NCBI GenBank assembly: GCA_951406725.2
Contig: OX597837.1
Coordinates: 28,520,001 to 28,584,000, forward strand
Length of the DNA stretch: 64,000 nt
Source of the DNA: Octopus vulgaris
Lineage: Eukaryota
Reading direction: 5' to 3'
The position numbers were made by a program, and so were the translations under genes. The stretch's first letter is position 1. Each line of letters begins with the position of its first letter. The notes beneath the pieces are model-generated. The model had not been told where the DNA came from. It did no database searches and was given only the letters and a program-made list of their open reading frames with translations. This document shows positions 1-64,000 of this stretch, piece by piece.

Positions 1-125
1 TATGTGTAGGAGTAAGTATTTGCATTAGAATGTATATACCCTCTTGAATGTGTATATACGAATGTTTACTTTGTGTTGTTTCTCCATATTTCGTTGTTGC
101 AGTTCTTGTTGTTATTCGCGTATAT

Positions 126-164
<39 letters not shown>

Positions 165-342
165 CTTTTTCCAAACCGGAAGATTTTCTTCAGCAAAATG
201 GTAATTGTTTGAATTCTCTCTCTGGCAGACTACAAACATCCTGAACTTCAAGGACGCTCGAAATTGGCTCCATGTCAACACCGACTCTCCAAACGATCTG
301 ATGTCGGTTTCGAATTTATATAATGTTTATGCATTGCAAAGA

Positions 343-406
<64 letters not shown>

Positions 407-536
407 AAACTCAGTGATGCTGGCAGCAAATTCTTCCACTCTAAAAGTTTTTTTTCTTACCCAAAGATGCTTTTAAAAGACAGCACATACATATTTTGTA
501 GTGAGAATAAATGGCCAAGAGGATCGGCTGTTATAT

Positions 537-925
537 TACTCTTTTACTCTTTTACTTGTTTCAGTCATTTGACTGCGGTCATGCTGGAGCACCGCCTTTA
601 GTCGAGCAAATCGACCCCGGGACTTATTCTTTGTAAGCCTAGTACTTATTCTATCGGTCTCTTTTGCCGAACCGCTAAGTGACGGGGACGTAAACACACC
701 AGCATCGGTTGTCAAGCAATGCTAGGGGGACAAACACACACACAAACATACACACATACACACATATATACGACGGGCTTCTTTCAGTTTCCGTCTACCA
801 AATCCACTCACAAGGCTTTGGTCGGCCCGAGGCTATAGTAGAAGACACTTGCCCAAGGTGCCACGCAGTGGGATTGAACCCGGAACCATGTGGTTGGTAA
901 GCAAGCTACTTACCACACAGCCACA
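537..925 (-). mobile_element. tRNA-derived SINE family A (CORE-like segment ggcaccttgggcaagtg)
   Basis: A box TGGCTGTGTGGT, B-box-like GGTTCARTCC and an internal CA/TA microsatellite. At least 15 copies in the window. Confidence 0.85.
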
Positions 926-1339
926 ACGCAGTTTTCACGACAATAAATAGGCACCATAGGGTGGTTTCTGTTTTACCGTAGTGGTGGCAGCTCTATGGAA
1001 TTGGTCATTCATTAAACTTACGTTTCTGAGTTAAGTTCATGTCGCGAGCTGAAGTTTCCTACGATAAACCTGCGTCTTGTCCAGGGGAACGTTCAATTAG
1101 AATTGGCTTAGCGTAGAGACCACCGGAGATAAATACCATGGAATATTTTTGACTTGGAAAATTATTGAACTAGTATACATGATAGATGTGTGTGTGTGTG
1201 TGTGTGTGTGTACATCTATTTAACCAACGCAACTCCAACCTAGTGTTCCTTACTAAAACAGGAAAATAACAGGTTATTTGCCAGGATTGAAGTGCTAGAG
1301 AAATCCAAAGTACCAGTCTTCGGTAACGGATCGTTTTAA

Positions 1340-1605
1340 TACAATTGTCAATAACCTCGAAAGATCGACACTACAATTGTCAATGACATTTTAAAGTCAT
1401 TGACACGCTTCAGCTGTCCATGGCCTTTCAGAAGTCATTGACACGCTTCAGCTGTCAATGACTTCAGAAATTATTGGCACACTCTAATTGCCAATAGCTG
1501 TCAAAAGTCAATGGCACATTGCAGCAATCAATCTCCTTGAGAAGTCATTGACATACTTCAAATGTCAATGACGTTCAGGGGTTATTGACACACTGTACGT
1601 CAAGA
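1340..1605. repeat. ~37-bp tandem repeat of palindromic units
   Basis: gtcattgaca-N9-tgtcaatgac, about 7 units. Confidence 0.8.
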
Positions 1606-2559
1606 GCAAAAATTTCAGTGGTGATCCAACGGTATTTCACCCAGTTGTCGGTTTCTAAAGGTCACCGACTGGTTAAAAACTTCCAGATATTCGAATGGAC
1701 GAGAGAACATATACCTGTTAGCTCTGCTGAAAATAGCAACAAAATCTCCCTTACGTCACACTCTGCTATGTTAAATAGTAAGAAACTGAATATAGAACTC
1801 TGCTCGATTATGGTTGAGCTGGGGCTTAATGGCAACAAGAATAACATGTTCAATTTTCAAATCTTGCCTCCTACATTTTTCTGTGTTTTAGTTCAAGATA
1901 TTAAACTCTAATCCAGTAAGTCAGTTCCAGCAGGGAATAAATATAATCAGAAAGTTAATGACATTATATCTAGGACATAAAAACAATGTACTTTAGCAAT
2001 ATAAACATCGTCAATTCACTGAGTTCACTTACAATTTCAATAAGCACCATGGAGAGGTACAGTTCCTCACTGTAGTCAAGAAATATGGCTGTAAATAGAG
2101 GCATATAGGGCGATGCAGGGATACAGGGGAGTCAGCTAGAACGATTACCTGCTAAGTGTAATTAATGCCACGGTCAGAAGTCGAGTGCAGCTTCGAGCTG
2201 TGCCCTCGTGTCGAGTGCAGTTCTCTACTGAGATTACGGGACGAGTGCAGCTTTCCGTTGTGATTACGTGACAAGTTGTAACTCACGCTGTGATCACGTG
2301 AGATGGAGTACGAAGCAGACCAGTTCAGCTTCGTTGTGTGAGGCACTTATTTGAAAATCGTTTTTTTTTTCTTACAGCGATAAAAATATGTAAAACAGGT
2401 GGTTTTTAACCGTCTTCGTGAAGGTGATGGCGGTGGTGCTGCTGCTGCTACTGCTGATGGTGGTGGTGAGGACGGCGGTGGTAATGTTAGTAAAACTGTA
2501 TCATCAAAGTAATGGTGGTTGTCAGCGTTGCAGTAACAGCGATGCTGGTGATGGCATCA

Positions 2560-2574
2560 TTTATTATTATTGTA

Positions 2575-2638
<64 letters not shown>

Positions 2639-2700
2639 TTATTTTTATTATTATTTTTATTATTATTATTATTTTTATTATTTTTATTATTATTTTTATT

Positions 2701-2755
<55 letters not shown>

Positions 2756-2862
2756 TTATTATTATTATTTTTATTATCATTATTATTATTTTTATTATTA
2801 TTATTATTTTTATTATTATTATTAATATTATTTTTATTATTATTTTTATTATTATTTTTTTT

Positions 2863-2893
<31 letters not shown>

Positions 2894-2899
2894 TTATTA

Positions 2900-2940
<41 letters not shown>

Positions 2941-2992
2941 TTTTTATTTTTATTATTATTTTTATTTTTATTTTTATTATTTTTATTATTAT

Positions 2993-3023
<31 letters not shown>

Positions 3024-3073
3024 TTTATTTTTATTATTATTATTATTATTTTTATTATTTTTATTATTATTAC

Positions 3074-3107
<34 letters not shown>

Positions 3108-3150
3108 TTTATTATTTTTATTATTTTTATTTTTATTACTATTATTATTA
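2560..3150. repeat. (ATT)n microsatellite
   Basis: Seen directly. Confidence 0.98.
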
Positions 3151-3609
3151 TTGGTGGTGGTGGTGTTACTCTTATTGTTAATCTCCAAAATAAACGCAAG
3201 GTGACTGACTTTAGAGTTTCGCCAATAACGGCTCGTCAAACAGGTGTCTTTAAGATTTGTTATGAACGCACATTCCGTACGTGTGTGCGTTGTTGTTTTT
3301 GTTCTTGTTGTTAAATACCAAATATCAGTGACATATTGGAAGCAATTGTCTCTCGTACACCTTCACCCAAATGTTGAGGACTTATGCTTTGTAAGTGTAA
3401 ATAATACATACATGTATGTGTTGTAGTTTAGTTCATGATAAGCGTTGATCCAGTAATAGTATCTACAAAAGTATACTAACCATTTCCATCTTATTTTATA
3501 TACCTGAGACCGTATTCTGTAATTGTGACCTTCCTTTTTTAAGGCAATAGTGTGTGATTTGAGGACGATTTGGTTGTTATTTCTCACAAATCGAATGACA
3601 ATATAGAGG

Positions 3610-3980
<371 letters not shown>

Positions 3981-4304
3981 AGGTTAATGCGTGTATATGT
4001 GAATACCCTCCAGCAAATGTATGTATGTATGTATATAGGTGGGTGTATATATTTATGTGGAAGGTAAAAAAAAAATCTATGGTTGTATATATGTTTATTT
4101 GGTAGAGGGTAGAACTTCTGTGGAGGTGTTGGAATTTTGTCTGGTGTTATTTAGAGAAGTCGTCGGGGTGGTTTTAGACAAACCAATTTGTTCAGCAGAA
4201 AGATCTGTGAGCAAGCAGAACGCTGCAAGAATTTCTCCAGCTCGAGATGAAAGAGAAACTGTCCATTTGTCAGAACAAGATAAGGCACATGATTAACGAA
4301 GTTA

Positions 4305-4354
<50 letters not shown>

Positions 4355-4599
4355 GAAGTATGTGTGTATGCATTGTTTTGTATTTGGTGTGCGGTTGTTT
4401 TGTTTTCGGTTGTTGTTGTTTTTGCTGTTTTTGTTGTTGTGAAACCTTGGTATTGTTTTTGAAGGGAGTTTGGTAGAAGACTCTTTTGAAAGTTACATAA
4501 AGGTTGATGTTAAAGTCTTCGAAATTCGTCAAGGGTAAATTGATAAGAGGTAACTGCGCCTAATTTATTATTCACCGAAAATAATAATAATAGTAATAA

Positions 4600-4788
4600 C
4601 AAAAACACCAGGACTTACAAACACGTATAACATACAGAAAATTGCACTACAAGGCACTGCACACATCCTACGCAGAACACTTTCAATACAGTAACCGTCA
4701 GAGCATCACAACAAATCACAGCACATACCCAAGGCACATAGAGCTACGCTCGGTAGTGAAGTGAAAGCACGATATAAAAATAAAACCA

Positions 4789-4792
<4 letters not shown>
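4600..4792 (+). mobile_element. R4/Dong-type LINE 3' end in (AAT)n
   Basis: Translates PGLTNTYNIQKIALQGTAHILRRTLSIQ*, then a short UTR and (AAT)n. AAT repeats lie on both sides. Confidence 0.75.
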
Positions 4793-4824
<32 letters not shown>

Positions 4825-5095
4825 TAGAATGGTTTCGAATTTTGGCATAAGGCCAGCAACATCGGGGAGGGGTAAGTCGATTACATCGACCACAGTGCTT
4901 AACTGGTACTTATTTTATCGACCGCGAAAGGCTGAACTGTAAAGTCAACTTCGGCGGAATAATATTAATAATAATAATCCTTTCTGCAATGGGCACAAGG
5001 CCTGAAATGTTGGAATGGGTTAGTCGATTACATCGACCCTAGTGGCTCACTGGTACTTAATTTGTCGACCCCGAAGGACGAAAGGCAAAGTCGAT
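4825..5095 (-). mobile_element. Two truncated MetaSINE-like copies with (ATT)n-type tails
   Basis: Meta domain present, tail differs from family B. A similar copy lies at ~62680-62940. Confidence 0.75.
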
Positions 5096-5112
5096 AATAA
5101 TAATAATAATAA

Positions 5113-5459
5113 TAGCACTCAGATAGCGCAAAAACCCCGCCAAGGCAACACCAACGATTAGCCAGAGATAATTTTTGAAATGAGAATATCTGAAATAAAC
5201 TCGACTGCTCTCACGGACAACAATGCTAATAAAAAAATGAACCCGACCGCTCTCAAAAATTAGGTAGTAAAACAGGAAAAATAATCCAGAATCCTTGTCC
5301 GGTACCGGATCAATCCCAAAATCTAATCAGTTTATGCCAGTCACGAGACCAAACATCCCTAAAAGTTTCATCCAAATCAATTTAGCAGTTTTTGAGATAT
5401 CTTGTCCACGGACAAACAAACACGACTAAAAACAATGCCTTCGCTCAGGCGGGGGTAAT
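5113..5459 (+). mobile_element. Helentron/DINE-1-like non-autonomous element
   Basis: Homologous to 36824-37174, with a 3' stem-loop. Confidence 0.6.
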
Positions 5460-5489
5460 GATAATAATAATTATAATGATAATAATAAT

Positions 5490-6165
5490 AATGACGAGGA
5501 GGAAAACAGTCTGGGATGGTGTGTCAAAAAGCAGATTGAACCTTTGGTTGTTGCTGTTAGAAATAGCAAAACGATAACTAATGAAAATGGGACACACTCA
5601 AAAGCATTTAAGAAAACAAAATGGAGAACAGTGAGTGAGCAACTGGAAAATGAAAGCGATGCATGGGCAGATGGAAGGCAGAGACAAGACCAACACACGA
5701 CGGTAGCTAAGGAAAAGTGATCTGAAAGGATGCACTGAGGCATTGATACGCAGCGCTCGGGAACAAGCCCTGCGAAATAATTACTCCAAATAAGAGTAGC
5801 GAATCGCACTTTTGTAGGATGGCATCAAAACTGAAACAGTTTCACATATTGACAGTGAGTGTAGCAAACTGGCCCAAAAGTATTACGAAAGGAGGCATCA
5901 CAGCGTAGCTAAGAATGTTTGTTGGAGGCTGTATGAGAAGTATGGTCTTGAAATCGTGTGAGCATAAACCAGAAAGTATCACTGATAATATTGATTTCAA
6001 GATCTTGTGAGATTTTACAATCTAGTGTGATTCATTGATTGCTGATCAGAGGCCAGCCATTCTTGTAGTAGATAAAATGATGAAGGAAGCCAAGATCATA
6101 GATATTGCCATATTTGGAGGTGTACAAGTGGGTAACAAAGAACTAGAAAAGAATGAAAAGTATAT
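5490..6165 (+). mobile_element. R4/Dong-type LINE fragment (CCHC plus restriction-like endonuclease)
   Basis: Decayed TEALIRSAREQALR, ETVSHIDSECSKLAQKYYERRH, EHKPES, QRPAILVVDK, KIIDIAI and KELEK. Confidence 0.8.
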
Positions 6166-6588
6166 ATAGGCTTAATTTAATTCGTCTTTACCCGAAAGAC
6201 ACCTGTTGTTGTGTCCTGTTGTTATTTTTATCGTATTTGTGTAACATTGTCAATTTTTTTCCGTCCTTGTTTTTGTATATATCCGCTGCTTTCTTCCAAG
6301 GAATCTAATGCTCTTAGCTTAGTTTTTCCTTGGGGATGGCCAGATTGGAGCAATCTCGAGTATAATCAACCGAAAATGCGAAGATAATTTGGTACTCGAC
6401 TGAGAAAAGAAAACTTCGAATGACCCGTCTTTGGTTTCTTTGTATCGTCTATCTGGTTGTTTTGTTGTACCATTTTTGTATCACCTAACTGTCCGAATGT
6501 AAGTAGTAACGTTCTTATACCACTATAACATTGCTGTCCGGTGGCCATTTATTTAACATGAATTATGATGTCGTTATAATATATAAGA

Positions 6589-7090
6589 CTAGCAGTATCG
6601 CCCGGCGTTGCTCGGGTTTGTAAGGGAAATAACTATATAAGCATTTTTAGAGTTACTTCCCTTATAAATTCGGGCTTTCTTAGCCATTTTTGTTTTGGTG
6701 TCTTCAAGCCATGAAGTCGTTGTTCTAAAAGAACGCTGGTCTCCTTCACAACGCATTACGACGTTGATTTCTTTACACTCCCTTCCCCACAGCTTCACGA
6801 GGGAGGAAAGGGGGAGAAGCAAACAGGTGCAGCTGTGAGCGTGGACGCCAACTCCACCGCCATCGACACACGATGCATTTTATGCATTAAAATGGAATAA
6901 AAAATGATGTTAAATTATTTTTAAAATCGTAGACTCATCGTTGACGCGCGCTAATAGTCAGACGGGCTCGATATGAATCACGACTATAAGATACCCGCAT
7001 TTGGTTAAACTGCACCGCAAAATGTGGGAGGAGTTAGGAATATAAATCGAAGGGGACAGACACTCACACAACTAGTTTTATATATATAGA
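6589..7090 (-). mobile_element. Non-autonomous Helitron
   Basis: A|TC...cccgagcaacgccggg hairpin...CTAG|T on the minus strand. Confidence 0.85.
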
Positions 7091-7479
7091 TTAGCAATTG
7101 CGGCGAGTTGCTTATGTATATAGCGGGTCGCTACATGTGTGTGTGTGTGTGTGTTTGCTGTAATTAGTCCAGAGATTTCTGTACTAGATTAGTATTTTTC
7201 TTTCACCAAATCCGATAGGACGAAAGCGAGTAAAGCTGACCTCGGTGGGAACCGAACTCGCAGTGCCGAATCGGAACCAATACTCACCACCAACCGTTCT
7301 ACTCAACGTTTTAACAACTCTGCCAAATTATGCTCTCTTTTATTTATTTTTGATAACCTGCCGCATTCTCATGTTTTGTTTTTCTTAAATATAATAATTA
7401 ACGAAGTTTCGAGAAGACCGAGAAGAATAAATATAAGAAGCAACATTATAGTTTGCAATACGTATGTATATAAATGCAT

Positions 7480-8394
7480 ACACGGGTGTAAGTGTGTGTG
7501 TGTGTGTGTGTGTATATGCGTGTGTGAATGTGTATGTATATGTGTGTGTATGTATATATGTATGTGTGTGTGTGTGTATGTATATATGTATGTGTGTATG
7601 TATATATGTATGTGTGTGTATGTATCTATGTATGTGTGTGTATGTATCTATGTATGTGTGTGTATATATGTATATATGTGTGTGTGTATATATGTATATA
7701 TATATGTGTGTATGTATATGTGTGCGTGTATATGTGTGTGTATGTGTATATATGTTTGTGTATGTGTATATATATATATGTGTGTGTATGTATATATGTA
7801 TATATATGTGTGTGTGTATGTATATATGTATATATATGTGTGTGTATGTATATATGTATATATATGCGTGTGTGTATGTATATATATATATGTGTGTGTG
7901 TGTGTATGTATATATATATATGTGTGTGTGTGTGTGTATGTATATATATATATGTGTGTGTGTGTATGTATATATATATGTGTGTGTGTGTGTATGTATA
8001 TATATATATATGTGTGTGTGTGTGTATGTATATATATATATGTGTGTGTGTGTGTATGTATATATATATATGTGTGTGTGTATGTATATATATATATGTG
8101 TGTGTGTATGTATATATATATATGTGTGTATGTATATATGTATATATGTGTGTGTATGTATATATGTATATATATGTGTGTATGTATATATGTATATATG
8201 TGTGTGTATGTATATATGTATATATGTGTGTATGTATATATGTATATATATGTGTGTATGTATATATGTATATATGTGTGTGTATGTATATGTGTATATA
8301 TGTGTGTGTATGTATATATGTATATATGTGTGTGTATGTATATATGTATATATGTGTGTGTATCTATATATGTATATATGTGTGTGTATGTATG

Positions 8395-8425
<31 letters not shown>

Positions 8426-8498
8426 ATGTATGTATATATATATATATGTGTGTGTGTATGTATATATGTATATATATATATATATGTGTGTGTGTATG

Positions 8499-8531
<33 letters not shown>

Positions 8532-8574
8532 ATGTATATATATATATATGTGTGTGTGTGTGTATGTATATATG

Positions 8575-8607
<33 letters not shown>

Positions 8608-8698
8608 ATGTATATATGTATATATATATATATATGTGTGTATGTATATATGTATATATATATATATATGTGTGTGTGTGTATGTATATATGTGTATG

Positions 8699-8731
<33 letters not shown>

Positions 8732-8748
8732 ATGTACATATGTGTATG

Positions 8749-8779
<31 letters not shown>

Positions 8780-8796
8780 ATGTACATATGTGTATG

Positions 8797-8831
<35 letters not shown>

Positions 8832-8848
8832 ATGTATATATGTGTATG

Positions 8849-8881
<33 letters not shown>

Positions 8882-8898
8882 ATGTATATATGTGTATG

Positions 8899-8929
<31 letters not shown>

Positions 8930-8934
8930 ATGTA

Positions 8935-8979
<45 letters not shown>

Positions 8980-9118
8980 ATGTATATATGTGTATGTATA
9001 TATATATATATGTGTGTGTGTATGTATATATGTGTATGTATATATATATATATATATGTGTGTGTGTATGTATATATGTGTATGTATATATATATATATA
9101 TGTGTGTGTGTGTATGTA

Positions 9119-9165
<47 letters not shown>

Positions 9166-9170
9166 ATGTA

Positions 9171-9217
<47 letters not shown>

Positions 9218-9252
9218 ATGTATATATGTGTGTGTGTGTATGTATATATGTG

Positions 9253-9289
<37 letters not shown>

Positions 9290-9302
9290 ATGTATATATG
9301 TG

Positions 9303-9335
<33 letters not shown>

Positions 9336-9340
9336 ATGTA

Positions 9341-9389
<49 letters not shown>

Positions 9390-9557
9390 ATGTATATATG
9401 TCATCATCATCATCATCATCGTTTAGCGTCCGTTTTCCATGCTAGCATGGGTTGGACGGTTCAACTGGGGTCTGTGAAGCCAGAAGGCTTCATCAGGCCG
9501 TCAAATCTGGCAGTGTTTCTACAGCTGGATGCCCTTCCTAACGCCAACCACTCCGTG

Positions 9558-9589
<32 letters not shown>

Positions 9590-9642
9590 ATGTATATATG
9601 TGTATATATATATATATATGTGTGTGTGTATGTATATATGTG

Positions 9643-9673
<31 letters not shown>

Positions 9674-10066
9674 ATATATGTGTATATATATATATATATA
9701 TGTGTGTGTGTATGTATATATGTGTATATATATATATATATGTGTGTGTGTATGTATATATGTGTATATATATATATATATGTGTGTGTGTGTATGTATA
9801 TATGTGTATATATATATATATGTGTGTGTGTATGTAAATATGTGTATATATATATATATGTGTGTATGTATATATGTATATATATATATATGTATATATA
9901 TGTGTGTGTGTGTGTATGTATATATGTATATATATATGTATATATATGTGTGTGTGTGTATGTATATATGTATATATATATATGTATATATATGTGTGTG
10001 TGTGTATGTATATATGTATATATATATATGTATATATATGTGTGTGTGTGTATGTATATATGTATG

Positions 10067-10099
<33 letters not shown>

Positions 10100-10251
10100 A
10101 TGTATATATGTATGTATATATATATATGTGTGTGTGTGTGTATGTATATATGTATGTATGTATATATATATATGTGTGTGTGTTTGTGTATGTATATATG
10201 TATGTATGTATATATATATATATATATGTGTGTGTGTATGTATATATGTAT

Positions 10252-10283
<32 letters not shown>

Positions 10284-10304
10284 ATGTATGTATGTATATA
10301 TATA

Positions 10305-10338
<34 letters not shown>

Positions 10339-10362
10339 ATGTATATATGTATGTATATATAA

Positions 10363-10400
<38 letters not shown>

Positions 10401-10411
10401 ATATATGTATG

Positions 10412-10450
<39 letters not shown>

Positions 10451-10461
10451 ATATATGTATG

Positions 10462-10496
<35 letters not shown>

Positions 10497-10511
10497 ATGT
10501 ATATATGTATG

Positions 10512-10546
<35 letters not shown>

Positions 10547-10647
10547 ATGTATATATGTATGTATATATATATATATGTGTGTGTGTGTATGTATATATGT
10601 ATGTATATATATATATATATGTGTGTGTGTGTATGTATATATGTATG

Positions 10648-10680
<33 letters not shown>

Positions 10681-10695
10681 ATGTATATATGTATG

Positions 10696-10730
<35 letters not shown>

Positions 10731-10745
10731 ATGTATATATGTATG

Positions 10746-10776
<31 letters not shown>

Positions 10777-10791
10777 ATGTATATATGTATG

Positions 10792-10822
<31 letters not shown>

Positions 10823-10883
10823 ATGTATATATGTATGTATATATATATATATATGTGTGTGTGTATGTATGTATGTATGTATG

Positions 10884-10918
<35 letters not shown>

Positions 10919-10925
10919 ATATATA

Positions 10926-10960
<35 letters not shown>

Positions 10961-11039
10961 ATATATGTGTGTGTGTATATATATGTGTGTGTGTGTGTGT
11001 ATATATGTGTGTGTGTGTATATATATGTGTGTGTGTGTG

Positions 11040-11081
<42 letters not shown>

Positions 11082-11152
11082 CATATATGTATGTGTGTGT
11101 GTGTGTATGTATATATGTATGTATATATATATGTGTATATATATATATATAT
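7480..11152. repeat. Compound (TA)n/(TG)n array interrupted by repeat D at 9400-9556
   Basis: Seen directly. Confidence 0.98.
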
Positions 11153-11377
11153 AGTTATTTTTAGAAATCTCTTTTGGAAGGTTGTTTGGATGAAGCGTTC
11201 TTAAGATTTGTTCGTCTTGTTATTGTGATGGTGTTGTTGGTAGTGATAGCGGTGGTGGTGTTTTTGCACGATGGTGTGTTAACATCGAAATGATGATAAA
11301 TAATTTTCAGAATTCACTTTGATGGTTAGTACTCATAGCTAGCACCTCTTAATAACTAGAGGTGTTTACAGAATGTA

Positions 11378-11642
11378 TTAATAATAATAATAATAATAAT
11401 GATGATAATAATAATAATAATGGTTGCTCTCTCAATAATAATAATAATAATAATGGTTGCTCTCTCAATAATAATAATAATAATAATGGTTGCTCTCTCA
11501 ATAATAATAATAATAATAATAATGGTTGCTCTCTCAAGAATAATAATAATAATAATAATAATTGCTCTCTCAAGAATAATAATAATAATAATAATTGCTC
11601 TCTCAATAATAATAATAATAATGATAATAATTGCTCTCTCAA

Positions 11643-11676
<34 letters not shown>

Positions 11677-11765
11677 TGCTCTCTCAAGAATAATAATAAT
11701 TGCTCTCTCAAGAATAATAATAATAATAATTGCTCTCTCTCAATAATAATAATAATAATAATAAT
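11378..11765. repeat. (AAT)n-TGCTCTCTC minisatellite
   Basis: Seen directly. Confidence 0.95.
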
Positions 11766-12770
11766 GACGGCAACTGCAATAATAGCGTTAGTAACACTAA
11801 TAGATACCCGAACACTTTGTTATGAACATGCCAACAGGAAGCACAAATTATAAAAATGAAGAAAAGAATAAATAAATAAACCATATTAAGATAAAGAACA
11901 CATTTAATTAACGAATCATATTAGCGTAACGAATAGGTAATAAGTACTGGTATCATTACTAAGAAAGCAGCTAAAGACTTAATTAATGACGTTATATTTA
12001 GAGTAGAAAGTTTTCATGAAACACCGTCGTCTGCTTTCTAAACTACTTCTCTGTTGTTCTATTTTTTTTAATTTTCAACATAATTTTTCATGTAATCCAA
12101 ACTAAAGCCATGATTTCACATCAAACTGTATATGGACACCAGTTTCTAGAATATAATAAATGACGAACGTCTTCAAATATCTTGGTAGCTTTATTTTATT
12201 TGCATATTTTGTACATTCCCCGTCGAAGTCGGCTGCCGCTACTTTCTAGCTGGGTTAATGCGCAATTTCCTGCAGAAGTTAGGTCTGGAATCCAGATAAA
12301 TGAAGAAAGCCATCCAAGAGTATAGGCACAGCAGTTGAAACTAGTTCAAGGGGACTATTAGTGGGTGATAAGAGAGCATAAGTGGGACCTTTTCCGTGGG
12401 CGAAGACTAGTTCTGCCATTGCTGCTACACAGAAACGTAGCGTACAGTCTAAGGGGCGAAACGCTTGTAGTTCTGAGATACCTATTGACGGTTTTCCAGC
12501 ATTGCAATAGATTTGGAAGAGCTTACGAAGTAACTCCTGTAGTTTCTGTGTGGAGCAAAACATTTCTGACGCTTATTACAACCACTTGTTTCACCTGTCG
12601 ACCAGACAAAACCGGGATGAAGGAAGTAAGCATGTAGATCAACAAATGTTCATGCCAGGAAAATAACAGGAGCAAACCTTATGTTTCAAATTTTTTTTTT
12701 CTGTCGTTTCAGCTCAGAGCTGTGGCCATGCTGTTGCACCGCCGTTAAAATGTAAACACAAGCGAAAATA

Positions 12771-13184
12771 TATTTCTTTACTACCCACAAGGGGCGAGAG
12801 ACAGAGGACAAACAAGGACAGACAAATGGATTAAGTCGATTATATCGACCCCAGTGCCTAACTGGTACTTATTTAATCGACCCCGAAAGGATGAAAGGCA
12901 AAGTCGACCTCGGCGGAATTTGAACTCAGAACGTAGCGGCAGACGAAATACCTATTTTTTTACTACTCATAAGGGGCTAAACACAGAGGGGACAAACAAG
13001 GGCAGACAAAGGGATTAAGTCGATTATATCGATCCAGTGCGTTACTGGTTGGTACTTAATTTATCGACCCCGAAAGGATGATAGGCAAAGTCGACCTCGG
13101 CGGAATTTGAACTCAGAAAGTAACGGCAGACGAAATACCGCTAAGCATTTCGCCCGATGTGCTAACGCTTCTGCTAGCTCGCCT
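12771..13184 (-). mobile_element. Tandem MetaSINE-like copies (family B)
   Basis: Meta-type domain gtcgactttgcctttcatcctttcggggtcgat occurs twice, joined at aaata|ggtatttcg. Confidence 0.85.
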
Positions 13185-13461
13185 ATCGTAACAATGTTGA
13201 TATAATTGTTGCTAAAATAGACACAGGGTTTTAAGTTGTGTTGGTAGTAGGTTATTCGATTGCATTAACCCCAGTAAATTACTGGTACTTTGTTTTCTCG
13301 ACTTCGAACGCATGAAAGGCAAAGTTGTCATCAGTGGAACTTCAACTCAAATTTCACGTAGCATTTTATCTGAAACACAAGTGATTTTATCAACAATAAT
13401 AATAATAATCCTTTCTATTGTACCTTTTTTTCTCTCTTTCTCTCTTCATTAGTCCTTATTC

Positions 13462-15362
13462 ATGGATCCAAAGAAAGCTAGCAGTGATACTGGTAAAGGA
13501 AAAAGAAAAATTGGGAGAAAACAATTGAAGTGAAGAAAGAAACCATCGCAAAACACAAAATCTCTCTGATATAAATCGACAATATCTACCATTCCTTAAA
13601 ATAAGGAAGTGACAAAAGCAGCTGATGTTACAAAAATAATGACTGTTATTAATAAACAAAGACCAAAGATACTCGAAGAAGTGGAAAAATTATTGCTTAT
13701 TTTTATAAAGGAGAAGCAGTTAACAGATGACAGTATCAGTGAAGCATTTATTTGGAAGAAAGCATTAGAAATTTATAATGATCGTGTAAAAAGAAAACAA
13801 AACCCCTGGTACAAGTGCTGAAAGTGATACTTTGAATTCAAAGCTAATAGAGGCTGGTTCGAGAAATTTAAGTGAAGTGGAACGCATGCTGTGATTAGGC
13901 ATGGAGAGGTGGCGAGTTCAAACAAGGAAGCGGCTGAGAAATTTGTGATTGAGTTTAGTGACTTGACAAAAGGAGGTTATCTCTCCCAACAGGTGTTTAA
14001 CGGGGATGAAACAGGATCATTTTGGAAACGAATGCTAAATAGGACCCATATTACTAAGGAGGAAAAAGCGTTGCCAGGATACAAGCCAATGAAACATAGA
14101 CTCGCTCTTTTGCTTTGCGTCAACGCAAGTGGCGATTTCAAGGTCAAGCCATTGCTTGTTAACCATTCCGATAATCAGAGGGTTTTCAAAAGAAAAAATG
14201 TTATGAAGAATAAATTGCTTGTTATGTGGCGAGTTACAGGCAATTTTTTATTGAATGGATTCATAAAGTTTTTTCTCCGAATACTAAAAAATATCTGCAG
14301 GAAAAAATGCCTTCTCGTGATAGACAATGCTCCCGCTCACCCTCCAGGTTTGGAGGATAACTTAGTTGAAGAATTTGATTTTATTCAGGTCAAATACCTG
14401 CCACCTAACGCAATTGCTCTAAAACAACCAATGGTCATTGAAAACTTTAAGAACCTTTATTCAAAAGCCAAAGCCCTGTTTCGAAAGTGTTTTTAAGTCT
14501 CAGAGAATTTTGGAAATATTTCAATATCCTGAATTGTGTTAATCTTATTGATAATGCATGGAACCATGAATTCAGCATGGAGGAAACTTTGGCCAGACTG
14601 TGTACCAGAACGAGACGACTTTGAGGGTTTGAGACAGCTACAAGTACTGCTGCTGTCGAGGAAGTTGCAATTGTTGATGATAATGTCTCTATGGGAAAAA
14701 CTATGGGTTTGAATGTCGACAGTGAAGATACTGAAGAGCTGGTGGAAGACCGCCGTAGTGAGCTTACCACCGAAGAACTCGTACACTTTCAAAATGAACA
14801 GCAAAAGACTTTGACTGAGGAAATGTCTTCTGAGGAGGTGGAAGGAAAGGAGGATGTCCCAAGTTCTTTAATCAAAGAAATGCGTGTTAAATGAGGTGAT
14901 GTGCAAAGTTTTGTGGGAAAATATCACCCTGAAACAGTGGTAGCAAATAGAGCGGTGAATGAGACAATTTCATGTCTCATTCTAGAAACATTTTACAAAA
15001 GCAGGCAAAGCAACTAACATTGAACAGGATTTTACTGTAAGAAAAATGAAAAGAAACCCCAGAGAAAGATTTACCTGAGCCAAAGAGACATATATGGGAA
15101 GAAACCCCCGAAAGACAGTTACCAGACATTTTTATGGAAGGGGACTCCCCTTCTAAGAAATAACACTATTTGTGTGTTGTTTACACTCTGATTAAACGTT
15201 TTTATACTAAAATATATAGTGTAAGCATGTAAATATGCATTCATCTGGTGCTTGGAAACGAATTAATCTCTTTTACATTAATTGTAATGGGAAAATATGA
15301 TTCGGTTCTCGAACGGTTTTAGAACAGACTTTCAGAACAAATTATGGTCGAGAACCGAGATT
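13462..15362 (+). mobile_element. Tigger/pogo DNA transposon remnant (TIGD1-like transposase pseudogene)
   Basis: MDPKKAS start, CENP-B-type HTH pieces, HGEVASS, QQVFNGDETGSFWKRM, LLVIDNAPAHP and YLPPN, ending GDSPSKK* near 15162. Stops and frameshifts throughout. Confidence 0.9.
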
Positions 15363-15442
15363 GCTCTCTCTCTCCCTCCTCTCTCCCTCCTCTCTCCCTC
15401 CTCTCTCCCTTCTCTCTCCCTCTCTCTCTCTCTCTCTCTCAT

Positions 15443-15542
<100 letters not shown>

Positions 15543-15718
15543 CAGGCTCCTTTCGGTTTCCGTCAACCAAATCTTCCCACAAGGCATGGTCAGCCCGAGG
15601 CTATAGTAGAAGACACTTGCCCAAGGTGTCACGCAGTGGGACTGAACCCGGAACCATATGGTTGTGAAGCAAGCTTCTTACCACACATCCACGCCTGCGT
15701 CTGTACTTCATTTTTTAA

Positions 15719-15936
15719 CACTTTTGTTACCATGTTTCTGTTGAGATACTCTGTGTTTCTTTCAATTAATTTTAAATATAACAAAGAATTTAGTAAAATA
15801 ACTTTATCATCCAGCTAGTGTTAGGAACATAAATTGTGACAAAGGTTTAGTGGAAGATTTTAATTCAAAACTTATGAAAACAAGACATTTGTACTCAGAG
15901 CCAGAGCCGATTTCAGCCGGGTTGGTAATGAAAGGG
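15719..15936. mobile_element. TTAA-flanked piggyBac-type MITE (family 1)
   Basis: TTAA flanks and degenerate ccctt...aaggg termini; homologues at 49927-50136 and 57671-57891. Confidence 0.75.
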
Positions 15937-16331
15937 TTAAAGGTAGCCAAATGGCAAAATTGTGTGTCGGAAAAGGCGACGTTTCTTCCGGCTCACAAAA
16001 ATTTTTTCCCACGACAGTTCTGGACCTCAGTTATGAATTCATTTGCATACAGCCAATGGTTGAGTTCAGTAGCAAATGTGCGTTATAACAAAATCTAACG
16101 GTTCTACGGGTTAACAGGGTTGACAAATGTGATATTTAGTGTATAAAGTGAATGGGGAGCTGCTCACCGATGATGCCCTTAAGTATTGCCAATTTGCGTA
16201 ATTTACTAAAAAATGTAAATGAGTGTGGTTTCCTAATTTTTTGACTGATTTTGTATATTCCTAATTTAAAATGTTGGTGTTGATCTGGAGACATCGTAAT
16301 CAATATGGTGTGTCGTATTGCGCCCTCCTTG

Positions 16332-16564
16332 TGGAGGCGCGTGTCTTAGTGGTTAGGGTGTTGAACTCATGATCGTAAGGTTGTGGTTTCGATTCCTGGA
16401 CCGGGCGATGCGTTGTGTTCTTGAGCAAAACACTTCACGTTGCTCCAGTCCACTCAGCTGGCAAAAATGAGTAATCCTGCGACGGACTAGCGTCCCGTCC
16501 AGCTGGGAAATTTCTATGCCGCTGAACCTAGCATGGCTCAAGAAGAAACATTTATTTTATTATA
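16332..16564 (+). mobile_element. tRNA-derived SINE with V-like domain
   Basis: A and B boxes, cctgcgacggactagcgtcccgtccag motif, and 16-bp TSD tattgcgccctccttg (16316-16331 and 16565-16580). Confidence 0.85.
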
Positions 16565-16589
16565 TATTGCGCCCTCCTTGCATATATCA

Positions 16590-19500
16590 ATGGGTGATGT
16601 AGTTTATCCATGGATGCGACAAAGACCATCTAGTCATCCTGGGGTGGAGGTGGGCTTGTTTTGTGAGTCCGCAGATGGCTAAGTGGGGCCAATCTGCGCC
16701 CGAAAGAGTCTTTGACAGTGTCGACAGGAAATGGTAGCGCTTGCTACAGGGTTGTTAGCTCTGTTCTTCCTGGCTTGTCTGCGGTCTTCTGCAGCAGCGA
16801 TCCTATTGGTCTCGCATGTGTTGGCACCCTTGTGGACAGCTGATCGCCACCCTTCTCTGTCTAGAGCAGACTGCTCCCAAGTGTCATGGTCGATGTTGAA
16901 GGCTTTCAACGAGGCATTCAGTGTGTCCTTAAAGCGCTTCTTCTGGCCGCCTTGTGAGCGCTTTCCCTTTTGCAGCTCGCCAAAGAGCAATCTTTTTGGT
17001 AATCGATCGTCTGACATACGAGCTACGTGCCCTGCCCAGCGAAGCTGAGACTGCATCAAGATGGTATGGATGCTGGGCAGGTTAGCACGTATTAGTACCT
17101 CGGTGTCCGGGATCCTGTCCTGCCACTTTATGCCGAGAGGTTTTCTAAGGCGTATTGTATGAAAGTGGTTCAGCTTCCTGGCATGACGACAGTAGACCGT
17201 CCAGGACTCGCAGCGTTGTGAGAACAACAGCCCGGTACACCTTGATCATGATGGTGATCCAGTTCCTGTCACAGACAGTCTTGCGTAGCTTACCTTGGTG
17301 AGTCTAGCGTTGATTTCGTCATCGACGACAACATTTCAAGAGTGTGCTGCCAAGGTAGGTGAACTTGTCCACCGCGTTCAGTCGCTGCCCGTTGATGGTG
17401 ATGTTGGGTTCAACGTAGGGCTTGGTTGGAGCTGGCTGATACCTTACCTCAGTTTTTTTTTTGTATTGATAGTAAGGCCAAAGTTGTTGCCGGCACCAGA
17501 GAACAAGTCAACGCTGCGATGCATGATGGACTCAGTGGCAGCATTGAGAGCGCAGTCATCGGCGAACAGGAGGTCGTTGACGGTGTCTACTGAAACCTTG
17601 GTTTTCGCTTTGAGCCTCCCGAGGTTGAAGACTGAACCGTCGGACCGGTACTTGATGCCTATGTCTGTGTCCCTGAAAGCATCTGTCAGCATGGCTGAGA
17701 ACGTAAGGCTGAACAAGGTGGGAGCAAGGACACATTCTTGTTTCACTCCGTTGGAGACAGGGAATGGATCAGAGGTTTCTCCGTTGTCCTATTCTCTTGC
17801 CAACATGCCATCGCGTAGTTGTCTTACGATGGTGATGAATTTTCTGGGGCATCCATACTTCGCCAAGATTCTCCAGAGACCTTCTCTACTAACGGTATCA
17901 AAGGCCTTGGTCAGGTCGATGTGGGTGGAGCAGAGGTCGACGTTCTTCTCCCGACACTTCTCCTGCAGCTTGTGCTTCTTTCGCTTGTGCTTCTTTGTAG
18001 ATGGCCCAAGGTATTCCATGGCTGTTTCGTACAACGTCACCCGGAGTGCAGCCCAGGCTTCTTCAATATCCTTGCCTTGTAGCACAATGGGGTCCAAGCG
18101 TTGCTCCAATGTATCGGTAAGTAGCTGCTTGTCGTTGTTCTTGTCTTACTCGCAGCAAACACCATGTCGATAGTCCCACGCTCTTTCCAGAAGCTACACT
18201 GGATCTCAGGTAGGAGACCCTACTCTAGGTGTGCAATGAGGCGGTCGAGCAAAACTCTAGCCAGGGATCTTGCCTGGATCTTGATGGACAGCAGTGAAAT
18301 TCCGCGATGATTGTCGCAGATCTGGTGGTTTCCATTTCGCTTGTAGAGGTGGATGATGGAGGTGTCCTTGAAGTCTTGAGGCACTGTCTCGTGCATCCAG
18401 ATGAGCTGAAACAGCTGGTGAATTTTCCTGGTCAGGGCCATACCGCCTCCTTTGAATACTTCAGCTGGGATGGAGTCTGGACCAGGTGCTTTGCCACTGG
18501 ACAGTAGGCGGCATGCTTTCTGAATTTCCTCCAAAGTTGGTTCGACGTCCATTGACTCCTCAACGGGGACTTGAGGTAGCCTATCAATGGCTCCACCATT
18601 GATGGTAGAAGGCCTATTCAGGACGCTGTCGAAATGTTCAGCCCATCTCTCTAATACCTTTTCCTTGTCGGTAATCAGTGTTTCGCCGTCAGGAAGAGAG
18701 ACAGTGTTCTTGCAATATTAGGGCCGTAAACTTCCTTCAAGCTGTCATAGAAATTCTTCATGTTATTTCTGTCTGCAAAGCCCTGGATCATGTCTGCTTT
18801 GCTAAGCCAGGAATCCTGCATCTGGCGCAACTTCGTTTGGATTTTGCTCCGTACAATCCGCAGTCTGTCCTTCTTTGAAACTGACTTGGGATCAGTGAGG
18901 TGAGCTTTGTAAACCCGATGCTTTTTCCTTTAGTAGTTGTTTGATCTCCGCGCAGTTCTCATCAAACCAGTCCTTGTGCTTCTTTGTAGATGGCCCAAGG
19001 TATTCCATGGCTGTGTCGTACAACGTCACCCGGAGTGCAGCCCAGGCTTCTTCAGTATCCTTGCCTTGTAGCACAATGGGGTCCAAGCGTTGCTCCAATG
19101 TATCAGTAAATAGCTGCTTGGCGTTGTTATCCTTCAGTTTGCCGATGTTCAAGCGTTTTGGTTCTTTCCTATTTTGTGGTCGTCTCTTGGGCTGAGTTTG
19201 GATACAAGAAGGCCGTGGTCTGTCCAGCATTCTGCGCCACACATGGTCTTCATAACTCGTACGTCTTGTCTGTCCCTCTTCCTTATGATAACGTAGTCGA
19301 TGAGGTACTAGTGCTTTGAGCGTTGATGCAACCATGATGTTCTGCTGCGGGTGGGCAGGCTAAAGATGGTGTTAGCGACCAGGAGGCCTTGCTCTGCACA
19401 GGTCTGGAGGAGTAGCAGACCGTTGCTGTTGCAGTTGCCAACTCCGTGTTTCCCAATCACTCCTTCCCAGGAGACACTACCACGACCAACTCTCGCATTG

Positions 19501-20985
19501 AAGTCACCTAGAATGATGAGTTTATCTGCGCGGGGAGCCGCGGTGATGACAGAGCTCAAGTCTTCATGATGACAGAGCTCAAGTCTTCATAGAACTTGTC
19601 CTTGGTCTCATTTGGATTCGTCATGGTGGGGGCACAAGCGCTGACAATGGTGTACTTCTGTCCGCGACAGAAGTACACCATTGGCGTCATTAGGCGATCA
19701 GTCATAGCTTTTGGGGGAACCAACCAACTTGCCAGCCAATGTTTGACTTAACTGCAAAGCCAACTCCTGCCTCTCTTCTCTCTTCAGGTCCACATCCACT
19801 CTAAAAGAAAGTGTACCCTGCACCATTTTCCCTGTTGTTCGCCTTCGCCCTGCATCCTGGTTTCGCAGAGAGCAGCAATGTCGATGTTATATCTGGCGAG
19901 TTCATTTGCTATGAGTGCTGTGTGTCTCTGAGGGCTCTCCGACTCGTCTATGGCGAGTTCATTTGCTATGAGTGCTGTGGGCTCTGGGGTCTCTCCGACT
20001 CGTCTATATCAAGAAGCGTACTAACGTTCCAAGCAGCGAGGATGAGTGGTGTACTCTTCGCTCCTTTTCTTTGTTCTTTGTTTCGACCGCAGTGTGTCGG
20101 GTCCCCTCCAGTCGCGGTAGGCTGGCTAGGATAGGCGGCGAGCTGGCAGAAACGTTAGCACGCCGGACGAAATGCTTAGCGGTATTTCGTCTGCGTTACG
20201 TTGTGAGTTCAAATTCCGCCCAGGTCGACTTTGCCTTTCATCCTTTCGGGGTCGATAAATTAAGTACCAGTTACGCACTGGGGTCGATGTAATCGACTTA
20301 ATACCTATGTCTGTCCTTGTTTGTCCCCTTTGTGTTTAGCCCCTTATGGGTAATAAAGAAATAGGTAGGCTGGCTAGGATAGGTGGAGCAGGAAATGTTT
20401 GGGACACCTTTTCTAGTCCGCTCCTCATGCCATGGGGGTGAGCAGTGTGTTCCTAAATAAGACTGCTCAGTCGCCCAGACGGCTGCCGAAATCCACTGCT
20501 GCTCCAGGCCAGTGAATAGCGACCCTGTGGCCCTGATCCGCCTGTGTGCAGGTTTGCTGCTACGACTTCCAGTGTACCCACACCTGTCAATTCGTCGCGT
20601 GCCTGTCGCCACAGGATTTTGGGATAAAGAGGTGGAAAGAAGGATGAAAGATGACTTGTAGCGAGGAAACTTTATTTAAAGTGAGGAAGGGTTGCGCATC
20701 ACCGACCTCACTCTCTCGTCTGAGACGGTTTTAACCAGTGACAAGACCAGATCGAGACGACTGGGGACAGAACCAGATGCAGTGAATGACCAAGATGTCC
20801 TATAGTGCCTCATCTTGCCCTATGCACTCTACGGTGCCCTGTTGTAACCGCCCTCTTCTCCGTTGAAACCGTTCTGGTGGTTTCTTCTGTAGAATGAGCC
20901 GGCTTCAGTCTTCGTATGCGTGGGTAGGCAAGCCCTAACTCGCCGAAGGTTTAAGACCGATCGGCTACCCTCACTTGGTTTATAT
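16590..20985 (-). mobile_element. RTE-clade LINE, near full length, decayed and rearranged
   Basis: EN (LAAWNVSTLLD, LGDFNARVG, NSNGLLLL), RT (KAPGPDSIPAE, DLTKAFDTVSR, KQECVLAPTLF, LFADD) and C-terminal QLRWAGHVARM...CRHCQRLF. Confidence 0.93.
20134..20363 (+). mobile_element. MetaSINE-like SINE B inserted in the RTE 5' region
   Basis: 18-bp TSD ggtaggctggctaggata at 20116-20133 and 20364-20381. Confidence 0.9.
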
Positions 20986-21387
20986 TATGAAATATATAAT
21001 AATTTTATGAAAAAATTATGAAAAAAAATATATTTGCTTCAGACAATTTATATGCATAGCATTTATATGCATAGCAGTTGCAAAATGAAGTCTTTTGAAA
21101 AGTATTTGTGGACTTTTTCTTCAGTGGGTATCTTCATAGCACAATGGGGTCCAAGCGTTGCTCCAATGTATCAGTAAATAGCTGCTTGTCGTTGTTATCC
21201 TTCAGTTTGCCGATGTTCAAGCGTTTTGGTTCTTTCTTATTTTGTGGTTGTCTCTTGGGCTGAGTTTGGATACAACAAGGCGGTGGTCTGACCAGCATTC
21301 TGCTCCACACCGATAATTGCACGTATAAATGGAAGGATTCAAGTGAAGAACAACCACATATTCTCTAGTTTAGGATATCCTACATGT

Positions 21388-21681
21388 GGAGGCACATGGC
21401 CTAGTGGTTAGAGCGGCGGACTCGCGGTCGAGGGATCGTGGATTCGAATCTCAGACCGGGTGATGTGTGTGTTTATGAGCGAAACACTTAAGCTCCACGA
21501 TGCTCCAGCAGAAGGTAACGGTGAACTTCTGCTGACTCTTTCGCCACAACTTTCTCTCACTCTTTCCTCCTGCATATTTCAGCTCAACTGCGACGGACCA
21601 GCGTCCCGTTCCAGGTGGGGGAATCTATACGCCAAGGAAACTGGGAAACCGGCCCTTATGCGTAGATCGAGAAGGAACAAA
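21388..21681 (+). mobile_element. tRNA-derived SINE (family C, V-like 3' part)
   Basis: tRNA-like head; TSD gatatccta(g)catg. Confidence 0.8.
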
Positions 21682-22890
21682 GATATCCTAGCATGAAGTA
21701 GCTTTGGATTATCACAGCAAAAATTATAATTGTTGTGTAAACTCGAGAGAGTAAAATTGATTTTATATCTCTTTATATCTATTAACGTTTCTGCCAGCTC
21801 GCCATCTTACCAAATGCCACCAAGTGTCGATCCACCCACAAGTTATGTACACATGGATTAAATCAGGTTTTGGAGAAAACAAGGTAGTCAAAAATGTGGA
21901 AAAGCCATATATGCCAGGCCTGACTGAAGACTGAACCGTCGGACCGGTACTTGATGCCAATGACTGTCTGTGTCCCTGAAAGCATCTGTCAGCATGGCTG
22001 AGAACGTAAAGCTGAACAAGGTGGGAGCAAGGACACATCCTTGTTTCGTATCACCTATGTCAATAAGATTTCAGGTTCATAGTGACCAAGTTTTAGGTTG
22101 TTTTCGCACAATTTGGACTAAATCAGCCACTAAAAACAGGCAGAAGTTCCCAAGAACAAAGTAAAGAAAAAATGTTGTGAACTTGTCCGTGATAAACATA
22201 GCATGATATGCAAGCGTGAGGATTTGGATTTTTAGCCCCAAAATACGATTCCACATCATTGTTCCAATAACAGATTCATCCTTGCTCATGCGACATTTGT
22301 ATAAAACAAAAGATGCCCAAACACGGATGGCTCCATATATCCGCATTAAAACTAAATGTGGTGCTTCTATAGTCGTCCCTTCACTCGCCTGTCTGCGAAG
22401 AAACTCGTTCGGGAATAACAGACTAATCTCAGTCTGAGCATAGGTACCTAATGTTAATTCCATATAGAGATGGTGCTCAATTTATCTATGAGGAGGCGGG
22501 GTTGGATGTGGTGCTTATGTGAGACCTGCTATGCTGTACTCACAGAGTAGCATACATCATTCTATGCCTGACTGGCACAGCATGTGGATTTTCAAGGTGA
22601 TATCTGATTGGCTGTATGCAAATGAAATTATAACTGGGGTCCGGAACTCTCGTGGAAAAATTTTCGCGTTGCCTTTCATTCGCTAAACCGCAGCAGTTGT
22701 ATCATAACTACTCTACAAACCCACCGCTAATAGCGTGGAATAACCCAAAGCTGTATTTAGGAGTTATATTAGAGCGTATGTGTCTGTGTGTTATAAACCA
22801 ATGTTATAAACCCAAACTCGAATTTCAAAGTTTAAAAGGTTTTAATCGACTAAAAATACAGCAATATACAATACAAAGATTGCTAAATTG

Positions 22891-23306
22891 GGATCTTTTC
22901 GGTTTGAACGGCAGTTTTTTCTAGCGCTGTCATATGAAATTGTCACCCATAATTATGACCCTAGTATCGATCTATTGCATTTCAATCTGTTTTAGGGTTG
23001 GTTAGGGGTGGGGGAAGGGTATCTTTTTTTTTCTTCACAAATGTTAATAAACCCAATCTTTCTTAAACGAGGGACATATTCATACGGCATAGAATGTTTT
23101 TTTACCTCAATAGACGTCATTGATTGGTTGAAATTGAAGAAACTGAAGAAAAAAAACAACAAATATCTTACAAACTATAGAATTTTCTCAATAAAGCCAA
23201 GAGAAAAAGATGTTTTATAAACACATTCTACCAGTATGCGAAGTTTAAAATTTTTTTAGTTACCTAGAAATTATGTTAAAAACTGCCGTTCAAACAGAAA
23301 AGATCT
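22891..23306. mobile_element. MITE with ~29-bp TIRs and 8-bp TSD (Merlin-like)
   Basis: ggatcttttcggtttgaacggcagttttt / aaaaactgccgttcaaacagaaaagatct; TSD ctaaattg. Confidence 0.8.
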
Positions 23307-23528
23307 CTAAATTGTAAGCAAGACCAAACTTCAACGCAATAACATTTTAATGCGGCGAGTTGCTACATTCTAGACTAACTAAAATCAACGCTCAACATGT
23401 CGTCTGCAAACAGAACAGAACTCCGCGCAGTCGCACTGCAGGCAATATAACAGCAATCGAGAAAATCAAAATCACGCAATCAAAACTAAAATCACAACAC
23501 ACAAATATATTTAGAGTGGTCCCTATCC

Positions 23529-24125
23529 ACTGGCTGTGTGGTAAGTAGCTTGTCTACCAACCATATGGTTCCGGGTTCAGTCCCACTGCGTGGCACCTTG
23601 GGCGAGTGTCTTCTACTATAGCCTCGGGCCGACCAAAGCCTTGTGAGTGGATTTGGTAGACGGAAACTGAAAGAAGCCCGTCGTATATATGTATATATAT
23701 ATATATATGTATGTATGTGTGTGTGTTTGTTTGTGTGTCTGTGTTTGTCCCCTAGTGTTTATGTCCCCGATACTTAGCGGTTCGACAAAAGAGACCGATA
23801 GAATAAGTATTGGGCTTACAAAAGAATAAGTCCCGGGGTCGAGTTGCTCGATTAAAGGGGCCGACCAAAGCCTTGTGAGTGGATTTGGTAGACGGAAACT
23901 GAAAGAAGCCCGTCGTATATATATATGTATGTGTGTGTGTGTTTGTGTGTCTGTGTTTGTCCCCTAGTGTTTATGTCCCCGTTACTTAGCGGTTCGGCAA
24001 AAGAGACCGATAGAATAAGTACTGGGATTGCAAAAGAATAAGTCCCGGGGTCGAGTTGCTCGATTAAAGGCGGTGCTCCAGCATGGCCGCAGTCAAATGA
24101 CTGAAACAAGTAAAAGAGTAAAAAA
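23529..24125 (+). mobile_element. SINE A with internal tandem duplication
   Basis: Body repeated from ~23859. Confidence 0.85.
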
Positions 24126-24461
24126 AGAGTAAAGAGAGTGGTTTGTGTTGTCAGACTAAGTACACACATACATCGTTTAAAAGATATTAATAGTAGCTTT
24201 CAAAATAATCTATTTATTTATCCTAACTCTGTGTGTTGTGGGTAGGGTAGCAATCGGTTTCTAAATATAAAATGGCGAAATATGAGGTTGATTATATAAA
24301 AGTTTCTTTCTTCAACGCCGGACTAAAATGAGTGGATTGGAGTGGACTGAGTGTGTGTGGGAGAGAGAGAGGTGTATGTACAGAATGGGGGTTTTGTGTC
24401 GATTTTTATGACTGTAAATATATCTGGAATAGAGGAAATAAATAATTCTGAGAAAGAAATC

Positions 24462-24629
24462 TTTACTCTTTTACTTCTTTCAGTCATTTGACTGCGGCCA
24501 TGCTGGAGCACCGCCTTTAGTCGAGCAAATCTACCCCAGTACTTATTCTATCGGTCTCTTTTGCCGAACCGCTAAGTGACGGGGACGTAAACACACCAGC
24601 ATCGGTTGTCAAGCAATGCTAGGGGGACA

Positions 24630-24676
<47 letters not shown>

Positions 24677-24829
24677 CACATATATACAACAGGCTTCTTT
24701 CAGTTTCCGTCTACCAAATCTACTCACAAGGCTTTGGTCGGCCCGGGGCTATAGCAGAAGACACACTTGCCCAAGATGCCACGCAGTGGGACTGAACCCG
24801 GAACCATGTGGTTGGTTAGCAAGCTACTT
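24462..24829 (-). mobile_element. SINE A, 3' part (interrupted by two Tx1-type elements)
   Basis: Stops at aagctactt. The missing head accacacagccactcctgcgcct is at 32303-32325. Confidence 0.9.
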
Positions 24830-25057
24830 TATTTCATATAATTTGCCATTTAGGCATTTACAAAGAGGGGACAAACAAGGACAGACAAATATAAAGGGTG
24901 AAGTAGCTTAACACAGTTACAATTTTCGAATGAAATTACGGATAAGATTATAAACAATGAGTTTTACGAAGACAATGTTTAAAAATATTAATGATCATGT
25001 CGAAGGACGGACACCCAGCCATCCGGGTAGAACCTTTACTTTCTGATCCGGTCACAC

Positions 25058-28000
25058 TTACCTGGTGCCAAACATACCCATCTTGCATGCTACAGGCTTC
25101 CATCTTTTCACAAACATATCTCGTGACAGACACCACTTCTCCAGCCTGATTTTGCTACTGAGGTGGTAACTAAAAAAGTTAATCAACCCCTGGCCGGAGA
25201 CAAAGGTGCCTGTCACTATACCTTTCGTACGCGTCTTCCATACTGTTTCTTTCAGTATGGCTACTACACAGAAAAAACAAGCCTTTCTTTCCCTGTTAAG
25301 GAAAGGGGGCGGCACAATCTCGATGATAGACTCAGCTGATAGCTGTACTCTTCCCATCACTGACAACAGTTGTTCAACAAAAGCTATCAGTCCCGATAAC
25401 TCCGGACACTCCACGAATGCGTGCAAGACGGTCTCCCTATCCTGCTCACATCGCGGGCATGTCGGCGAGACGGCACTACCGTGCCTTGACAGCTTGTCGC
25501 GAACAGGTAAAGCCGCACGGAAACACTGCCAGGCCAGGGATTTCTGGTAATTATCCAGATACCCCGGCCCGAACGTCCTCCGGAACAGGTTGACCAACTG
25601 ATTTTCATTGTAGCCCAGGGTCTCCCCCAAGGCGTCTTCGGACTTAACCTCCACTAACCCGCTATAGAAATCCGTGGTGGAACTCCTGTTGCCGGCGTTG
25701 CCCACCCGAGAGAGTAGCTGGAGCGCCTGACGGCACTCCAAATGCCATTCACTCAGTTTAGGTCTCCGCTTGATCCATGCACCGATGTCCGTTAGGGATG
25801 TTAACTGGGGAAGGTAGAACCGGACGTGCGGTGACCACACCTGCTCTCCATCCAGGTAAAGCCAGAGGTGCCTCAACCTTAACGCGAGTTTTCACATCCT
25901 CAGCCAAGGCATCCCTAGCCCACCCTTTAGCGGTTTCTGGCAGCAGACAGAGCGCTTTACAAGTGGCTTTCCTCCTTTCCACAAAAATCGGAAAAGGATT
26001 CTCTCCAACTTGTTCAGCCACAAATCGGGGCAAGGCACCACGGTCAGACGGTAGGTGATTACTGATGCTATAAACATCTGCACCACCTCCGCCTTCCCTA
26101 GCAGGGATAACGCCCGCCCAGACCAGGTCTGGGTTAGAGCGGTCACCTTGTTGGCCACCTCACTCCAATTTTTCTCAATCTGGAGGTCTGGCCCGAACCA
26201 GACTCCGAGCAGCTTAACAGGACCTTCCGTCCAACGCCCTACGACGTTATTGGACGGCATCGGCTTGCCCCTCCAGGTGCCGAGTTGCAAACCGACCGAC
26301 TTGTCCTTGTTAACCTTTGCTCCTGCCACCGCCTCGTAGCTTTTGATGGCCTCTTCCACCACTGGAAGCTGGCCTTCGTCTGCCACGATGATGGAGGTGT
26401 CATCCGCATACGCCGTAGCTCCTCTTCCACACCATAGATCATGCGGCGTGCCCCCTAGTGCCTCCAACTTCCGCAGCAAAGGCTCAAGAGCCAATACGTA
26501 TAGGAGCGAGGACAGGGGACACCCTTGACGAACTGAACGCTCGATCCTGAACGGCTTCGAAAAGGAACCGTTCACCTTGACTACAGACTCGATGTCGCTA
26601 TACAAAGCAGCGATCCAACCTCGAAAGGTCGGGCCAACCTCGAAAGGAGGACCGCCGCCAAGTACCGATGGTCGACCCTATCAAATGCTTTGGACTGGTC
26701 TAAATGTACCAGTGCTCCCCCTGCGCCAGAAAGCTTCCCCACCCTCTCTAAGGAGTAGCGTATAAGGTGGAGATTGTCGTAGATCGTTCTGCCAGGGATA
26801 GCGCACGTTTGCGCTTCCCCGACAAGTTTGTCCACGACCCGCGCCAACCTTTTTGCTAGCACCTTGGCCAGAATCTTTAACTCTGTGTTCAACAGAGTTA
26901 TGGGCCTGAAGTTCCCTATCTCGTCCCCCTTGTTCGGGTCCTCCTGATCAACGTCACAACCCCCGGCTCGCAGACTTGGGAATTCTCCCATTCTGCTGCC
27001 AGTTTGCGTAGACGCTAGCCAGCAGGTGCCCGAACAAGTCTGGCATACTTTTATAAAATTCATAGAGCAGACCATCGAGACCCGGCGACTTCTCCCCGGG
27101 GCACTTGCCCAACACCTCGATTACCTCCTCGGCTGTGATTGGCCCTTCACAGCACTCAGCCTCCCGTGTCGAGAGGCGCGGGCCACCAGACAGGAAGTCC
27201 CTAAGGGCCTCACCATGATCCAGCGTCCCGCACCTCCCGAACAACTCGGCGAAGTGCTTGTGAAGTGCCTCACACATCTCGTCCCGCTTCTTGATCGTGC
27301 ATCCGTTTTCATCAACAAGAGACCCAATTGTGGCATCGTTTCCACACTGTGTTTCTATCGTACGGGCCCATCCGGCAACATTAATTCCCTCACGGCCCAA
27401 TGCTCGTACTTTAGCCCGAACTCTACATCCCTCATGTTTGGTTTGCCGTTCTCGCCGCTAAAATGTGAGATGCAGAGCCCAACCTCAACGCCTCCTCTAA
27501 GTTCTTAACTAGTTGCCCTTCTATTCTAGCCCTATCTAGTCTTAGTTGTTTACTAAATCTAATGGACTCGAATCGAATGGCTCTTTTGAGGGCGAACCAC
27601 CACCGATTATTAACCACGGCTCCGGTTAACGCCCTCTGCACTAACACCTTAATCCGGCTACGGTATGCCTCGCGTGTCAAAATAGACTTGTTCAGCTTCC
27701 AGTAGCCGGTTCCTATCTTAAGTGTGCTATCTATGTCCAGTCTACACGTGACCATTCTATGGTCAGTATAGGGCACCTGGACGAGCTGTGGATAACTAAA
27801 ACTAGACTTATCTCTTGTTCTTATCACTATCCTGTCTAGATAAGACTTGAACCTTCCGTCGCCACTCATCCAGGTCCACTCTGGGACGTTCGGATGGTCA
27901 AGTCTGTAACGATCTGCCAGCTGAAACCGCTTAATCAGATCCACGAGACGTGAGTTTACTTTCCTATAGATCGAGCCAACGCTATCGATGTGAACGTCAA

Positions 28001-28436
28001 CGATAGCATTAAAGTCCCCTAATATCACTAAAGTCTTCGACGTCACGAGAAAGCCCTCTAGGCGCCGATAAAAATCAGTTTGGAAACCTCTAGCACAAGG
28101 TGCATAGAGTCCGATCAGCCTGAAGGCCTTACTGCTGTATGTCACATCAAGGACGACCAGCCCACCTTCTGGGTCTACATAGACTGTACTTGTCTGCAGA
28201 GCCAAGTCTTTACGGATCAGTACCACTACACCCCCTCGCCCTCCGGTCTGGCCAGGAGACATGATTTTCTCGTAGCCATTCAGGAGAGGCGAGAAGGTTT
28301 GTAGGCTGTCCAGCTTGGTCTCTGTAGCAACCATCACATGTATATCATGTGATCTGAGGTCGTCGAAGAAACAAGCCTGCTTCCACTTCGAACTCAGACC
28401 ACGCACATTTAAACAACCAAGGTTAAGCGAAGCCAT
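25058..28436 (-). pseudogene. Tx1-like ORF2: AP endonuclease, reverse transcriptase and C-terminal zinc motif, frameshifted
   Basis: MASLNLGCLNVRGL, GDFN, SYLDR and TDH (APE); KSPGLDG, FRPITLLN, KAFDRV, VRQGCPLS and AYADD (RT); CPRCEQDRETVLHAFVEC. Confidence 0.93.
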
Positions 28437-28453
28437 TACAAAAAGTAAAAGTT

Positions 28454-29906
28454 CTACTTACATTTCGTTGGAGAGGTGGGGGCCGACCTCACCACACGTT
28501 TGTGGGCCCCTTCTTTCTCCTCCTTCTTCAAATAGTCCGGCGAGTTCGCGATATGCCGGATGGCGTTTGGGTGTCTGTCTTTTAATTGTTTGAACGTTGT
28601 TTCCGCAATCCACGCGTATCTCTCATTTCGATCTTTGTATTTGTTGTACAGTCTTGCTGACTGATGCCGAACCACAATATCGTTTATGTATTTGTTTTGT
28701 GTGTCGAATTCAATTAATATGGGTTCGTTTTTTTTTTGTCTTCTTTTTCTGGGCCAGTTGAGCGGGATTTTTTTTTTCGTGTCTGTGGTGTGTCTTTGTT
28801 TTCATTATTTTTTATAGGGGATGTGGACGGGGATGATGCACGAATTCTTTTACGAACTGGTGTAAATCCCCCCTCTGATACTTCCATGGTATCGTCTGGG
28901 GTAGCAATAGTTTGTTCATTAGGCGCCGCAGTTTTTAAGGGGGTGGGAGGTTTTAATAATGTAGGGGTTTGTGCGTGCGAGGGCTGGGTTTTTTCTTCAG
29001 TTTGTTTTGGGGTTGGCACCGTAACAGCAGGAGTGGGATTTTTTGTTTTTGTAGGGGTAAGTGAGTTTGCAAGGGTAGGGATTTTTTAATTATCTGAGGG
29101 GCCTGGTGTCTGCGGTTTCTTTTGCTTGTCTGGACAGTCTACACGAATGTGGCCCTTTTTGCCGCAGGCGTAACAGGTGGGTTTTCGGCCTTCGACCTGT
29201 ACCCTGAGGGCTACGTTCTCGCCCACGAGTATCACCGGGTACCTGTGCCCAGCCATTCTCAGGAAGGAGCTGCAGGTCCTCCGGTGTTCCTTGAATTAAT
29301 ATATTAATGTTACGCCCAAGCCAATATAGAGGGGCAGAGCATGTTACTTGTAGTATTTTAATTTTGTCCGCCCTTTTATATAACAGGGCGGCCACTACCT
29401 CTACCGGATCTACTTCCGGCGGGGCTTCTGCAATCCTGACCCGGGACGTCCTGCGTCCCCTATAGCTTGGGAAAAGTACCACCTCCTTGGTTTTTAGGGG
29501 GTTCACAGAATGCCCGCGGGCCACCTCTTCCCCCGAGAAGCGGACATCCACAGTGCCATATGCCCGTCCCCTGGCGACGTACACGATGTCCTTCCAAATC
29601 GGGGACAGGCATTTCTCGATGGTGTTTTTTTCAAAGTGTTTGAATCTTCTGCTTTGTGGAACAGAAGGTTTTAAGCACTACGGTCCGCTTCTCGGTCTCC
29701 ACGATACTGGCGGAGGGTGATATTTTAACATCACCACCCTCCTCTTGCATTCTTTTAAATAGCTCGACGAGCTGATTGACAATGATGTCAATGTTCTCGG
29801 TAGCCACTGTGGCTACCGCAGAAAATTTTTTAACATTGCTCTCCTCAAGAGCACTACTTTCGTGAATAATCTCAACAGACATTATTCTGTTGAAATTAGA
29901 CAACAC
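28454..29906 (-). pseudogene. Tx1-like ORF1 (nucleic-acid binding, CCHC zinc knuckle), frameshifted
   Basis: ORF pieces 29631-29906, 29090-29584, 28714-29019 and 28454-28675. Knuckle CYACGKKGHIRVDC near 29135-29176 in a shifted frame. Confidence 0.85.
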
Positions 29907-30296
29907 AAAAATTACGAATATTGGTTTCCCACAAAACTGGGAAACCTATAGAAAGTTTTTCTTCCAAAGTAGTTCAATAAGTGGTAAAAAGCAGTTCAAA
30001 AAATTCCAATTCCCACCCCCATTCGGGGGAGGGGCACGAAAATAGTCTGGCAGGACTATATATAGTCACGTAGAAAAAAGCCACAATGGCTAACAGTTCA
30101 ATGGTAAGAAATTATCCAATTATTCCCCAGTAAAACCGGAGAACAAGACAGTTCAACAACGTTCAAAAACAAATTTTCAGTAGTAAAAATTCAACAATTA
30201 ACAACACAGCAAAACTCTTACCGGGAAGAAAACGCGTCCAAACCGTAGTAAGGTAAGCAAAGTCATTCTTCAGTCAGTGAGGTTAGAAAGCTACTT

Positions 30297-32288
30297 TATT
30301 TTATATAATTTGCCACTAGGGCAGCACACAGAGTAGTAGCTACGGGCTGGACAAGGACATTAATGGATGATGGTGGTGGTGGATGAAGATGGTGATGGGA
30401 GAAGTCGAAAGCGCCCGCCGACTTTCGCTTCTCTAAAACAATGTTTCAATAAATACATTTAATAAAATGTTCACAATGATTCAAATTACATAAAAAATGT
30501 TCAACAATTCTCCTCGTCAGGTCCCCGAAGCAAATTGTCTTGCCGCCTGCAGACAACTCTGCGACGACAAGTCGGGGCCTGCAAAGAGAAAAGTAAAATC
30601 TTTCCTTTCAAAGGTCTCTGCGACCCTTGACAAAGTATCTTCCGTTACTTTTTCCGCAGCTACCCACGGAGGCCATAACGGACTCCTTGAGCCGACCGTG
30701 CCCTTACGTTCTCGGTCACCCAAGCCATTCAAAAATATTTCCACCTCCTCTCCCTTGTGGTAAAGGAGGAGAAGCATCTCCTCTTCACAGGAAGGGGCCT
30801 CACACTGCTCCGTCAGTGGCACACTTCCTACTGGCGGAGCCTTGTCCGCGGGTGGCACACATCCCACCTGCGGCTCCGTCGGCGACACAAAAACGTCAGT
30901 CGTCCGACCTCTCCTTTTTCTCCTCCTTCTTTTGGGGGAGACTGCTGACCCAGGGGACTCCGTCACCAGACACGGGGGATTGCTATCCCCCTCCGCCCCC
31001 TGAGCGTTCTTTGGCGGGCAACCATTGTTGCTCGCCTGTCTCTTTCTTTTCGTGGAGGCAACCTCCTCCACGACTTCCACCGTCTCCCCCTCCAATGAGG
31101 GGGCGGCGGGCGCCTTTTCCCCTTTCTGCTCCGGGGCACCACCACGGCCCCCGGGACAATTCTTCCTGATATGTCCGGGCTTCAGGCACAGGTGACACTT
31201 GGTGGGAGCGACCCTCGAGTATCACCGGGTACCTGTGCCCAGCCATTCTCAGGAAGTCCGGGAATTTCATTTCTCCCACAGCCACCGGTGTCCACAGGGT
31301 CAAAGTTGCCTTTGACCCCTCCCAGGCGACCGCGGGAGCCATTTTCACACTCAGTAGTCTGGGTCCGCTATCCCCCAGGCCTCGCCGGATGGTCTTCTCG
31401 ATCCATTCCGCCTCCGTGCCCGGGGGCAGCCCACACACCCAGGCTCTTTTTACTTTTCTGCCACAATACGAGGGGAGGAACAAAATTTCCTCTCCCTCCA
31501 GTGGCTCGCTAGCAAATCTGCTAGCTTCCTCGGGGGTACCAAACAGCAACCACACCGTTGCAAATTTAGTCCCCCGAGAAATAAATTTTATAGTTGGCAG
31601 GTGGTCCCCCAACTCTTTCTCTATAGTATTCCTGTCGAAGAGGGCAATGGCTCCACGCGACCTAGAATAGGTTCGTAGGACCACCGTCCTCTTCTCAAGA
31701 CTTTCAATCCACTGCTTGGGTGGGACGACCTCCCATTCCAAAGCGGTGGTTTCTTTTGTTGCCATGTTTTTTTGGGTTTTTTTTTAAATAAATGTATTCA
31801 GAATAAAACTAAAAAACGAGAAGAAAAGGAAATCCGAAGAAAGTCACAATGAAAAAAGGAGAGAGTCAAATAAAGTTAAAAAGAAAGTCAAATAAAGTTA
31901 AAAAGAAAGTCAATAACACAGCAAAATCCTTTTGGCCATTTGGTACTCCCGGCCTAAATCGAACCAGGATCGCACAACTTCCACAAAAATTGGTGTAAAA
32001 TTGGTAGTTCTTCACAGCACAATACAATTCTCACAATTCGAAGACGGATACTCCCAAAAAATTTTCTCAGCGAGAAAAATATATTTGCCACATGTCGGCA
32101 GAATCAGAATTCTGAATCCAGTAGGACTTCCTGCATGTAAAAAATAATTCTCAACAAAAACTCCCACTGGACCCAGAAAACAGAATCTTACCTTACATGG
32201 GGTTTCCAAAGTTTTCAATTCAAGACGGCTTCAAAAGCACATCTTCACCGCTTCAGTGTCAAACACAACACTGACTCGCACATGCGCA
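30297..32288 (-). mobile_element. ORF1-only (HAL1-like) non-autonomous Tx1-related element
   Basis: ~520 nt 5'UTR, one ORF1 and a ~220 nt 3'UTR whose end resembles the neighbour's (ggcaaattatat-aaata). No EN or RT. Target repeat gtaagaagctactt at 32289-32302. Confidence 0.8.
30517..31765 (-). pseudogene. Divergent ORF1 (~415 aa, one frameshift near 31200) with CCHC knuckle
   Basis: EKRTVVLRTY...NTIEK...LFLPSYCGRK aligns with the neighbour's EKRTVVLKTF...NTIEK...LFPSYRGRR. CHLCLKPGHIRKNC follows the shift and runs into ORF 30517-31095. Confidence 0.8.
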
Positions 32289-32334
32289 GTAAGAAGCTAC
32301 TTACCACACAGCCACTCCTGCGCCTGGTTATACA

Positions 32335-32740
32335 TTTTTATTCTTTTACTTGTTTCAGTCAATTGACTGTGGCCATATTGGAGCATCGCCATTTAGTCGA
32401 AGAAATCGATCTCTGGACTTATTCTTTGTAAGCCTGTGGCTTATTCTGTCGGTCTCTTGCCGAATCGCTAAGTTACGGGGACGTAAACATACCAACATCG
32501 GTTGTCATGCGATGGGGGGCGGGCGCAAACACAGACATAAACACACGTAAATATATTCATATATATATATATGACGGGCTTCTTTCAGTTTCCGTTTACC
32601 AAATCCACCCACAAGGCTTTGGTCGGCCCAAGACTTTAGTAGAAGACACCTGCCCAAGGTTCCACGCAGCGGGACTGAACCCGGAACCACGTGGTTGGGA
32701 AGCAAGCTTTTTGCTACACAGCCACGCGCCTGCGCCTATG
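32335..32740 (-). mobile_element. SINE A
   Basis: Full-length match to the other copies. Confidence 0.85.
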
Positions 32741-33156
32741 TTAGTTCAGGATTTTTAAAGTTCACTCCAACAAATCAATCCCAGGACTTATTTCTTGCAA
32801 AATCTTTTACTTATTCTATTGATGTCTTTTGCCAAAGCGCTAAGTTAACTAGGACATTAATACACCAATGATGACAGTCATAAGCACTGAATGCCCCTAC
32901 ACACACTCGTACTCACATATATACACGAAGTTTCCGTCAACCAAATATAGTAGAAGATACTAGCCCAAGGTACCGAGCTATGGGACTGAACCCGAACCAT
33001 GTGGTTGCAAACGGATCTTCTTAACCACACCGCCATGCTTGCACCTATACTTGAGAGAATTAAAAGATTGAGTTATGAAGGATTTCTCATACAGATACGA
33101 GGCCAGAAAAGGGGAGGAGGTGTTTCACTTATAGATATCAACCCCGGTATTTCACA

Positions 33157-33399
33157 AAGGCGGCGAGCTGGCAGAAACGTTAGCACGCCGGGCGAAATGC
33201 TTACCGGTATTTCGTCTGCCGTAACGTTCTGAGTTCAAATTCCGCCGAGGTCGACTTTGCCTTTCATCCTTTCGGGGTCGATAAATTAAGTACCAGTTTC
33301 GCACTGGGGTCGATGTAATCTACTTAATCCGTTTGTCTGTCCTTGTCTGTCCTTGTTTGTCCTCTCTGTGTTTAGCCCCTAGTGGGCAGTAAAGATATA
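33157..33399 (+). mobile_element. MetaSINE-like SINE B
   Basis: TSD ggtatttcaca at 33146-33156 and 33400-33410. Confidence 0.9.
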
Positions 33400-33718
33400 G
33401 GTATTTCACAGGTACTTCATTGTATCTTTCCTTGGAAGGGTGAAAGGCTAAGTCGATCCCACTATGATTGGAATTTAGAAGGTAAAGATACAGAACTCCC
33501 AAGGTACCCTACTGACTTTACCAATCCACCGCCCTTAAGCCGGTTTCTATAGTAATGATAACACATTATTTACATTTGACGGATATTTGTCCTCATCTTG
33601 TTTGTTGTTACCACAACGTTTCGGCCGATATACCCTCCAACTTTCTTTGCTCGACTAAAGGCGGTGCTCCAGCATGGTCACAGTCAAATGACTGAAGCAA
33701 GTAAAAGAGATATATACA

Positions 33719-33767
<49 letters not shown>

Positions 33768-33774
33768 GTACATG

Positions 33775-33832
<58 letters not shown>

Positions 33833-33902
33833 GTGGTTCTTGTGTCGTCTCCTAGGTGTTTCACGTTCTTGTCCCAGTTTGTATATATATTTTTTACTTT
33901 TT

Positions 33903-33956
<54 letters not shown>

Positions 33957-34220
33957 ACGTACATGTTTATATATATATATATTAATTATAAACATGTATA
34001 TATGGTGGTTGTCCACACCTGCTTGACAACTGCTGTTGGTGTGTTTACGCCCTCACACCCGCTTGACATGTTTATATATATGTGTGTGTATGTATACCTT
34101 ATGTGTATGCATATTTTTATATATATACTTATATATATGTGTGTATATATATTCTTGTGTATGTGTATTTTGTTTCATATTTATATTTGCATTTTTATAT
34201 TTTTATAATTGTACTTTATA

Positions 34221-34345
34221 ATCTCTGACGAGGCCTTGAGATATATATATAAGTAACTCATTTTTAACTGCATATTACCTCAATACATCTTACTAATATA
34301 GGCAGAATGAGATACCTTATCTACAGGCTGAAACAGCTGTAAGAT
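34221..34345 (+). ncRNA. Type I hammerhead ribozyme (Penelope-type) with long stem II
   Basis: atct-CTGACGA-ggcct...aggct-GAAA-cagct-GTA-agat; palindromic stem III acagctgt. Confidence 0.7.
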
Positions 34346-34621
34346 CCATTTTATGTGTATTATTCTTATGGTATTATCTAACTTATTGATGTATATTGTT
34401 TTATTTTGTTGGATTTAGAAGTTCCTGTTTATGTAGTTGATAAATAATATGAATTGGTAATATCTGTAAGTCGATGATTGGAATGAATCTGTTCCTCTAT
34501 TTTCTTATCTGTATTATACATTATATAACGGGAAGCTTTATGAAAATAAACAAAAGACGAAGGCAGGTGGAGTACAAACAAACAATTGTATTAGTATGGC
34601 GCTCAGGAATATAAATAAAAA

Positions 34622-34676
<55 letters not shown>

Positions 34677-34774
34677 GGAGTAAACACAAATGTGAAACAA
34701 GGTGGAAAAAAGAGTACTCAAATACCAGTGGTAGAGTAATATGCTTTATTTAAAGCAGCAGAAAATTCAACAAA

Positions 34775-34815
34775 ATCTGTTACTCTGAGTTTCTCGTTAC
34801 CGTTCATCAGACAAT
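34775..34815 (-). ncRNA. Minimal hammerhead ribozyme (Penelope pLTR remnant), probably degenerate
   Basis: tgt-CTGATGA-acggtaacga-GAAAC-tcaga-GTA-aca. Confidence 0.5.
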
Positions 34816-34949
34816 TTTTGCTATATATATATAGTCAAATGACTGAAACAAGTAAAAGAGAATATATTCACTTTTTTTCATCCTTTCATATGTTTCAGCT
34901 CTGTGGCTGTGATAATGCTGGGGCATCGCCAGTGATTATTCCAGTGATT

Positions 34950-36001
34950 TTCCCTTCTTCGTTCTAGGGAGAAGAGTTTTAACACTTTCAGTCTTTCCCA
35001 GTGGTTGATACATTACATTGAGACGAATTTCTTTGTATAACTTCTTTGGATTACTTTGAGTTCTGTCGTTAATTTTATATTGCGTGGTGATCATACTTTA
35101 AAAGCAGTAGTCCAAGTGGCTGAGGACGTAGGCCCTCCAAAGGACCATCATTTTCTCCTTTTCTCTCGTTTTGAAAGTTCGAAGGATCCATGAAGCTAGC
35201 CGTCTGCATTTAATTACCAAATTAGTAATACGCACCTGGAAAGCTGCATCACTGATCATGTCAATGCCCAGATCATGCTCTGATTTTAATTCAGGGATTG
35301 CAATTCCCCCCGGGCCAGAGTATCGTGTCTGCATGTCGTTCAGCTTTGTGTGCTGGTAGCGCAGGGCTTGGAATTTTCCTGCATCAAACTGCATGTTGTT
35401 GTCCTCAGCCTACCAGTATATTGTGTGCAGATGCGCAATATTTCGAGGGTTTTGTATTGTTTGAGAGACTTTAGTCTCATCTGAATAGCTAGCAAGGGTA
35501 GCTATCTGAACTGCTGAGGGCATTACTGACAGGGCCATTATAAATAACAGTGGCCCTAAGAAAGTTCCCTGCGGGACATCACTCACTATTCGTGTTTCCT
35601 TTGAGGTGGTTCCATTTGAAGTGCTTGACGTTTATGTTTTAGAAAGTCGTGTAGCCATTCTAAGTTTTCTGACTATGCCGAGATCACGCAGTTTGTAACA
35701 TATCATACCATGGTCGAATTTTTCAAAGGCTTTTGCAGAGTCGAGATACATCCATACTTGTGTTGTTTACCAGCTGTTTTAACACCCGACCATAATGCTG
35801 TAAGAGATATATCATACAGCTGGTTGAATTCCATGCTGGGTTTCAGTCAGCAAGTCATTTTCTTCAAGGAACACAATTTTCTTGCGGACTGTTCGTTCAA
35901 GGACTTTACTGATGTGTGAGCTTAGAGAGATAGGCCTATAATTTTTAGCATCTGCTCTGCTTCCTCCTTTATGGATAGGGCATATTATTCCTTCCTTCAG
36001 T
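34950..36001 (-). mobile_element. CR1/L2-group LINE RT fragment
   Basis: ICPIHKGGSRADAKNYRPISLSSHISKVLER and WILRTFKTREKEKMMVLWRAYVLSHLDYC. Confidence 0.85.
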
Positions 36002-36320
36002 CGTGGCACCTTGGGCAAGTGTCTTCTACTATAGCCCCGGGCCGACCAAAGCCTTGTGAGTGGATTTGATAGACGGAAACTGAAAGAAGCCCATCGTATA
36101 TATGTATATGTGTGTGTTTGTGTTTGTCCCCCCTACCATTGCTTGACAACCGATGCTGGTTTGTTTATGTCCCCGTTACTTAGCGGTTCGGCAAAAGAGA
36201 CCGATAGAATAAGTGCTGGGCTTACAAAAGAATAAGTCCCGGGGTCGAGTTGCTCGATTAAAGGCGGTGCTCCAGCATGGCCGCAGTCAAATGACTGAAA
36301 CAAGTAAAAGAGTAAAGAGA
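36002..36320 (+). mobile_element. SINE A, 5' truncated
   Basis: Matches family body and tail. Confidence 0.8.
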
Positions 36321-36823
36321 GAGTATGCAAAACCAACCAAATAATGAAATATAATTTTGTTTCGAAGATGTTCTGTCACCAACAATATTTGTTAATCCTT
36401 TACCTTTACTCAATTCTCATGTACACTGTATTTTTCTTTTATCTGTAAAATACCTTCTTGTGATTGTGCCAACTTTTCCAATATATACATACATATTGCA
36501 CACACACACACGTTAAGGCCGTTTGTTACCAATAAAAGTGGGCTTGCCATTGGTGTCAAAATCACGTTGACATCCGTTAGGGAGCTGATGAGAGGAATTT
36601 GCTGGTTGCGTTACATTAATTTCATTCTGTTGTTATATCATTGCTTGTTGTTCTGGTCCTGGGGTTGCTATCACGTTCTTGTTTTGTTAGGAGTACTTCA
36701 CTAAAATTATAAATGTTCCTAGGTCAATTCTTTTTTGAGGTGTGCGTGTGTATACAATTTTATTCTGACGGTTAGTGAATAATTACTATCTCGCAAGGAA
36801 AATTCGAAAATATATATAAAATG

Positions 36824-37174
36824 AGAGCACTCAGAGAGCGCAAACCTCCGCCAAGGCAACACCAACGTTCTCTCAACGATTAGCCAGAGATGATTTTTGA
36901 AATGAGAATATCTGAAATTAACTCGATTGCTCTCACAAACAAAAATACTAAAAATGAACCGGACAGCTCTCAAAAGTATATAAAAAAAAGGAAAATAATC
37001 CAGAATCCTTGTCCAGGACGGGATCGATCCCAAAATTTAATCAGTTCGTGCCAGTCACAAGACCAAACATTCCTGAAAGTTTCATCCAAATCCATCCAGC
37101 GCTTCTTGAGATATTTTGTCCATAAACAAACACTACTGAAAGCAATACCTCCGCCTTAGCGAAGGCGGAGGTAA
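36824..37174 (+). mobile_element. Helentron/DINE-1-like non-autonomous element
   Basis: 3' palindrome tacctccgcctt-agcg-aaggcggaggta; its arm is also present subterminally at the 5' end (acctccgcc). Confidence 0.65.
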
Positions 37175-37194
37175 TATTTTATCTACACACACGC

Positions 37195-37965
37195 TATATA
37201 TATATATATATGCATAAGTAGATACAAATATATATATATATATGCATAAGTAGATACAAATATATATATATATATATGCATAAGTAGATACAAATATATA
37301 TATATATATATGCATACGTAGATACAAATATATATATATATATATGCATACGTAGATACAAATATATATATATATATGCATACGTAGATACAAATATATA
37401 TATATATATATGCATACGTAGATACAAATATATATATATATATGCATACGTAGATACAAATATATATATATATATATATATGCATAAGTAGATACAAATA
37501 TATATATATATGCATACGTAGATACAAATATATATATATATATATGCATACGTAGATACAAATATATATATATATATATGCATACGTAGATACAAATATA
37601 TATATATATATATGCATACGTAGATACAAATATATATATATATATATGCATACGTAGATACAAATATATATATATATATGCATACGTAGATACAAATATA
37701 TATATATATATATGCATACGTAGATACAAATATATATATATATATATATGCATACGTAGATACAAATATATATATATATATATATGCATACGTAGATACA
37801 AATATATATATATATATATATGCATACGTAGATACAAATATATATATATATATATGCATACGTAGATACAAATATATATATATATATATGCATACGTAGA
37901 TACAAATATATATATATATATACGCATACGTAGATACAAATATATATATATATGCATACGTAGAT

Positions 37966-38000
<35 letters not shown>

Positions 38001-39215
38001 TACGTAGATACAAATATATATATATATGCATACGTAGATACAAATATATATATATATGCATACGTAGATACAAATATATATATATGCATACGTAGATACA
38101 AATATATATATATGCATACGTAGATACAAATATATATATATGCATACGTAGATACAAATATATATATATGCATACGTAGATACAAATATATATATATATA
38201 TATATATGCATACGTAGATACAAATATATATATATATGCATACGTAGATACAAATATATATATATATGCATACGTAGATACGAATATATATATATATGCA
38301 TACGTAGATACGAATATATATATATATGCATACGTAGATACAAATATATATATATATGCATACGTAGATACAAATATATATATATACGCATACGTAGATA
38401 CAAATATATATATATATATATATATATGCATACGTAGATACAAATATATATATATATGCATACGTAGATACAAATATATATATATATATATATGCATACG
38501 TAGATACAAATATATATATATATGCATACGTAGATACAAATATATATATATATATATATGCATACGTAGATACAAATATATATATATATGCATACGTAGA
38601 TACAAATATATATATATATGCATACGTAGATACAAATATATATATATATATATGCATACGTAGATACAAATATATATATATATGCATACGTAGATACAAA
38701 TATATATATGCATACGTAGATACAAATATATATATGCATACGTAGATACAAATATATATATGCATACGTAGATACAAATATATATATATGTGCATACGTA
38801 GATACAAATATATATATATATATATGCATACGTAGATACAAATATATATATATATATATGCATACGTAGATACAAATATATATATATATATATATATATG
38901 CATACGTAGATACAAATATATATATATATGCATACGTAGATACAAATATATATATATATGCATACGTAGATACAAATATATATATATGCATACGTAGAAA
39001 CAAATATATATATATATATATGCATACGCAGATACAAATATATATATATATATATATATATATGCATACGTAGATACAAATATATATATATGCATACGTA
39101 GAAACAAATATATATATATATATATATGCATACGCAGATACAAATATATATATATATATATATATGCATACGTAGATACAAATATATATATATATATATA
39201 TATGCATACGTAGAT

Positions 39216-39254
<39 letters not shown>

Positions 39255-39445
39255 CGTAGATACAAATATGTATGTATGTATATATATATAAATACGTAGA
39301 TACAAATATATGTATATATACATACGTAGATACAAATATGTATGTATATATACATACGTAGATACAAATATGTATATATACATACGTAGATACAAATATG
39401 TATGTATATATATGCATACGTAGATACAAATATGTATACATGCAT
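37195..39445. repeat. Minisatellite (TA)n-TGCATACGTAGATACAAA
   Basis: About 70 units with a near-constant core and variable TA spacer. Confidence 0.98.
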
Positions 39446-40739
39446 GCATAAAGTATGTGCATTCACACTAACAAAACATGTAGACAATATGAATGTAATA
39501 ATTAGTGCAGCCTTCACTTTATTTCACCTCCGCCACCACCTGACTACATGCAATCTCAAAGACAGAGACAGCAGATATGCGAGCGTTCACAAACCATCTG
39601 CATGTGTTGAGGTTGTTTGTTGTTAGTTCAGTAGTTGTTTTTGGCCAACTGCCAGGAGCGAGGCTGGCTAACTACAAAAACTGTGTCGAGAGAGAATTTA
39701 GTAGAGACAAGGACAAAGTGACTTAATATTTTTGCAGTCCTTTTCAAATGAAAGAATTACGAGTTCAAATCTCGCTAGTTCTGTGGTATACATATATATA
39801 CGACGGGCTTCTTTCAGTTTCCGTCTACCAAATCCACTCACAAGGCTTTGGTCGGCCCGAGGCTATAGTAGAAGACACTTGCCCAAGGTGCCACGCAGTG
39901 GGACTGAACCCGGAACCATGTGGTTGGTAAGCAAGCTACTTACCACACAGCCACTCCTGTGCCTATATATATATGATCATCATCGTTTAATGTCCGTTTT
40001 CCATGCTATCATGGGGTGGACGGTTCGACCTGGGTCTGTGAAGCCAGGAGGCTGCACCAGACTCCAGTCTGATCTGGTAGTTTCTACAGCTGGATGCCCT
40101 TCCTAACGCCAACCACTCCTTGAGTGTAGTGGGTGCTTTTTACGTGCCACCGGTACAGGGGCAGGGGAGAATGGCAACGGCCACAATCGGTTGGTGCTGC
40201 CTCACCCCACATCACTTGACAACTGATGCTGGTGTGTTTACATCGTAATTTAGTAGTTCGGCAAAAGGGACCGATAAAATTAGTACTAAGCTTACAAGGA
40301 ATAAGTCTTGGGGGCGATTTGCTCAACTAAAGGCGGTGCTCCAGCATGGCCGCAGTCAAATGACACACAAAAGAAAATGAAATAAAATTAGAACGTCGTT
40401 CAGTAGATTGTTTTCCCGAAGAAGAGTTTTCGCTTGTAACTTGACTTGTAACACACCAGCATCAGTTGTCAAGTGATGTGGGGTGAGGCAGCACCAACCG
40501 ATTGTGGCCGTTGCCAGCCTCCCCTGCCCCTGTACCGGTGGCACGTAAAAAGCACCCACTACACTCAAGGAGTGGTTGGCGTTAGGAAGGGCATCCAGCT
40601 GTAGAAACTCTACCAGATCAGACTGGAGTCTGGTGCAGCCTCCTGGCTTCACAGACCCAGGTCGGAACCGTCCACCCCATGATAGCATGGAAAACGGACA
40701 TTAAACGATGATGATCATATATATATATATATATATATA

Positions 40740-41130
40740 TAGGCGCAGGAGTGGCTGTGTAGTAAGTAGCTTGTCTACCAACCACATGGTTCCGGGTTCA
40801 GTCCCACTGCGTGGCACCTTGGGCAAGTGTCTTCTACTATAGCCTCGTTCCGACCAAAGCCTTGTGAGTAGATTTGGTAGACGGAAACTGGAAGAAGCCC
40901 GACGTATATATGTATGTGTGTGTTTCTGTGTCTGTGTTTGTCCCCCTAGCATTGCTTGACAACCGATGCTGGTGTGTTTATGTCCCCGTTACTTAGCGGT
41001 TCGGCAAAAGAGACCGATAGAATAAGTACTGGGCTTACAAAAGAATAAGTCCCGGAGTCGAGTTGCTCAATTAAAGGCGGTGCTCCAGCATGGCCACAGT
41101 CAAATGACTAAAACAAGTAACAGAGTAAAG
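40740..41130 (+). mobile_element. SINE A
   Basis: Full-length match. Confidence 0.85.
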
Positions 41131-41894
41131 AATATATATATGACGGGCTTCTTTCAGTTTCTGTCTACCAAATCCACTCACAAGGCTTTGGTCGACCCGA
41201 GGATATAGTAGATGACACTTTCCCAAGGTGCCACACAATGAGACTGAACCCAGAACCATGTAGTTTAGTAAACAAGCTACTTGCCATACAGCCACTCCTG
41301 CGCCTATAAGCTAATTTTTGTTTTACCTGTTTGTGCAGACGACTGCTAATACTGGAACCTAGCAATGAAAAGCAGATGAGTGAAAAAATCTGTCCTACCA
41401 TAAACAAGACAGAATGCTGCTTTATAGCAGTTAACATTCCTTGCTGAAACAATTTAGCTTTGCAGTGAAAATAAATGAATCTTGTTAATACTACAGCTCT
41501 ACCACTAATTGGTGGTAGAGCTTGTAGTATTAACCACTACTCTATCATAGCTATTTTCAGCTAAACCAACTGGTTTCTGCAGATTTAAGTATCTTGGTGA
41601 AGGACATAGTACATGAATTAGACTATATTATCATGTGTTTGCAGCTAGATGAATTGGACTGTTGAGAACTAAGTACATTGACCACAATCGGTTGGTGCTG
41701 CCTCACCCCACATCACTTGACAACTGATGCTGGTGTGTTTACATCGTAATTTAGCAGTTCAGCAAAAGGGACCGATAAAATTAGTACTAAACTTACAAGG
41801 AATAAGTCTTGGGGGCGATTTGCTCGACTAAAGGCAGTGCTCCAGCATGGCCGCAGTCAAATGACACACAGACAGATCAGACCAGGTTTACTCT

Positions 41895-42290
41895 ATCTTT
41901 ACTCTTTTACTTGTTTCAGTCATTTGACTAAGGCCATGCTGGAGCACCGCCTGTAATTGAGCAACACGACCCCGGGACTTATTCTTTTGTAAGCCCAGTA
42001 TTTATTCTATCAGTCTCTTTTGCCAAACTGCTAAGTAATGGGGACATAAACACACCAGCATAGGTTGTCAAGCAATGCTAGGGAGACACACACAAACACA
42101 CATACATATATATATATATATACACGACAGGCTTCTTTTCAATTTCCATCTACTAAATCCACTCACAGGGCTTTGGTCGGCCCAAGGCTATAGTAGAAGA
42201 CACTTGCCCAAGGTGCCACGCAGTGGGACTGAACCCGGAACCATGTGGTTGGTACACAAGCTACTTACCGCACAGCCACTCCTGCGCCTT
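41895..42290 (-). mobile_element. SINE A
   Basis: Full-length match. Confidence 0.85.
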
Positions 42291-43608
42291 GTGGACTGAG
42301 CTTTTGAGAGTTTAATATTCTGGGTAATAAATATGGCACCTACATGGCACTAAGTGGACGGAAATGTTTAGTCTTGTATCTTGGTCAGAGTACAGTGAAA
42401 TATCATAGAACAGGAAGTATGGATATATTCGAAATATGCAGAACCTGGACTCACGAGAAGAATTTGAAATATGGAGATTTTGGAAACACAAAGTGTTTGG
42501 AACTTCAAATTATAAAGAATTTTGTATTTGGAGAAGATGATATGAAGATTTGGAATAGAAAATATTTGAAATAGGGAGAAATTTTAAATCTGAAAATGTG
42601 AGAAATATGGAACTTTGGAAAAACCTGAAAGTATGAAGAATATGGAATATGAAGAATGGAAGCGAGAAAAATTTGAAAATATCTACAATTTCAAAAATAT
42701 CTTTAGAGGAATTGGTAATTATGAATAATGATAATTAGAAACACAGAGGGTTTAGAAATATGAAGGAATAAGAAAAATGGACATGTGACAATATCTTTTA
42801 TGTTTTGTTTCAGTCCGTGGACGATGGTCATGCTGGGTCACTGCCTTGAATGGTCTAGGGAAATAAATCAACACCACTTTTTTTTTAAAGTCCGGTGTTT
42901 ATTCCATCAGTCTCTTTGCTGAACTGCTAAGTTACAAGGATATAAACAGACCAACACCATGGTGTGGCTGGTTACAATGGGTTTTCAGTTTCCCCATACA
43001 AAATTAATTCCCAAGGCATTAGTCAACCCAGGGATTTAGAAGACACCCAAGGTGCTGTGCAGTGGGACTGAACTTAAAACCATATGATTGCAAAGCCAGT
43101 TTCTTAAGCACACAGCCATTCTTGCACCTGGAAACATGAGAAATTGGTAAATATAGGAACTAGAAGCAGAGAGAAATTAGAAAAAGCAGGAAATTGAAAA
43201 CCTGAGGAATTTAGAAATGGAGCGCTGCCCCGACTGGTCTCCGTGCCGGTGGCACGTAAAAAGCACCATCTGATCTTGGCCATTGCCAGCCTCGTCTGGC
43301 GCCTGTGACAGGTAAAAAGCACCCACTACACTCACGGTGTGGTTGGCATTAGGAAGGGCATCCAGCCGTAGAAACATTGCCAGATCAGACTGGGCCTGGC
43401 GCAGCCTTCTGGCTTCCCAGACCCCAGTTGAACCGTCCAACCCATGCTAGCATGGAAAACGGATGTTAAACGATAATGATGATAAGTATTTTGGAAAATT
43501 GGAGAAATAAAAAAGAAAAAATTCACAAGACTCTGAAGCTTGGAATGATGGAGACTTTGGAAATCTGAAGAAATCTGAAATAGGAAGAAAATAGGAAAAG
43601 ATATTTAA

Positions 43609-43973
43609 CCCTTTAGTGTTCACATCATTCTGCCAAAATTAATGCTTTTTTCTCCACATTGTTTTGAACTAATCATGCATCATCTTGTAGCTATGAGATT
43701 TTGATGAGGTAGCTGTTAATTTTTAAAACGATATTGTAGGGTTGGTCTGAGAGACCAGATCTGGCCAGTTTGAACATAAAACAGGCAGAATACTTTTGGC
43801 CGGATATGGCCGGTTTAAATGCATTATCTTGTAGCTATGAGATTTTGATGAGGTAGCTGTTAATTTTTAAAACGATATTGTAGGGTTGGTCTGAGAGACC
43901 AGATCTGGCCAGTTTGAACATAAAACAGGCAGAATACTTTTGGCTGGATATGGCCGGTTTAAATGCTAAAGGG
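43609..43973. mobile_element. TTAA MITE family 2 with ~145-bp internal duplication
   Basis: ccctttag / ctaaaggg termini with TTAA flanks. Confidence 0.75.
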
Positions 43974-44044
43974 TTAAAGAAATTAGTGGAGGAGGGGTGT
44001 AGACAAGGGGGGAAATATTTTGGAATATGGAGAAACAAAATCAT

Positions 44045-45528
44045 TTTTGGATTTTTGGTCAAATTTATTGAAAATGAAAAAAAAAAATAAGACAAAAAAA
44101 AAAAAAAAAGGAGAATGCCCATCATTATCAAAGGTGAAATAAATGAAATTCTTTGTTGTTTTAATCTCCTTCTCTTTCTCCTGTTATCCAAGATAAACTT
44201 ACTCTCCCTCTGCCAAAAACATTTCAAAAAACTTTAACAACACTAAGAGTAAAAACTGTAAAATACATAAGAGAATGATATTGGAGGTCTGGGTTTACAA
44301 ATAGGGACCTTAAAGGAGGAAAATAGCTGGGGGGGCCCTCGTATGGGAGGGAGACGGGGTAGGAGATAGAGGTGTGTGTGTATGTGAGACCATGTGAGTG
44401 TAAATGATGTGTGTGTGTATGTGAACATTGAACAATGTACATTGGGAGAGATTGCAAAAGAGAGAGAGAGAGAGCGAGCAAGAGGAAACATCATGAAGAG
44501 AATTCCAGAGACGGAGAGCAACTTCATGGTTGAGTGGTTTGCAAATAGGGAGAACATGCAGCTGTATAGCAAAGACTAAAACAAGACAACCACCACCACC
44601 ACCACTGCCCCCCCCCATCACTTTCTTGCTCTGTACACTCTCCTTAGCAACCAAATTGCCCCCCACCCCCCCGTCTCCCACGCAACGTTTAGTGTTGCCA
44701 GAAATGTCTACTTTACACCATCATCATTGTCATCGTCATCACTATCTTTTAAAAATTAGCAACAAAAGTTTGCAAACACTAATCACAGCAAGTCACAATT
44801 TCTCACCATCGCCATAGCAACAACACACATCACTATCCCCTAAAAATCCATCTCATTCTTTCTAGCTATTCATCAATACCTACTTTTCTACATCTATATC
44901 CCCTCTCTCATATATATGTATATATGGATATGTGTATTTGGATTTGTGTATCTATGTGTAAGTATATATGTGTATGTATATGTATGCATATATATGTATG
45001 TATGTATATATGTATGTGTATATGTGTGTGTGTATATATGTATGTGTATGTGTATATGTATGCATATATATATATGTATATATGTATCTATATGTGTGTA
45101 TGTATGTGTGTATATGTGTATGTATATAAGTGTATGTGTATATGTGTGTGTATGTATGTATGTATATATATATAGAGAGAGAGAGAGAAGCTAGAGAAAA
45201 GGGGAGAAAGGTATATATATATTTGTACATACATCATGCATATATATACATACAAACACACATATATACACATATACATACATACATATATACATACATA
45301 CATATATGTATATATTAAATATGTGTATATATATATATATATACTTGTATATACATATGTATATCTACATAAAATATATATGTACACATATATAAATCTT
45401 ATATATGTATACATATAGACATTTATATATAGCTATACATGCATACATGAGTATATATATATATATATGCTTATAAGTATATATACATATGTGCACAAGT
45501 ATATGTACACTTTTACATATATGTATAG

Positions 45529-45563
<35 letters not shown>

Positions 45564-46510
45564 AACATGTATATACACACATAAGTACATATATGTGTAT
45601 CCATATGTATGTATAGGTCTAAATATGCATGCATATAAATTGTGTATATCTGTTAAGACGTGTGTGTGTGGGGGTAGCAAGTGGTTTTTCAAAGCATGGC
45701 TTGTGTGGCCTTGGTAGTCTTAGCTGCAAATACATAATGACAATGGGAACAAAAGTGAGGGAAAAAGAGAAGGCATCTCAGCCCTGCTTCTTAAAACACA
45801 CTCATTTCATATCTAAAAACATATTACATACACACAGATGGCCTTGAGAGAGTGCAAGAGAAAGGCAGAATAAGAGAAGAATTACCAAAAGAAAATAGCT
45901 GGTCAGTCTGGTGTGTCACAAACCAGCTGGTTGAAGTGATGTCACCCTGGACAGTGTGAGGTGGTCATCTGCAACTTTTCTGAAGAGTAACTATCAAAAA
46001 TAATAACGTGGAAGGACAAGATGGTATGTGAGTGGCATAAATTTGAAAAATTGTATGCAATATGGGAGGAATGGTACTCTGGTCGTGTGTGTGTTTTTTG
46101 CTTGTCGATTCACTCAGTACAAAGTTAAGAGATCTGATGTATACAAGCAAAGCTGAACAAGTCGGTTCTAGATATGGGAGGAGAGAGGGGTCACTTTTGT
46201 CTTGAGGCATACATGCAATGAGTTTGGGTCATCTTTTACTGAAGAAGATACCACATCTATGGAAAATGTAAAGGTCAGTTTTTAAGCATATAATCCAAAA
46301 GTTATGTCACCAAGCATTTTTAGGCATATATGTATATATATATATCATCATCATCATATATATACATATATATATGCAAATGTGTATATATATATCATAT
46401 GTATATATATGTATATATCTATATGTATATATCATATGTATATATATATATATGTATATATCTATATATCATATGTATATATATATATGTATATATATAT
46501 ATATCATCAT

Positions 46511-46542
<32 letters not shown>

Positions 46543-46654
46543 CATATATACATATATATATATATATATATCATATATACATATATATATATATATATAT
46601 ATCATATATATATATATATATATATATATCATATGTATATATATATATATCATC

Positions 46655-46688
<34 letters not shown>

Positions 46689-46694
46689 CATATG

Positions 46695-46726
<32 letters not shown>

Positions 46727-46733
46727 CATCATC

Positions 46734-46777
<44 letters not shown>

Positions 46778-47741
46778 GCAAATGTGTCTATGAAAGACAT
46801 TTAGTCATTGGGGAAAAGTGTGGAGGGGTGGTCATTGTTTTTAAGAATTTATGCCATATTTGTGTGTAAGGGTGACATAGGAAGTAAGTTTTTTTATCTC
46901 CAACAAAATTTCCATTCAGTTCTTGCAAAAAAAAAAAAAACGAAAAACAAAAAGAAAACACATAAAAAAATTCTAAATCTTCCCCATATCCGTCCCAAAG
47001 TTGTTTTGTATACTTGTGAAAGGGGAAGCAGGAAGGATGGAGTGGCGGTGGGGTGGGGGTTCGAGGGGGGGGGTCTGTCGGTTTTTAAGAACTGTCATTT
47101 TAAACTACATGTGAAGAGGAGGAAACATGTAGAGGTGGTGAGGTGAGGTGAGGTGGATGGATGGGTGGGTGGGTGAGGTCGAATCTTTTGAAAAGCTGTG
47201 AAAAGATAAAAAGAAAAAAAAAAAGTGTAAAAAAAAAAAAAAACAAAAAAGAAAAATAAACAAAAACCAGATTCTGGCAGAGATTTTCATTTTATAAAAA
47301 GACAAAAAAAGTTTGTTGTGATTTGTGAGAGGAGAAAGAGGGAGGGGGGTGTGTCTATATGTCTGTATGTGATGTGTGTATATATTATATCTTATCTTGT
47401 GGTGGTGGTGGTGGTGGAGGAGGAGGAGCAACCTCACTGTCACCTTTGCTTTGGCTGCTTTTTTCAGTAAAAGGCCGTGTTTGCTGGTTGGCACAACACA
47501 CACATACACACACACACACACAGCACAACGCAGCACTGCACTGGTAATGCACTGCATTGTACTGCACTGTCGCTGCTGCTGCTGCTGCTGCTGCCATTGC
47601 CTTTTGCTGCTCTAACTGCTCTGCATTGCCGCCACTACAGCCAGAAATATCGGTTTAGTGAAGTCAGCTGGCAAACAGGCACAATAACCGTTGTTGGCCT
47701 GGACGAGTAGTCGTAGACTTTCCTCAAGCTTGATAGTTCCT
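44045..47741 (-). other. UPF2: Putative long UPF2 3'UTR (microsatellite-rich)
   Basis: Largely SINE-free sequence downstream of the stop. AATAAA on the minus strand at 44064-44069 is followed by a U/GU-rich tract. Confidence 0.5.
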
Positions 47742-47751
47742 TCAACGCTCC
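47742..47751 (-). CDS. UPF2: UPF2 probable terminal coding exon (10 nt, giving ...GSKER*)
   Basis: Long polypyrimidine tract ending ttccag precedes GGAGCGTTGA. A phase-2 join to exon 62646-62535 gives AA|G GAG CGT TGA, a short charged C-terminus like other UPF2s. Confidence 0.7.
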
Positions 47752-47929
47752 CTGGAAAGAAAAAAAAAAAAAAAAAAAGAAGGAAAATGATAATAAATGT
47801 AATTCTCTTCAGAAAATTTGTAAAAAAAAAAAAATTAAAAAAAAATTTTTTTTTAATTTTAAAAATCTAAAAGCGGTGCTCCAGCATGGCCACAGTCAAA
47901 TGACTGAAACAAGTAAGAGAGAGTAAAAT

Positions 47930-48335
47930 ATAGGCGCAGGAGTGGCTGTGTGGTAAGTAGCTTGCTAATAAACCACATGGTTCCGGGTTCAGTCCCACTG
48001 TGGGGCATCTTGGGCAAGTGTCTTCTACTATAGCCCCAGGCCGACCAAAGCCTTGTGAGTGGATTTGGTAGACGGAAACTGAAAGAAGCCCGTCGTATAT
48101 ATATATATACATATATGTGTGTGTGTGTGTGTGCGTGTATGTTTGTGTGTCCATGTTTGTCCCCCTAGCATTGCTTGACAACCGATGCTGGTGTGTTTAT
48201 GTCCCCGTCATTGCGGTTCAGCAAAAGAGACCGATAGAATAAGTACTGGGCTTACAAAAGAATAAGTCCCGGGGTCGAGATGCTTGATTAAAGGCGGTGC
48301 TCCAACATGACCGCAGTCAAAATGACTGAAACAAG
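47930..48335 (+). mobile_element. SINE A
   Basis: Full-length match. Confidence 0.85.
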
Positions 48336-48674
48336 TTGTGAGAGAGAGAGAGAGAGAGAGAGCAAGCTGAATACTAAAAGATTAAAGCAGATGTCTGAAT
48401 TTGATCTTAAAACACCACAAAGTATCCAATCCCAGGTTCAATTCCTACCTGATCCACCACTTTCAGTTGGTGCATTTTTTTTTTTAATTTTTTTTTTTTT
48501 TTCTTTGACCCCAAAAAGGATGAAAAGCAAAAGTTGACTTAGGTGGATTTTCGAACTCAGTATAGAGAGAATCTGAACAAATACCACGACACATTCTGCC
48601 TGACACTCTACTGACTCTTGCCAATTTTTCATCTTTCTGGTACTCTTAAGAAATAGTTAGAAAATAAATAACAT

Positions 48675-49080
48675 TGGCCGTAGCCAAGTACCGCATCGAC
48701 TGGCCTCCGTGCTGTGGGCACGTAACAAACGCCATCCGATCGTGGCCGTCTGCCAGCCTCGTCTGGCACCTGTGTCGGTGGCACATAAAAAACACCATCC
48801 GAGCGTGGCCGTCTGCCAGCCTCGTCTGGCACCTGTGTCGGTGGCACATAAAAACACCATCCGAGCGTGGCCGTTCGCCAGCCTCGTCTGGCACCTGTGT
48901 CGGTGGCACATAAAATCACCCACTACACTCTCGGAGTGGTTGGCGTTAGGAAGGGCATCCAGCTGTAGAAACACTGCCAGATCTGACTGGCCTGGTGCAG
49001 CCTTCGGGCTCCCCAGACCCCAGTTGAACTGTCCAACCCATGCTAGCATGGAAAGCGGACGTTAAACGATGATGATGATG
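48675..49080 (+). mobile_element. (GAT)n-tailed SINE-like repeat D with internal ~60-bp tandem units
   Basis: ggcgttaggaagggcatccagctgtagaaa...ggacgttaaacgatgatgat. Other copies near 9400, 39975, 40500, 43225, 53252, 59200, 61715 and 62040. Confidence 0.8.
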
Positions 49081-49289
49081 TTTTGTAGGGTTTTTTTTTT
49101 AATAAACAAATAACTCTTCCATGATTTAATGCTTTACAATTAAAATGAAAATATTGATGTTTAATGAAAACTGATACTCTGAAATGATTTTTTTTTAAAA
49201 AAAAAGGTAAATTGTTTCTAATGTAGATGATAGACTATAAAGTGATGGGGTGGGGGGAAGAAAGGATTGAGGGGATTTAATCAACCTGA

Positions 49290-49750
49290 GTACATGACTA
49301 GTACTTTGACCCCCTGATAGATTGAAGACAATGTTGTGACTGGTACTTTGACCCCCAGACATTTGAAAGGCAATGTTGATCTCCGGGGGATTTGAACCCA
49401 GAATGTCATGACTAGTACTTTGACCCACTGATAGATTGAAGAAAATGTTGTGACTGGTACTTTGACCCCCAGACAGATGAAAGGCAATGTTGATCTCCGC
49501 GGGATTTGAACCCAGAATGTCATGACTAGTACTTTGAACCCCTGATAGATGGAAGACAATGTTGTGACTGGTACTCTGACCCGCCGATAGATGAAAGGCA
49601 ATGTTGATCTCCGTGGGATTTGAACCCAGAATGTCATGACTAGTACTTTGAACCCCTGATAGATGGAAGACAATGTTGTGACTGGTACTCTGACCCACCG
49701 ATAGATGAAAGGCAATGTTGATCTTCGTGGGATTTGAACCCAGAATGTAA
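49290..49750. repeat. ~121-bp tandem repeat derived from a MetaSINE-like segment
   Basis: Four units containing gatgaaaggcaatgttgatctcc...ggatttgaacccagaa. Confidence 0.85.
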
Positions 49751-49926
49751 AGAGCCACAACAAGCAGTAAATGATATTTTCTCCAACACTCTAAATAAGA
49801 TTATAATTTTGCAGAGGATGACCATCTTCACAAATGAAAAATGTGCTTCAATCCTGCTGCAGCCAACTTTGCCTTTCATCCTTTCAATAAAATAAGCTCC
49901 TGTTTAATTACTGAGGGCTGATTAAA

Positions 49927-50136
49927 CCCTTTCATTACCAACCCGGCTGAAACCAGCTCTGGTTCTGAGTACAAATGTCCTGTTTTGAATTAAAATCTTC
50001 CACTAAATCTTAGTCACAATTTATGTTCCTAACACTGGCTGAATGATAACTAAGTTATCTTATTAAATTCTTTGTTATATTTAAAGTAATTGAAAGAAAC
50101 ACAGAGCATCTCAAAATAAATACGGTAACGAAAGGG
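49927..50136. mobile_element. TTAA MITE family 1
   Basis: ccctttcattacc / ggtaacgaaaggg TIRs. Confidence 0.75.
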
Positions 50137-50287
50137 TTAATCAACTTGGTCCCTTTCCCTAAAACTACTGGCCTTACATCAAAATTTGAAGCCAGTATTT
50201 ACCTTTCCCCTACATCTTTGACCATCATCATTACCATATCTTATTTCTGGATGTCTACAGCATCTCAAACTAGATTTCGAAAGGACA

Positions 50288-50582
50288 TCTTTATATATAA
50301 AAGAAAGGTTGAGTGTCTGTCTACTCCGATTTAGATTCCTAACTACTCCCGCATTTTGCGGTGCAGTTTAACCAAAACTGGGTATCTTATAGTCGTGATT
50401 CATATCGAGCCCTTCGGGGTATTAGCATGCCTCTACGATGAGTCAACGATTTAAAAAAAAATTTACCATAATTTTTTTTTATATTTTTAATGCATTTTTT
50501 TGCTATTTTTTGACTATAACTCTAAAAATGCTTTATAGTTATTTCCCTTACAAACCCGAGCAACGCCGGGCGATACTGCTAG
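50288..50582 (+). mobile_element. Non-autonomous Helitron
   Basis: A|TC start, 3' hairpin and CTAG|T end. Confidence 0.85.
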
Positions 50583-50829
50583 TAAACTATAGTTCAGAAA
50601 TGAAGATTCTTAGTTTGAATCCAATTTGGTATTTAGTACACATCCAAGAATAAGATCTCTAATAATAATGGTCAGATAAAAAACTGCTGAAAATGTAATA
50701 TAGATTCGGTAAATTTGAAATAATAATTTTAATAATAATCCATTTCAGAGGTTTAAACATTCGATTGATACAAGATCAAACAGCTATCACAAGGTGGAGG
50801 TCAAACTGACTGAAATAATCCCTATGTAT

Positions 50830-51059
50830 AGGTATGTATATTATATATATATATATGTGTGTGTGTATGTGTGTGTATATATGTGCGTGTATGTATGCGT
50901 GTTTGTTTTTGTGTGCGTATGTATGTGGTGTGTGTGTGCGTGTGTATGTCTGTATGTGTGCATGTGTATATATGTGTGTGTGTGTGGGTGTGTGTGTGTG
51001 GGTGTGTGTGTGTGTATGTGTGTGTGTGTGTGTGTATGTGTATGTATGTGTGTGTGGGT

Positions 51060-51091
<32 letters not shown>

Positions 51092-51126
51092 ATGGGTGTG
51101 TATGGGTGTGCGCATGTGTATGTGTA

Positions 51127-51157
<31 letters not shown>

Positions 51158-51190
51158 ATGGGTGTGTATGTGTATGTATGGGTGTATGTA

Positions 51191-51234
<44 letters not shown>

Positions 51235-51422
51235 TGTGTGTGTATGTGGTGTGTATGTATGGGTGTGTGTATGTGTATGTGTGTGTATGTGTGTGTATGG
51301 GTGTGTGTATGTATGTGTGTGTGTATGGGTGTGTGTGTGTGTGTATGTGTGTGTGTATGTGTGAGTGCGTGTGTGTGTATGTGTGTGTATGGGTGTGTGT
51401 GTGTGTATGTATGTATGTGTGA

Positions 51423-51473
<51 letters not shown>

Positions 51474-51915
51474 GTGTGTGTGTATGTGTGTGTGTGTATG
51501 TGGTGTGTGTATGTGGTGTGTATGTATGGGTGTGTGTATGTGTATGGGTGTGTATGTGTATGGGTGTGTGTGTATGTGCGTGTGTATGTGTGTGTGTGTT
51601 TGTGTGTGTATGTATGTGTGTATGTGTGAGTGCGTGTGTGTATGTGTGAGTGTATGGGTGTGTGTATGTATGTATGTATGTGTGAGTGCGTGTGTGTATG
51701 TGTATGTGTGTGTGTATGTGTGAGTGCGTGTGTGTATGTGTGTGTGTATGGGTGTGTGTGTGTGTGTGTGTATGTGTGTGTGTATGTATGTATGTGTGTA
51801 TGTGTGAGTGTGTGTGTGTATGTATGTGTGCGTGCGTGTGTGTGTGTGTATGTATGTGTGTGTGTGTGTGTATGTGTGTGTATGTATGTGCGTGTATGTG
51901 TGTGTGCATACACAC

Positions 51916-51958
<43 letters not shown>

Positions 51959-52058
51959 ACAAAGTTGTGTGTGTGTGTGTGTGGTGTGTATGTGTGTATG
52001 TGTATGTATGTGTGCGTGTATGTGTATGTGCGTGTGTATGTGTGTATGTATGTGCGTA

Positions 52059-52089
<31 letters not shown>

Positions 52090-52219
52090 GTGTGCGTGTA
52101 TGTATGCGTGCGTGTATGTATGCGTGCGTGTGTGTGCGTGCGTGTATGTGCGCGTGTATGCGTGTGTGCGTGTATGTATGCGCGTGTGTGTGTGTGTGTG
52201 TGTGTGTGGTGTGTATGTA

Positions 52220-52252
<33 letters not shown>

Positions 52253-52779
52253 GTGTGTGTGTATGTATGTGTGCATGCGTGTATGTGTGTGTGCGTGTAT
52301 GTGTATGTATGTGTGCGTGCGTGTGTATGTATGTGTGTGTGTATGTGTGTATATGTGTGTGTGGTGTGTATGTATGTGTGCGTGCGTGTATGTGTGTGTG
52401 CGTGCGTGCGTGTGTGTGTGTGTGTGTGTGTATGTATGTGTACGTATGTATGTGTGTGTATGTGTACGTATGTATGTGTACGTATGTATGTGTGTATGTA
52501 TGTGTGTGGTGTGTGTGTGTGTATGTATGTGGTGTGTATGTATGGGTGTGTGTATGTGTGTGTGTGTGTATGTATGTGTGCGTGCGTGTATGTGTGTATG
52601 TGTGGTGTGGTGTGTGTATGTGTGTGTATGTGTGTGTGTGTATGTGTGTGTGTGTATGTATGTGTGTATGTGTGCGTGCGTGTATATGTGTGTGTGTGTG
52701 TATCCGTGTATGCATGCATGTGTATGTATGTATGTGGTGTGTATGTATGTGTGTGTGTATGTATGGGTGTATGTATGTA

Positions 52780-52864
<85 letters not shown>

Positions 52865-52865
52865 A
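50830..52865. repeat. (TG)-rich low-complexity array
   Basis: Seen directly. Confidence 0.98.
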
Positions 52866-53520
52866 TATCCGGCCCAAATTATTCTGCCTGTATTATGTTC
52901 AAACTGGCCAGATCTGGTCTCTCACACCAACCCTACAATATCATCTTAAAAATTAACACCTACCTCATCAAATTCTCATAGTTACAAGATAATGCATGAT
53001 TAGTTCAAAACAATTTGGATAAAAAAGGATTAATTTTGGCAGAATAATGTGAACACTAAAGGATTAAGTTTAGATATTGTCAAAGGTTGTTGACTTTCTT
53101 TCCACCTCTCTACTATCAGTTGTAAATGTACCAGTAATATATATGGGTTATTTCAGTCAGTTTGACCTCCACCTTGTGATAGCTGTTTGATCTTGTATCA
53201 ATCAAATGTTTAAATCTCTGAGATGGACAAAGAAGGAGATAGTGAGATGAAGGCGTTAGGAAGGGCATCCAGCTGTAGAAACACTGCCAGATCAGACTGG
53301 GCCTGGTGCAGCCTTCTGGCTCCCCAGACCGCAGTTGAACCGTCCAACCCATGCTAACATGGAAAGCGGACACTAAATGATGATGAGCTTCTTCCAGTTT
53401 CCTACTATACCAAATCCACCCAGAAGGTGCCATGATGCAGAGGCACAGAACCTAACATCATGTGATTAGAGAGAAAACTTCTAACACACCCATATATATA
53501 TACATATGGATGGACAAGAT

Positions 53521-53593
<73 letters not shown>

Positions 53594-53847
53594 TAGACAA
53601 GGAGGCCGCATGACAGGAAATACGTTCAAAGAGGAGAGAGAGCTTGATATAGGGGACTGCTTGAGGAAGGAGACTGCCAAAGAAGAAATAGACATACAAG
53701 GGAATGACAGCCCGAGAGAGAAAGAGGAGAAACAGCCGGGCATAGGAAATGTACAAGGAGACAGCCTGAGGAAGGAGATGGACCAGAAAACTTTCAAAGA
53801 GACAGTGAGACCAAAGGAGACAGCCAGATAAAGGACATGAACAAATA

Positions 53848-54238
53848 TCTTTATATATAAAAGAAAGGTTGTGTGTCTGTCTACTCTGATTTAGATTCCT
53901 AACTACTCCCACATTTTGCAGTGCAGTTTAACTAAAAGCGGGTATCTTATAGTCGTGATTCATATCGAGCCCTTATGGGTATTAGCGCGCATCTACGATG
54001 AGTCTACGATTTAAAAAAAAATTTACCATCATTTTTTTCCATTTTAATGCATATTTTTTAAATATAAGGGAAGTAACTCTCTAAAAATGTCTACGCATCA
54101 ACGATTTAAAAAAAAATTTACCATAATTTTTTTTTCATTTTTAATGCATTTTTTGCTATTTTTTTGGCTATAACTCTCTAAAAATGCTTTATAGTTATTT
54201 CTCTTACAAACCCGAGCAACGCCAGGCGATACTGCTAG
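53848..54238 (+). mobile_element. Non-autonomous Helitron, longer variant with repeated internal segment
   Basis: Same termini as 50288-50582. Confidence 0.85.
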
Positions 54239-54544
54239 TTTTGTCATAAGCAAAGTAAAGAGTTTTCTGAATTTCTTCAATCTCAACTACATTACAAACT
54301 CTAAATTCTGTCTGTCTGTCTGTCCAGGACCCCTGTATCTTAGTCGACATTTGCTCTATATAGACATATTATACCTTTCTGGAATCAGGATGATCCTGGG
54401 ATTGAAAATCTGCCCTTCATTTGGTTCTCAAACATCCAGCATTGGGATCTGATTTAAAAGTATTTGGGTTGCTATTTCTAGCAGATAAAGCTTGGCTAAT
54501 TCCCGCCATCTTACAATAACTCTGAGCTAATTCACGCCACAAAC

Positions 54545-54918
54545 AATAACTCTGAGCACCTTTTCAAGCTCCACCCATCTAACACCCGTGGACATGTTTA
54601 CAAAGTAAGAAAACAGCACAGCTCCCATGACTTCAGGAAACATTTTTTCACGCTGAGAGTTGCTGAAGCATGGAACAAACTGCCGGCATCAGTTGTTAGT
54701 TGTCGGAGCGCTGCATCCTTCAAAACTTCCATGCTTTCTGAGATTCGCCAACACTACACCCGATTTTCTCCCCTCCATACACACACAAACATGCATCTAA
54801 CTCATACATTGCTCGTTTTCCAGACATTTCTACATTACTGCATGTACTTTATATGCACTTTCTGACAAGTTGTGGTGCACCTGAGCACTGTATACAATAA
54901 TTTCATTATTATTATTAT
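54545..54918 (+). mobile_element. CR1-like LINE 3' end
   Basis: SNTRGHVYKVRKQHSSHDFRKHFFTLRVAEAWNKLP, then a UTR ending in (ATT)n. Confidence 0.85.
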
Positions 54919-55308
54919 CTTGGCTGGCATTTGTCAGACGACGTCAGAGAGCAAAGGGGAGATAAATGACATTCTCTTCATTAATTTTATGTTGAGATAA
55001 GAACTTTGGGACAAATTGGTCAACAGTAGGAATTCAACTTGGAGACTGGAACAATAGGATTTATTGCATTACAGAATTAATTCTCATCCGTCCTTAACCG
55101 CCGATCAAACACCCCCCCGGGGCATATAGTCATTATAGATGTATTAGTCATGCTATTTAGCTCTCTTTAGTTTTGGGCCACTCTACCCAGAGGTAGAGTA
55201 ATATGCTTTATTTAAAAGCAGCAGAAATATAACAAAAGCTGGCCAACGAACAGAAACATGAAACTCTGAGTAACAGCTTTTGTTATATTTCTGCTGCTTT
55301 TAAATAAA

Positions 55309-55352
<44 letters not shown>

Positions 55353-55435
55353 TATATTTAAAATAGATGTGTTGTTGTATTGTATGTGTGTATATCTATG
55401 TATATATATATATGTCTAGTCTTCTCTTTCTCATG

Positions 55436-55467
<32 letters not shown>

Positions 55468-55641
55468 CTGGAGTAAGCACATAAATGTGAAACAAAGTGG
55501 AAAAAAGAGTACTCAAATACCAGAGGTAGAGTAATATGCTTTATTTAAAAGCAGCAGAAATATAACAAAAACTGGCCAACGAACAGGAACATGAAACTCT
55601 GAGTAACAGCTTTTGTTATATTTCTGCTGCTTTTAAATAAA

Positions 55642-55678
<37 letters not shown>

Positions 55679-56167
55679 GATAGATAGATACATACAATAA
55701 AACAACACATCTCTTGAGAAGACATAGGCACATCTTTGTTCTCTTTCAATGCTAGTAGTCACTATTGTTAGTACTTAAATACAAATAAAACGTGAACGAA
55801 AATAAAAAAAGCACCAACACAAAATCCTGTGTCAATTCTGAAAGGGATTAGTTGTTAAAATAATAAAAACAAAACCATGAAAACAACAATAAATATATGA
55901 ATATATAAAAGCATCCCAAAGCCGGATGCAAGGACTTGGTTATGAATGTTTCTTACTTGCATACACAAGCGTGGAGATGCCTGAGAACACATCATCACGT
56001 TAAATAAATTCAGCTGAAATTTACAAAGAAATGATACAATACATTGGCTGTGTTAATTAGTGGTTAATTAGGAGATAATGGCACACGGCATGAGAATTTG
56101 TTAATTATTTAACCTTGATGTGTGTGCGTGCTGTGGAGTTTTTTCTAAAGTACTGAAAGCCTTTAGT

Positions 56168-56725
56168 GTGCCGGTGGCACGTAAAAAAGAACCATCCGAC
56201 CGTGGCCGTTTGCCAGCCTCGTCTGGCACCTGTTTCGGTGGCACGTAAAAAGCACCATCCGACCGTGGCCGTTTGCCAGCCTCGTCTGGCACCATCCGAC
56301 CGTGGCCATTTGCCAGCCTCGTCTGGCACGTAAAAAGCACCATCCAACCGTGGCCGTTTGCCAGCCTTGCCTGGCCCCCATGCCGGTGGCACGTAAAAAG
56401 CACCATCCGACCGTGGCCGTTGCCAGCCTCACCTGGCACGTAAAAAGCACCATCCGACCGTGGCCATGTGCCAGCCTCATCTGGCACCTGTGCTGGTGGC
56501 ACGTAAAAAGCACCATCCGACCGTGGCCGTAGCCAGCCTCACCTGGCACGTAAAAAGCACCCACTACACTCAATGAGTGGTTGGCGTTAGGAAGGGTATC
56601 CAGTCGTAGAAACATTGCCAGATCAGACTGGGCCTTTAGGCAGCCTTCTGGCTTCCCAGACCCCAGTTGAACCGTCCAACCCATGCTAGCATGGAAAGCA
56701 GACGCTAAATGATGATGATGATGAC
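56168..56725 (+). mobile_element. Repeat D with expanded internal tandem array
   Basis: About 7 variable units of ggcacgtaaaaagcaccatccgaccgtggcc. Confidence 0.8.
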
Positions 56726-57045
56726 ACACACACACAATGAGCTTCTTCCAGTTTCCTTCTATACCAAATCCACCCAGAAGGTGCCATGATGCAGAGGCAC
56801 AGAACCTAACACCATGTGATTAGAGATAAAACTTCTAACAACACACCCACGCATACACATATGAATGGACGGTTGGACAAGATAGACAGACAGAGAGAGA
56901 GAGAGAGAGAGAGAGATAGAAAAGTGAATAGATAGAGAGATAGGTACATGAATAGACAGACGGATAGGTGAATAGATAGACAGATATGTTGTAAATATAC
57001 TTTTAATTTATTAAGATGCCGAAGGTATTAAAAAAATTTAATTAA

Positions 57046-57557
57046 CCCTTTAGTGTTTAAACCAGCCATATCCGGCCCAATTAATCTACCTGTTTTCTGT
57101 TAAAACTACCCAGATTTGGTATCTCACACCAGCCTATAATGTCAATCTAAAAACAGGTGATAAGATCATGGAAATCTTAAAGCTACGAAATAATGCATGA
57201 TTAACTTAAAACAATATGGATGAAGAAGAATGGTTGTATACTGTCAATCTAACAACAACGTGACAGTAGGGGGTACACCACCGTTGTATAGCCCTAGGAG
57301 GCATCGAACGCCTCCTGACAGCTTATGTGTCCTTATATACATATAAGCTGTCAGGAGGCGTTCGATGCCTCCTAGGGCTATACAACGGTGGTGTACCCCC
57401 TACTGTCATGTTCTTGTTAGATTGACAGTATACAACCATTCTATCGCCCCACCACCGTACAGGTCTCTACGAGAGATTTAGAAATTCAATATTTCTTATT
57501 TTGATAATATGGATGAATAAATATTATATTTGACAGAATAATCTGAATGCTAAAGGA
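57046..57557. mobile_element. TTAA MITE family 2 carrying a foldback insertion
   Basis: Same family as 43609 and ~52865-53067. Confidence 0.75.
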
Positions 57558-57670
57558 TTAAAGCTGGTGTCAGAGACTAGTAACTAAAGAGTTTCTATTT
57601 CATCTCTTGCTCTAACAGAGTTGAAGCTGGTCATTCACCACCACCACCACCACCACCTTCCTCTGTTTAA

Positions 57671-57891
57671 TCCTTTCATTACCAACCCAGCTGAAACCGG
57701 CTCTGGCTCTGTAGTACAAATGTCTTGTTTTCAAAAGTTTTAAATTCAAATCTTCCACCAAACCTTAGTCACAATTTATGTTCCTAACACTAGCTTAATG
57801 ATAACGAAGTTATTTTACTAAATTCTTTGTTATATTTAAAATAATTGGAAGAGACACAGTGCATCTCAAAATAAATACAGTAATGAAAGGG
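57671..57891. mobile_element. TTAA MITE family 1
   Basis: TIRs plus TTAA on both sides. Confidence 0.75.
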
Positions 57892-58117
57892 TTAATGCAC
57901 ACACCCTACATGCAGGTGTAATGTTGTTGTTTAGCCCCAGCAGTCCTATATTCCATACATAACCATCCTGTAATCTACCTACAACTTTATCTGATGTCGA
58001 TTTGGCAGTCATTTATAACAGTCAAATAACTAAATAAAGGCTCCCCTGTTGATTCAAGAATGTAAAATTATATTAAAACCAGTAACTGAAAATACTGCCA
58101 TACCACTGATGGTATAC

Positions 58118-58319
58118 GGTGGCGAGCTGGCAGAGACGTTAGCACGCCGGACGAAATGCTTAGCGGTATTTCGTCTGCCGCTACGTTCCGAGTTCACATT
58201 CCGCCGAGGTCGACTTTGCCGTTCATCCTTTCGGGGTCGATTAAATAAGTACCAGTTACGCACTGGGGTCGATGTAATCGACTTAACCCATTTAGCCCCT
58301 TGTGGGCAGTAAAGAAATA
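58118..58319 (+). mobile_element. MetaSINE-like SINE B (short tail deletion)
   Basis: TSD ggtatac at 58111-58117 and 58320-58326. Confidence 0.85.
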
Positions 58320-59828
58320 GGTATACAGAGGTCAAGAGCATAGAAGATACTTCTTCTATGACTAAGTCAGCCTGGTAGAACCCATCCACCCATAAACTAT
58401 AGGAAAAATGGGAGCTGACTGGGGTAGGTTCAATAACAGGATATTTATTTGTTGCTTAATTTTTTCAAATCTATTTCGTAGGTCCCTCTAAGGAATGGGT
58501 TATAGGGGAGGCATAGGAGAAGAGTATAAATAGGATAAGGAGTAAGCTAAGGGAACATTCATCAATTTAATAGTGCTGCACCCGCTTGTTTACAATATTG
58601 AATGATCTCTATCCTACAGTAAATGGACTGAGTCGTCTCAGAGTTAAAAGCCTTGACAACAAACAAAACACAGTATTGGGTTCAGGTGAGAAACCTTTCA
58701 CCAATCTGTAAATTATTAAGACATTAAAACGAGCGATTATATATACTGTATTTTGAAATAATAGCATGAAATTCAATACCAAAAAAATTTCTCACGAAGA
58801 TATATATGTCTAAAATAGTTCTGTTGCAGTGGTTAACTATAATCAGTATGAGAAGACAGTACCAATGCAGTAATAACAGAATGGTAACAGATGGCAGAAG
58901 TTTAAGGAACTGTTAGTAGTTAAGAGGCTCCCAGTAAAGGAATTATTATCTAGGCATTTCAACCAGCAAGTAGTAATAGCTGCCAAATTTAGTCGTTTCT
59001 CATTTAAATTATCATCATAAAACTAAAACTAAGCATTGACCACTAACAAGAATCTCCCAAGTAGCGTAAGAGTCATTTCTTCAACAAATTTGAGCCTTAC
59101 CACAATCTAAAAGAGAAGTAAAAAGCTACAGGTTAAACTGCCAGTGCAAACTTGCAAATTAGAAGTAGATATACAGTAGAGTGTGTGTTTGTGTGTGTGT
59201 ATTATCATCATCATCATCATTTAACGTCCGCTTTCCATGCTAGCATGGGTTGGACGATTTGATTGGGGGACTGGTGAGCCAGATGGCTGCACCAGGCTCC
59301 AATCTGATCTGGCAGAGTTTCTACATCTGGATGTCCTTCCTAACGCCAACCACTCCGAGAGTGTAGTGGGTGCTTTTACGTGCCACCTTGTCAAACTTAG
59401 TATGTGTGTGTGTGTGTCTGTGTGTGTGTATAAATATATCATTAATTAAATATATTCTGTTAGAATATTATACACTGAATTTATAATGAGTGCTCTTTGT
59501 ATAAAATATCAGAAATATTAATACTATAAAATATTTAGACATTAATACGAGTGATTATATATACTGTATATTAAAATAATAGCATGAAATTTAATATCAG
59601 AAAAATTTCTCACAAAGATATATATGTCTAAATTAGTATTGTACTAAAAATATATATAAATATATGAAACATGACAGCTTGAAAGTTTGTTAGTTAAATT
59701 TTATTTATTTATTTAAATTTAATTTACCAAAGTCGACCTGTATGAATCTAAAGCAGTAAATTTTAATCTATTTTCAAAAATACTTTCCTTTATATTTTTC
59801 TAATTTTAAATCAACATTCAATATATTA

Positions 59829-60235
59829 TTACTCTTTTACTCGTTTCAGTCATTTGACTGCGGCCATGCTGGAGCACCGCCTTTAGTCGAGCAAATCGAC
59901 CCCGGGACTTATTCTTTGTAAGCCCAGTACTTATTCTATCGGTCTCTTTTGCTGAACCGCTAAGTGACGGGGACGTAAACACACCAGCATCGGTTGTCAA
60001 GCAATGCTAGGGGGACAAACACAGACACACAAACATATACACACACACTTATATATATATACATATATACGACAGGCTTCTTTCAGTTTCCGTCTACCAA
60101 ATCCACTCACAAGGCATTGGTCGGCCCGGGGCTATAGCAGAAGACACTTGCCCAAGATGCCACGCAGTGGGACTGAACCCGGAACCATGTGGTTGGTTAG
60201 CAAGCTACTGACCACACAGCCACTCCTGCGCCTAT
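59829..60235 (-). mobile_element. SINE A
   Basis: Full-length match. Confidence 0.85.
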
Positions 60236-60256
60236 TATATAAACTTTATCTTCTCA

Positions 60257-60345
60257 ATCTCTGACGAGCGGAGTATTGTCTATCAATGTGCATCAACAAT
60301 GGATTCCATTGTAATGACAATACATTCATGAAACGATCGTAAGGT
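60257..60345 (+). ncRNA. Type I hammerhead ribozyme, second family
   Basis: CTGACGA g..gtattgtc...gacaatac..t GAAA cgatc GTA; stem III palindrome acgatcgt. Confidence 0.62.
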
Positions 60346-60690
60346 GCATTAACAAAATTTTAAGCTGTCGTGTTTCATATATTTATATACATTTCTAATA
60401 ATTTATATACATTTCTATTTTAGACATATATATATATTCGTGAGAAATTTTTTTGATATTGAATTTCATGCTATTATTTCAAAATACAGTGTGTGTGTGT
60501 CTGTATATACACACCAAATAAGTTAGGGGTTGTGGATCCAACCCACTAAGGGATTGTTTATGTGGTCATGAGCTTGGATGTATGTATATGTTCCAGTATG
60601 TATATGACGAATGGTCTATTTTCTTGGACCTATTGTTTAATTGTGCTTATTTATGTATTTATACACTTGTAAAAGCGTATATACTTTGCT

Positions 60691-60729
<39 letters not shown>

Positions 60730-60910
60730 ATATGGATATTTATATTTTTATATATTTATATTTATATTTTATCTAGTTTCAGCTCACGAGCTGTGGCCAT
60801 GCTGGGGCACCGCCATTCCATGTTTCTATTTATATATATTTGTTTATATATATATATTAAATTGTACATGTATCCTGTTTCATGTATCTATATTTTGCAG
60901 GTTCTTTATA

Positions 60911-61035
60911 ATCTCTGACGAGGCCTATGGTTATATATAAGTACCCTATTTTTAAATACCTACAACCTCAATATAATTGACAACTATAGGCACTAAAAAA
61001 TTACTTTTTTCCATAGGCTGAAACAGCTGTAAGAG
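60911..61035 (+). ncRNA. Type I hammerhead ribozyme with long stem II
   Basis: CTGACGA ggcctatgg...ccataggct GAAA cagct GTA aga. Confidence 0.72.
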
Positions 61036-61225
61036 TGATTTTAACGATTTCAATAATTTATATTAAGATTTTTATAATTGTATTCTTATCTTATATGTAT
61101 TGAATTATAATGTAAACATGTATGTTATTAAGGTTTTTGCTAAATAAATAAATAAGTCAACATTCTAATATCCGAAAGCTGATGAACCAACTAAATTGTT
61201 TCTCCATTTTCTTATTTGTATTATA

Positions 61226-61280
<55 letters not shown>

Positions 61281-61281
<1 letters not shown>

Positions 61282-61670
61282 GAGGCGCAATGGCCCAGTG
61301 GTTAGGGCAGCGGACTCGCGGTCATAGGATCGCGGTTTCGATTCCCAGACCAGGTGTTGTGAGTGTTTATTGAGCGAAAACACCTAAAGCTCCACGAGGC
61401 TCCGGCAGGGGATGGTGGTGATCCCTGCTCTACTCTTTCACCACAACTTTCTCTCACTCTTACTTCCTGTTTCTGTTGTACCTGTATTTCAAAGGGCCGG
61501 CCTTGTCACCCTCTGTGTCACGCTGAATATCCCCGAGAACTACGTTAAGGGTACACGTGTCTGTGGAGTGCTCAGCCACTTACACGTTAATTTCACAAGC
61601 AGGCTGTTCCGTTGATTCGGATCAACCAGAACCCTCGTCGTCATAACCGACAGAGTGCTTCCATCCATAT
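61281..61670 (+). mobile_element. tRNA-derived SINE (family C head, different 3' half)
   Basis: TGGCCCAGTGG and GTTTCGATTCC boxes, inserted in (TA)n. Confidence 0.8.
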
Positions 61671-62534
61671 ATATATATATTCCAGATGCAAAATTGAATG
61701 TATACATAACTGAAAGGCACCCATGCCGATGATGAGTAAATAGCACCTGTGCCAGTGACACACTAAAGTGACTCATGCTGGTCACATGTAAGAGACACCC
61801 AGTACACTCTATGGAGTGGTTGGCATTAAGAAGGGCATCCAGCCATAGAAACCAAGCCAAAAGAAACTGGAGCCAGGTGCAGTTCTCAGGCTTACTGGCT
61901 CCACTCAAACTACCTAATCCATTCCTGCATGGAAAACGGATGCTAAATGATGATGTGAAGTGAAATGCATATATATAACCCAGCAGACAAATAAATGCAG
62001 TAGAAATTGTTGCAACTGAAATGCATTTCGTCTGGTGCTTTTACAGTCAGTGTCGTAGGCACGCCGTGTCGGTGGCACGTAAAAAGCACCATCCGAATCG
62101 TGGCCGAAGCCAGTGCCGCCTCGACTGGCTTCCGTGCAGGTGGTACATAAAATGCACCAATCTGACCGTGGCCGATGCCAGCCTCGCCTGGCACCAGTGC
62201 AGGTGGCACGTAAAAATCACCCACTACACTCACGGAGTGGTTGGCGTTAGGAAGGGCATCCAGCTGTAGAAACATTGCCAGATAAGACCGGAGCCTGGTG
62301 CAGCCTTCTGGCTTCCCAGATCCCCGGTCGAACCATCCAACCCATGCTAGCATGGAAAACGGACGTTAAACGATGATGATGATGATGTCCCTTTTACTGC
62401 CTAGTAGAAAGTATTGTTGGGGAGCTACGGAGTGAGTAAAAGACGAACACACAGACAAAGGTAAGTAATCGTGAATCCCAACAAACGAGATCAATAATGT
62501 TGCACCTGAAGTATGGGAAGCAGTGACAACTCAC

Positions 62535-62646
62535 TTTGATCCGAAGATCAAGTCTGCATCAGGAGCACCCTTGGGGTGTTGATAACGTACACGTCTCTCC
62601 CTGTTAGTGTTCACAGGTGCTGGTCTGTTGAGGGCAGCTAACATCT
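62535..62646 (-). CDS. UPF2: UPF2 penultimate coding exon
   Basis: tttcag acceptor, GTGAGT donor, phase-compatible with the upstream exon. Encodes (E)MLAALNRPAPVNTNRERRVRYQHPKGAPDADLIFGS(K), close to the recalled human RPAPANTNRERRPRYQHPKGAPNADLIF. Confidence 0.95.
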
Positions 62647-62973
62647 CTGAAACAGAAGTGAAAGAAAAATTCAAAATATTATAATAATAATAATAATAAT
62701 AATAATCTTTTTCACTAAAGGCACAAAACCTAAAATTTTGAGGGAGGGGGACTAGTTGATTACATTGACCCCAGTGTTTCACTGGTACTTAATTTATCGG
62801 CCCCAAGGCAAAGTGGACCTCAGAGGAATTGGATCTCAGAACATGAAGACAGACGAAATACCACTAAGCATTTCACCCAGCATGCTAACAATTCTGCCAA
62901 GGCAAAGTCAACCTCAGCGGAATTTGAACTCAGAACATAAAGAACAAAATGTCACTATGCATTCTGCCTGGCA

Positions 62974-63375
62974 TACTCTTTTACTTGTTTCAGTCATTTG
63001 ACTGTGGCCATGCTGGAGCACCGCCTTTAGTTGAGCAAATCAACCCCAGGACTTATTCTTTGTAAGCCTAGTACTTATTCTATCAGTCTCTTTTGCCAAA
63101 ACCGCTAAGTTATGGGTATATAAACACACCAGCATCGGTTGTCAAGCAATGTTGGGGGACACACACACAAACACTGATATATATATTTACGAAGGGCTTC
63201 TTTCAGTTTCTGTCTACCAAATCCACTCACAAGGCATTGGTCGGCCCAGGGCTATAGCAGAAGACACTTGCCCAAGATGCCACGCAGTGGGACTGAAACC
63301 GGAACCATGTGGTTGGTTAGCAAGCTACTTACCACACAGCCACTCCTGCACCTATATGGCCACTCCTGCGCCTAT
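62974..63375 (-). mobile_element. SINE A (UPF2 intron)
   Basis: Full-length match; a degenerate copy follows at ~63395-63790. Confidence 0.85.
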
Positions 63376-63590
63376 ATATAAACAATAAATCTTTATCTTT
63401 TATCATTTACTTGTTTCAGTCATTGGACACAGGCCATGCTGGGGCTCTGTATTAAAGGATTATTTCTAGTCAAACAGATCGACTTCAGCATTTTTTTTTA
63501 AAGTTTGATACTTATTCTATCAGTCTCTCTTGCTAAACCACTAAGTTACAGGGATGTAAGCAAACCAACACTGGGCATGAAGCAGTGGTG

Positions 63591-63625
<35 letters not shown>

Positions 63626-63862
63626 CATATGTATAGCAGGCTTCCATCTACCAAACCCACTCAAAAAGCATTGATTAACTTGTGGCTAGAGTAGACGACA
63701 GATACCTGCCAATGGTGCTGTGCATTGAAACTGACCCCCAAAACAAGGTGGCAAAGTGAGTTTCTTGGCCACACCCCTACACCTGTCCAATTTTATGTTT
63801 TACACAGGCAGATACAGACCACCCCCCCACACAGAGACCCACATTTCTAAAACTATTATTAC

Positions 63863-63941
63863 CTTGATAATCTTCCTCTTCTTGTCGTTCATGGATACCA
63901 AGGACAACCTGTTTCATCTGTTCTTTCTCCGCTCGCTCAGC
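63863..63941 (-). CDS. UPF2: UPF2 (regulator of nonsense transcripts 2) internal coding exon
   Basis: ttgttcag acceptor and GTAATA donor flank 79 nt encoding AERAEKEQMKQVVLGIHERQEEEDYQ(E). This matches the metazoan UPF2 C-terminal region as I recall it (human ...LDINERQEQEDYQE). Confidence 0.92.
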
Positions 63942-64000
63942 CTGAACAACAAAAAATAAGAAAACAAGAAAAATGTGTACAAGTTTTACAGAAGTTTCAA

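Follow-up and report, generated by a model that had tools for sequence, protein, structure and literature searches.

SINE B, a tRNA-type short interspersed element of Octopus vulgaris, probably took its 3' tail from a LINE of the L1/Tx1 clade and is mobilised by that LINE lineage; among the explanations weighed below this is the best one for the 64,000-nt stretch of DNA analysed here (the window, contig OX597837.1). A LINE-like end with a hairpin, together with insertion at GGTA sites, suggests that SINE B borrows the copying enzyme of the LINE. At the level of sequence, the homology of the tails, the point of the tail swap, the register of the predicted hairpin, the target duplications and their GGTA are demonstrated.

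SINE B copies and their setting

The window is repeat-rich eukaryotic DNA with a G+C content of 39%, and tandem-repeat masking covers 21% of it. It holds five copies of SINE B (query 20116–20383), with pairwise identities of 87.5–93.5%. They are short, interspersed and non-coding, as expected of SINEs in general, and three of the five have target duplications. The copies and their parts are as follows:

20134..20363, plus strand: full-length SINE B copy, 230 nt, with a tRNA-type head, a shared body and a LINE-type tail
20116..20133, plus strand: 5' copy of its target duplication, beginning with GGTA (3' copy at 20364–20381)
20308..20335, plus strand: block matching the LINE 3' UTR in 26 of 28 positions
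20339..20351, plus strand: tail hairpin with a 4-bp stem and a 5-nt loop
33146..33410, plus strand: SINE B copy 33159–33399 with the 11-bp duplication GGTATTTCACA
58111..58326, plus strand: SINE B copy 58118–58319 with the 7-bp duplication GGTATAC; 30-nt block absent, hairpin kept
12953..13185, minus strand: SINE B copy, joined by its 3' end to the neighbouring copy at the neighbour's internal GGTA
12771..12952, minus strand: SINE B copy of another subfamily, starting at an internal GGTA; TATT follows its 3' end
21783..21811 (seen at 21803), minus strand: SINE B head fragment, 21 nt; GGTA starts 8 nt upstream

The copy at 33159–33399 sits antisense inside an older sister SINE. The two units of the composite 13185–12771 group with different subfamilies (diagnostic sites 3 vs 1), which disfavours a simple DNA duplication; we infer that the composite fits an insertion whose 5' end was resolved by homology. 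In the SINE B head, A- and B-box-like words, TGGCAGAAACG and GTTCAAATTCC, can be read by eye, while neither ARAGORN nor Rfam found a tRNA in it. Two scans of bacterial and archaeal genomes for outside copies, as a check on contamination, gave no locus and one locus respectively, the latter being a 20-nt chance match.

Older relatives of SINE B were found by a window search with 20116–20383 at 4960, 5094, 13349, 62899 and elsewhere. Older sister SINEs with a B-type head and body and other tails occupy 4800–5094, 13200–13370, 62690–62963, 48500–48600 and 33408–33456, and several of them end in (ATT)n. A 114-bp tandem repeat at 49293–49750 is made of a SINE B-like body fragment. A second SINE family of the window, SINE A, often has its copies head to tail with one another (32336–32739, 47867–48336, 62974–63700), and no clear target duplications were seen at the SINE A copy ends examined. 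The SINEs of the window resemble octopus families, and SINE A and SINE B possibly correspond to two of those reportedly described by Ohshima and Okada in 1994 (OK, OR1 and OR2). Six motifs of the window, searched in the full texts of papers, gave no match, and a search with a single motif found one unrelated paper.

The window also comprises a second, decayed non-LTR element with a reverse transcriptase (RT), at about 16570–20900 on the minus strand, which carries the SINE B copy at 20134 in its 5' region; fragments of it recur near 21140–21310 and 21920–22050. By its motifs, we take this element to be RTE-like. A weak RT-like match in translated searches at about 35500–36000 (minus strand, E about 1e-4) marks another decayed LINE fragment, and a decayed DDE_1 transposase remnant lies at 13876–14867 on the plus strand (E=1.4e-15). 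Yet another tRNA-type SINE, which is neither SINE A nor SINE B and has a CORE-like body, is present twice, at 16311–16560 and 21385–21680.

The family label of SINE B

The sequence-only reading had described SINE B as MetaSINE-like, a label that is not borne out. Two motifs common to BivaMeta-SINE1 and BivaMD-SINE1, as given in an excerpt of the PMC4824008 supplement, are absent from every SINE B body in what was a motif test, not a consensus alignment. The first has 8 matches in the window against 9.9 expected, those within SINE B being antisense and in the head, and the second has 14, none of them in SINE B. MetaSINEs are defined by a 66-bp Meta domain that directly follows the tRNA-derived head; the body of SINE B is unlike the bivalve Meta-domain SINEs of PMC4824008, and the similarity visible by eye is limited to a short GTACCAGT-like word. 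On these motifs the name MetaSINE appears unsupported for SINE B and should be dropped. The label CORE-SINE was tried and rejected as well, on one motif only: a 10-nt bivalve CORE word, with 18 matches in the window including SINE A copies, is missing from all SINE B copies.

LINE Y and element X

The LINE whose end resembles the SINE B tail, Y, lies in tandem with a second element, X, inside a SINE A copy:

24830..30287, minus strand: LINE Y, L1/Tx1 clade, with a broken zinc-knuckle ORF1, a broken ORF2 and a 3' UTR without a repeat tail
25058..28436, minus strand: ORF2 of Y, with APE endonuclease, RT and zf-RVT, in five open stretches
24830..24889, minus strand: 3' end of Y common to SINE B, with a hairpin at 24856–24844
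30297..32293, minus strand: element X, ORF1-only and Tx1-like, in tandem with Y at the same site
32294..32302, minus strand: AAGTAGCTT, the first of three target copies (the others at 30296–30288 and 24829–24821)
24462..24829, minus strand: 3' part of the SINE A copy split by X and Y (its head is 32326–32294)

The placement of Y in the L1 superfamily is secure from its predicted proteins. ORF2 has the Pfam endonuclease, RT and then C-terminal zinc domain that characterise the superfamily; its RT piece matches human L1 with E=1e-15 and R2 with 4e-7; and the top matches of its endonuclease piece are L1, the best solved relative of Y being human L1 ORF2p. A separate search with the endonuclease piece gave one weak match only. 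Within the superfamily, Y is likely a Tx1 element rather than a member of another L1-clade group, because its ORF1 is of the zinc-knuckle type (zf-CCHC, type I, E=2.8e-6, not Transposase_22, and with no RRM match), a type linked to the Tx1 clade in the accessible part of PMC5203782. The nearest database relatives of Y have an RT identity of about 50%. In an RT tree of 50 proteins hand-picked from about 340 and two window rows, built without curated Tx1 or L1 references, Y falls into a 12-row clade of unnamed proteins (support 100/100). This clade lies in an unresolved group holding one 'Transposon TX1 uncharacterized 149 kDa protein', to which the Y RT piece is 36% identical. Names were carried by 1 of 80 and 7 of 120 protein matches in the two relative searches.

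X and Y are 36% identical in their best ORF1 block, and the last 27 nt of X agree with Y in 23 positions (1 of 2000 shuffles as good). Amid these otherwise divergent ORF1 regions the two elements have in common a patch of 44/45 nt, at about 31256–31212 and 29265–29221 (minus strand), possibly a trace of gene conversion, a template switch or an assembly artefact. AAGTAGCTT is present three times, ahead of X, at the junction of the two elements and past the end of Y, and the outer flanks are two halves of one SINE A copy whose overlap is the duplication; two insertion events therefore took place at one site, whether at this locus or in a composite ancestral to it. The 9-bp duplication at 32302, 30296 and 24829 (minus strand) extends to 15–16 bp with one or two differences. 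The tandem placement of two divergent Tx1-like elements at a single nucleotide of a SINE A head suggests that such heads are targeted; one of the nine SINE A heads bearing the Y/X target site is occupied.

The shared tail

That the SINE B tail matches the 3' end of an L1/Tx1-clade LINE was confirmed, on an evidence base of one LINE locus and five SINE ends. SINE B 20308–20335 and Y 24887–24860 (minus strand) are identical at 26 of 28 positions, and the copy at 13010–12981 agrees with the LINE block at 28 of 30. The four complete SINE B tails reach local scores of 43–50 against the last 60 nt of Y, and for each tail none of 2000 dinucleotide shuffles did as well (null means 15–16, maxima 28–33). 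Among 4264 tiles of 60 nt, the Y end is the best one outside SINE B; with a SINE B tail profile it is found at E=1.7e-6, the next non-SINE-B match having E=0.043. The two ends are collinear and both stop at AAATA without a repeat tail, and in the final 30 nt their likeness is far below that of the preceding block.

Sister SINEs have head and body in common with SINE B up to GTAATCGACT, and their tails then differ; the divergence sets in just past this word, near the start of the LINE match. ATT runs end three of the four aligned sisters, SINE B ending in AAATA without a repeat, and the sister tails score only 12–15 against Y. Since the sisters keep head and body yet have (ATT)n tails, the tail was swapped in SINE B. 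The LINE hosting the copy at 20134, the window's other LINE, was rejected as a partner, as SINE B tails score 12–14 on its 3' end.

X bears on the direction of the exchange. It is divergent and has no recognisable 30-nt block, and the SINE B tails match it mostly without significance (12, 267, 321 and 1688 of 2000 shuffles as good), but it has the same hairpin end, so this end is native to the LINE lineage. A LINE tail that is itself a secondary SINE insertion, the check named in the sequence-only reading, is accordingly disfavoured: the tail lies inside the Y duplication, and X shares the hairpin end. Of the Tx1-mobilised SINE proposed there, the tail derived from an L1/Tx1-clade LINE is supported, Tx1 as against another L1-clade group being likely rather than proven.

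After a TG microsatellite, the middle part of SINE A resembles the SINE B/Y block in up to 21 of 23 positions (48138–48164, 23730–23761, 23942–23973, 60037–60011). This likeness is either a relic or a low-complexity coincidence. SINE A middles score 31–36 against Y, below the 43–50 of SINE B, and the block is therefore partly of low complexity.

The tail hairpin

A hairpin with a 4-bp stem and a 5-nt loop is predicted, in register, in the last 30 nt of four of the five SINE B ends and of Y; X folds the corresponding region with a longer stem, and the copy at 13183 has no hairpin. In a seven-row alignment 27 of 28 cells are paired, slid controls giving 25–46%, the hairpin having been read from the same sequences that were used to score it. 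Two pairs are changed on both sides between SINE and LINE, i.e., are compensatory, which by chance would occur about 1 in 16 times; the other two stem pairs are simple identity. SINE B and Y have in common a 3' sequence with a conserved stem-loop, as expected of a stringent SINE/LINE pair, with unremarkable folding energies of the SINE tails: no SINE tail folded more stably than its shuffles (z from −1.13 to +0.43; Y −2.06), and 60-nt folds preferred another structure in three of seven cases. The copy at 58118 has the hairpin and not the 30-nt block; if it lost the block before insertion, the hairpin would be the part that matters.

Target sites

All three SINE B target duplications begin with GGTA, as the sequence-only reading had stated: GGTAGGCTGGCTAGGATA at 20116/20364 (18 bp, or 20 counting a GG overlap), GGTATTTCACA at 33146/33400, and GGTATAC at 58111/58320. 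GGTA directly follows four of the five intact 3' ends, the fourth such junction lying at 12952, inside another SINE B copy; the fifth end (12771) is followed by TATT, not GGTA. The word accounts for 307 of about 128,000 4-mers of the window, and the probability that three random sites share one 4-mer is 1e-4. Among eight SINE A copies none had a GGTA-initial duplication. It does not suffice to regard GGTA as the last bases of the SINE itself, since in all three cases the word is also present in the upstream copy of the target. The preference of SINE B for GGTA targets is real in this small sample.

The extension of this preference to the LINE fared less well. A start of the LINE duplication at (A)AGTA had been claimed; the maximal perfect duplication of Y is AAGTAGCTT, which starts with AAGT, and AGTA is obtained only by assigning one A to the element. 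GGTA begins 3 nt ahead of this start and AGTA one base inside the duplication, and a loose match of the site has a chance of 1.2% (RGTA at offset 0 or 1) to 8.7% (one mismatch to GGTA). An RGTA bias inherited by the SINE from the LINE is consequently possible, not demonstrated: its SINE B half holds as GGTA, and its LINE half depends on a single site.

Proposed mechanism and its rivals

According to the preferred explanation, a tRNA-type ancestor of SINE B would have lost its (ATT)n-ended tail and gained in exchange the terminal ~60 nt of a LINE of the L1/Tx1 clade; PMC4824008 (available text) proposes a model in which new tails are acquired by template switching. SINE B would be transcribed by Pol III into an RNA that has the small hairpin and then AAAUA at its end and lacks poly(A). 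The LINE lineage would supply the ORF2 protein, probably through a sister family of Y and not through Y itself, and this protein would bind the tail and nick where the duplication begins with GGTA. Target-primed reverse transcription would then copy the RNA, leaving duplications of 7–18 bp.

The choice of GGTA might be set by the RNA with the partner being the same: a transcript reading through into flanking GGTA(TTT) would pair with the nicked strand and so select sites. Its master copy could sit in another SINE B head, as at 12952, and Y and X would choose AAGT likewise. Such pairing would account for duplications that, after the same AAATA end, start with GGTA in the SINE and AAGT in the LINE, and for the T that follows GGTA in three of four flanks (background 77/307); two flanks read GGTATTTC, a word present in the SINE B head, and the odd SINE B end continues as TATTT. 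One flank is nevertheless GGTAG, the counts are tiny, and a run of three T's terminates Pol III transcription only weakly. Known systems offer a point on each side, since a strengthening of specificity by target co-transcription is discussed for R2 (excerpt of PMC4494074), whereas the Tx1L endonuclease is itself sequence-specific (excerpt of PMC1950540). Read-through pairing is a live alternative, which we hold to be somewhat unlikely. A single endonuclease preference for RGTA governing both LINE and SINE insertions, the version of the sequence-only reading, is conceivable and deserves a little more credence, short of being probable: GGTA and AGTA flank the start of the Y duplication as described, and two divergent elements each inserted at this site, yet it is one site with a 1-nt ambiguity, R was picked after the fact, and the chance figures given above apply.

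Other readings concern the partner. The 30-nt block could have passed from SINE to LINE, or be a low-complexity coincidence, the true partner of SINE B being an unseen LINE. The SINE A middles matching the block, its absence from X as a recognisable unit and from the copy at 58118, and the X/Y patch, which indicates that local exchange occurs at this locus, are in line with it. Y is, however, matched far better by SINE B than by SINE A, the match runs in register through to the same end and hairpin, and the tail lies within the Y duplication, which makes this reading improbable. More doubtful still is a tail that is only a Tx1-derived relic in copies now moved by a different LINE of relaxed recognition. 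SINE B and Y have drifted apart in the terminal 30 nt, and the window does hold other LINE types; but the hairpin is retained despite changes on both sides, SINE B ends in neither poly(A) nor a microsatellite that could serve relaxed priming, and the eight SINE A copies lack GGTA-initial duplications.

Relation to known systems

SINEs have borrowed 3' ends from most LINE clades, with the L1 clade as the stated exception (PMC3747384, accessible text). The survey by Ohshima in that paper counts 3 tail-sharing SINEs for >800 L1-clade families, all in plants or algae; its pair table, as available, confines tails of this clade to maize, sorghum and Chlamydomonas and has no animal L1-clade/Tx1 pair. 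The pair of SINE B with an L1/Tx1-clade LINE resembles maize ZmSINE2/3 with LINE1-1_ZM and Chlamydomonas SINEX-3_CR with L1-1_CR in a SINE tail homologous to an L1-clade end, and the maize pair also in a hairpin with compensatory changes; those pairs differ in belonging to plant and algal L1 lineages and in their homopolymer ends (same portion of PMC3747384).

In bivalves, V, CORE and Meta SINEs have likewise exchanged tails on a conserved head and body, with stem-loops bearing compensatory changes, the tail homology extending over 35–61 bp at 72–95%; the partners reported in the excerpts of PMC4824008 and PMC11481361 are CR1, CR1-Zenon, L2 and Nimb, with no L1/Tx1 among them. Unlike the bivalve Meta SINEs, SINE B lacks the Meta motifs tested (PMC4824008, supplement excerpt). 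The one SINE group attributed to Tx1 machinery that the literature search turned up is SINEU of crocodilians (with Tx1-Mar), for which the available text of PMC4494074 states that no LINE sharing the SINEU-1 3' end was found. SINE B is like SINEU/Tx1-Mar in being a Tx1-attributed SINE, in preferential insertion into another repeat and in tandem insertions around a duplicated target. SINEU, however, has U1/U2 heads and poly(A) and is linked to Tx1 by common targets, whereas SINE B, which has a tRNA-type head and lacks poly(A), is linked by a common tail, the common target being the unproven part.

As an APE-type L1-clade element with a defined site in a mobile element, Y is comparable to Xenopus Tx1L and to repeat-targeting Tx1 elements (PMC1950540, PMC4494074, both in part), but its site is a tRNA-type SINE head and its specificity is deduced from one doubly used site. 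X, with an ORF1 and a LINE 3' end and no ORF2, is like the half-L1 element HAL1 as presented in part of PMC5786205, and differs in being Tx1-like, with a zinc-knuckle ORF1, and in being known here from one locus.

For Octopus vulgaris, L1-Tx1 families with recent activity, and SINEs that are for the most part unclassified, are described in the accessible part of PMC13282606, and the SINE B tail motif was not found in the octopus repeat supplement. No tail-sharing Tx1–SINE pair was found in the open full-text literature, as far as its texts were available; Repbase, Dfam, subscription papers and preprint supplements lay outside the search, and the pair may already be annotated in Repbase, Dfam or similar. 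L1/Tx1–SINE pairing is rarely seen in animals.

Significance

The bearing of these findings is on transposon biology, the general mechanism being already known. PMC3747384 (available text) does not decide between a stringent and a relaxed mode of recognition in ancestral L1, and an animal Tx1–SINE pair with a common hairpin and no poly(A) is a direct test case for this question. A SINE with a clear target word, moreover, lets endonuclease choice be told from RNA-primer pairing. A wider picture can be put forward tentatively: an animal Tx1 lineage may recognise a 3' hairpin stringently and without poly(A) and target tRNA-type SINE heads, a SINE may have captured its tail and insert at GGTA, including the GGTA of its own head, and read-through RNAs carrying the target word may reinforce the preference. 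If this is true, the L1 superfamily would have a case of tail-specific recognition in animals, together with a SINE–LINE–SINE targeting loop.

Follow-up and report, generated by a model that had tools for sequence, protein, structure and literature searches.

In the 64,000-nucleotide stretch of Octopus vulgaris DNA analysed here (the window), a SINE is interrupted one base behind its A box by two retroelements, a full-length Tx1-type LINE (element A) and a shorter ORF1-only element (element B). We conclude, with a probability of roughly 0.85, that a LINE lineage and its ORF1-only passengers occupy a single base of a SINE, between GGT and AAG(T/A)AGCTT, where the LINE's own endonuclease is likely to nick and prime. 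The lineage shows site preference and independent insertions, and it comprises several families of different age as well as copies with an open ORF2; its nicking specificity would be the one read from the insertion sites.

Architecture of the Interrupted SINE

Read along the minus strand, the locus runs from the SINE head through the 5′ spacer, B, the middle spacer, A and the 3′ target to the SINE body (Table 1). A sequence-only reading of this DNA had described a SINE split at its A box, and the insertion point indeed lies exactly one base behind the box. It had also described near-identical 3′ junctions, which are found at both elements as GGCAAATTATAT(G/A)AAATA followed by AAGTAGCTT. The three target copies it had listed are all present, but they differ from one another, and not through decay: in the 5′ spacer the distal bases are T-type, yet the host SINE is A-type.

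Table 1. Features of the interrupted SINE locus, numbered along the window.
Feature	Position	Strand	Remark
Host SINE body and tail	24459..24813	-	read from sequence
B-box-like GGTTCAGTCCC in host SINE body	24788-24798	-	read from sequence
3′ target AAGTAGCTTGCTAACC	24814..24829	-	own sequence of the host SINE
Element A, 5451 bp	24830..30280	-	Tx1-type LINE, full-length, without poly(A) tail
Anti-target AAGCTACTT, 3′ UTR of A	24901..24909	-	reverse complement of target bases 1-9
ORF2 of A	25061..28436	-	APE-type endonuclease, RT, zf-RVT
ORF1 of A	28457..29882	-	broken in window copy
B-derived patch in ORF1 of A	29222..29266	-	44/45 bases equal to 31212-31256
Middle spacer AAGTAGCTTTCTAACC	30281..30296	-	serves A as 5′ spacer and, since its insertion, B as 3′ junction
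Element B, 1992 bp	30297..32288	-	ORF1-only non-autonomous retroelement
Anti-target AGCTACT, 3′ UTR of B	30335..30341	-	read from sequence
ORF1 of B	30520..31765	-	has a CCHC knuckle; window copy frameshifted once, near 31207
5′ spacer AAGTAGCTTCTTAC	32289..32302	-	AAGTAGCTT+CTTAC, partial target copy
SINE 5′ head	32303..32325	-	ends TGGCTGTGTGGT; read from sequence
A-box-like TGGCTGTGTGG in SINE head	32304-32314	-	insertion point one base behind

The host SINE is dispersed and high in copy number, with ~82,000 exact empty target sites genome-wide. Its head aligns with the genome's tRNA-Lys(TTT)-like genes at z ~5-6 against shuffles; neither ARAGORN nor Rfam returned a tRNA call on it. Published octopus SINE families are OK, OR1 and OR2. 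Mobilisation of the host SINE by A was considered and rejected, as the two have no common tail. A repeat finder run over the whole window gave output dominated by microsatellites.

Element A and Element B

Both ORFs of the A copy in the window are frameshifted, ORF2 being spread over five frames, and open versions were found elsewhere: ORF1 as a 488-aa frame in L108 (zf-CCHC, E 4e-5) and ORF2 at 1140-1150 aa in L103, L104 and L108. A-type ORF2 carries the Pfam domains PF03372, PF00078 and PF13966 and a C-terminal CCHC finger, and catalytic motifs are present in L103; the open endonuclease frame reported earlier (28436-27432, minus strand) does hold PF03372. Its best PDB match is human L1 ORF2 (E 9e-67), with R2 at only 1e-19. 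By its predicted ORF1 and an ORF2 with APE endonuclease, RT and CCHC finger, A qualifies as a non-LTR retrotransposon of the L1 group. A Gag-like CCHC knuckle in ORF1 is typical of the Tx1 clade, and the L108 ORF1 has one. The B-derived patch in ORF1 is private to the window copy (0/18 other A copies); no listed piece of four sequencing runs bridges it, which is uninformative either way. The 3′ junction of A is weakly supported by one sequencing-run contig that bridges it with 43 + 81 bases.

Element B belongs in the window to an older B subfamily, ~4% from the young arrays. Its ORF1, open as a 426-aa frame in L126, is 29% identical to that of A over 190 aa (E 1e-22), with a zf-CCHC scoring under the Pfam cut-off, and tblastn gave no match of ORF2 to B at E 0.01. 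Since no endonuclease or RT was found in it, we regard B as an ORF1-only passenger; thus, of the earlier claim of two stacked Tx1-type elements, their position at one SINE site stands, but B does not count as another full Tx1 element. Complete B units measure ~2 kb each (n=33), and solo B copies lie between SINE head and body at C3:66 Mb and C4:59 Mb. Solo copies, target duplication and subfamilies together show that B retrotransposes as a family in its own right.

HAL1 (half-L1), as given in the available part of PMC5753468, is a non-autonomous LINE derivative with ORF1 only, known from several independent families, and B resembles it in these respects. Unlike HAL1 as described there, B has an ORF1 just 29% identical to that of its partner, has only the 3′ terminus in common with A, is site-specific and stacks. 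Because its ORF1 is related to that of A, B is better called HAL1-like than HAL1, a mammalian-L1 derivative.

Insertion Site Across the Genome

The sequence-only reading had proposed a family that targets an abundant SINE, had called for a tabulation of flanks, and had named unrelated flanks, or constant co-occurrence of the two parts, as grounds against it. When tabulated genome-wide, 183/239 common 3′ termini are followed directly by AAGTAG, so the proposal is supported by the same flank at other copies; A and B are found alone and also in either order. Ten of the 15 exceptions that were opened prove to be this very site within a SINE form that is older or decayed (L111, a chance match with no element, was left out among the 15), and the off-site element ends that were seen still begin AAG in 4/4 cases (L113, L116, L117, L121). 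AAGTAG comes next in 30/30 of the best A ends and at 30/30 of the best B loci, and this cannot be chance because exact empty sites make up ~1.5e-5 of all positions. On site are likewise 53/53 distinct flanks of young A, one of them displaced by a base, and 35/35 older relatives picked by their ORF2 protein. In the available part of PMC4494074 a Tx1 family counts as target-specific when >20% of its flanks are of one sequence type; here a single type accounts for the 183/239 exact, the 35/35 and the 53/53. The junction pattern gave 1653 matches against 10 for the control, and a junction occupies ~2% of exact sites; these counts include families and local duplications and do not equal independent events.

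If LINE and SINE body were mobile as one composite, or had been spread by segmental duplication, most copies would be followed by the same SINE sequence, as they are. This reading has next to no probability, because element ends are 99.3% alike and their SINE flanks 91.9% (48 loci). The hosts come from different SINE subfamilies, the outer flanks are unrelated, and a SINE head lies upstream of 17/18 full-length copies, the remaining one sitting behind a stacked element; the 5′-truncated copies L094, L247, L251, L252 and L316 join the SINE head directly. A tRNA gene family as the true target, with the SINE hit as a look-alike, would suit the tRNA-like head and the existence of Tx1-type relatives with 5′ tRNA heads (L151 and L154, metagenome contigs), but it is very improbable: every on-site junction seen leads on into SINE body or another element of a stack and not into a tRNA gene, the target occurs within 3 mismatches in 0/17 distinct tRNAs (30 loci only), and the tRNA-headed relatives cluster with 5S-flanked ones (100/100), apart from A.

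That the element is instead guided by a protein tether to Pol III machinery at active SINE copies, as for TRE5-A near tRNA genes, is improbable too. The site does lie between the A and B boxes, and young A favours the GCTAACC subfamily (32/47 against 39% of exact empty sites, p 1e-4, one junction shifted by 1 base being left out). Yet insertion is base-exact and repeats within stacks where the B box is kilobases off, whereas tethered elements, according to the available part of PMC5911963, land within a window next to the gene; the junction was found in 0/30 tRNA loci, a small sample.

Proposed Insertion Mechanism and Stacks

Under sequence-directed targeting of the SINE, the LINE endonuclease would nick between GGT and AAG(T/A)AGCTT and prime reverse transcription there. 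The RNA, whose inserted copy is without a poly(A) tail, would run on into the target and anneal to the nicked bottom strand, as has been proposed for R1Bm (PMC7265360, available part), while a motif of the 3′ UTR that is antisense to the target would pair with this read-through and set the start point. The top strand would then be cut 9-16 bases downstream and the target-like 5′ cDNA tip would anneal to the overhang, leaving a 5′ duplicate that is a mosaic of host and donor bases. Judged from the aligned junctions, the "duplicated target" is such a mosaic with distal bases from the element: its diagnostic base is the element's A in 7/7 full-length A copies in T-type hosts. Among truncated copies the top-strand cut varies, with a target deletion in L094, 1 bp in L247, and 14-16 bp matching the host at the junction in L251 and L316; a fixed 9-12 bp duplication was accordingly rejected.

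With head and target rebuilt at the 5′ junction, the next element would probably land there, and stacks seem to be extended on their head side. In the stacks of C5 and C1:29 Mb the head side is occupied by the youngest B subfamily, in the C10 stack the body side by the oldest, and an extra-T scar is common to different-family neighbours in 5/6 against 2/13 pairs (p 0.01; the window's own, ambiguous pair left out). Exceptions are the 183/181 order in C10 and one T-to-no-T pair. Nearest relatives of array units are often on other chromosomes (L060 = L059). Local duplication accounts for part of each array, as seen from identical adjacent units (units 1/2 and 4/5 at C1:223 Mb; alternating pairs on C5), and some local tandem duplication would thus have been added on top of stack growth. 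B-type elements would borrow ORF2 in trans through the common 3′ terminus and the anti-target motif.

The anti-target motif of A matches the target over 9 nt, a length that 2/2000 shuffles reach, and that of B is predicted by RNAfold to pair with the read-through target. The motif covaries with the target (51:1 against 0:8 among 72 junction types, the inverted pair L072/L073/L130 left out) in ORF2-coding and ORF1-only lineages alike. This might mean that the RNA co-selects the site, the anti-target pairing the top strand and the read-through the bottom strand, so that a one-base change can follow the SINE; the motif also sits at two distances in two lineages (~72 and 38 nt), and young A is found in the old AAGAAG form in 0/53 cases, a weak point with ~3 expected from 4800 exact sites. 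However, an RNA-only helix accounts for the same covariation (RNAfold), the motif is only 7-9 nt long, it is absent from 12/72 junction types and was not found in the (TC)n-targeting sister family or in five U2- or 5S-flanked relatives, and the endonuclease loop differs between the SINE- and (TC)n-targeting families. A partly RNA-guided LINE, which gained its 7-9 nt antisense motif at the move between (TC)n and SINE head, works by strand exchange, is retuned by one base with SINE subfamily turnover and has passengers that keep their own guide, is a tentative and rather unlikely extension.

Relatives and Sister Family

The closest sister family of A (66% aa identity in the C-terminal part of ORF2; tree support 99/97) is followed by CTCT/CTTT at 30/30 ends, 26 by a strict rule. 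Between the two families the endonucleases are 52-59% identical and differ in a hairpin loop, and a target switch between SINE and (TC)n, in either direction, probably occurred within octopods. The relatives among which A is placed have U2, 5S, U1 and tRNA heads at their flanks, and the tree gives A no fixed deep position; U2-flanked L145 reaches 444 bits by tblastn and human L1 229 bits by phmmer, two different programs. The careful tree had 26 rows, a 93-row tree being a quick search only. This RT tree comprised unnamed relatives, with no named Tx1 family and no true L1 outgroup; L161 was tried as L1 outgroup but, at 166 bits against human L1, proved unusable. Searches for named Tx1 references by protein, by cluster and in the ESM Atlas returned only unnamed or "hypothetical" proteins. 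We therefore speak of Tx1-type elements, a placement suggested by structure and target-labelled relatives and not by named Repbase families.

Known Systems and Significance

Insertion into other mobile elements is described in the available part of PMC4494074 for Tx1L, which inserts in Tx1D of Xenopus, and for the crocodilian Tx1-Mar, Tx1-8_Crp, Tx1-4_AMi, Tx1-9_AMi and SINEU-3. Like these, A is a Tx1-type LINE that targets another, abundant mobile element, its site is used by non-autonomous passengers as well, and tandem insertions sandwich the duplicated target. In those systems the insertions fall into DNA transposons or LTR elements with a regional preference, in contrast to one base of a SINE head, and A and B further differ in their ORF1-coding passengers and mosaic duplicate. 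Base-exact insertion into a multicopy target is shared with Kibi in (TC)n, Koshi in (TTC)n, Keno in U2, Mutsu in 5S and Dewa in the tRNA-Leu spacer (available parts of PMC4494074, PMC3706591, PMC5340908). Those targets are RNA genes or arrays, unlike a dispersed SINE; Mutsu subfamilies follow variants of their own target, and the sister family of A resembles Kibi, compared by target alone. Our U2- and 5S-flanked relatives, unlike A and B, end in A-rich tails and are without the anti-target motif. R1Bm and SART1Bm likewise have target-like RNA at or near the 3′ end, for which annealing with the nicked strand has been proposed; in the available part of PMC7265360 their motifs are sense to the target, whereas A and B also carry an antisense motif that covaries with it, and they belong to the R1 clade and not, as A, to the L1 group. 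No SINE-targeting Tx1 family was found in the literature searched, which consisted of papers, apart from Repbase and the known-target list of PMC4494074.

Site-specific LINEs serve as models of targeted gene insertion, but target change in APE elements is hard to study, as differently targeted relatives are usually very distant. Here one genome holds two young families with SINE-head and (TC)n targets, which makes such a change testable; older members follow three SINE subfamilies, open-ORF2 copies are available, and junction mosaics with stack polarity form a record of 5′ end joining. The SINE may serve these elements as a safe harbour, and the usual relation of LINE and SINE is reversed, with the LINE inside the SINE, separating its A box from its B box.

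Structure of the Locus

Read on the minus strand, the locus, which lies in the window G000:C24:28520001-28584000, runs from a SINE head through a 14-bp target copy, the passenger B (1992 bp), a 16-bp copy, the LINE A (5451 bp) and another 16-bp copy to the SINE remainder, which bears out the sequence-only reading of a SINE split by two same-orientation elements between target copies; intact SINE copies in the window carry an uninterrupted GGT-AAGTAGCTTG. That reading had also called both elements Tx1-type, which is probable for A with its endonuclease, RT and zf-RVT domains, spread over five broken frames, but does not hold for B, where ORF2 sequence is absent and ORF1 stands alone, 29% identical over 190 residues to that of A. 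The nearest named protein comes from Argonauta hians (62%), which makes an octopod host probable.

Table. Features of the window and one comparison locus.
Feature	Position	Strand	Remark
A	24830..30280	-	Tx1-type LINE
B	30297..32288	-	ORF1-only
AATAAA at 3′ junction	24826-24834		one example; the hexamer arises only where element end and target meet
B-derived patch in A ORF1	29222-29266		between short shared words; missing in 18 other A copies
Decayed target copy, A 5′ UTR	30252-30264		GACTTTGCTTACC; better preserved in locus L033
Start of B	32277-32288		GCGCATG(T/C)GC-like word
Second SINE	33158-33399	+	11-bp duplication GGTATTTCACA
Second SINE	20133-20367
Second SINE	12766-13183		at 12952, one copy passes directly into this motif in its own head
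Second SINE	58118-58330
Long degenerate dinucleotide-type tandem repeats	7370-10300
Long degenerate dinucleotide-type tandem repeats	38460-39450
Inverted junction, locus L130	G000:C1:111116887-111116972		two element 3′ ends pointing apart, SINE sequence on both sides

The B-derived patch is a template switch, a local conversion or an assembly error, and the decayed target copy is likely an old spacer absorbed by the element. The starting word of B, found also in the ORF1-only families C and D, resembles the NRF1 site and may mark an internal Pol II promoter. The tail of the second SINE (..TAAAGAAATA), with GGTA next, resembles the tails of A and of its sister TC family, and this SINE is probably the passenger of another Tx1 relative.

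Site-Specific Insertion into the SINE Head

Site-specific LINE insertion in the SINE is real and strongly supported. As had been predicted for the genome at large, AAGTAG lies behind all of the best 30 of 453 candidate A 3′ ends (40 scored), followed by SINE body in 26 and another element in 4, and the best 30 B loci behave likewise. When score played no part in the selection, 239 occurrences of the 19-base terminus were counted (control 3), 183 of them with AAGTAG next. The first 100 matches listed included 15 exceptions, and each of these was inspected: ten represent the same position in older AAGAAGCTTGCTTCC or decayed form, some then with a stacked element, four are off-site yet begin with AAG, and one is a chance match. 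Unrelated flanks were not the rule in a terminus-independent sample either, since among 40 lower-ranked loci retrieved from 129 matches to the ORF2 C-terminus, the relatives sharing 73-97% identity all terminate at this site (35/35). A general junction pattern gave 1653 matches against 10 in the control; in 23 of its first 30 loci the 1.5 kb upstream contains similarity to ORF1 or ORF2. Exact empty sites of three variants number 46,735, 30,452 and 4,800.

A composite of LINE and SINE moving as one is ruled out by the divergence of its parts, the last 150 bases of A being 99.3% identical and the SINE sequence behind them 91.9% over 48 loci. Of the 29 A loci outside the window, 20 were retrieved whole, a set that excludes L005 because of its known truncation; the 5′ tip is retained in 18, and in 17 of those a SINE head sits immediately upstream, the outer flanks being unrelated; five 5′-truncated copies are joined straight to the head. 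An open ORF2 (1140-1150 codons) remains in 3/20. Loss of the 5′ end is rare for a LINE in these young copies, picked by their 3′ ends and excluding L005, which is consistent with joining that requires the tip.

Host and element bases form a mosaic in the 5′ duplicate. Where full-length A copies lie in T-type hosts, the 5′ target copy ends in the element's AACC (7/7), and the window's B is the reverse case, its tip being T-type and its host A-type; tips of older families read GCTTCC or GCTTACC, and truncated copies range from target deletion up to 14-16 bp matching the host. The top strand would be cut 9-16 bases downstream, and the join may proceed via annealing of the target-like cDNA end.

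The 3′ UTR of A contains AAGCTACTT, a sequence reverse-complementary to the target and matched by 2/2000 shuffles; the 7-mer of B was matched by 89/2000 and alone is not significant. In 72 junction types in all, AAGTAG targets go with motif GCTAC in 51, GCTTC in 1 and neither in 10, and AAGAAG targets with GCTTC in 8, GCTAC in none and neither in 2, although these types share descent, so that a p-value for the association exaggerates its significance. The change is present in both the ORF2-coding and the ORF1-only lineage, and RNAfold predicts the motif paired with read-through target in A and B alike. No such motif was found in the TC family or in five U2- or 5S-flanked relatives. With AATAAA shared between element end and target, a poly(A) signal would straddle the junction, with cleavage inside the target; the TC family carries an AATAAA of its own.

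Stacks

In 20 regions, stacks reach as many as 8 elements in one orientation and combine A and B with at least three further families. Different-family neighbors share an extra spacer T, scored by eye, in 5/6 cases if the downstream spacer has it and 2/13 if not (p 0.01), as expected if the junction on the head side receives every new copy. On chromosomes C5 and C1 (29 Mb) the B subfamily nearest the head is the youngest, and on C10 the one nearest the body is the oldest. Several units have their closest relatives on other chromosomes; some adjacent units are identical or alternating, so local duplication adds to stacks too. Three recombinant passengers (L347, L348, L353) join another family's 5′ end to B body and 3′ end.

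Sister Family and Wider Relatives

Five matches at 66% identity have (TC)n behind them, three of these also at the 5′ side; the flanks of 30 further TC-family loci all begin CTCT or CTTT, and 26 of them pass a strict test. This family stacks as well: at position 6029 of locus L272 a 3′ end is followed by short (TC)n and the next copy's 5′ end. A and the TC family are sisters in the tree (99/97), joined next by two proteins including Argonauta's (100/99) and, beyond that branch, by proteins at about 41% identity (100/100). The putative endonuclease hairpin loop, which may set target specificity, differs between the TC family (WTWARNDGSSRSYIDR) and A (WTWMSGDGRFKSYLDR). Of the metagenome relatives, at 25-32%, some have U2 or 5S alongside according to Rfam, others what look, by eye, like U1 and tRNA heads; the tRNA-headed ones cluster with the 5S-flanked ones, apart from A. 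By the same judgment, apparent 5′ parts of tRNA-Gln, tRNA-Ser and U1 precede the metagenome Tx1-type elements L151, L154 and L131, respectively, the two tRNA parts being cut behind the A box at a place similar to the SINE's.

Significance

A SINE-targeting Tx1 family was not found in the portions of literature searched (including PMC8967140, PMC4758252, PMC3706591, PMC8869645, PMC5753468, PMC5340908, PMC5035012, PMC5911963, PMC7265360), and a prior report elsewhere, as in Repbase or the full list of Tx1 targets, is possible. Tx1 targets described in excerpts include DNA transposons, LTR elements, U2, U5, 5S, satellites and microsatellites (PMC4494074). For Octopus vulgaris, 421 insertions and 13 recently active L1-Tx1 families are reported, in passages that do not contain the word “target” (PMC13282606). 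The SINE as a class of target and the ORF1-only element as a type of passenger are new within a strategy that is itself known, and a close sister with different specificity, together with a covarying RNA motif, makes the mechanism testable.

Follow-up and report, generated by a model that had tools for sequence, protein, structure and literature searches.

A candidate ORF1-only, Tx1-type element beside a full-length relative in the head of a tRNA-type SINE of Octopus vulgaris

The window analysed here is a 64-kb stretch (64,000 nt) of Octopus vulgaris contig OX597837.1 and consists of repeat-rich animal DNA. On its minus strand, a tRNA-type SINE is interrupted after its initial 23-32 nt, and two elements, called A (32288-30297) and B (30280-24830), lie in this order, head-to-tail, inside the SINE head and between its two halves. 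The 5' head of the interrupted SINE (32303..32325, minus strand; the A-box side, as judged by eye) continues into the first target copy, and together they are identical to the intact SINE at 47932 at 32/32 positions (32325-32294). Eight near-full-length SINE copies elsewhere in the window were compared with the rest of the SINE (24455..24820, minus strand), which is 77-89% identical to them. ARAGORN predicted no tRNA in the SINEs; for this family and for a second one considered below, the term tRNA-type is based on box-like motifs recognised by eye and on the literature, where octopus SINEs are described as chiefly tRNA-Core and tRNA-Deu (PMC8967140).

The 9-mer AAGTAGCTT is present at 3/3 junctions of the array (starts at 32302, 30296 and 24829). 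Comparison of the junctions places its copies at 32294..32302, upstream of A, at 30288..30296, between A and B, and at 24821..24829, 3' of B, all on the minus strand, and the site is empty in 11/12 SINE heads listed within the window. A target duplication of 9 nt is certain, and one of about 15 nt possible, since at the 5' junctions of both elements the 9-mer is followed by further target-like bases with mismatches, 5 for A (32293-32289) and 7 for B (30287-30281). A and B join the identical target base, both insertions being at one locus.

From its sequence, B appears to be a full-length, now broken, L1/Tx1-type element, the label Tx1 being taken from the ORF1 type and the targeting. Its 5'UTR and broken ORF1 (28457..30280, minus strand; ATG at 29882, with a CCHC motif) were delimited from the ORF list, Pfam and an alignment. 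They are followed by a broken ORF2 (25058..28436, minus strand) with AP endonuclease, RT and zf-RVT matches in Pfam, whose best solved relative is LINE-1 ORF2p, and by a 228-nt 3'UTR (24830..25057, minus strand) carrying a tail common with A, as judged from shuffle tests. Concerning Tx1-clade traits, the ORF1 of A (ORF1-A) combines RRM and CCHC domains, and the ORF2 of B has an AP endonuclease, an RT and a C-terminal zinc motif as in the L1 group. A 14-nt local duplication in the RT of B (26615-26647, minus strand) coincides with a frameshift and resembles a templated repair scar. Both elements are broken now, A once and B by at least eight lesions (hand count). Taken as a measure of relative age, the lesion density does not differ significantly between them (P 0.22-0.32, with 9-11 lesions assumed in B).

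Element A starts with a T-rich 5'UTR of 523 nt (31766..32288, minus strand) containing a 22-nt tandem repeat and six short uORFs. The first-pass annotation had described it as the element's own, and it resembles the 5'UTR of B no better than shuffled sequences do (143/500 reach the score). ORF1-A runs on the minus strand from the ATG at 31765 to the stop codon at 30519-30517, that is, 1246 nt or 415 codons plus one base, in agreement with the ORF of about 415 aa, with a CCHC knuckle and a single frameshift, that had been read from the sequence. Residues 1-186 form two RRM-fold domains (31208..31765, minus strand) according to AlphaFold, Foldseek and the alignment. The break, at 31204..31207, falls immediately before the knuckle; P0002, a homolog from O. 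sinensis, aligns gap-free over it, so that it is confirmed as one +1 frameshift. The C-terminal half (30517..31203, minus strand), delimited by alignment and Pfam, consists of the CCHC knuckle, a low-complexity linker with a basic stretch and a C-terminus of about 130 aa ending in TGA. By eye the knuckle (31197-31156) is complete, its Pfam zf-CCHC match (E=0.036) being below the curated cut-off.

After ORF1-A comes directly a 3'UTR of 220 nt (30297..30516, minus strand), short as previously described, with a predicted hairpin and the tail common with B. It has a single AATAAA at its end and no poly(A), and A terminates in AAATA abutting the target copy. The hairpin, at about 30433-30399, has a z-score of -2.5 and is matched by 2/200 shuffles. 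A hairpin is also predicted in the 3'UTR of B (about 25015-25030, minus strand), and the two are possible cis signals. As for ORF2, its reported absence from A was borne out by tblastn searches with five pieces of the B ORF2 (best E=0.67), an assessment made against the ORF2 of B only. A thus combines the ORF1-bearing 5' portion of a LINE with the 3' end of one.

A 5'UTR intron is possible in both elements: close to the 5' end of each there is a donor-like GGTAAG, and a short distance ahead of the ORF1 ATG an acceptor-like AG. At this motif level, the donor of A is at 32191 and its acceptor at 31809, with a strong pyrimidine tract; for B they are at 30221 and about 29888, with a pyrimidine tract under the threshold set.

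One copy of A is present in the 64-kb window, with no further ones detected. Among GTDB contigs, the tail pattern gave 0 matches and the protein search 62 pattern matches, of which 0 were confirmed, and no copies were found in plasmids. Comparison of A with Rfam returned AT-repeat miRNA noise only, and ARAGORN found no tRNA in it. The possibility that A is a SINE, that is, a non-coding element with a head derived from a small RNA, was ruled out by the 415-codon ORF and by the lack of a tRNA or a credible Rfam match.

The AlphaFold model of residues 1-188 of ORF1-A, computed from a 33-sequence alignment, comprises two domains at a pLDDT of 85.8. Its best PDB matches in Foldseek are tandem RRMs, e.g. 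those of hnRNP A1 and Raver1 (E ~1e-4), with a TM-score of about 0.3 that is explained by RRM domains either differently oriented or just loosely alike. P0002 was placed by Atlas among zf-CCHC and ZCCHC3-RBD clusters. ORF1-A is accordingly modelled as an RRM-RRM-CCHC protein with an RNA-binding fold, and the association of RRM and CCHC domains corresponds to the type I ORF1 as described in PMC5203782, in keeping with Tx1. Concerning the suggestion that A supplies its own RNA chaperone, the RNA-binding fold stands as a prediction; the chaperone role would follow from that fold, and this copy is frameshifted before the knuckle.

No homolog was found for the last ~130 aa of ORF1-A: P0002 stops at 281 aa, and a weak search gave 0/414 candidates. 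Homology to the C-terminus of the B ORF1, plausible by eye, was rejected by shuffling (1565/2000) and by hhalign. Compared with the post-RT piece of the B ORF2 alone, these residues give a marginal score (31/1000 shuffles), which is not significant against the whole B ORF2 (53-247/1000 protein shuffles). Owing to this marginal match of the orphan 130 aa, a fused ORF2 remnant at the C-terminus of ORF1-A is possible.

A search of 1.84 billion representatives for homologs of ORF1-A returned 35 matches, a single one of which is close. This is P0002 (O. sinensis LOC115225585), an uncharacterised 281-aa protein in a single-member cluster, 67% identical to ORF1-A over residues 1-186, that is, over the RRM region, and sharing its shortened start and linker motifs. 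Unlike A, P0002 is 130 aa shorter and has lost the first Cys of the knuckle, probably as a decayed copy. P0011, a chimeric gene model, has 46 A-like residues, which agree with A at 27/46 positions and with P0002 at 29/46; these residues are joined to a region that looks integrase-like by eye, and they are evidence of a third A-type copy. Two more A-type ORF1 copies are thus known here, as proteins alone, at 57-67% identity. In A, P0002 and P0011, ORF1 begins at the same point, about 50 residues later than in B-type ORF1s, whose N-terminal segment of about 50 aa is missing from ORF1-A.

Two of the matches, P0012 and P0034, are repeat-protein false matches and were left out of the alignments, and the chimeric P0011 and P0032 were left out of alignment A1. 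The ORF1 tree comprises 26 sequences, namely A, B and 24/35 matches; in this tree, which is midpoint-rooted only, A and P0002 form a long-branch clade with a support of 0.997. Their identity is concentrated in the RRM and knuckle regions (137/204 positions, vs. 34/75 in the linker; Fisher p=0.0013), and this domain bias indicates selection on an active lineage. At the sequence level, these data support an ORF1 lineage proper to A and apparently conserved by domain. An autonomous family would show purifying selection on its ORF1 just as well, and conservation is silent on ORF2. A-type ORF1 was found fused to EN or RT in 0/35 matches and, by a weak search, in 0/783 longer candidates; the lack of fused proteins is weak evidence, because ORF1 and ORF2 occupy separate frames in B.

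Between A and B, ORF1 identity is 31/115 (27%) by BLASTP and 59/204 (29%) in the multiple alignment. With its 67% identity to P0002, A is not a deletion derivative of its neighbour, as had been argued from the distance between the two ORF1s. The distance excludes B alone as parent and says nothing beyond that, since the B ORF1 is also just 23-28% identical to 6/23 other ORF1s of the tree.

The 3'UTRs of A and B are similar in length (220 vs. 228 nt), and the tail that they were reported to share was recovered: over the final 27 nt (30323-30297 in A), 23 positions are identical, a score reached by 0/1000 shuffles, and a weaker resemblance extends out to 30361. Over 65 nt, the two 3' ends match better than 2000/2000 shuffles. 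A 21-nt motif of the tail occurs twice in the 64 kb, in A and B only, for 0.01 expected. Towards the stop codon, the resemblance is in doubt: from the stop codon of A onwards there is a weak collinear local match between the 3'UTRs (6/200 shuffles), but when the final 35 nt are omitted a global test no longer picks up any similarity (236/500 shuffles). The second tRNA-type SINE family carries the tail of B in 4/4 copies tested (0/2000 shuffles each), and its tails match that of A significantly in 1/4 copies only. Tails in common have been described as a signature of tail-dependent LINE partners (PMC3747384), and the tail of A, B and the SINEs is therefore likely to be a genuine recognition signal that can be used in trans.

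An exact stretch of 41 nt, absent from the first-pass annotation, is present in both ORF1s (31256-31216 in A, 29266-29226 in B, minus strand). Upstream of it, codon-aligned identity between A and B is 105/255, and the chance of such a stretch is about 3e-16 per position. In A (31216..31256) it is in frame and native, as P0002 carries the same peptide. In B (29226..29266) it is foreign and A-derived, because 25 nt replace one codon of the family alignment, and the frame is shifted there. This patch may have arisen by local repair templated by A, by an RT template switch between co-packaged RNAs or by assembly error; local repair is preferred, B also having the 14-nt local duplication.

Taken together, we estimate at roughly 60% the probability that A belongs to a non-autonomous Tx1-type family that has ORF1 only and is mobilised in trans. 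The main argument is the clean junction between ORF1 and the 3'UTR, without ORF2 remnant; the main limit is the single copy. That this family should also be long-lived is a more tentative proposition, to which we give somewhat less than an even chance. Judging from the one copy examined, A probably moves with the copying enzyme of a relative, since its insertion spot and 3' end match those of a full-length relative. The proposal that A borrows both a Tx1 ORF2 and its target specificity agrees with these observations, the tail and insertion point common with B being those expected of mobilisation by a Tx1-type ORF2p. In such a cycle, A would be transcribed from its own 5'UTR, and intact copies would make an RRM-RRM-CCHC ORF1p that, by its predicted fold, may coat the RNA. 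A B-like autonomous family would then provide the ORF2p, which would recognise the conserved 3' tail in trans, as the common tail and the identical 3' junction suggest, and a B-like endonuclease would nick the SINE head just before AAGTAGCTT, priming reverse transcription. Whichever element came first, a second insertion, into a regenerated target copy, would give the target-A-target-B-target array.

The weak points of an ORF1-only family are its one DNA copy and a locus with repair-like scars, and because of these scars a local deletion is possible. The strongest alternative, which we regard as rather unlikely, is that A arose, as a unique or very recent event, by internal deletion in an unsampled autonomous Tx1 family whose ORF1 is of the A type, at insertion or through later DNA repair, in which case the tail and target would simply be common among related octopus Tx1 families. 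Eighty L1-Tx1 consensus families, 13 of them recently active, are reported for Octopus vulgaris (PMC13282606), and within the group ORF1s differ among themselves as much as A does from B. B itself has repair-like lesions (the 41-nt patch and the 14-nt local duplication), and the orphan C-terminus of ORF1-A could be a deletion product. However, the breakpoints would need to have spared the 415-codon frame and a 3'UTR of normal length, and yet have left no recognisable EN or RT; on a rough argument, just a few percent of random deletions would fit.

The ORF1-only family could also be part of a larger scheme, unlikely when taken as a whole: an octopus three-tier, tail-sharing Tx1 system aimed at SINE heads, made up of autonomous elements, a long-lived ORF1-only lineage and a tRNA-type SINE, with the 41-nt patch due to template switching. 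The lineage would then have been without ORF2 before the split between A and its O. sinensis relative (a third of the residues having diverged), and the patch, from a switch between co-packaged A and B RNAs, would be the direct trace of a mixed particle.

It is very improbable that A and B moved jointly as a read-through RNA of 7.5 kb, with A as a 5' passenger, or that the assembly has created part of the arrangement. The two elements are adjacent and on the same strand, the exact A patch in B shows that both sequences met, and the lesions of B, at least eight, could include sequencing indels; but A carries a tail and an AATAAA of its own, a target copy separates it from B, and A must still first have inserted as an ORF1-only unit. 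Least probable of all is that A was retrocopied from a subgenomic RNA of an autonomous A-type element, spliced so as to retain ORF1 only: spliced LINE-1 insertions exist, such an origin would explain the clean junction, and many copies could then carry the same junction without an independent lineage, but the 5'UTR of A keeps its apparently unspliced donor and acceptor motifs, and the 64-kb window holds no parent element.

Coming back to A as a member of an ORF1-only family, its description as HAL1-like is apt as an analogy, both having ORF1 and no ORF2, but not as an identity. HAL1 has a 3' poly(A) tail, absent from A, and the ORF1 of A is of the wrong type, with RRM and CCHC domains and no mammalian L1-type (Transposase_22, type II) signature, Pfam giving no match to Transposase_22 in ORF1-A; A is therefore not a HAL1. 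Like A, the mammalian HAL1 elements are described as a 5'UTR, ORF1 and LINE 3' end without ORF2, dependent on a partner LINE (PMC5753468, PMC5786205). A differs from them in its type I ORF1 (as defined in PMC5203782), mollusc host, conserved tail, apparently sequence-specific target and a family status that is putative. HeT-A (Jockey clade) and Ag-Sponge (CR1 clade) are also ORF1-only, with a proposed co-assembly with partner proteins (PMC5786205), but belong to other clades than A, which inserts into a SINE head. The bipartite, ORF1-containing non-autonomous LINEs presented in that source come from the L1, Jockey and CR1 clades, with no Tx1-derived case among those described there.

With regard to targeting, Tx1, Keno, Kibi, Koshi and the crocodilian Tx1-Mar resemble A and B in that their preferred target is another repeat and that tandem insertions occur around the target duplication (PMC4494074). 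For crocodilian SINEU-3 and Tx1-Mar, the same source describes trans-mobilisation and successive insertion into a regenerated target. SINEU is a non-coding partner mobilised by Tx1 (PMC4494074), whereas A encodes an ORF1 and its target is the head of a tRNA-type SINE.

In the full-text literature searched, with Repbase, Dfam and subscription journals outside its scope, no Tx1 or mollusc ORF1-only LINE was found; the A family may already sit in Repbase, in Dfam, in the deposited O. vulgaris repeat library or in bioRxiv supplements. Should the family prove real, it would show that parasites keeping ORF1 also arise from a LINE with a specific target and tail recognition, and a partner ORF1 just 29% identical to that of the helper would offer a natural test of why ORF1 is retained (cis need vs. 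co-assembly). A 2-kb cargo with a tail of 30-65 nt aimed at one site would, in addition, delimit the smallest signal that a site-specific integrator requires in cis. As the product of a single deletion, by contrast, A would be a broken LINE of the ordinary kind.

Several other repeats were observed in the window. Tails of the second tRNA-type SINE family end at about 12953 and 12771 on the minus strand and at 20363, 33399 and 58319 on the plus strand; 4/5 copies run on with GGTA, and one runs into the head region of a further copy of its own kind, forming a 187-nt tandem. This may indicate a SINE that is targeted, or inserts into its own kind, with a Tx1-type partner. A decayed LINE at about 16680-19600 (minus strand), which by its motifs we take to be RTE-like, is internally duplicated and retains EN- and RT-like fragments, and the three fragments tested gave no Pfam match. 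A DDE_1 transposase fragment is located at 13876-14496 on the plus strand (E=1.4e-15). Finally, tandem arrays were found at 49293-49748 (period of 114 nt), 48717-48920 (62-63 nt), 56172-56561 (110 nt) and 43675-43966 (144 nt), those at 48.7 kb and 56.2 kb having related 62-63 nt units.
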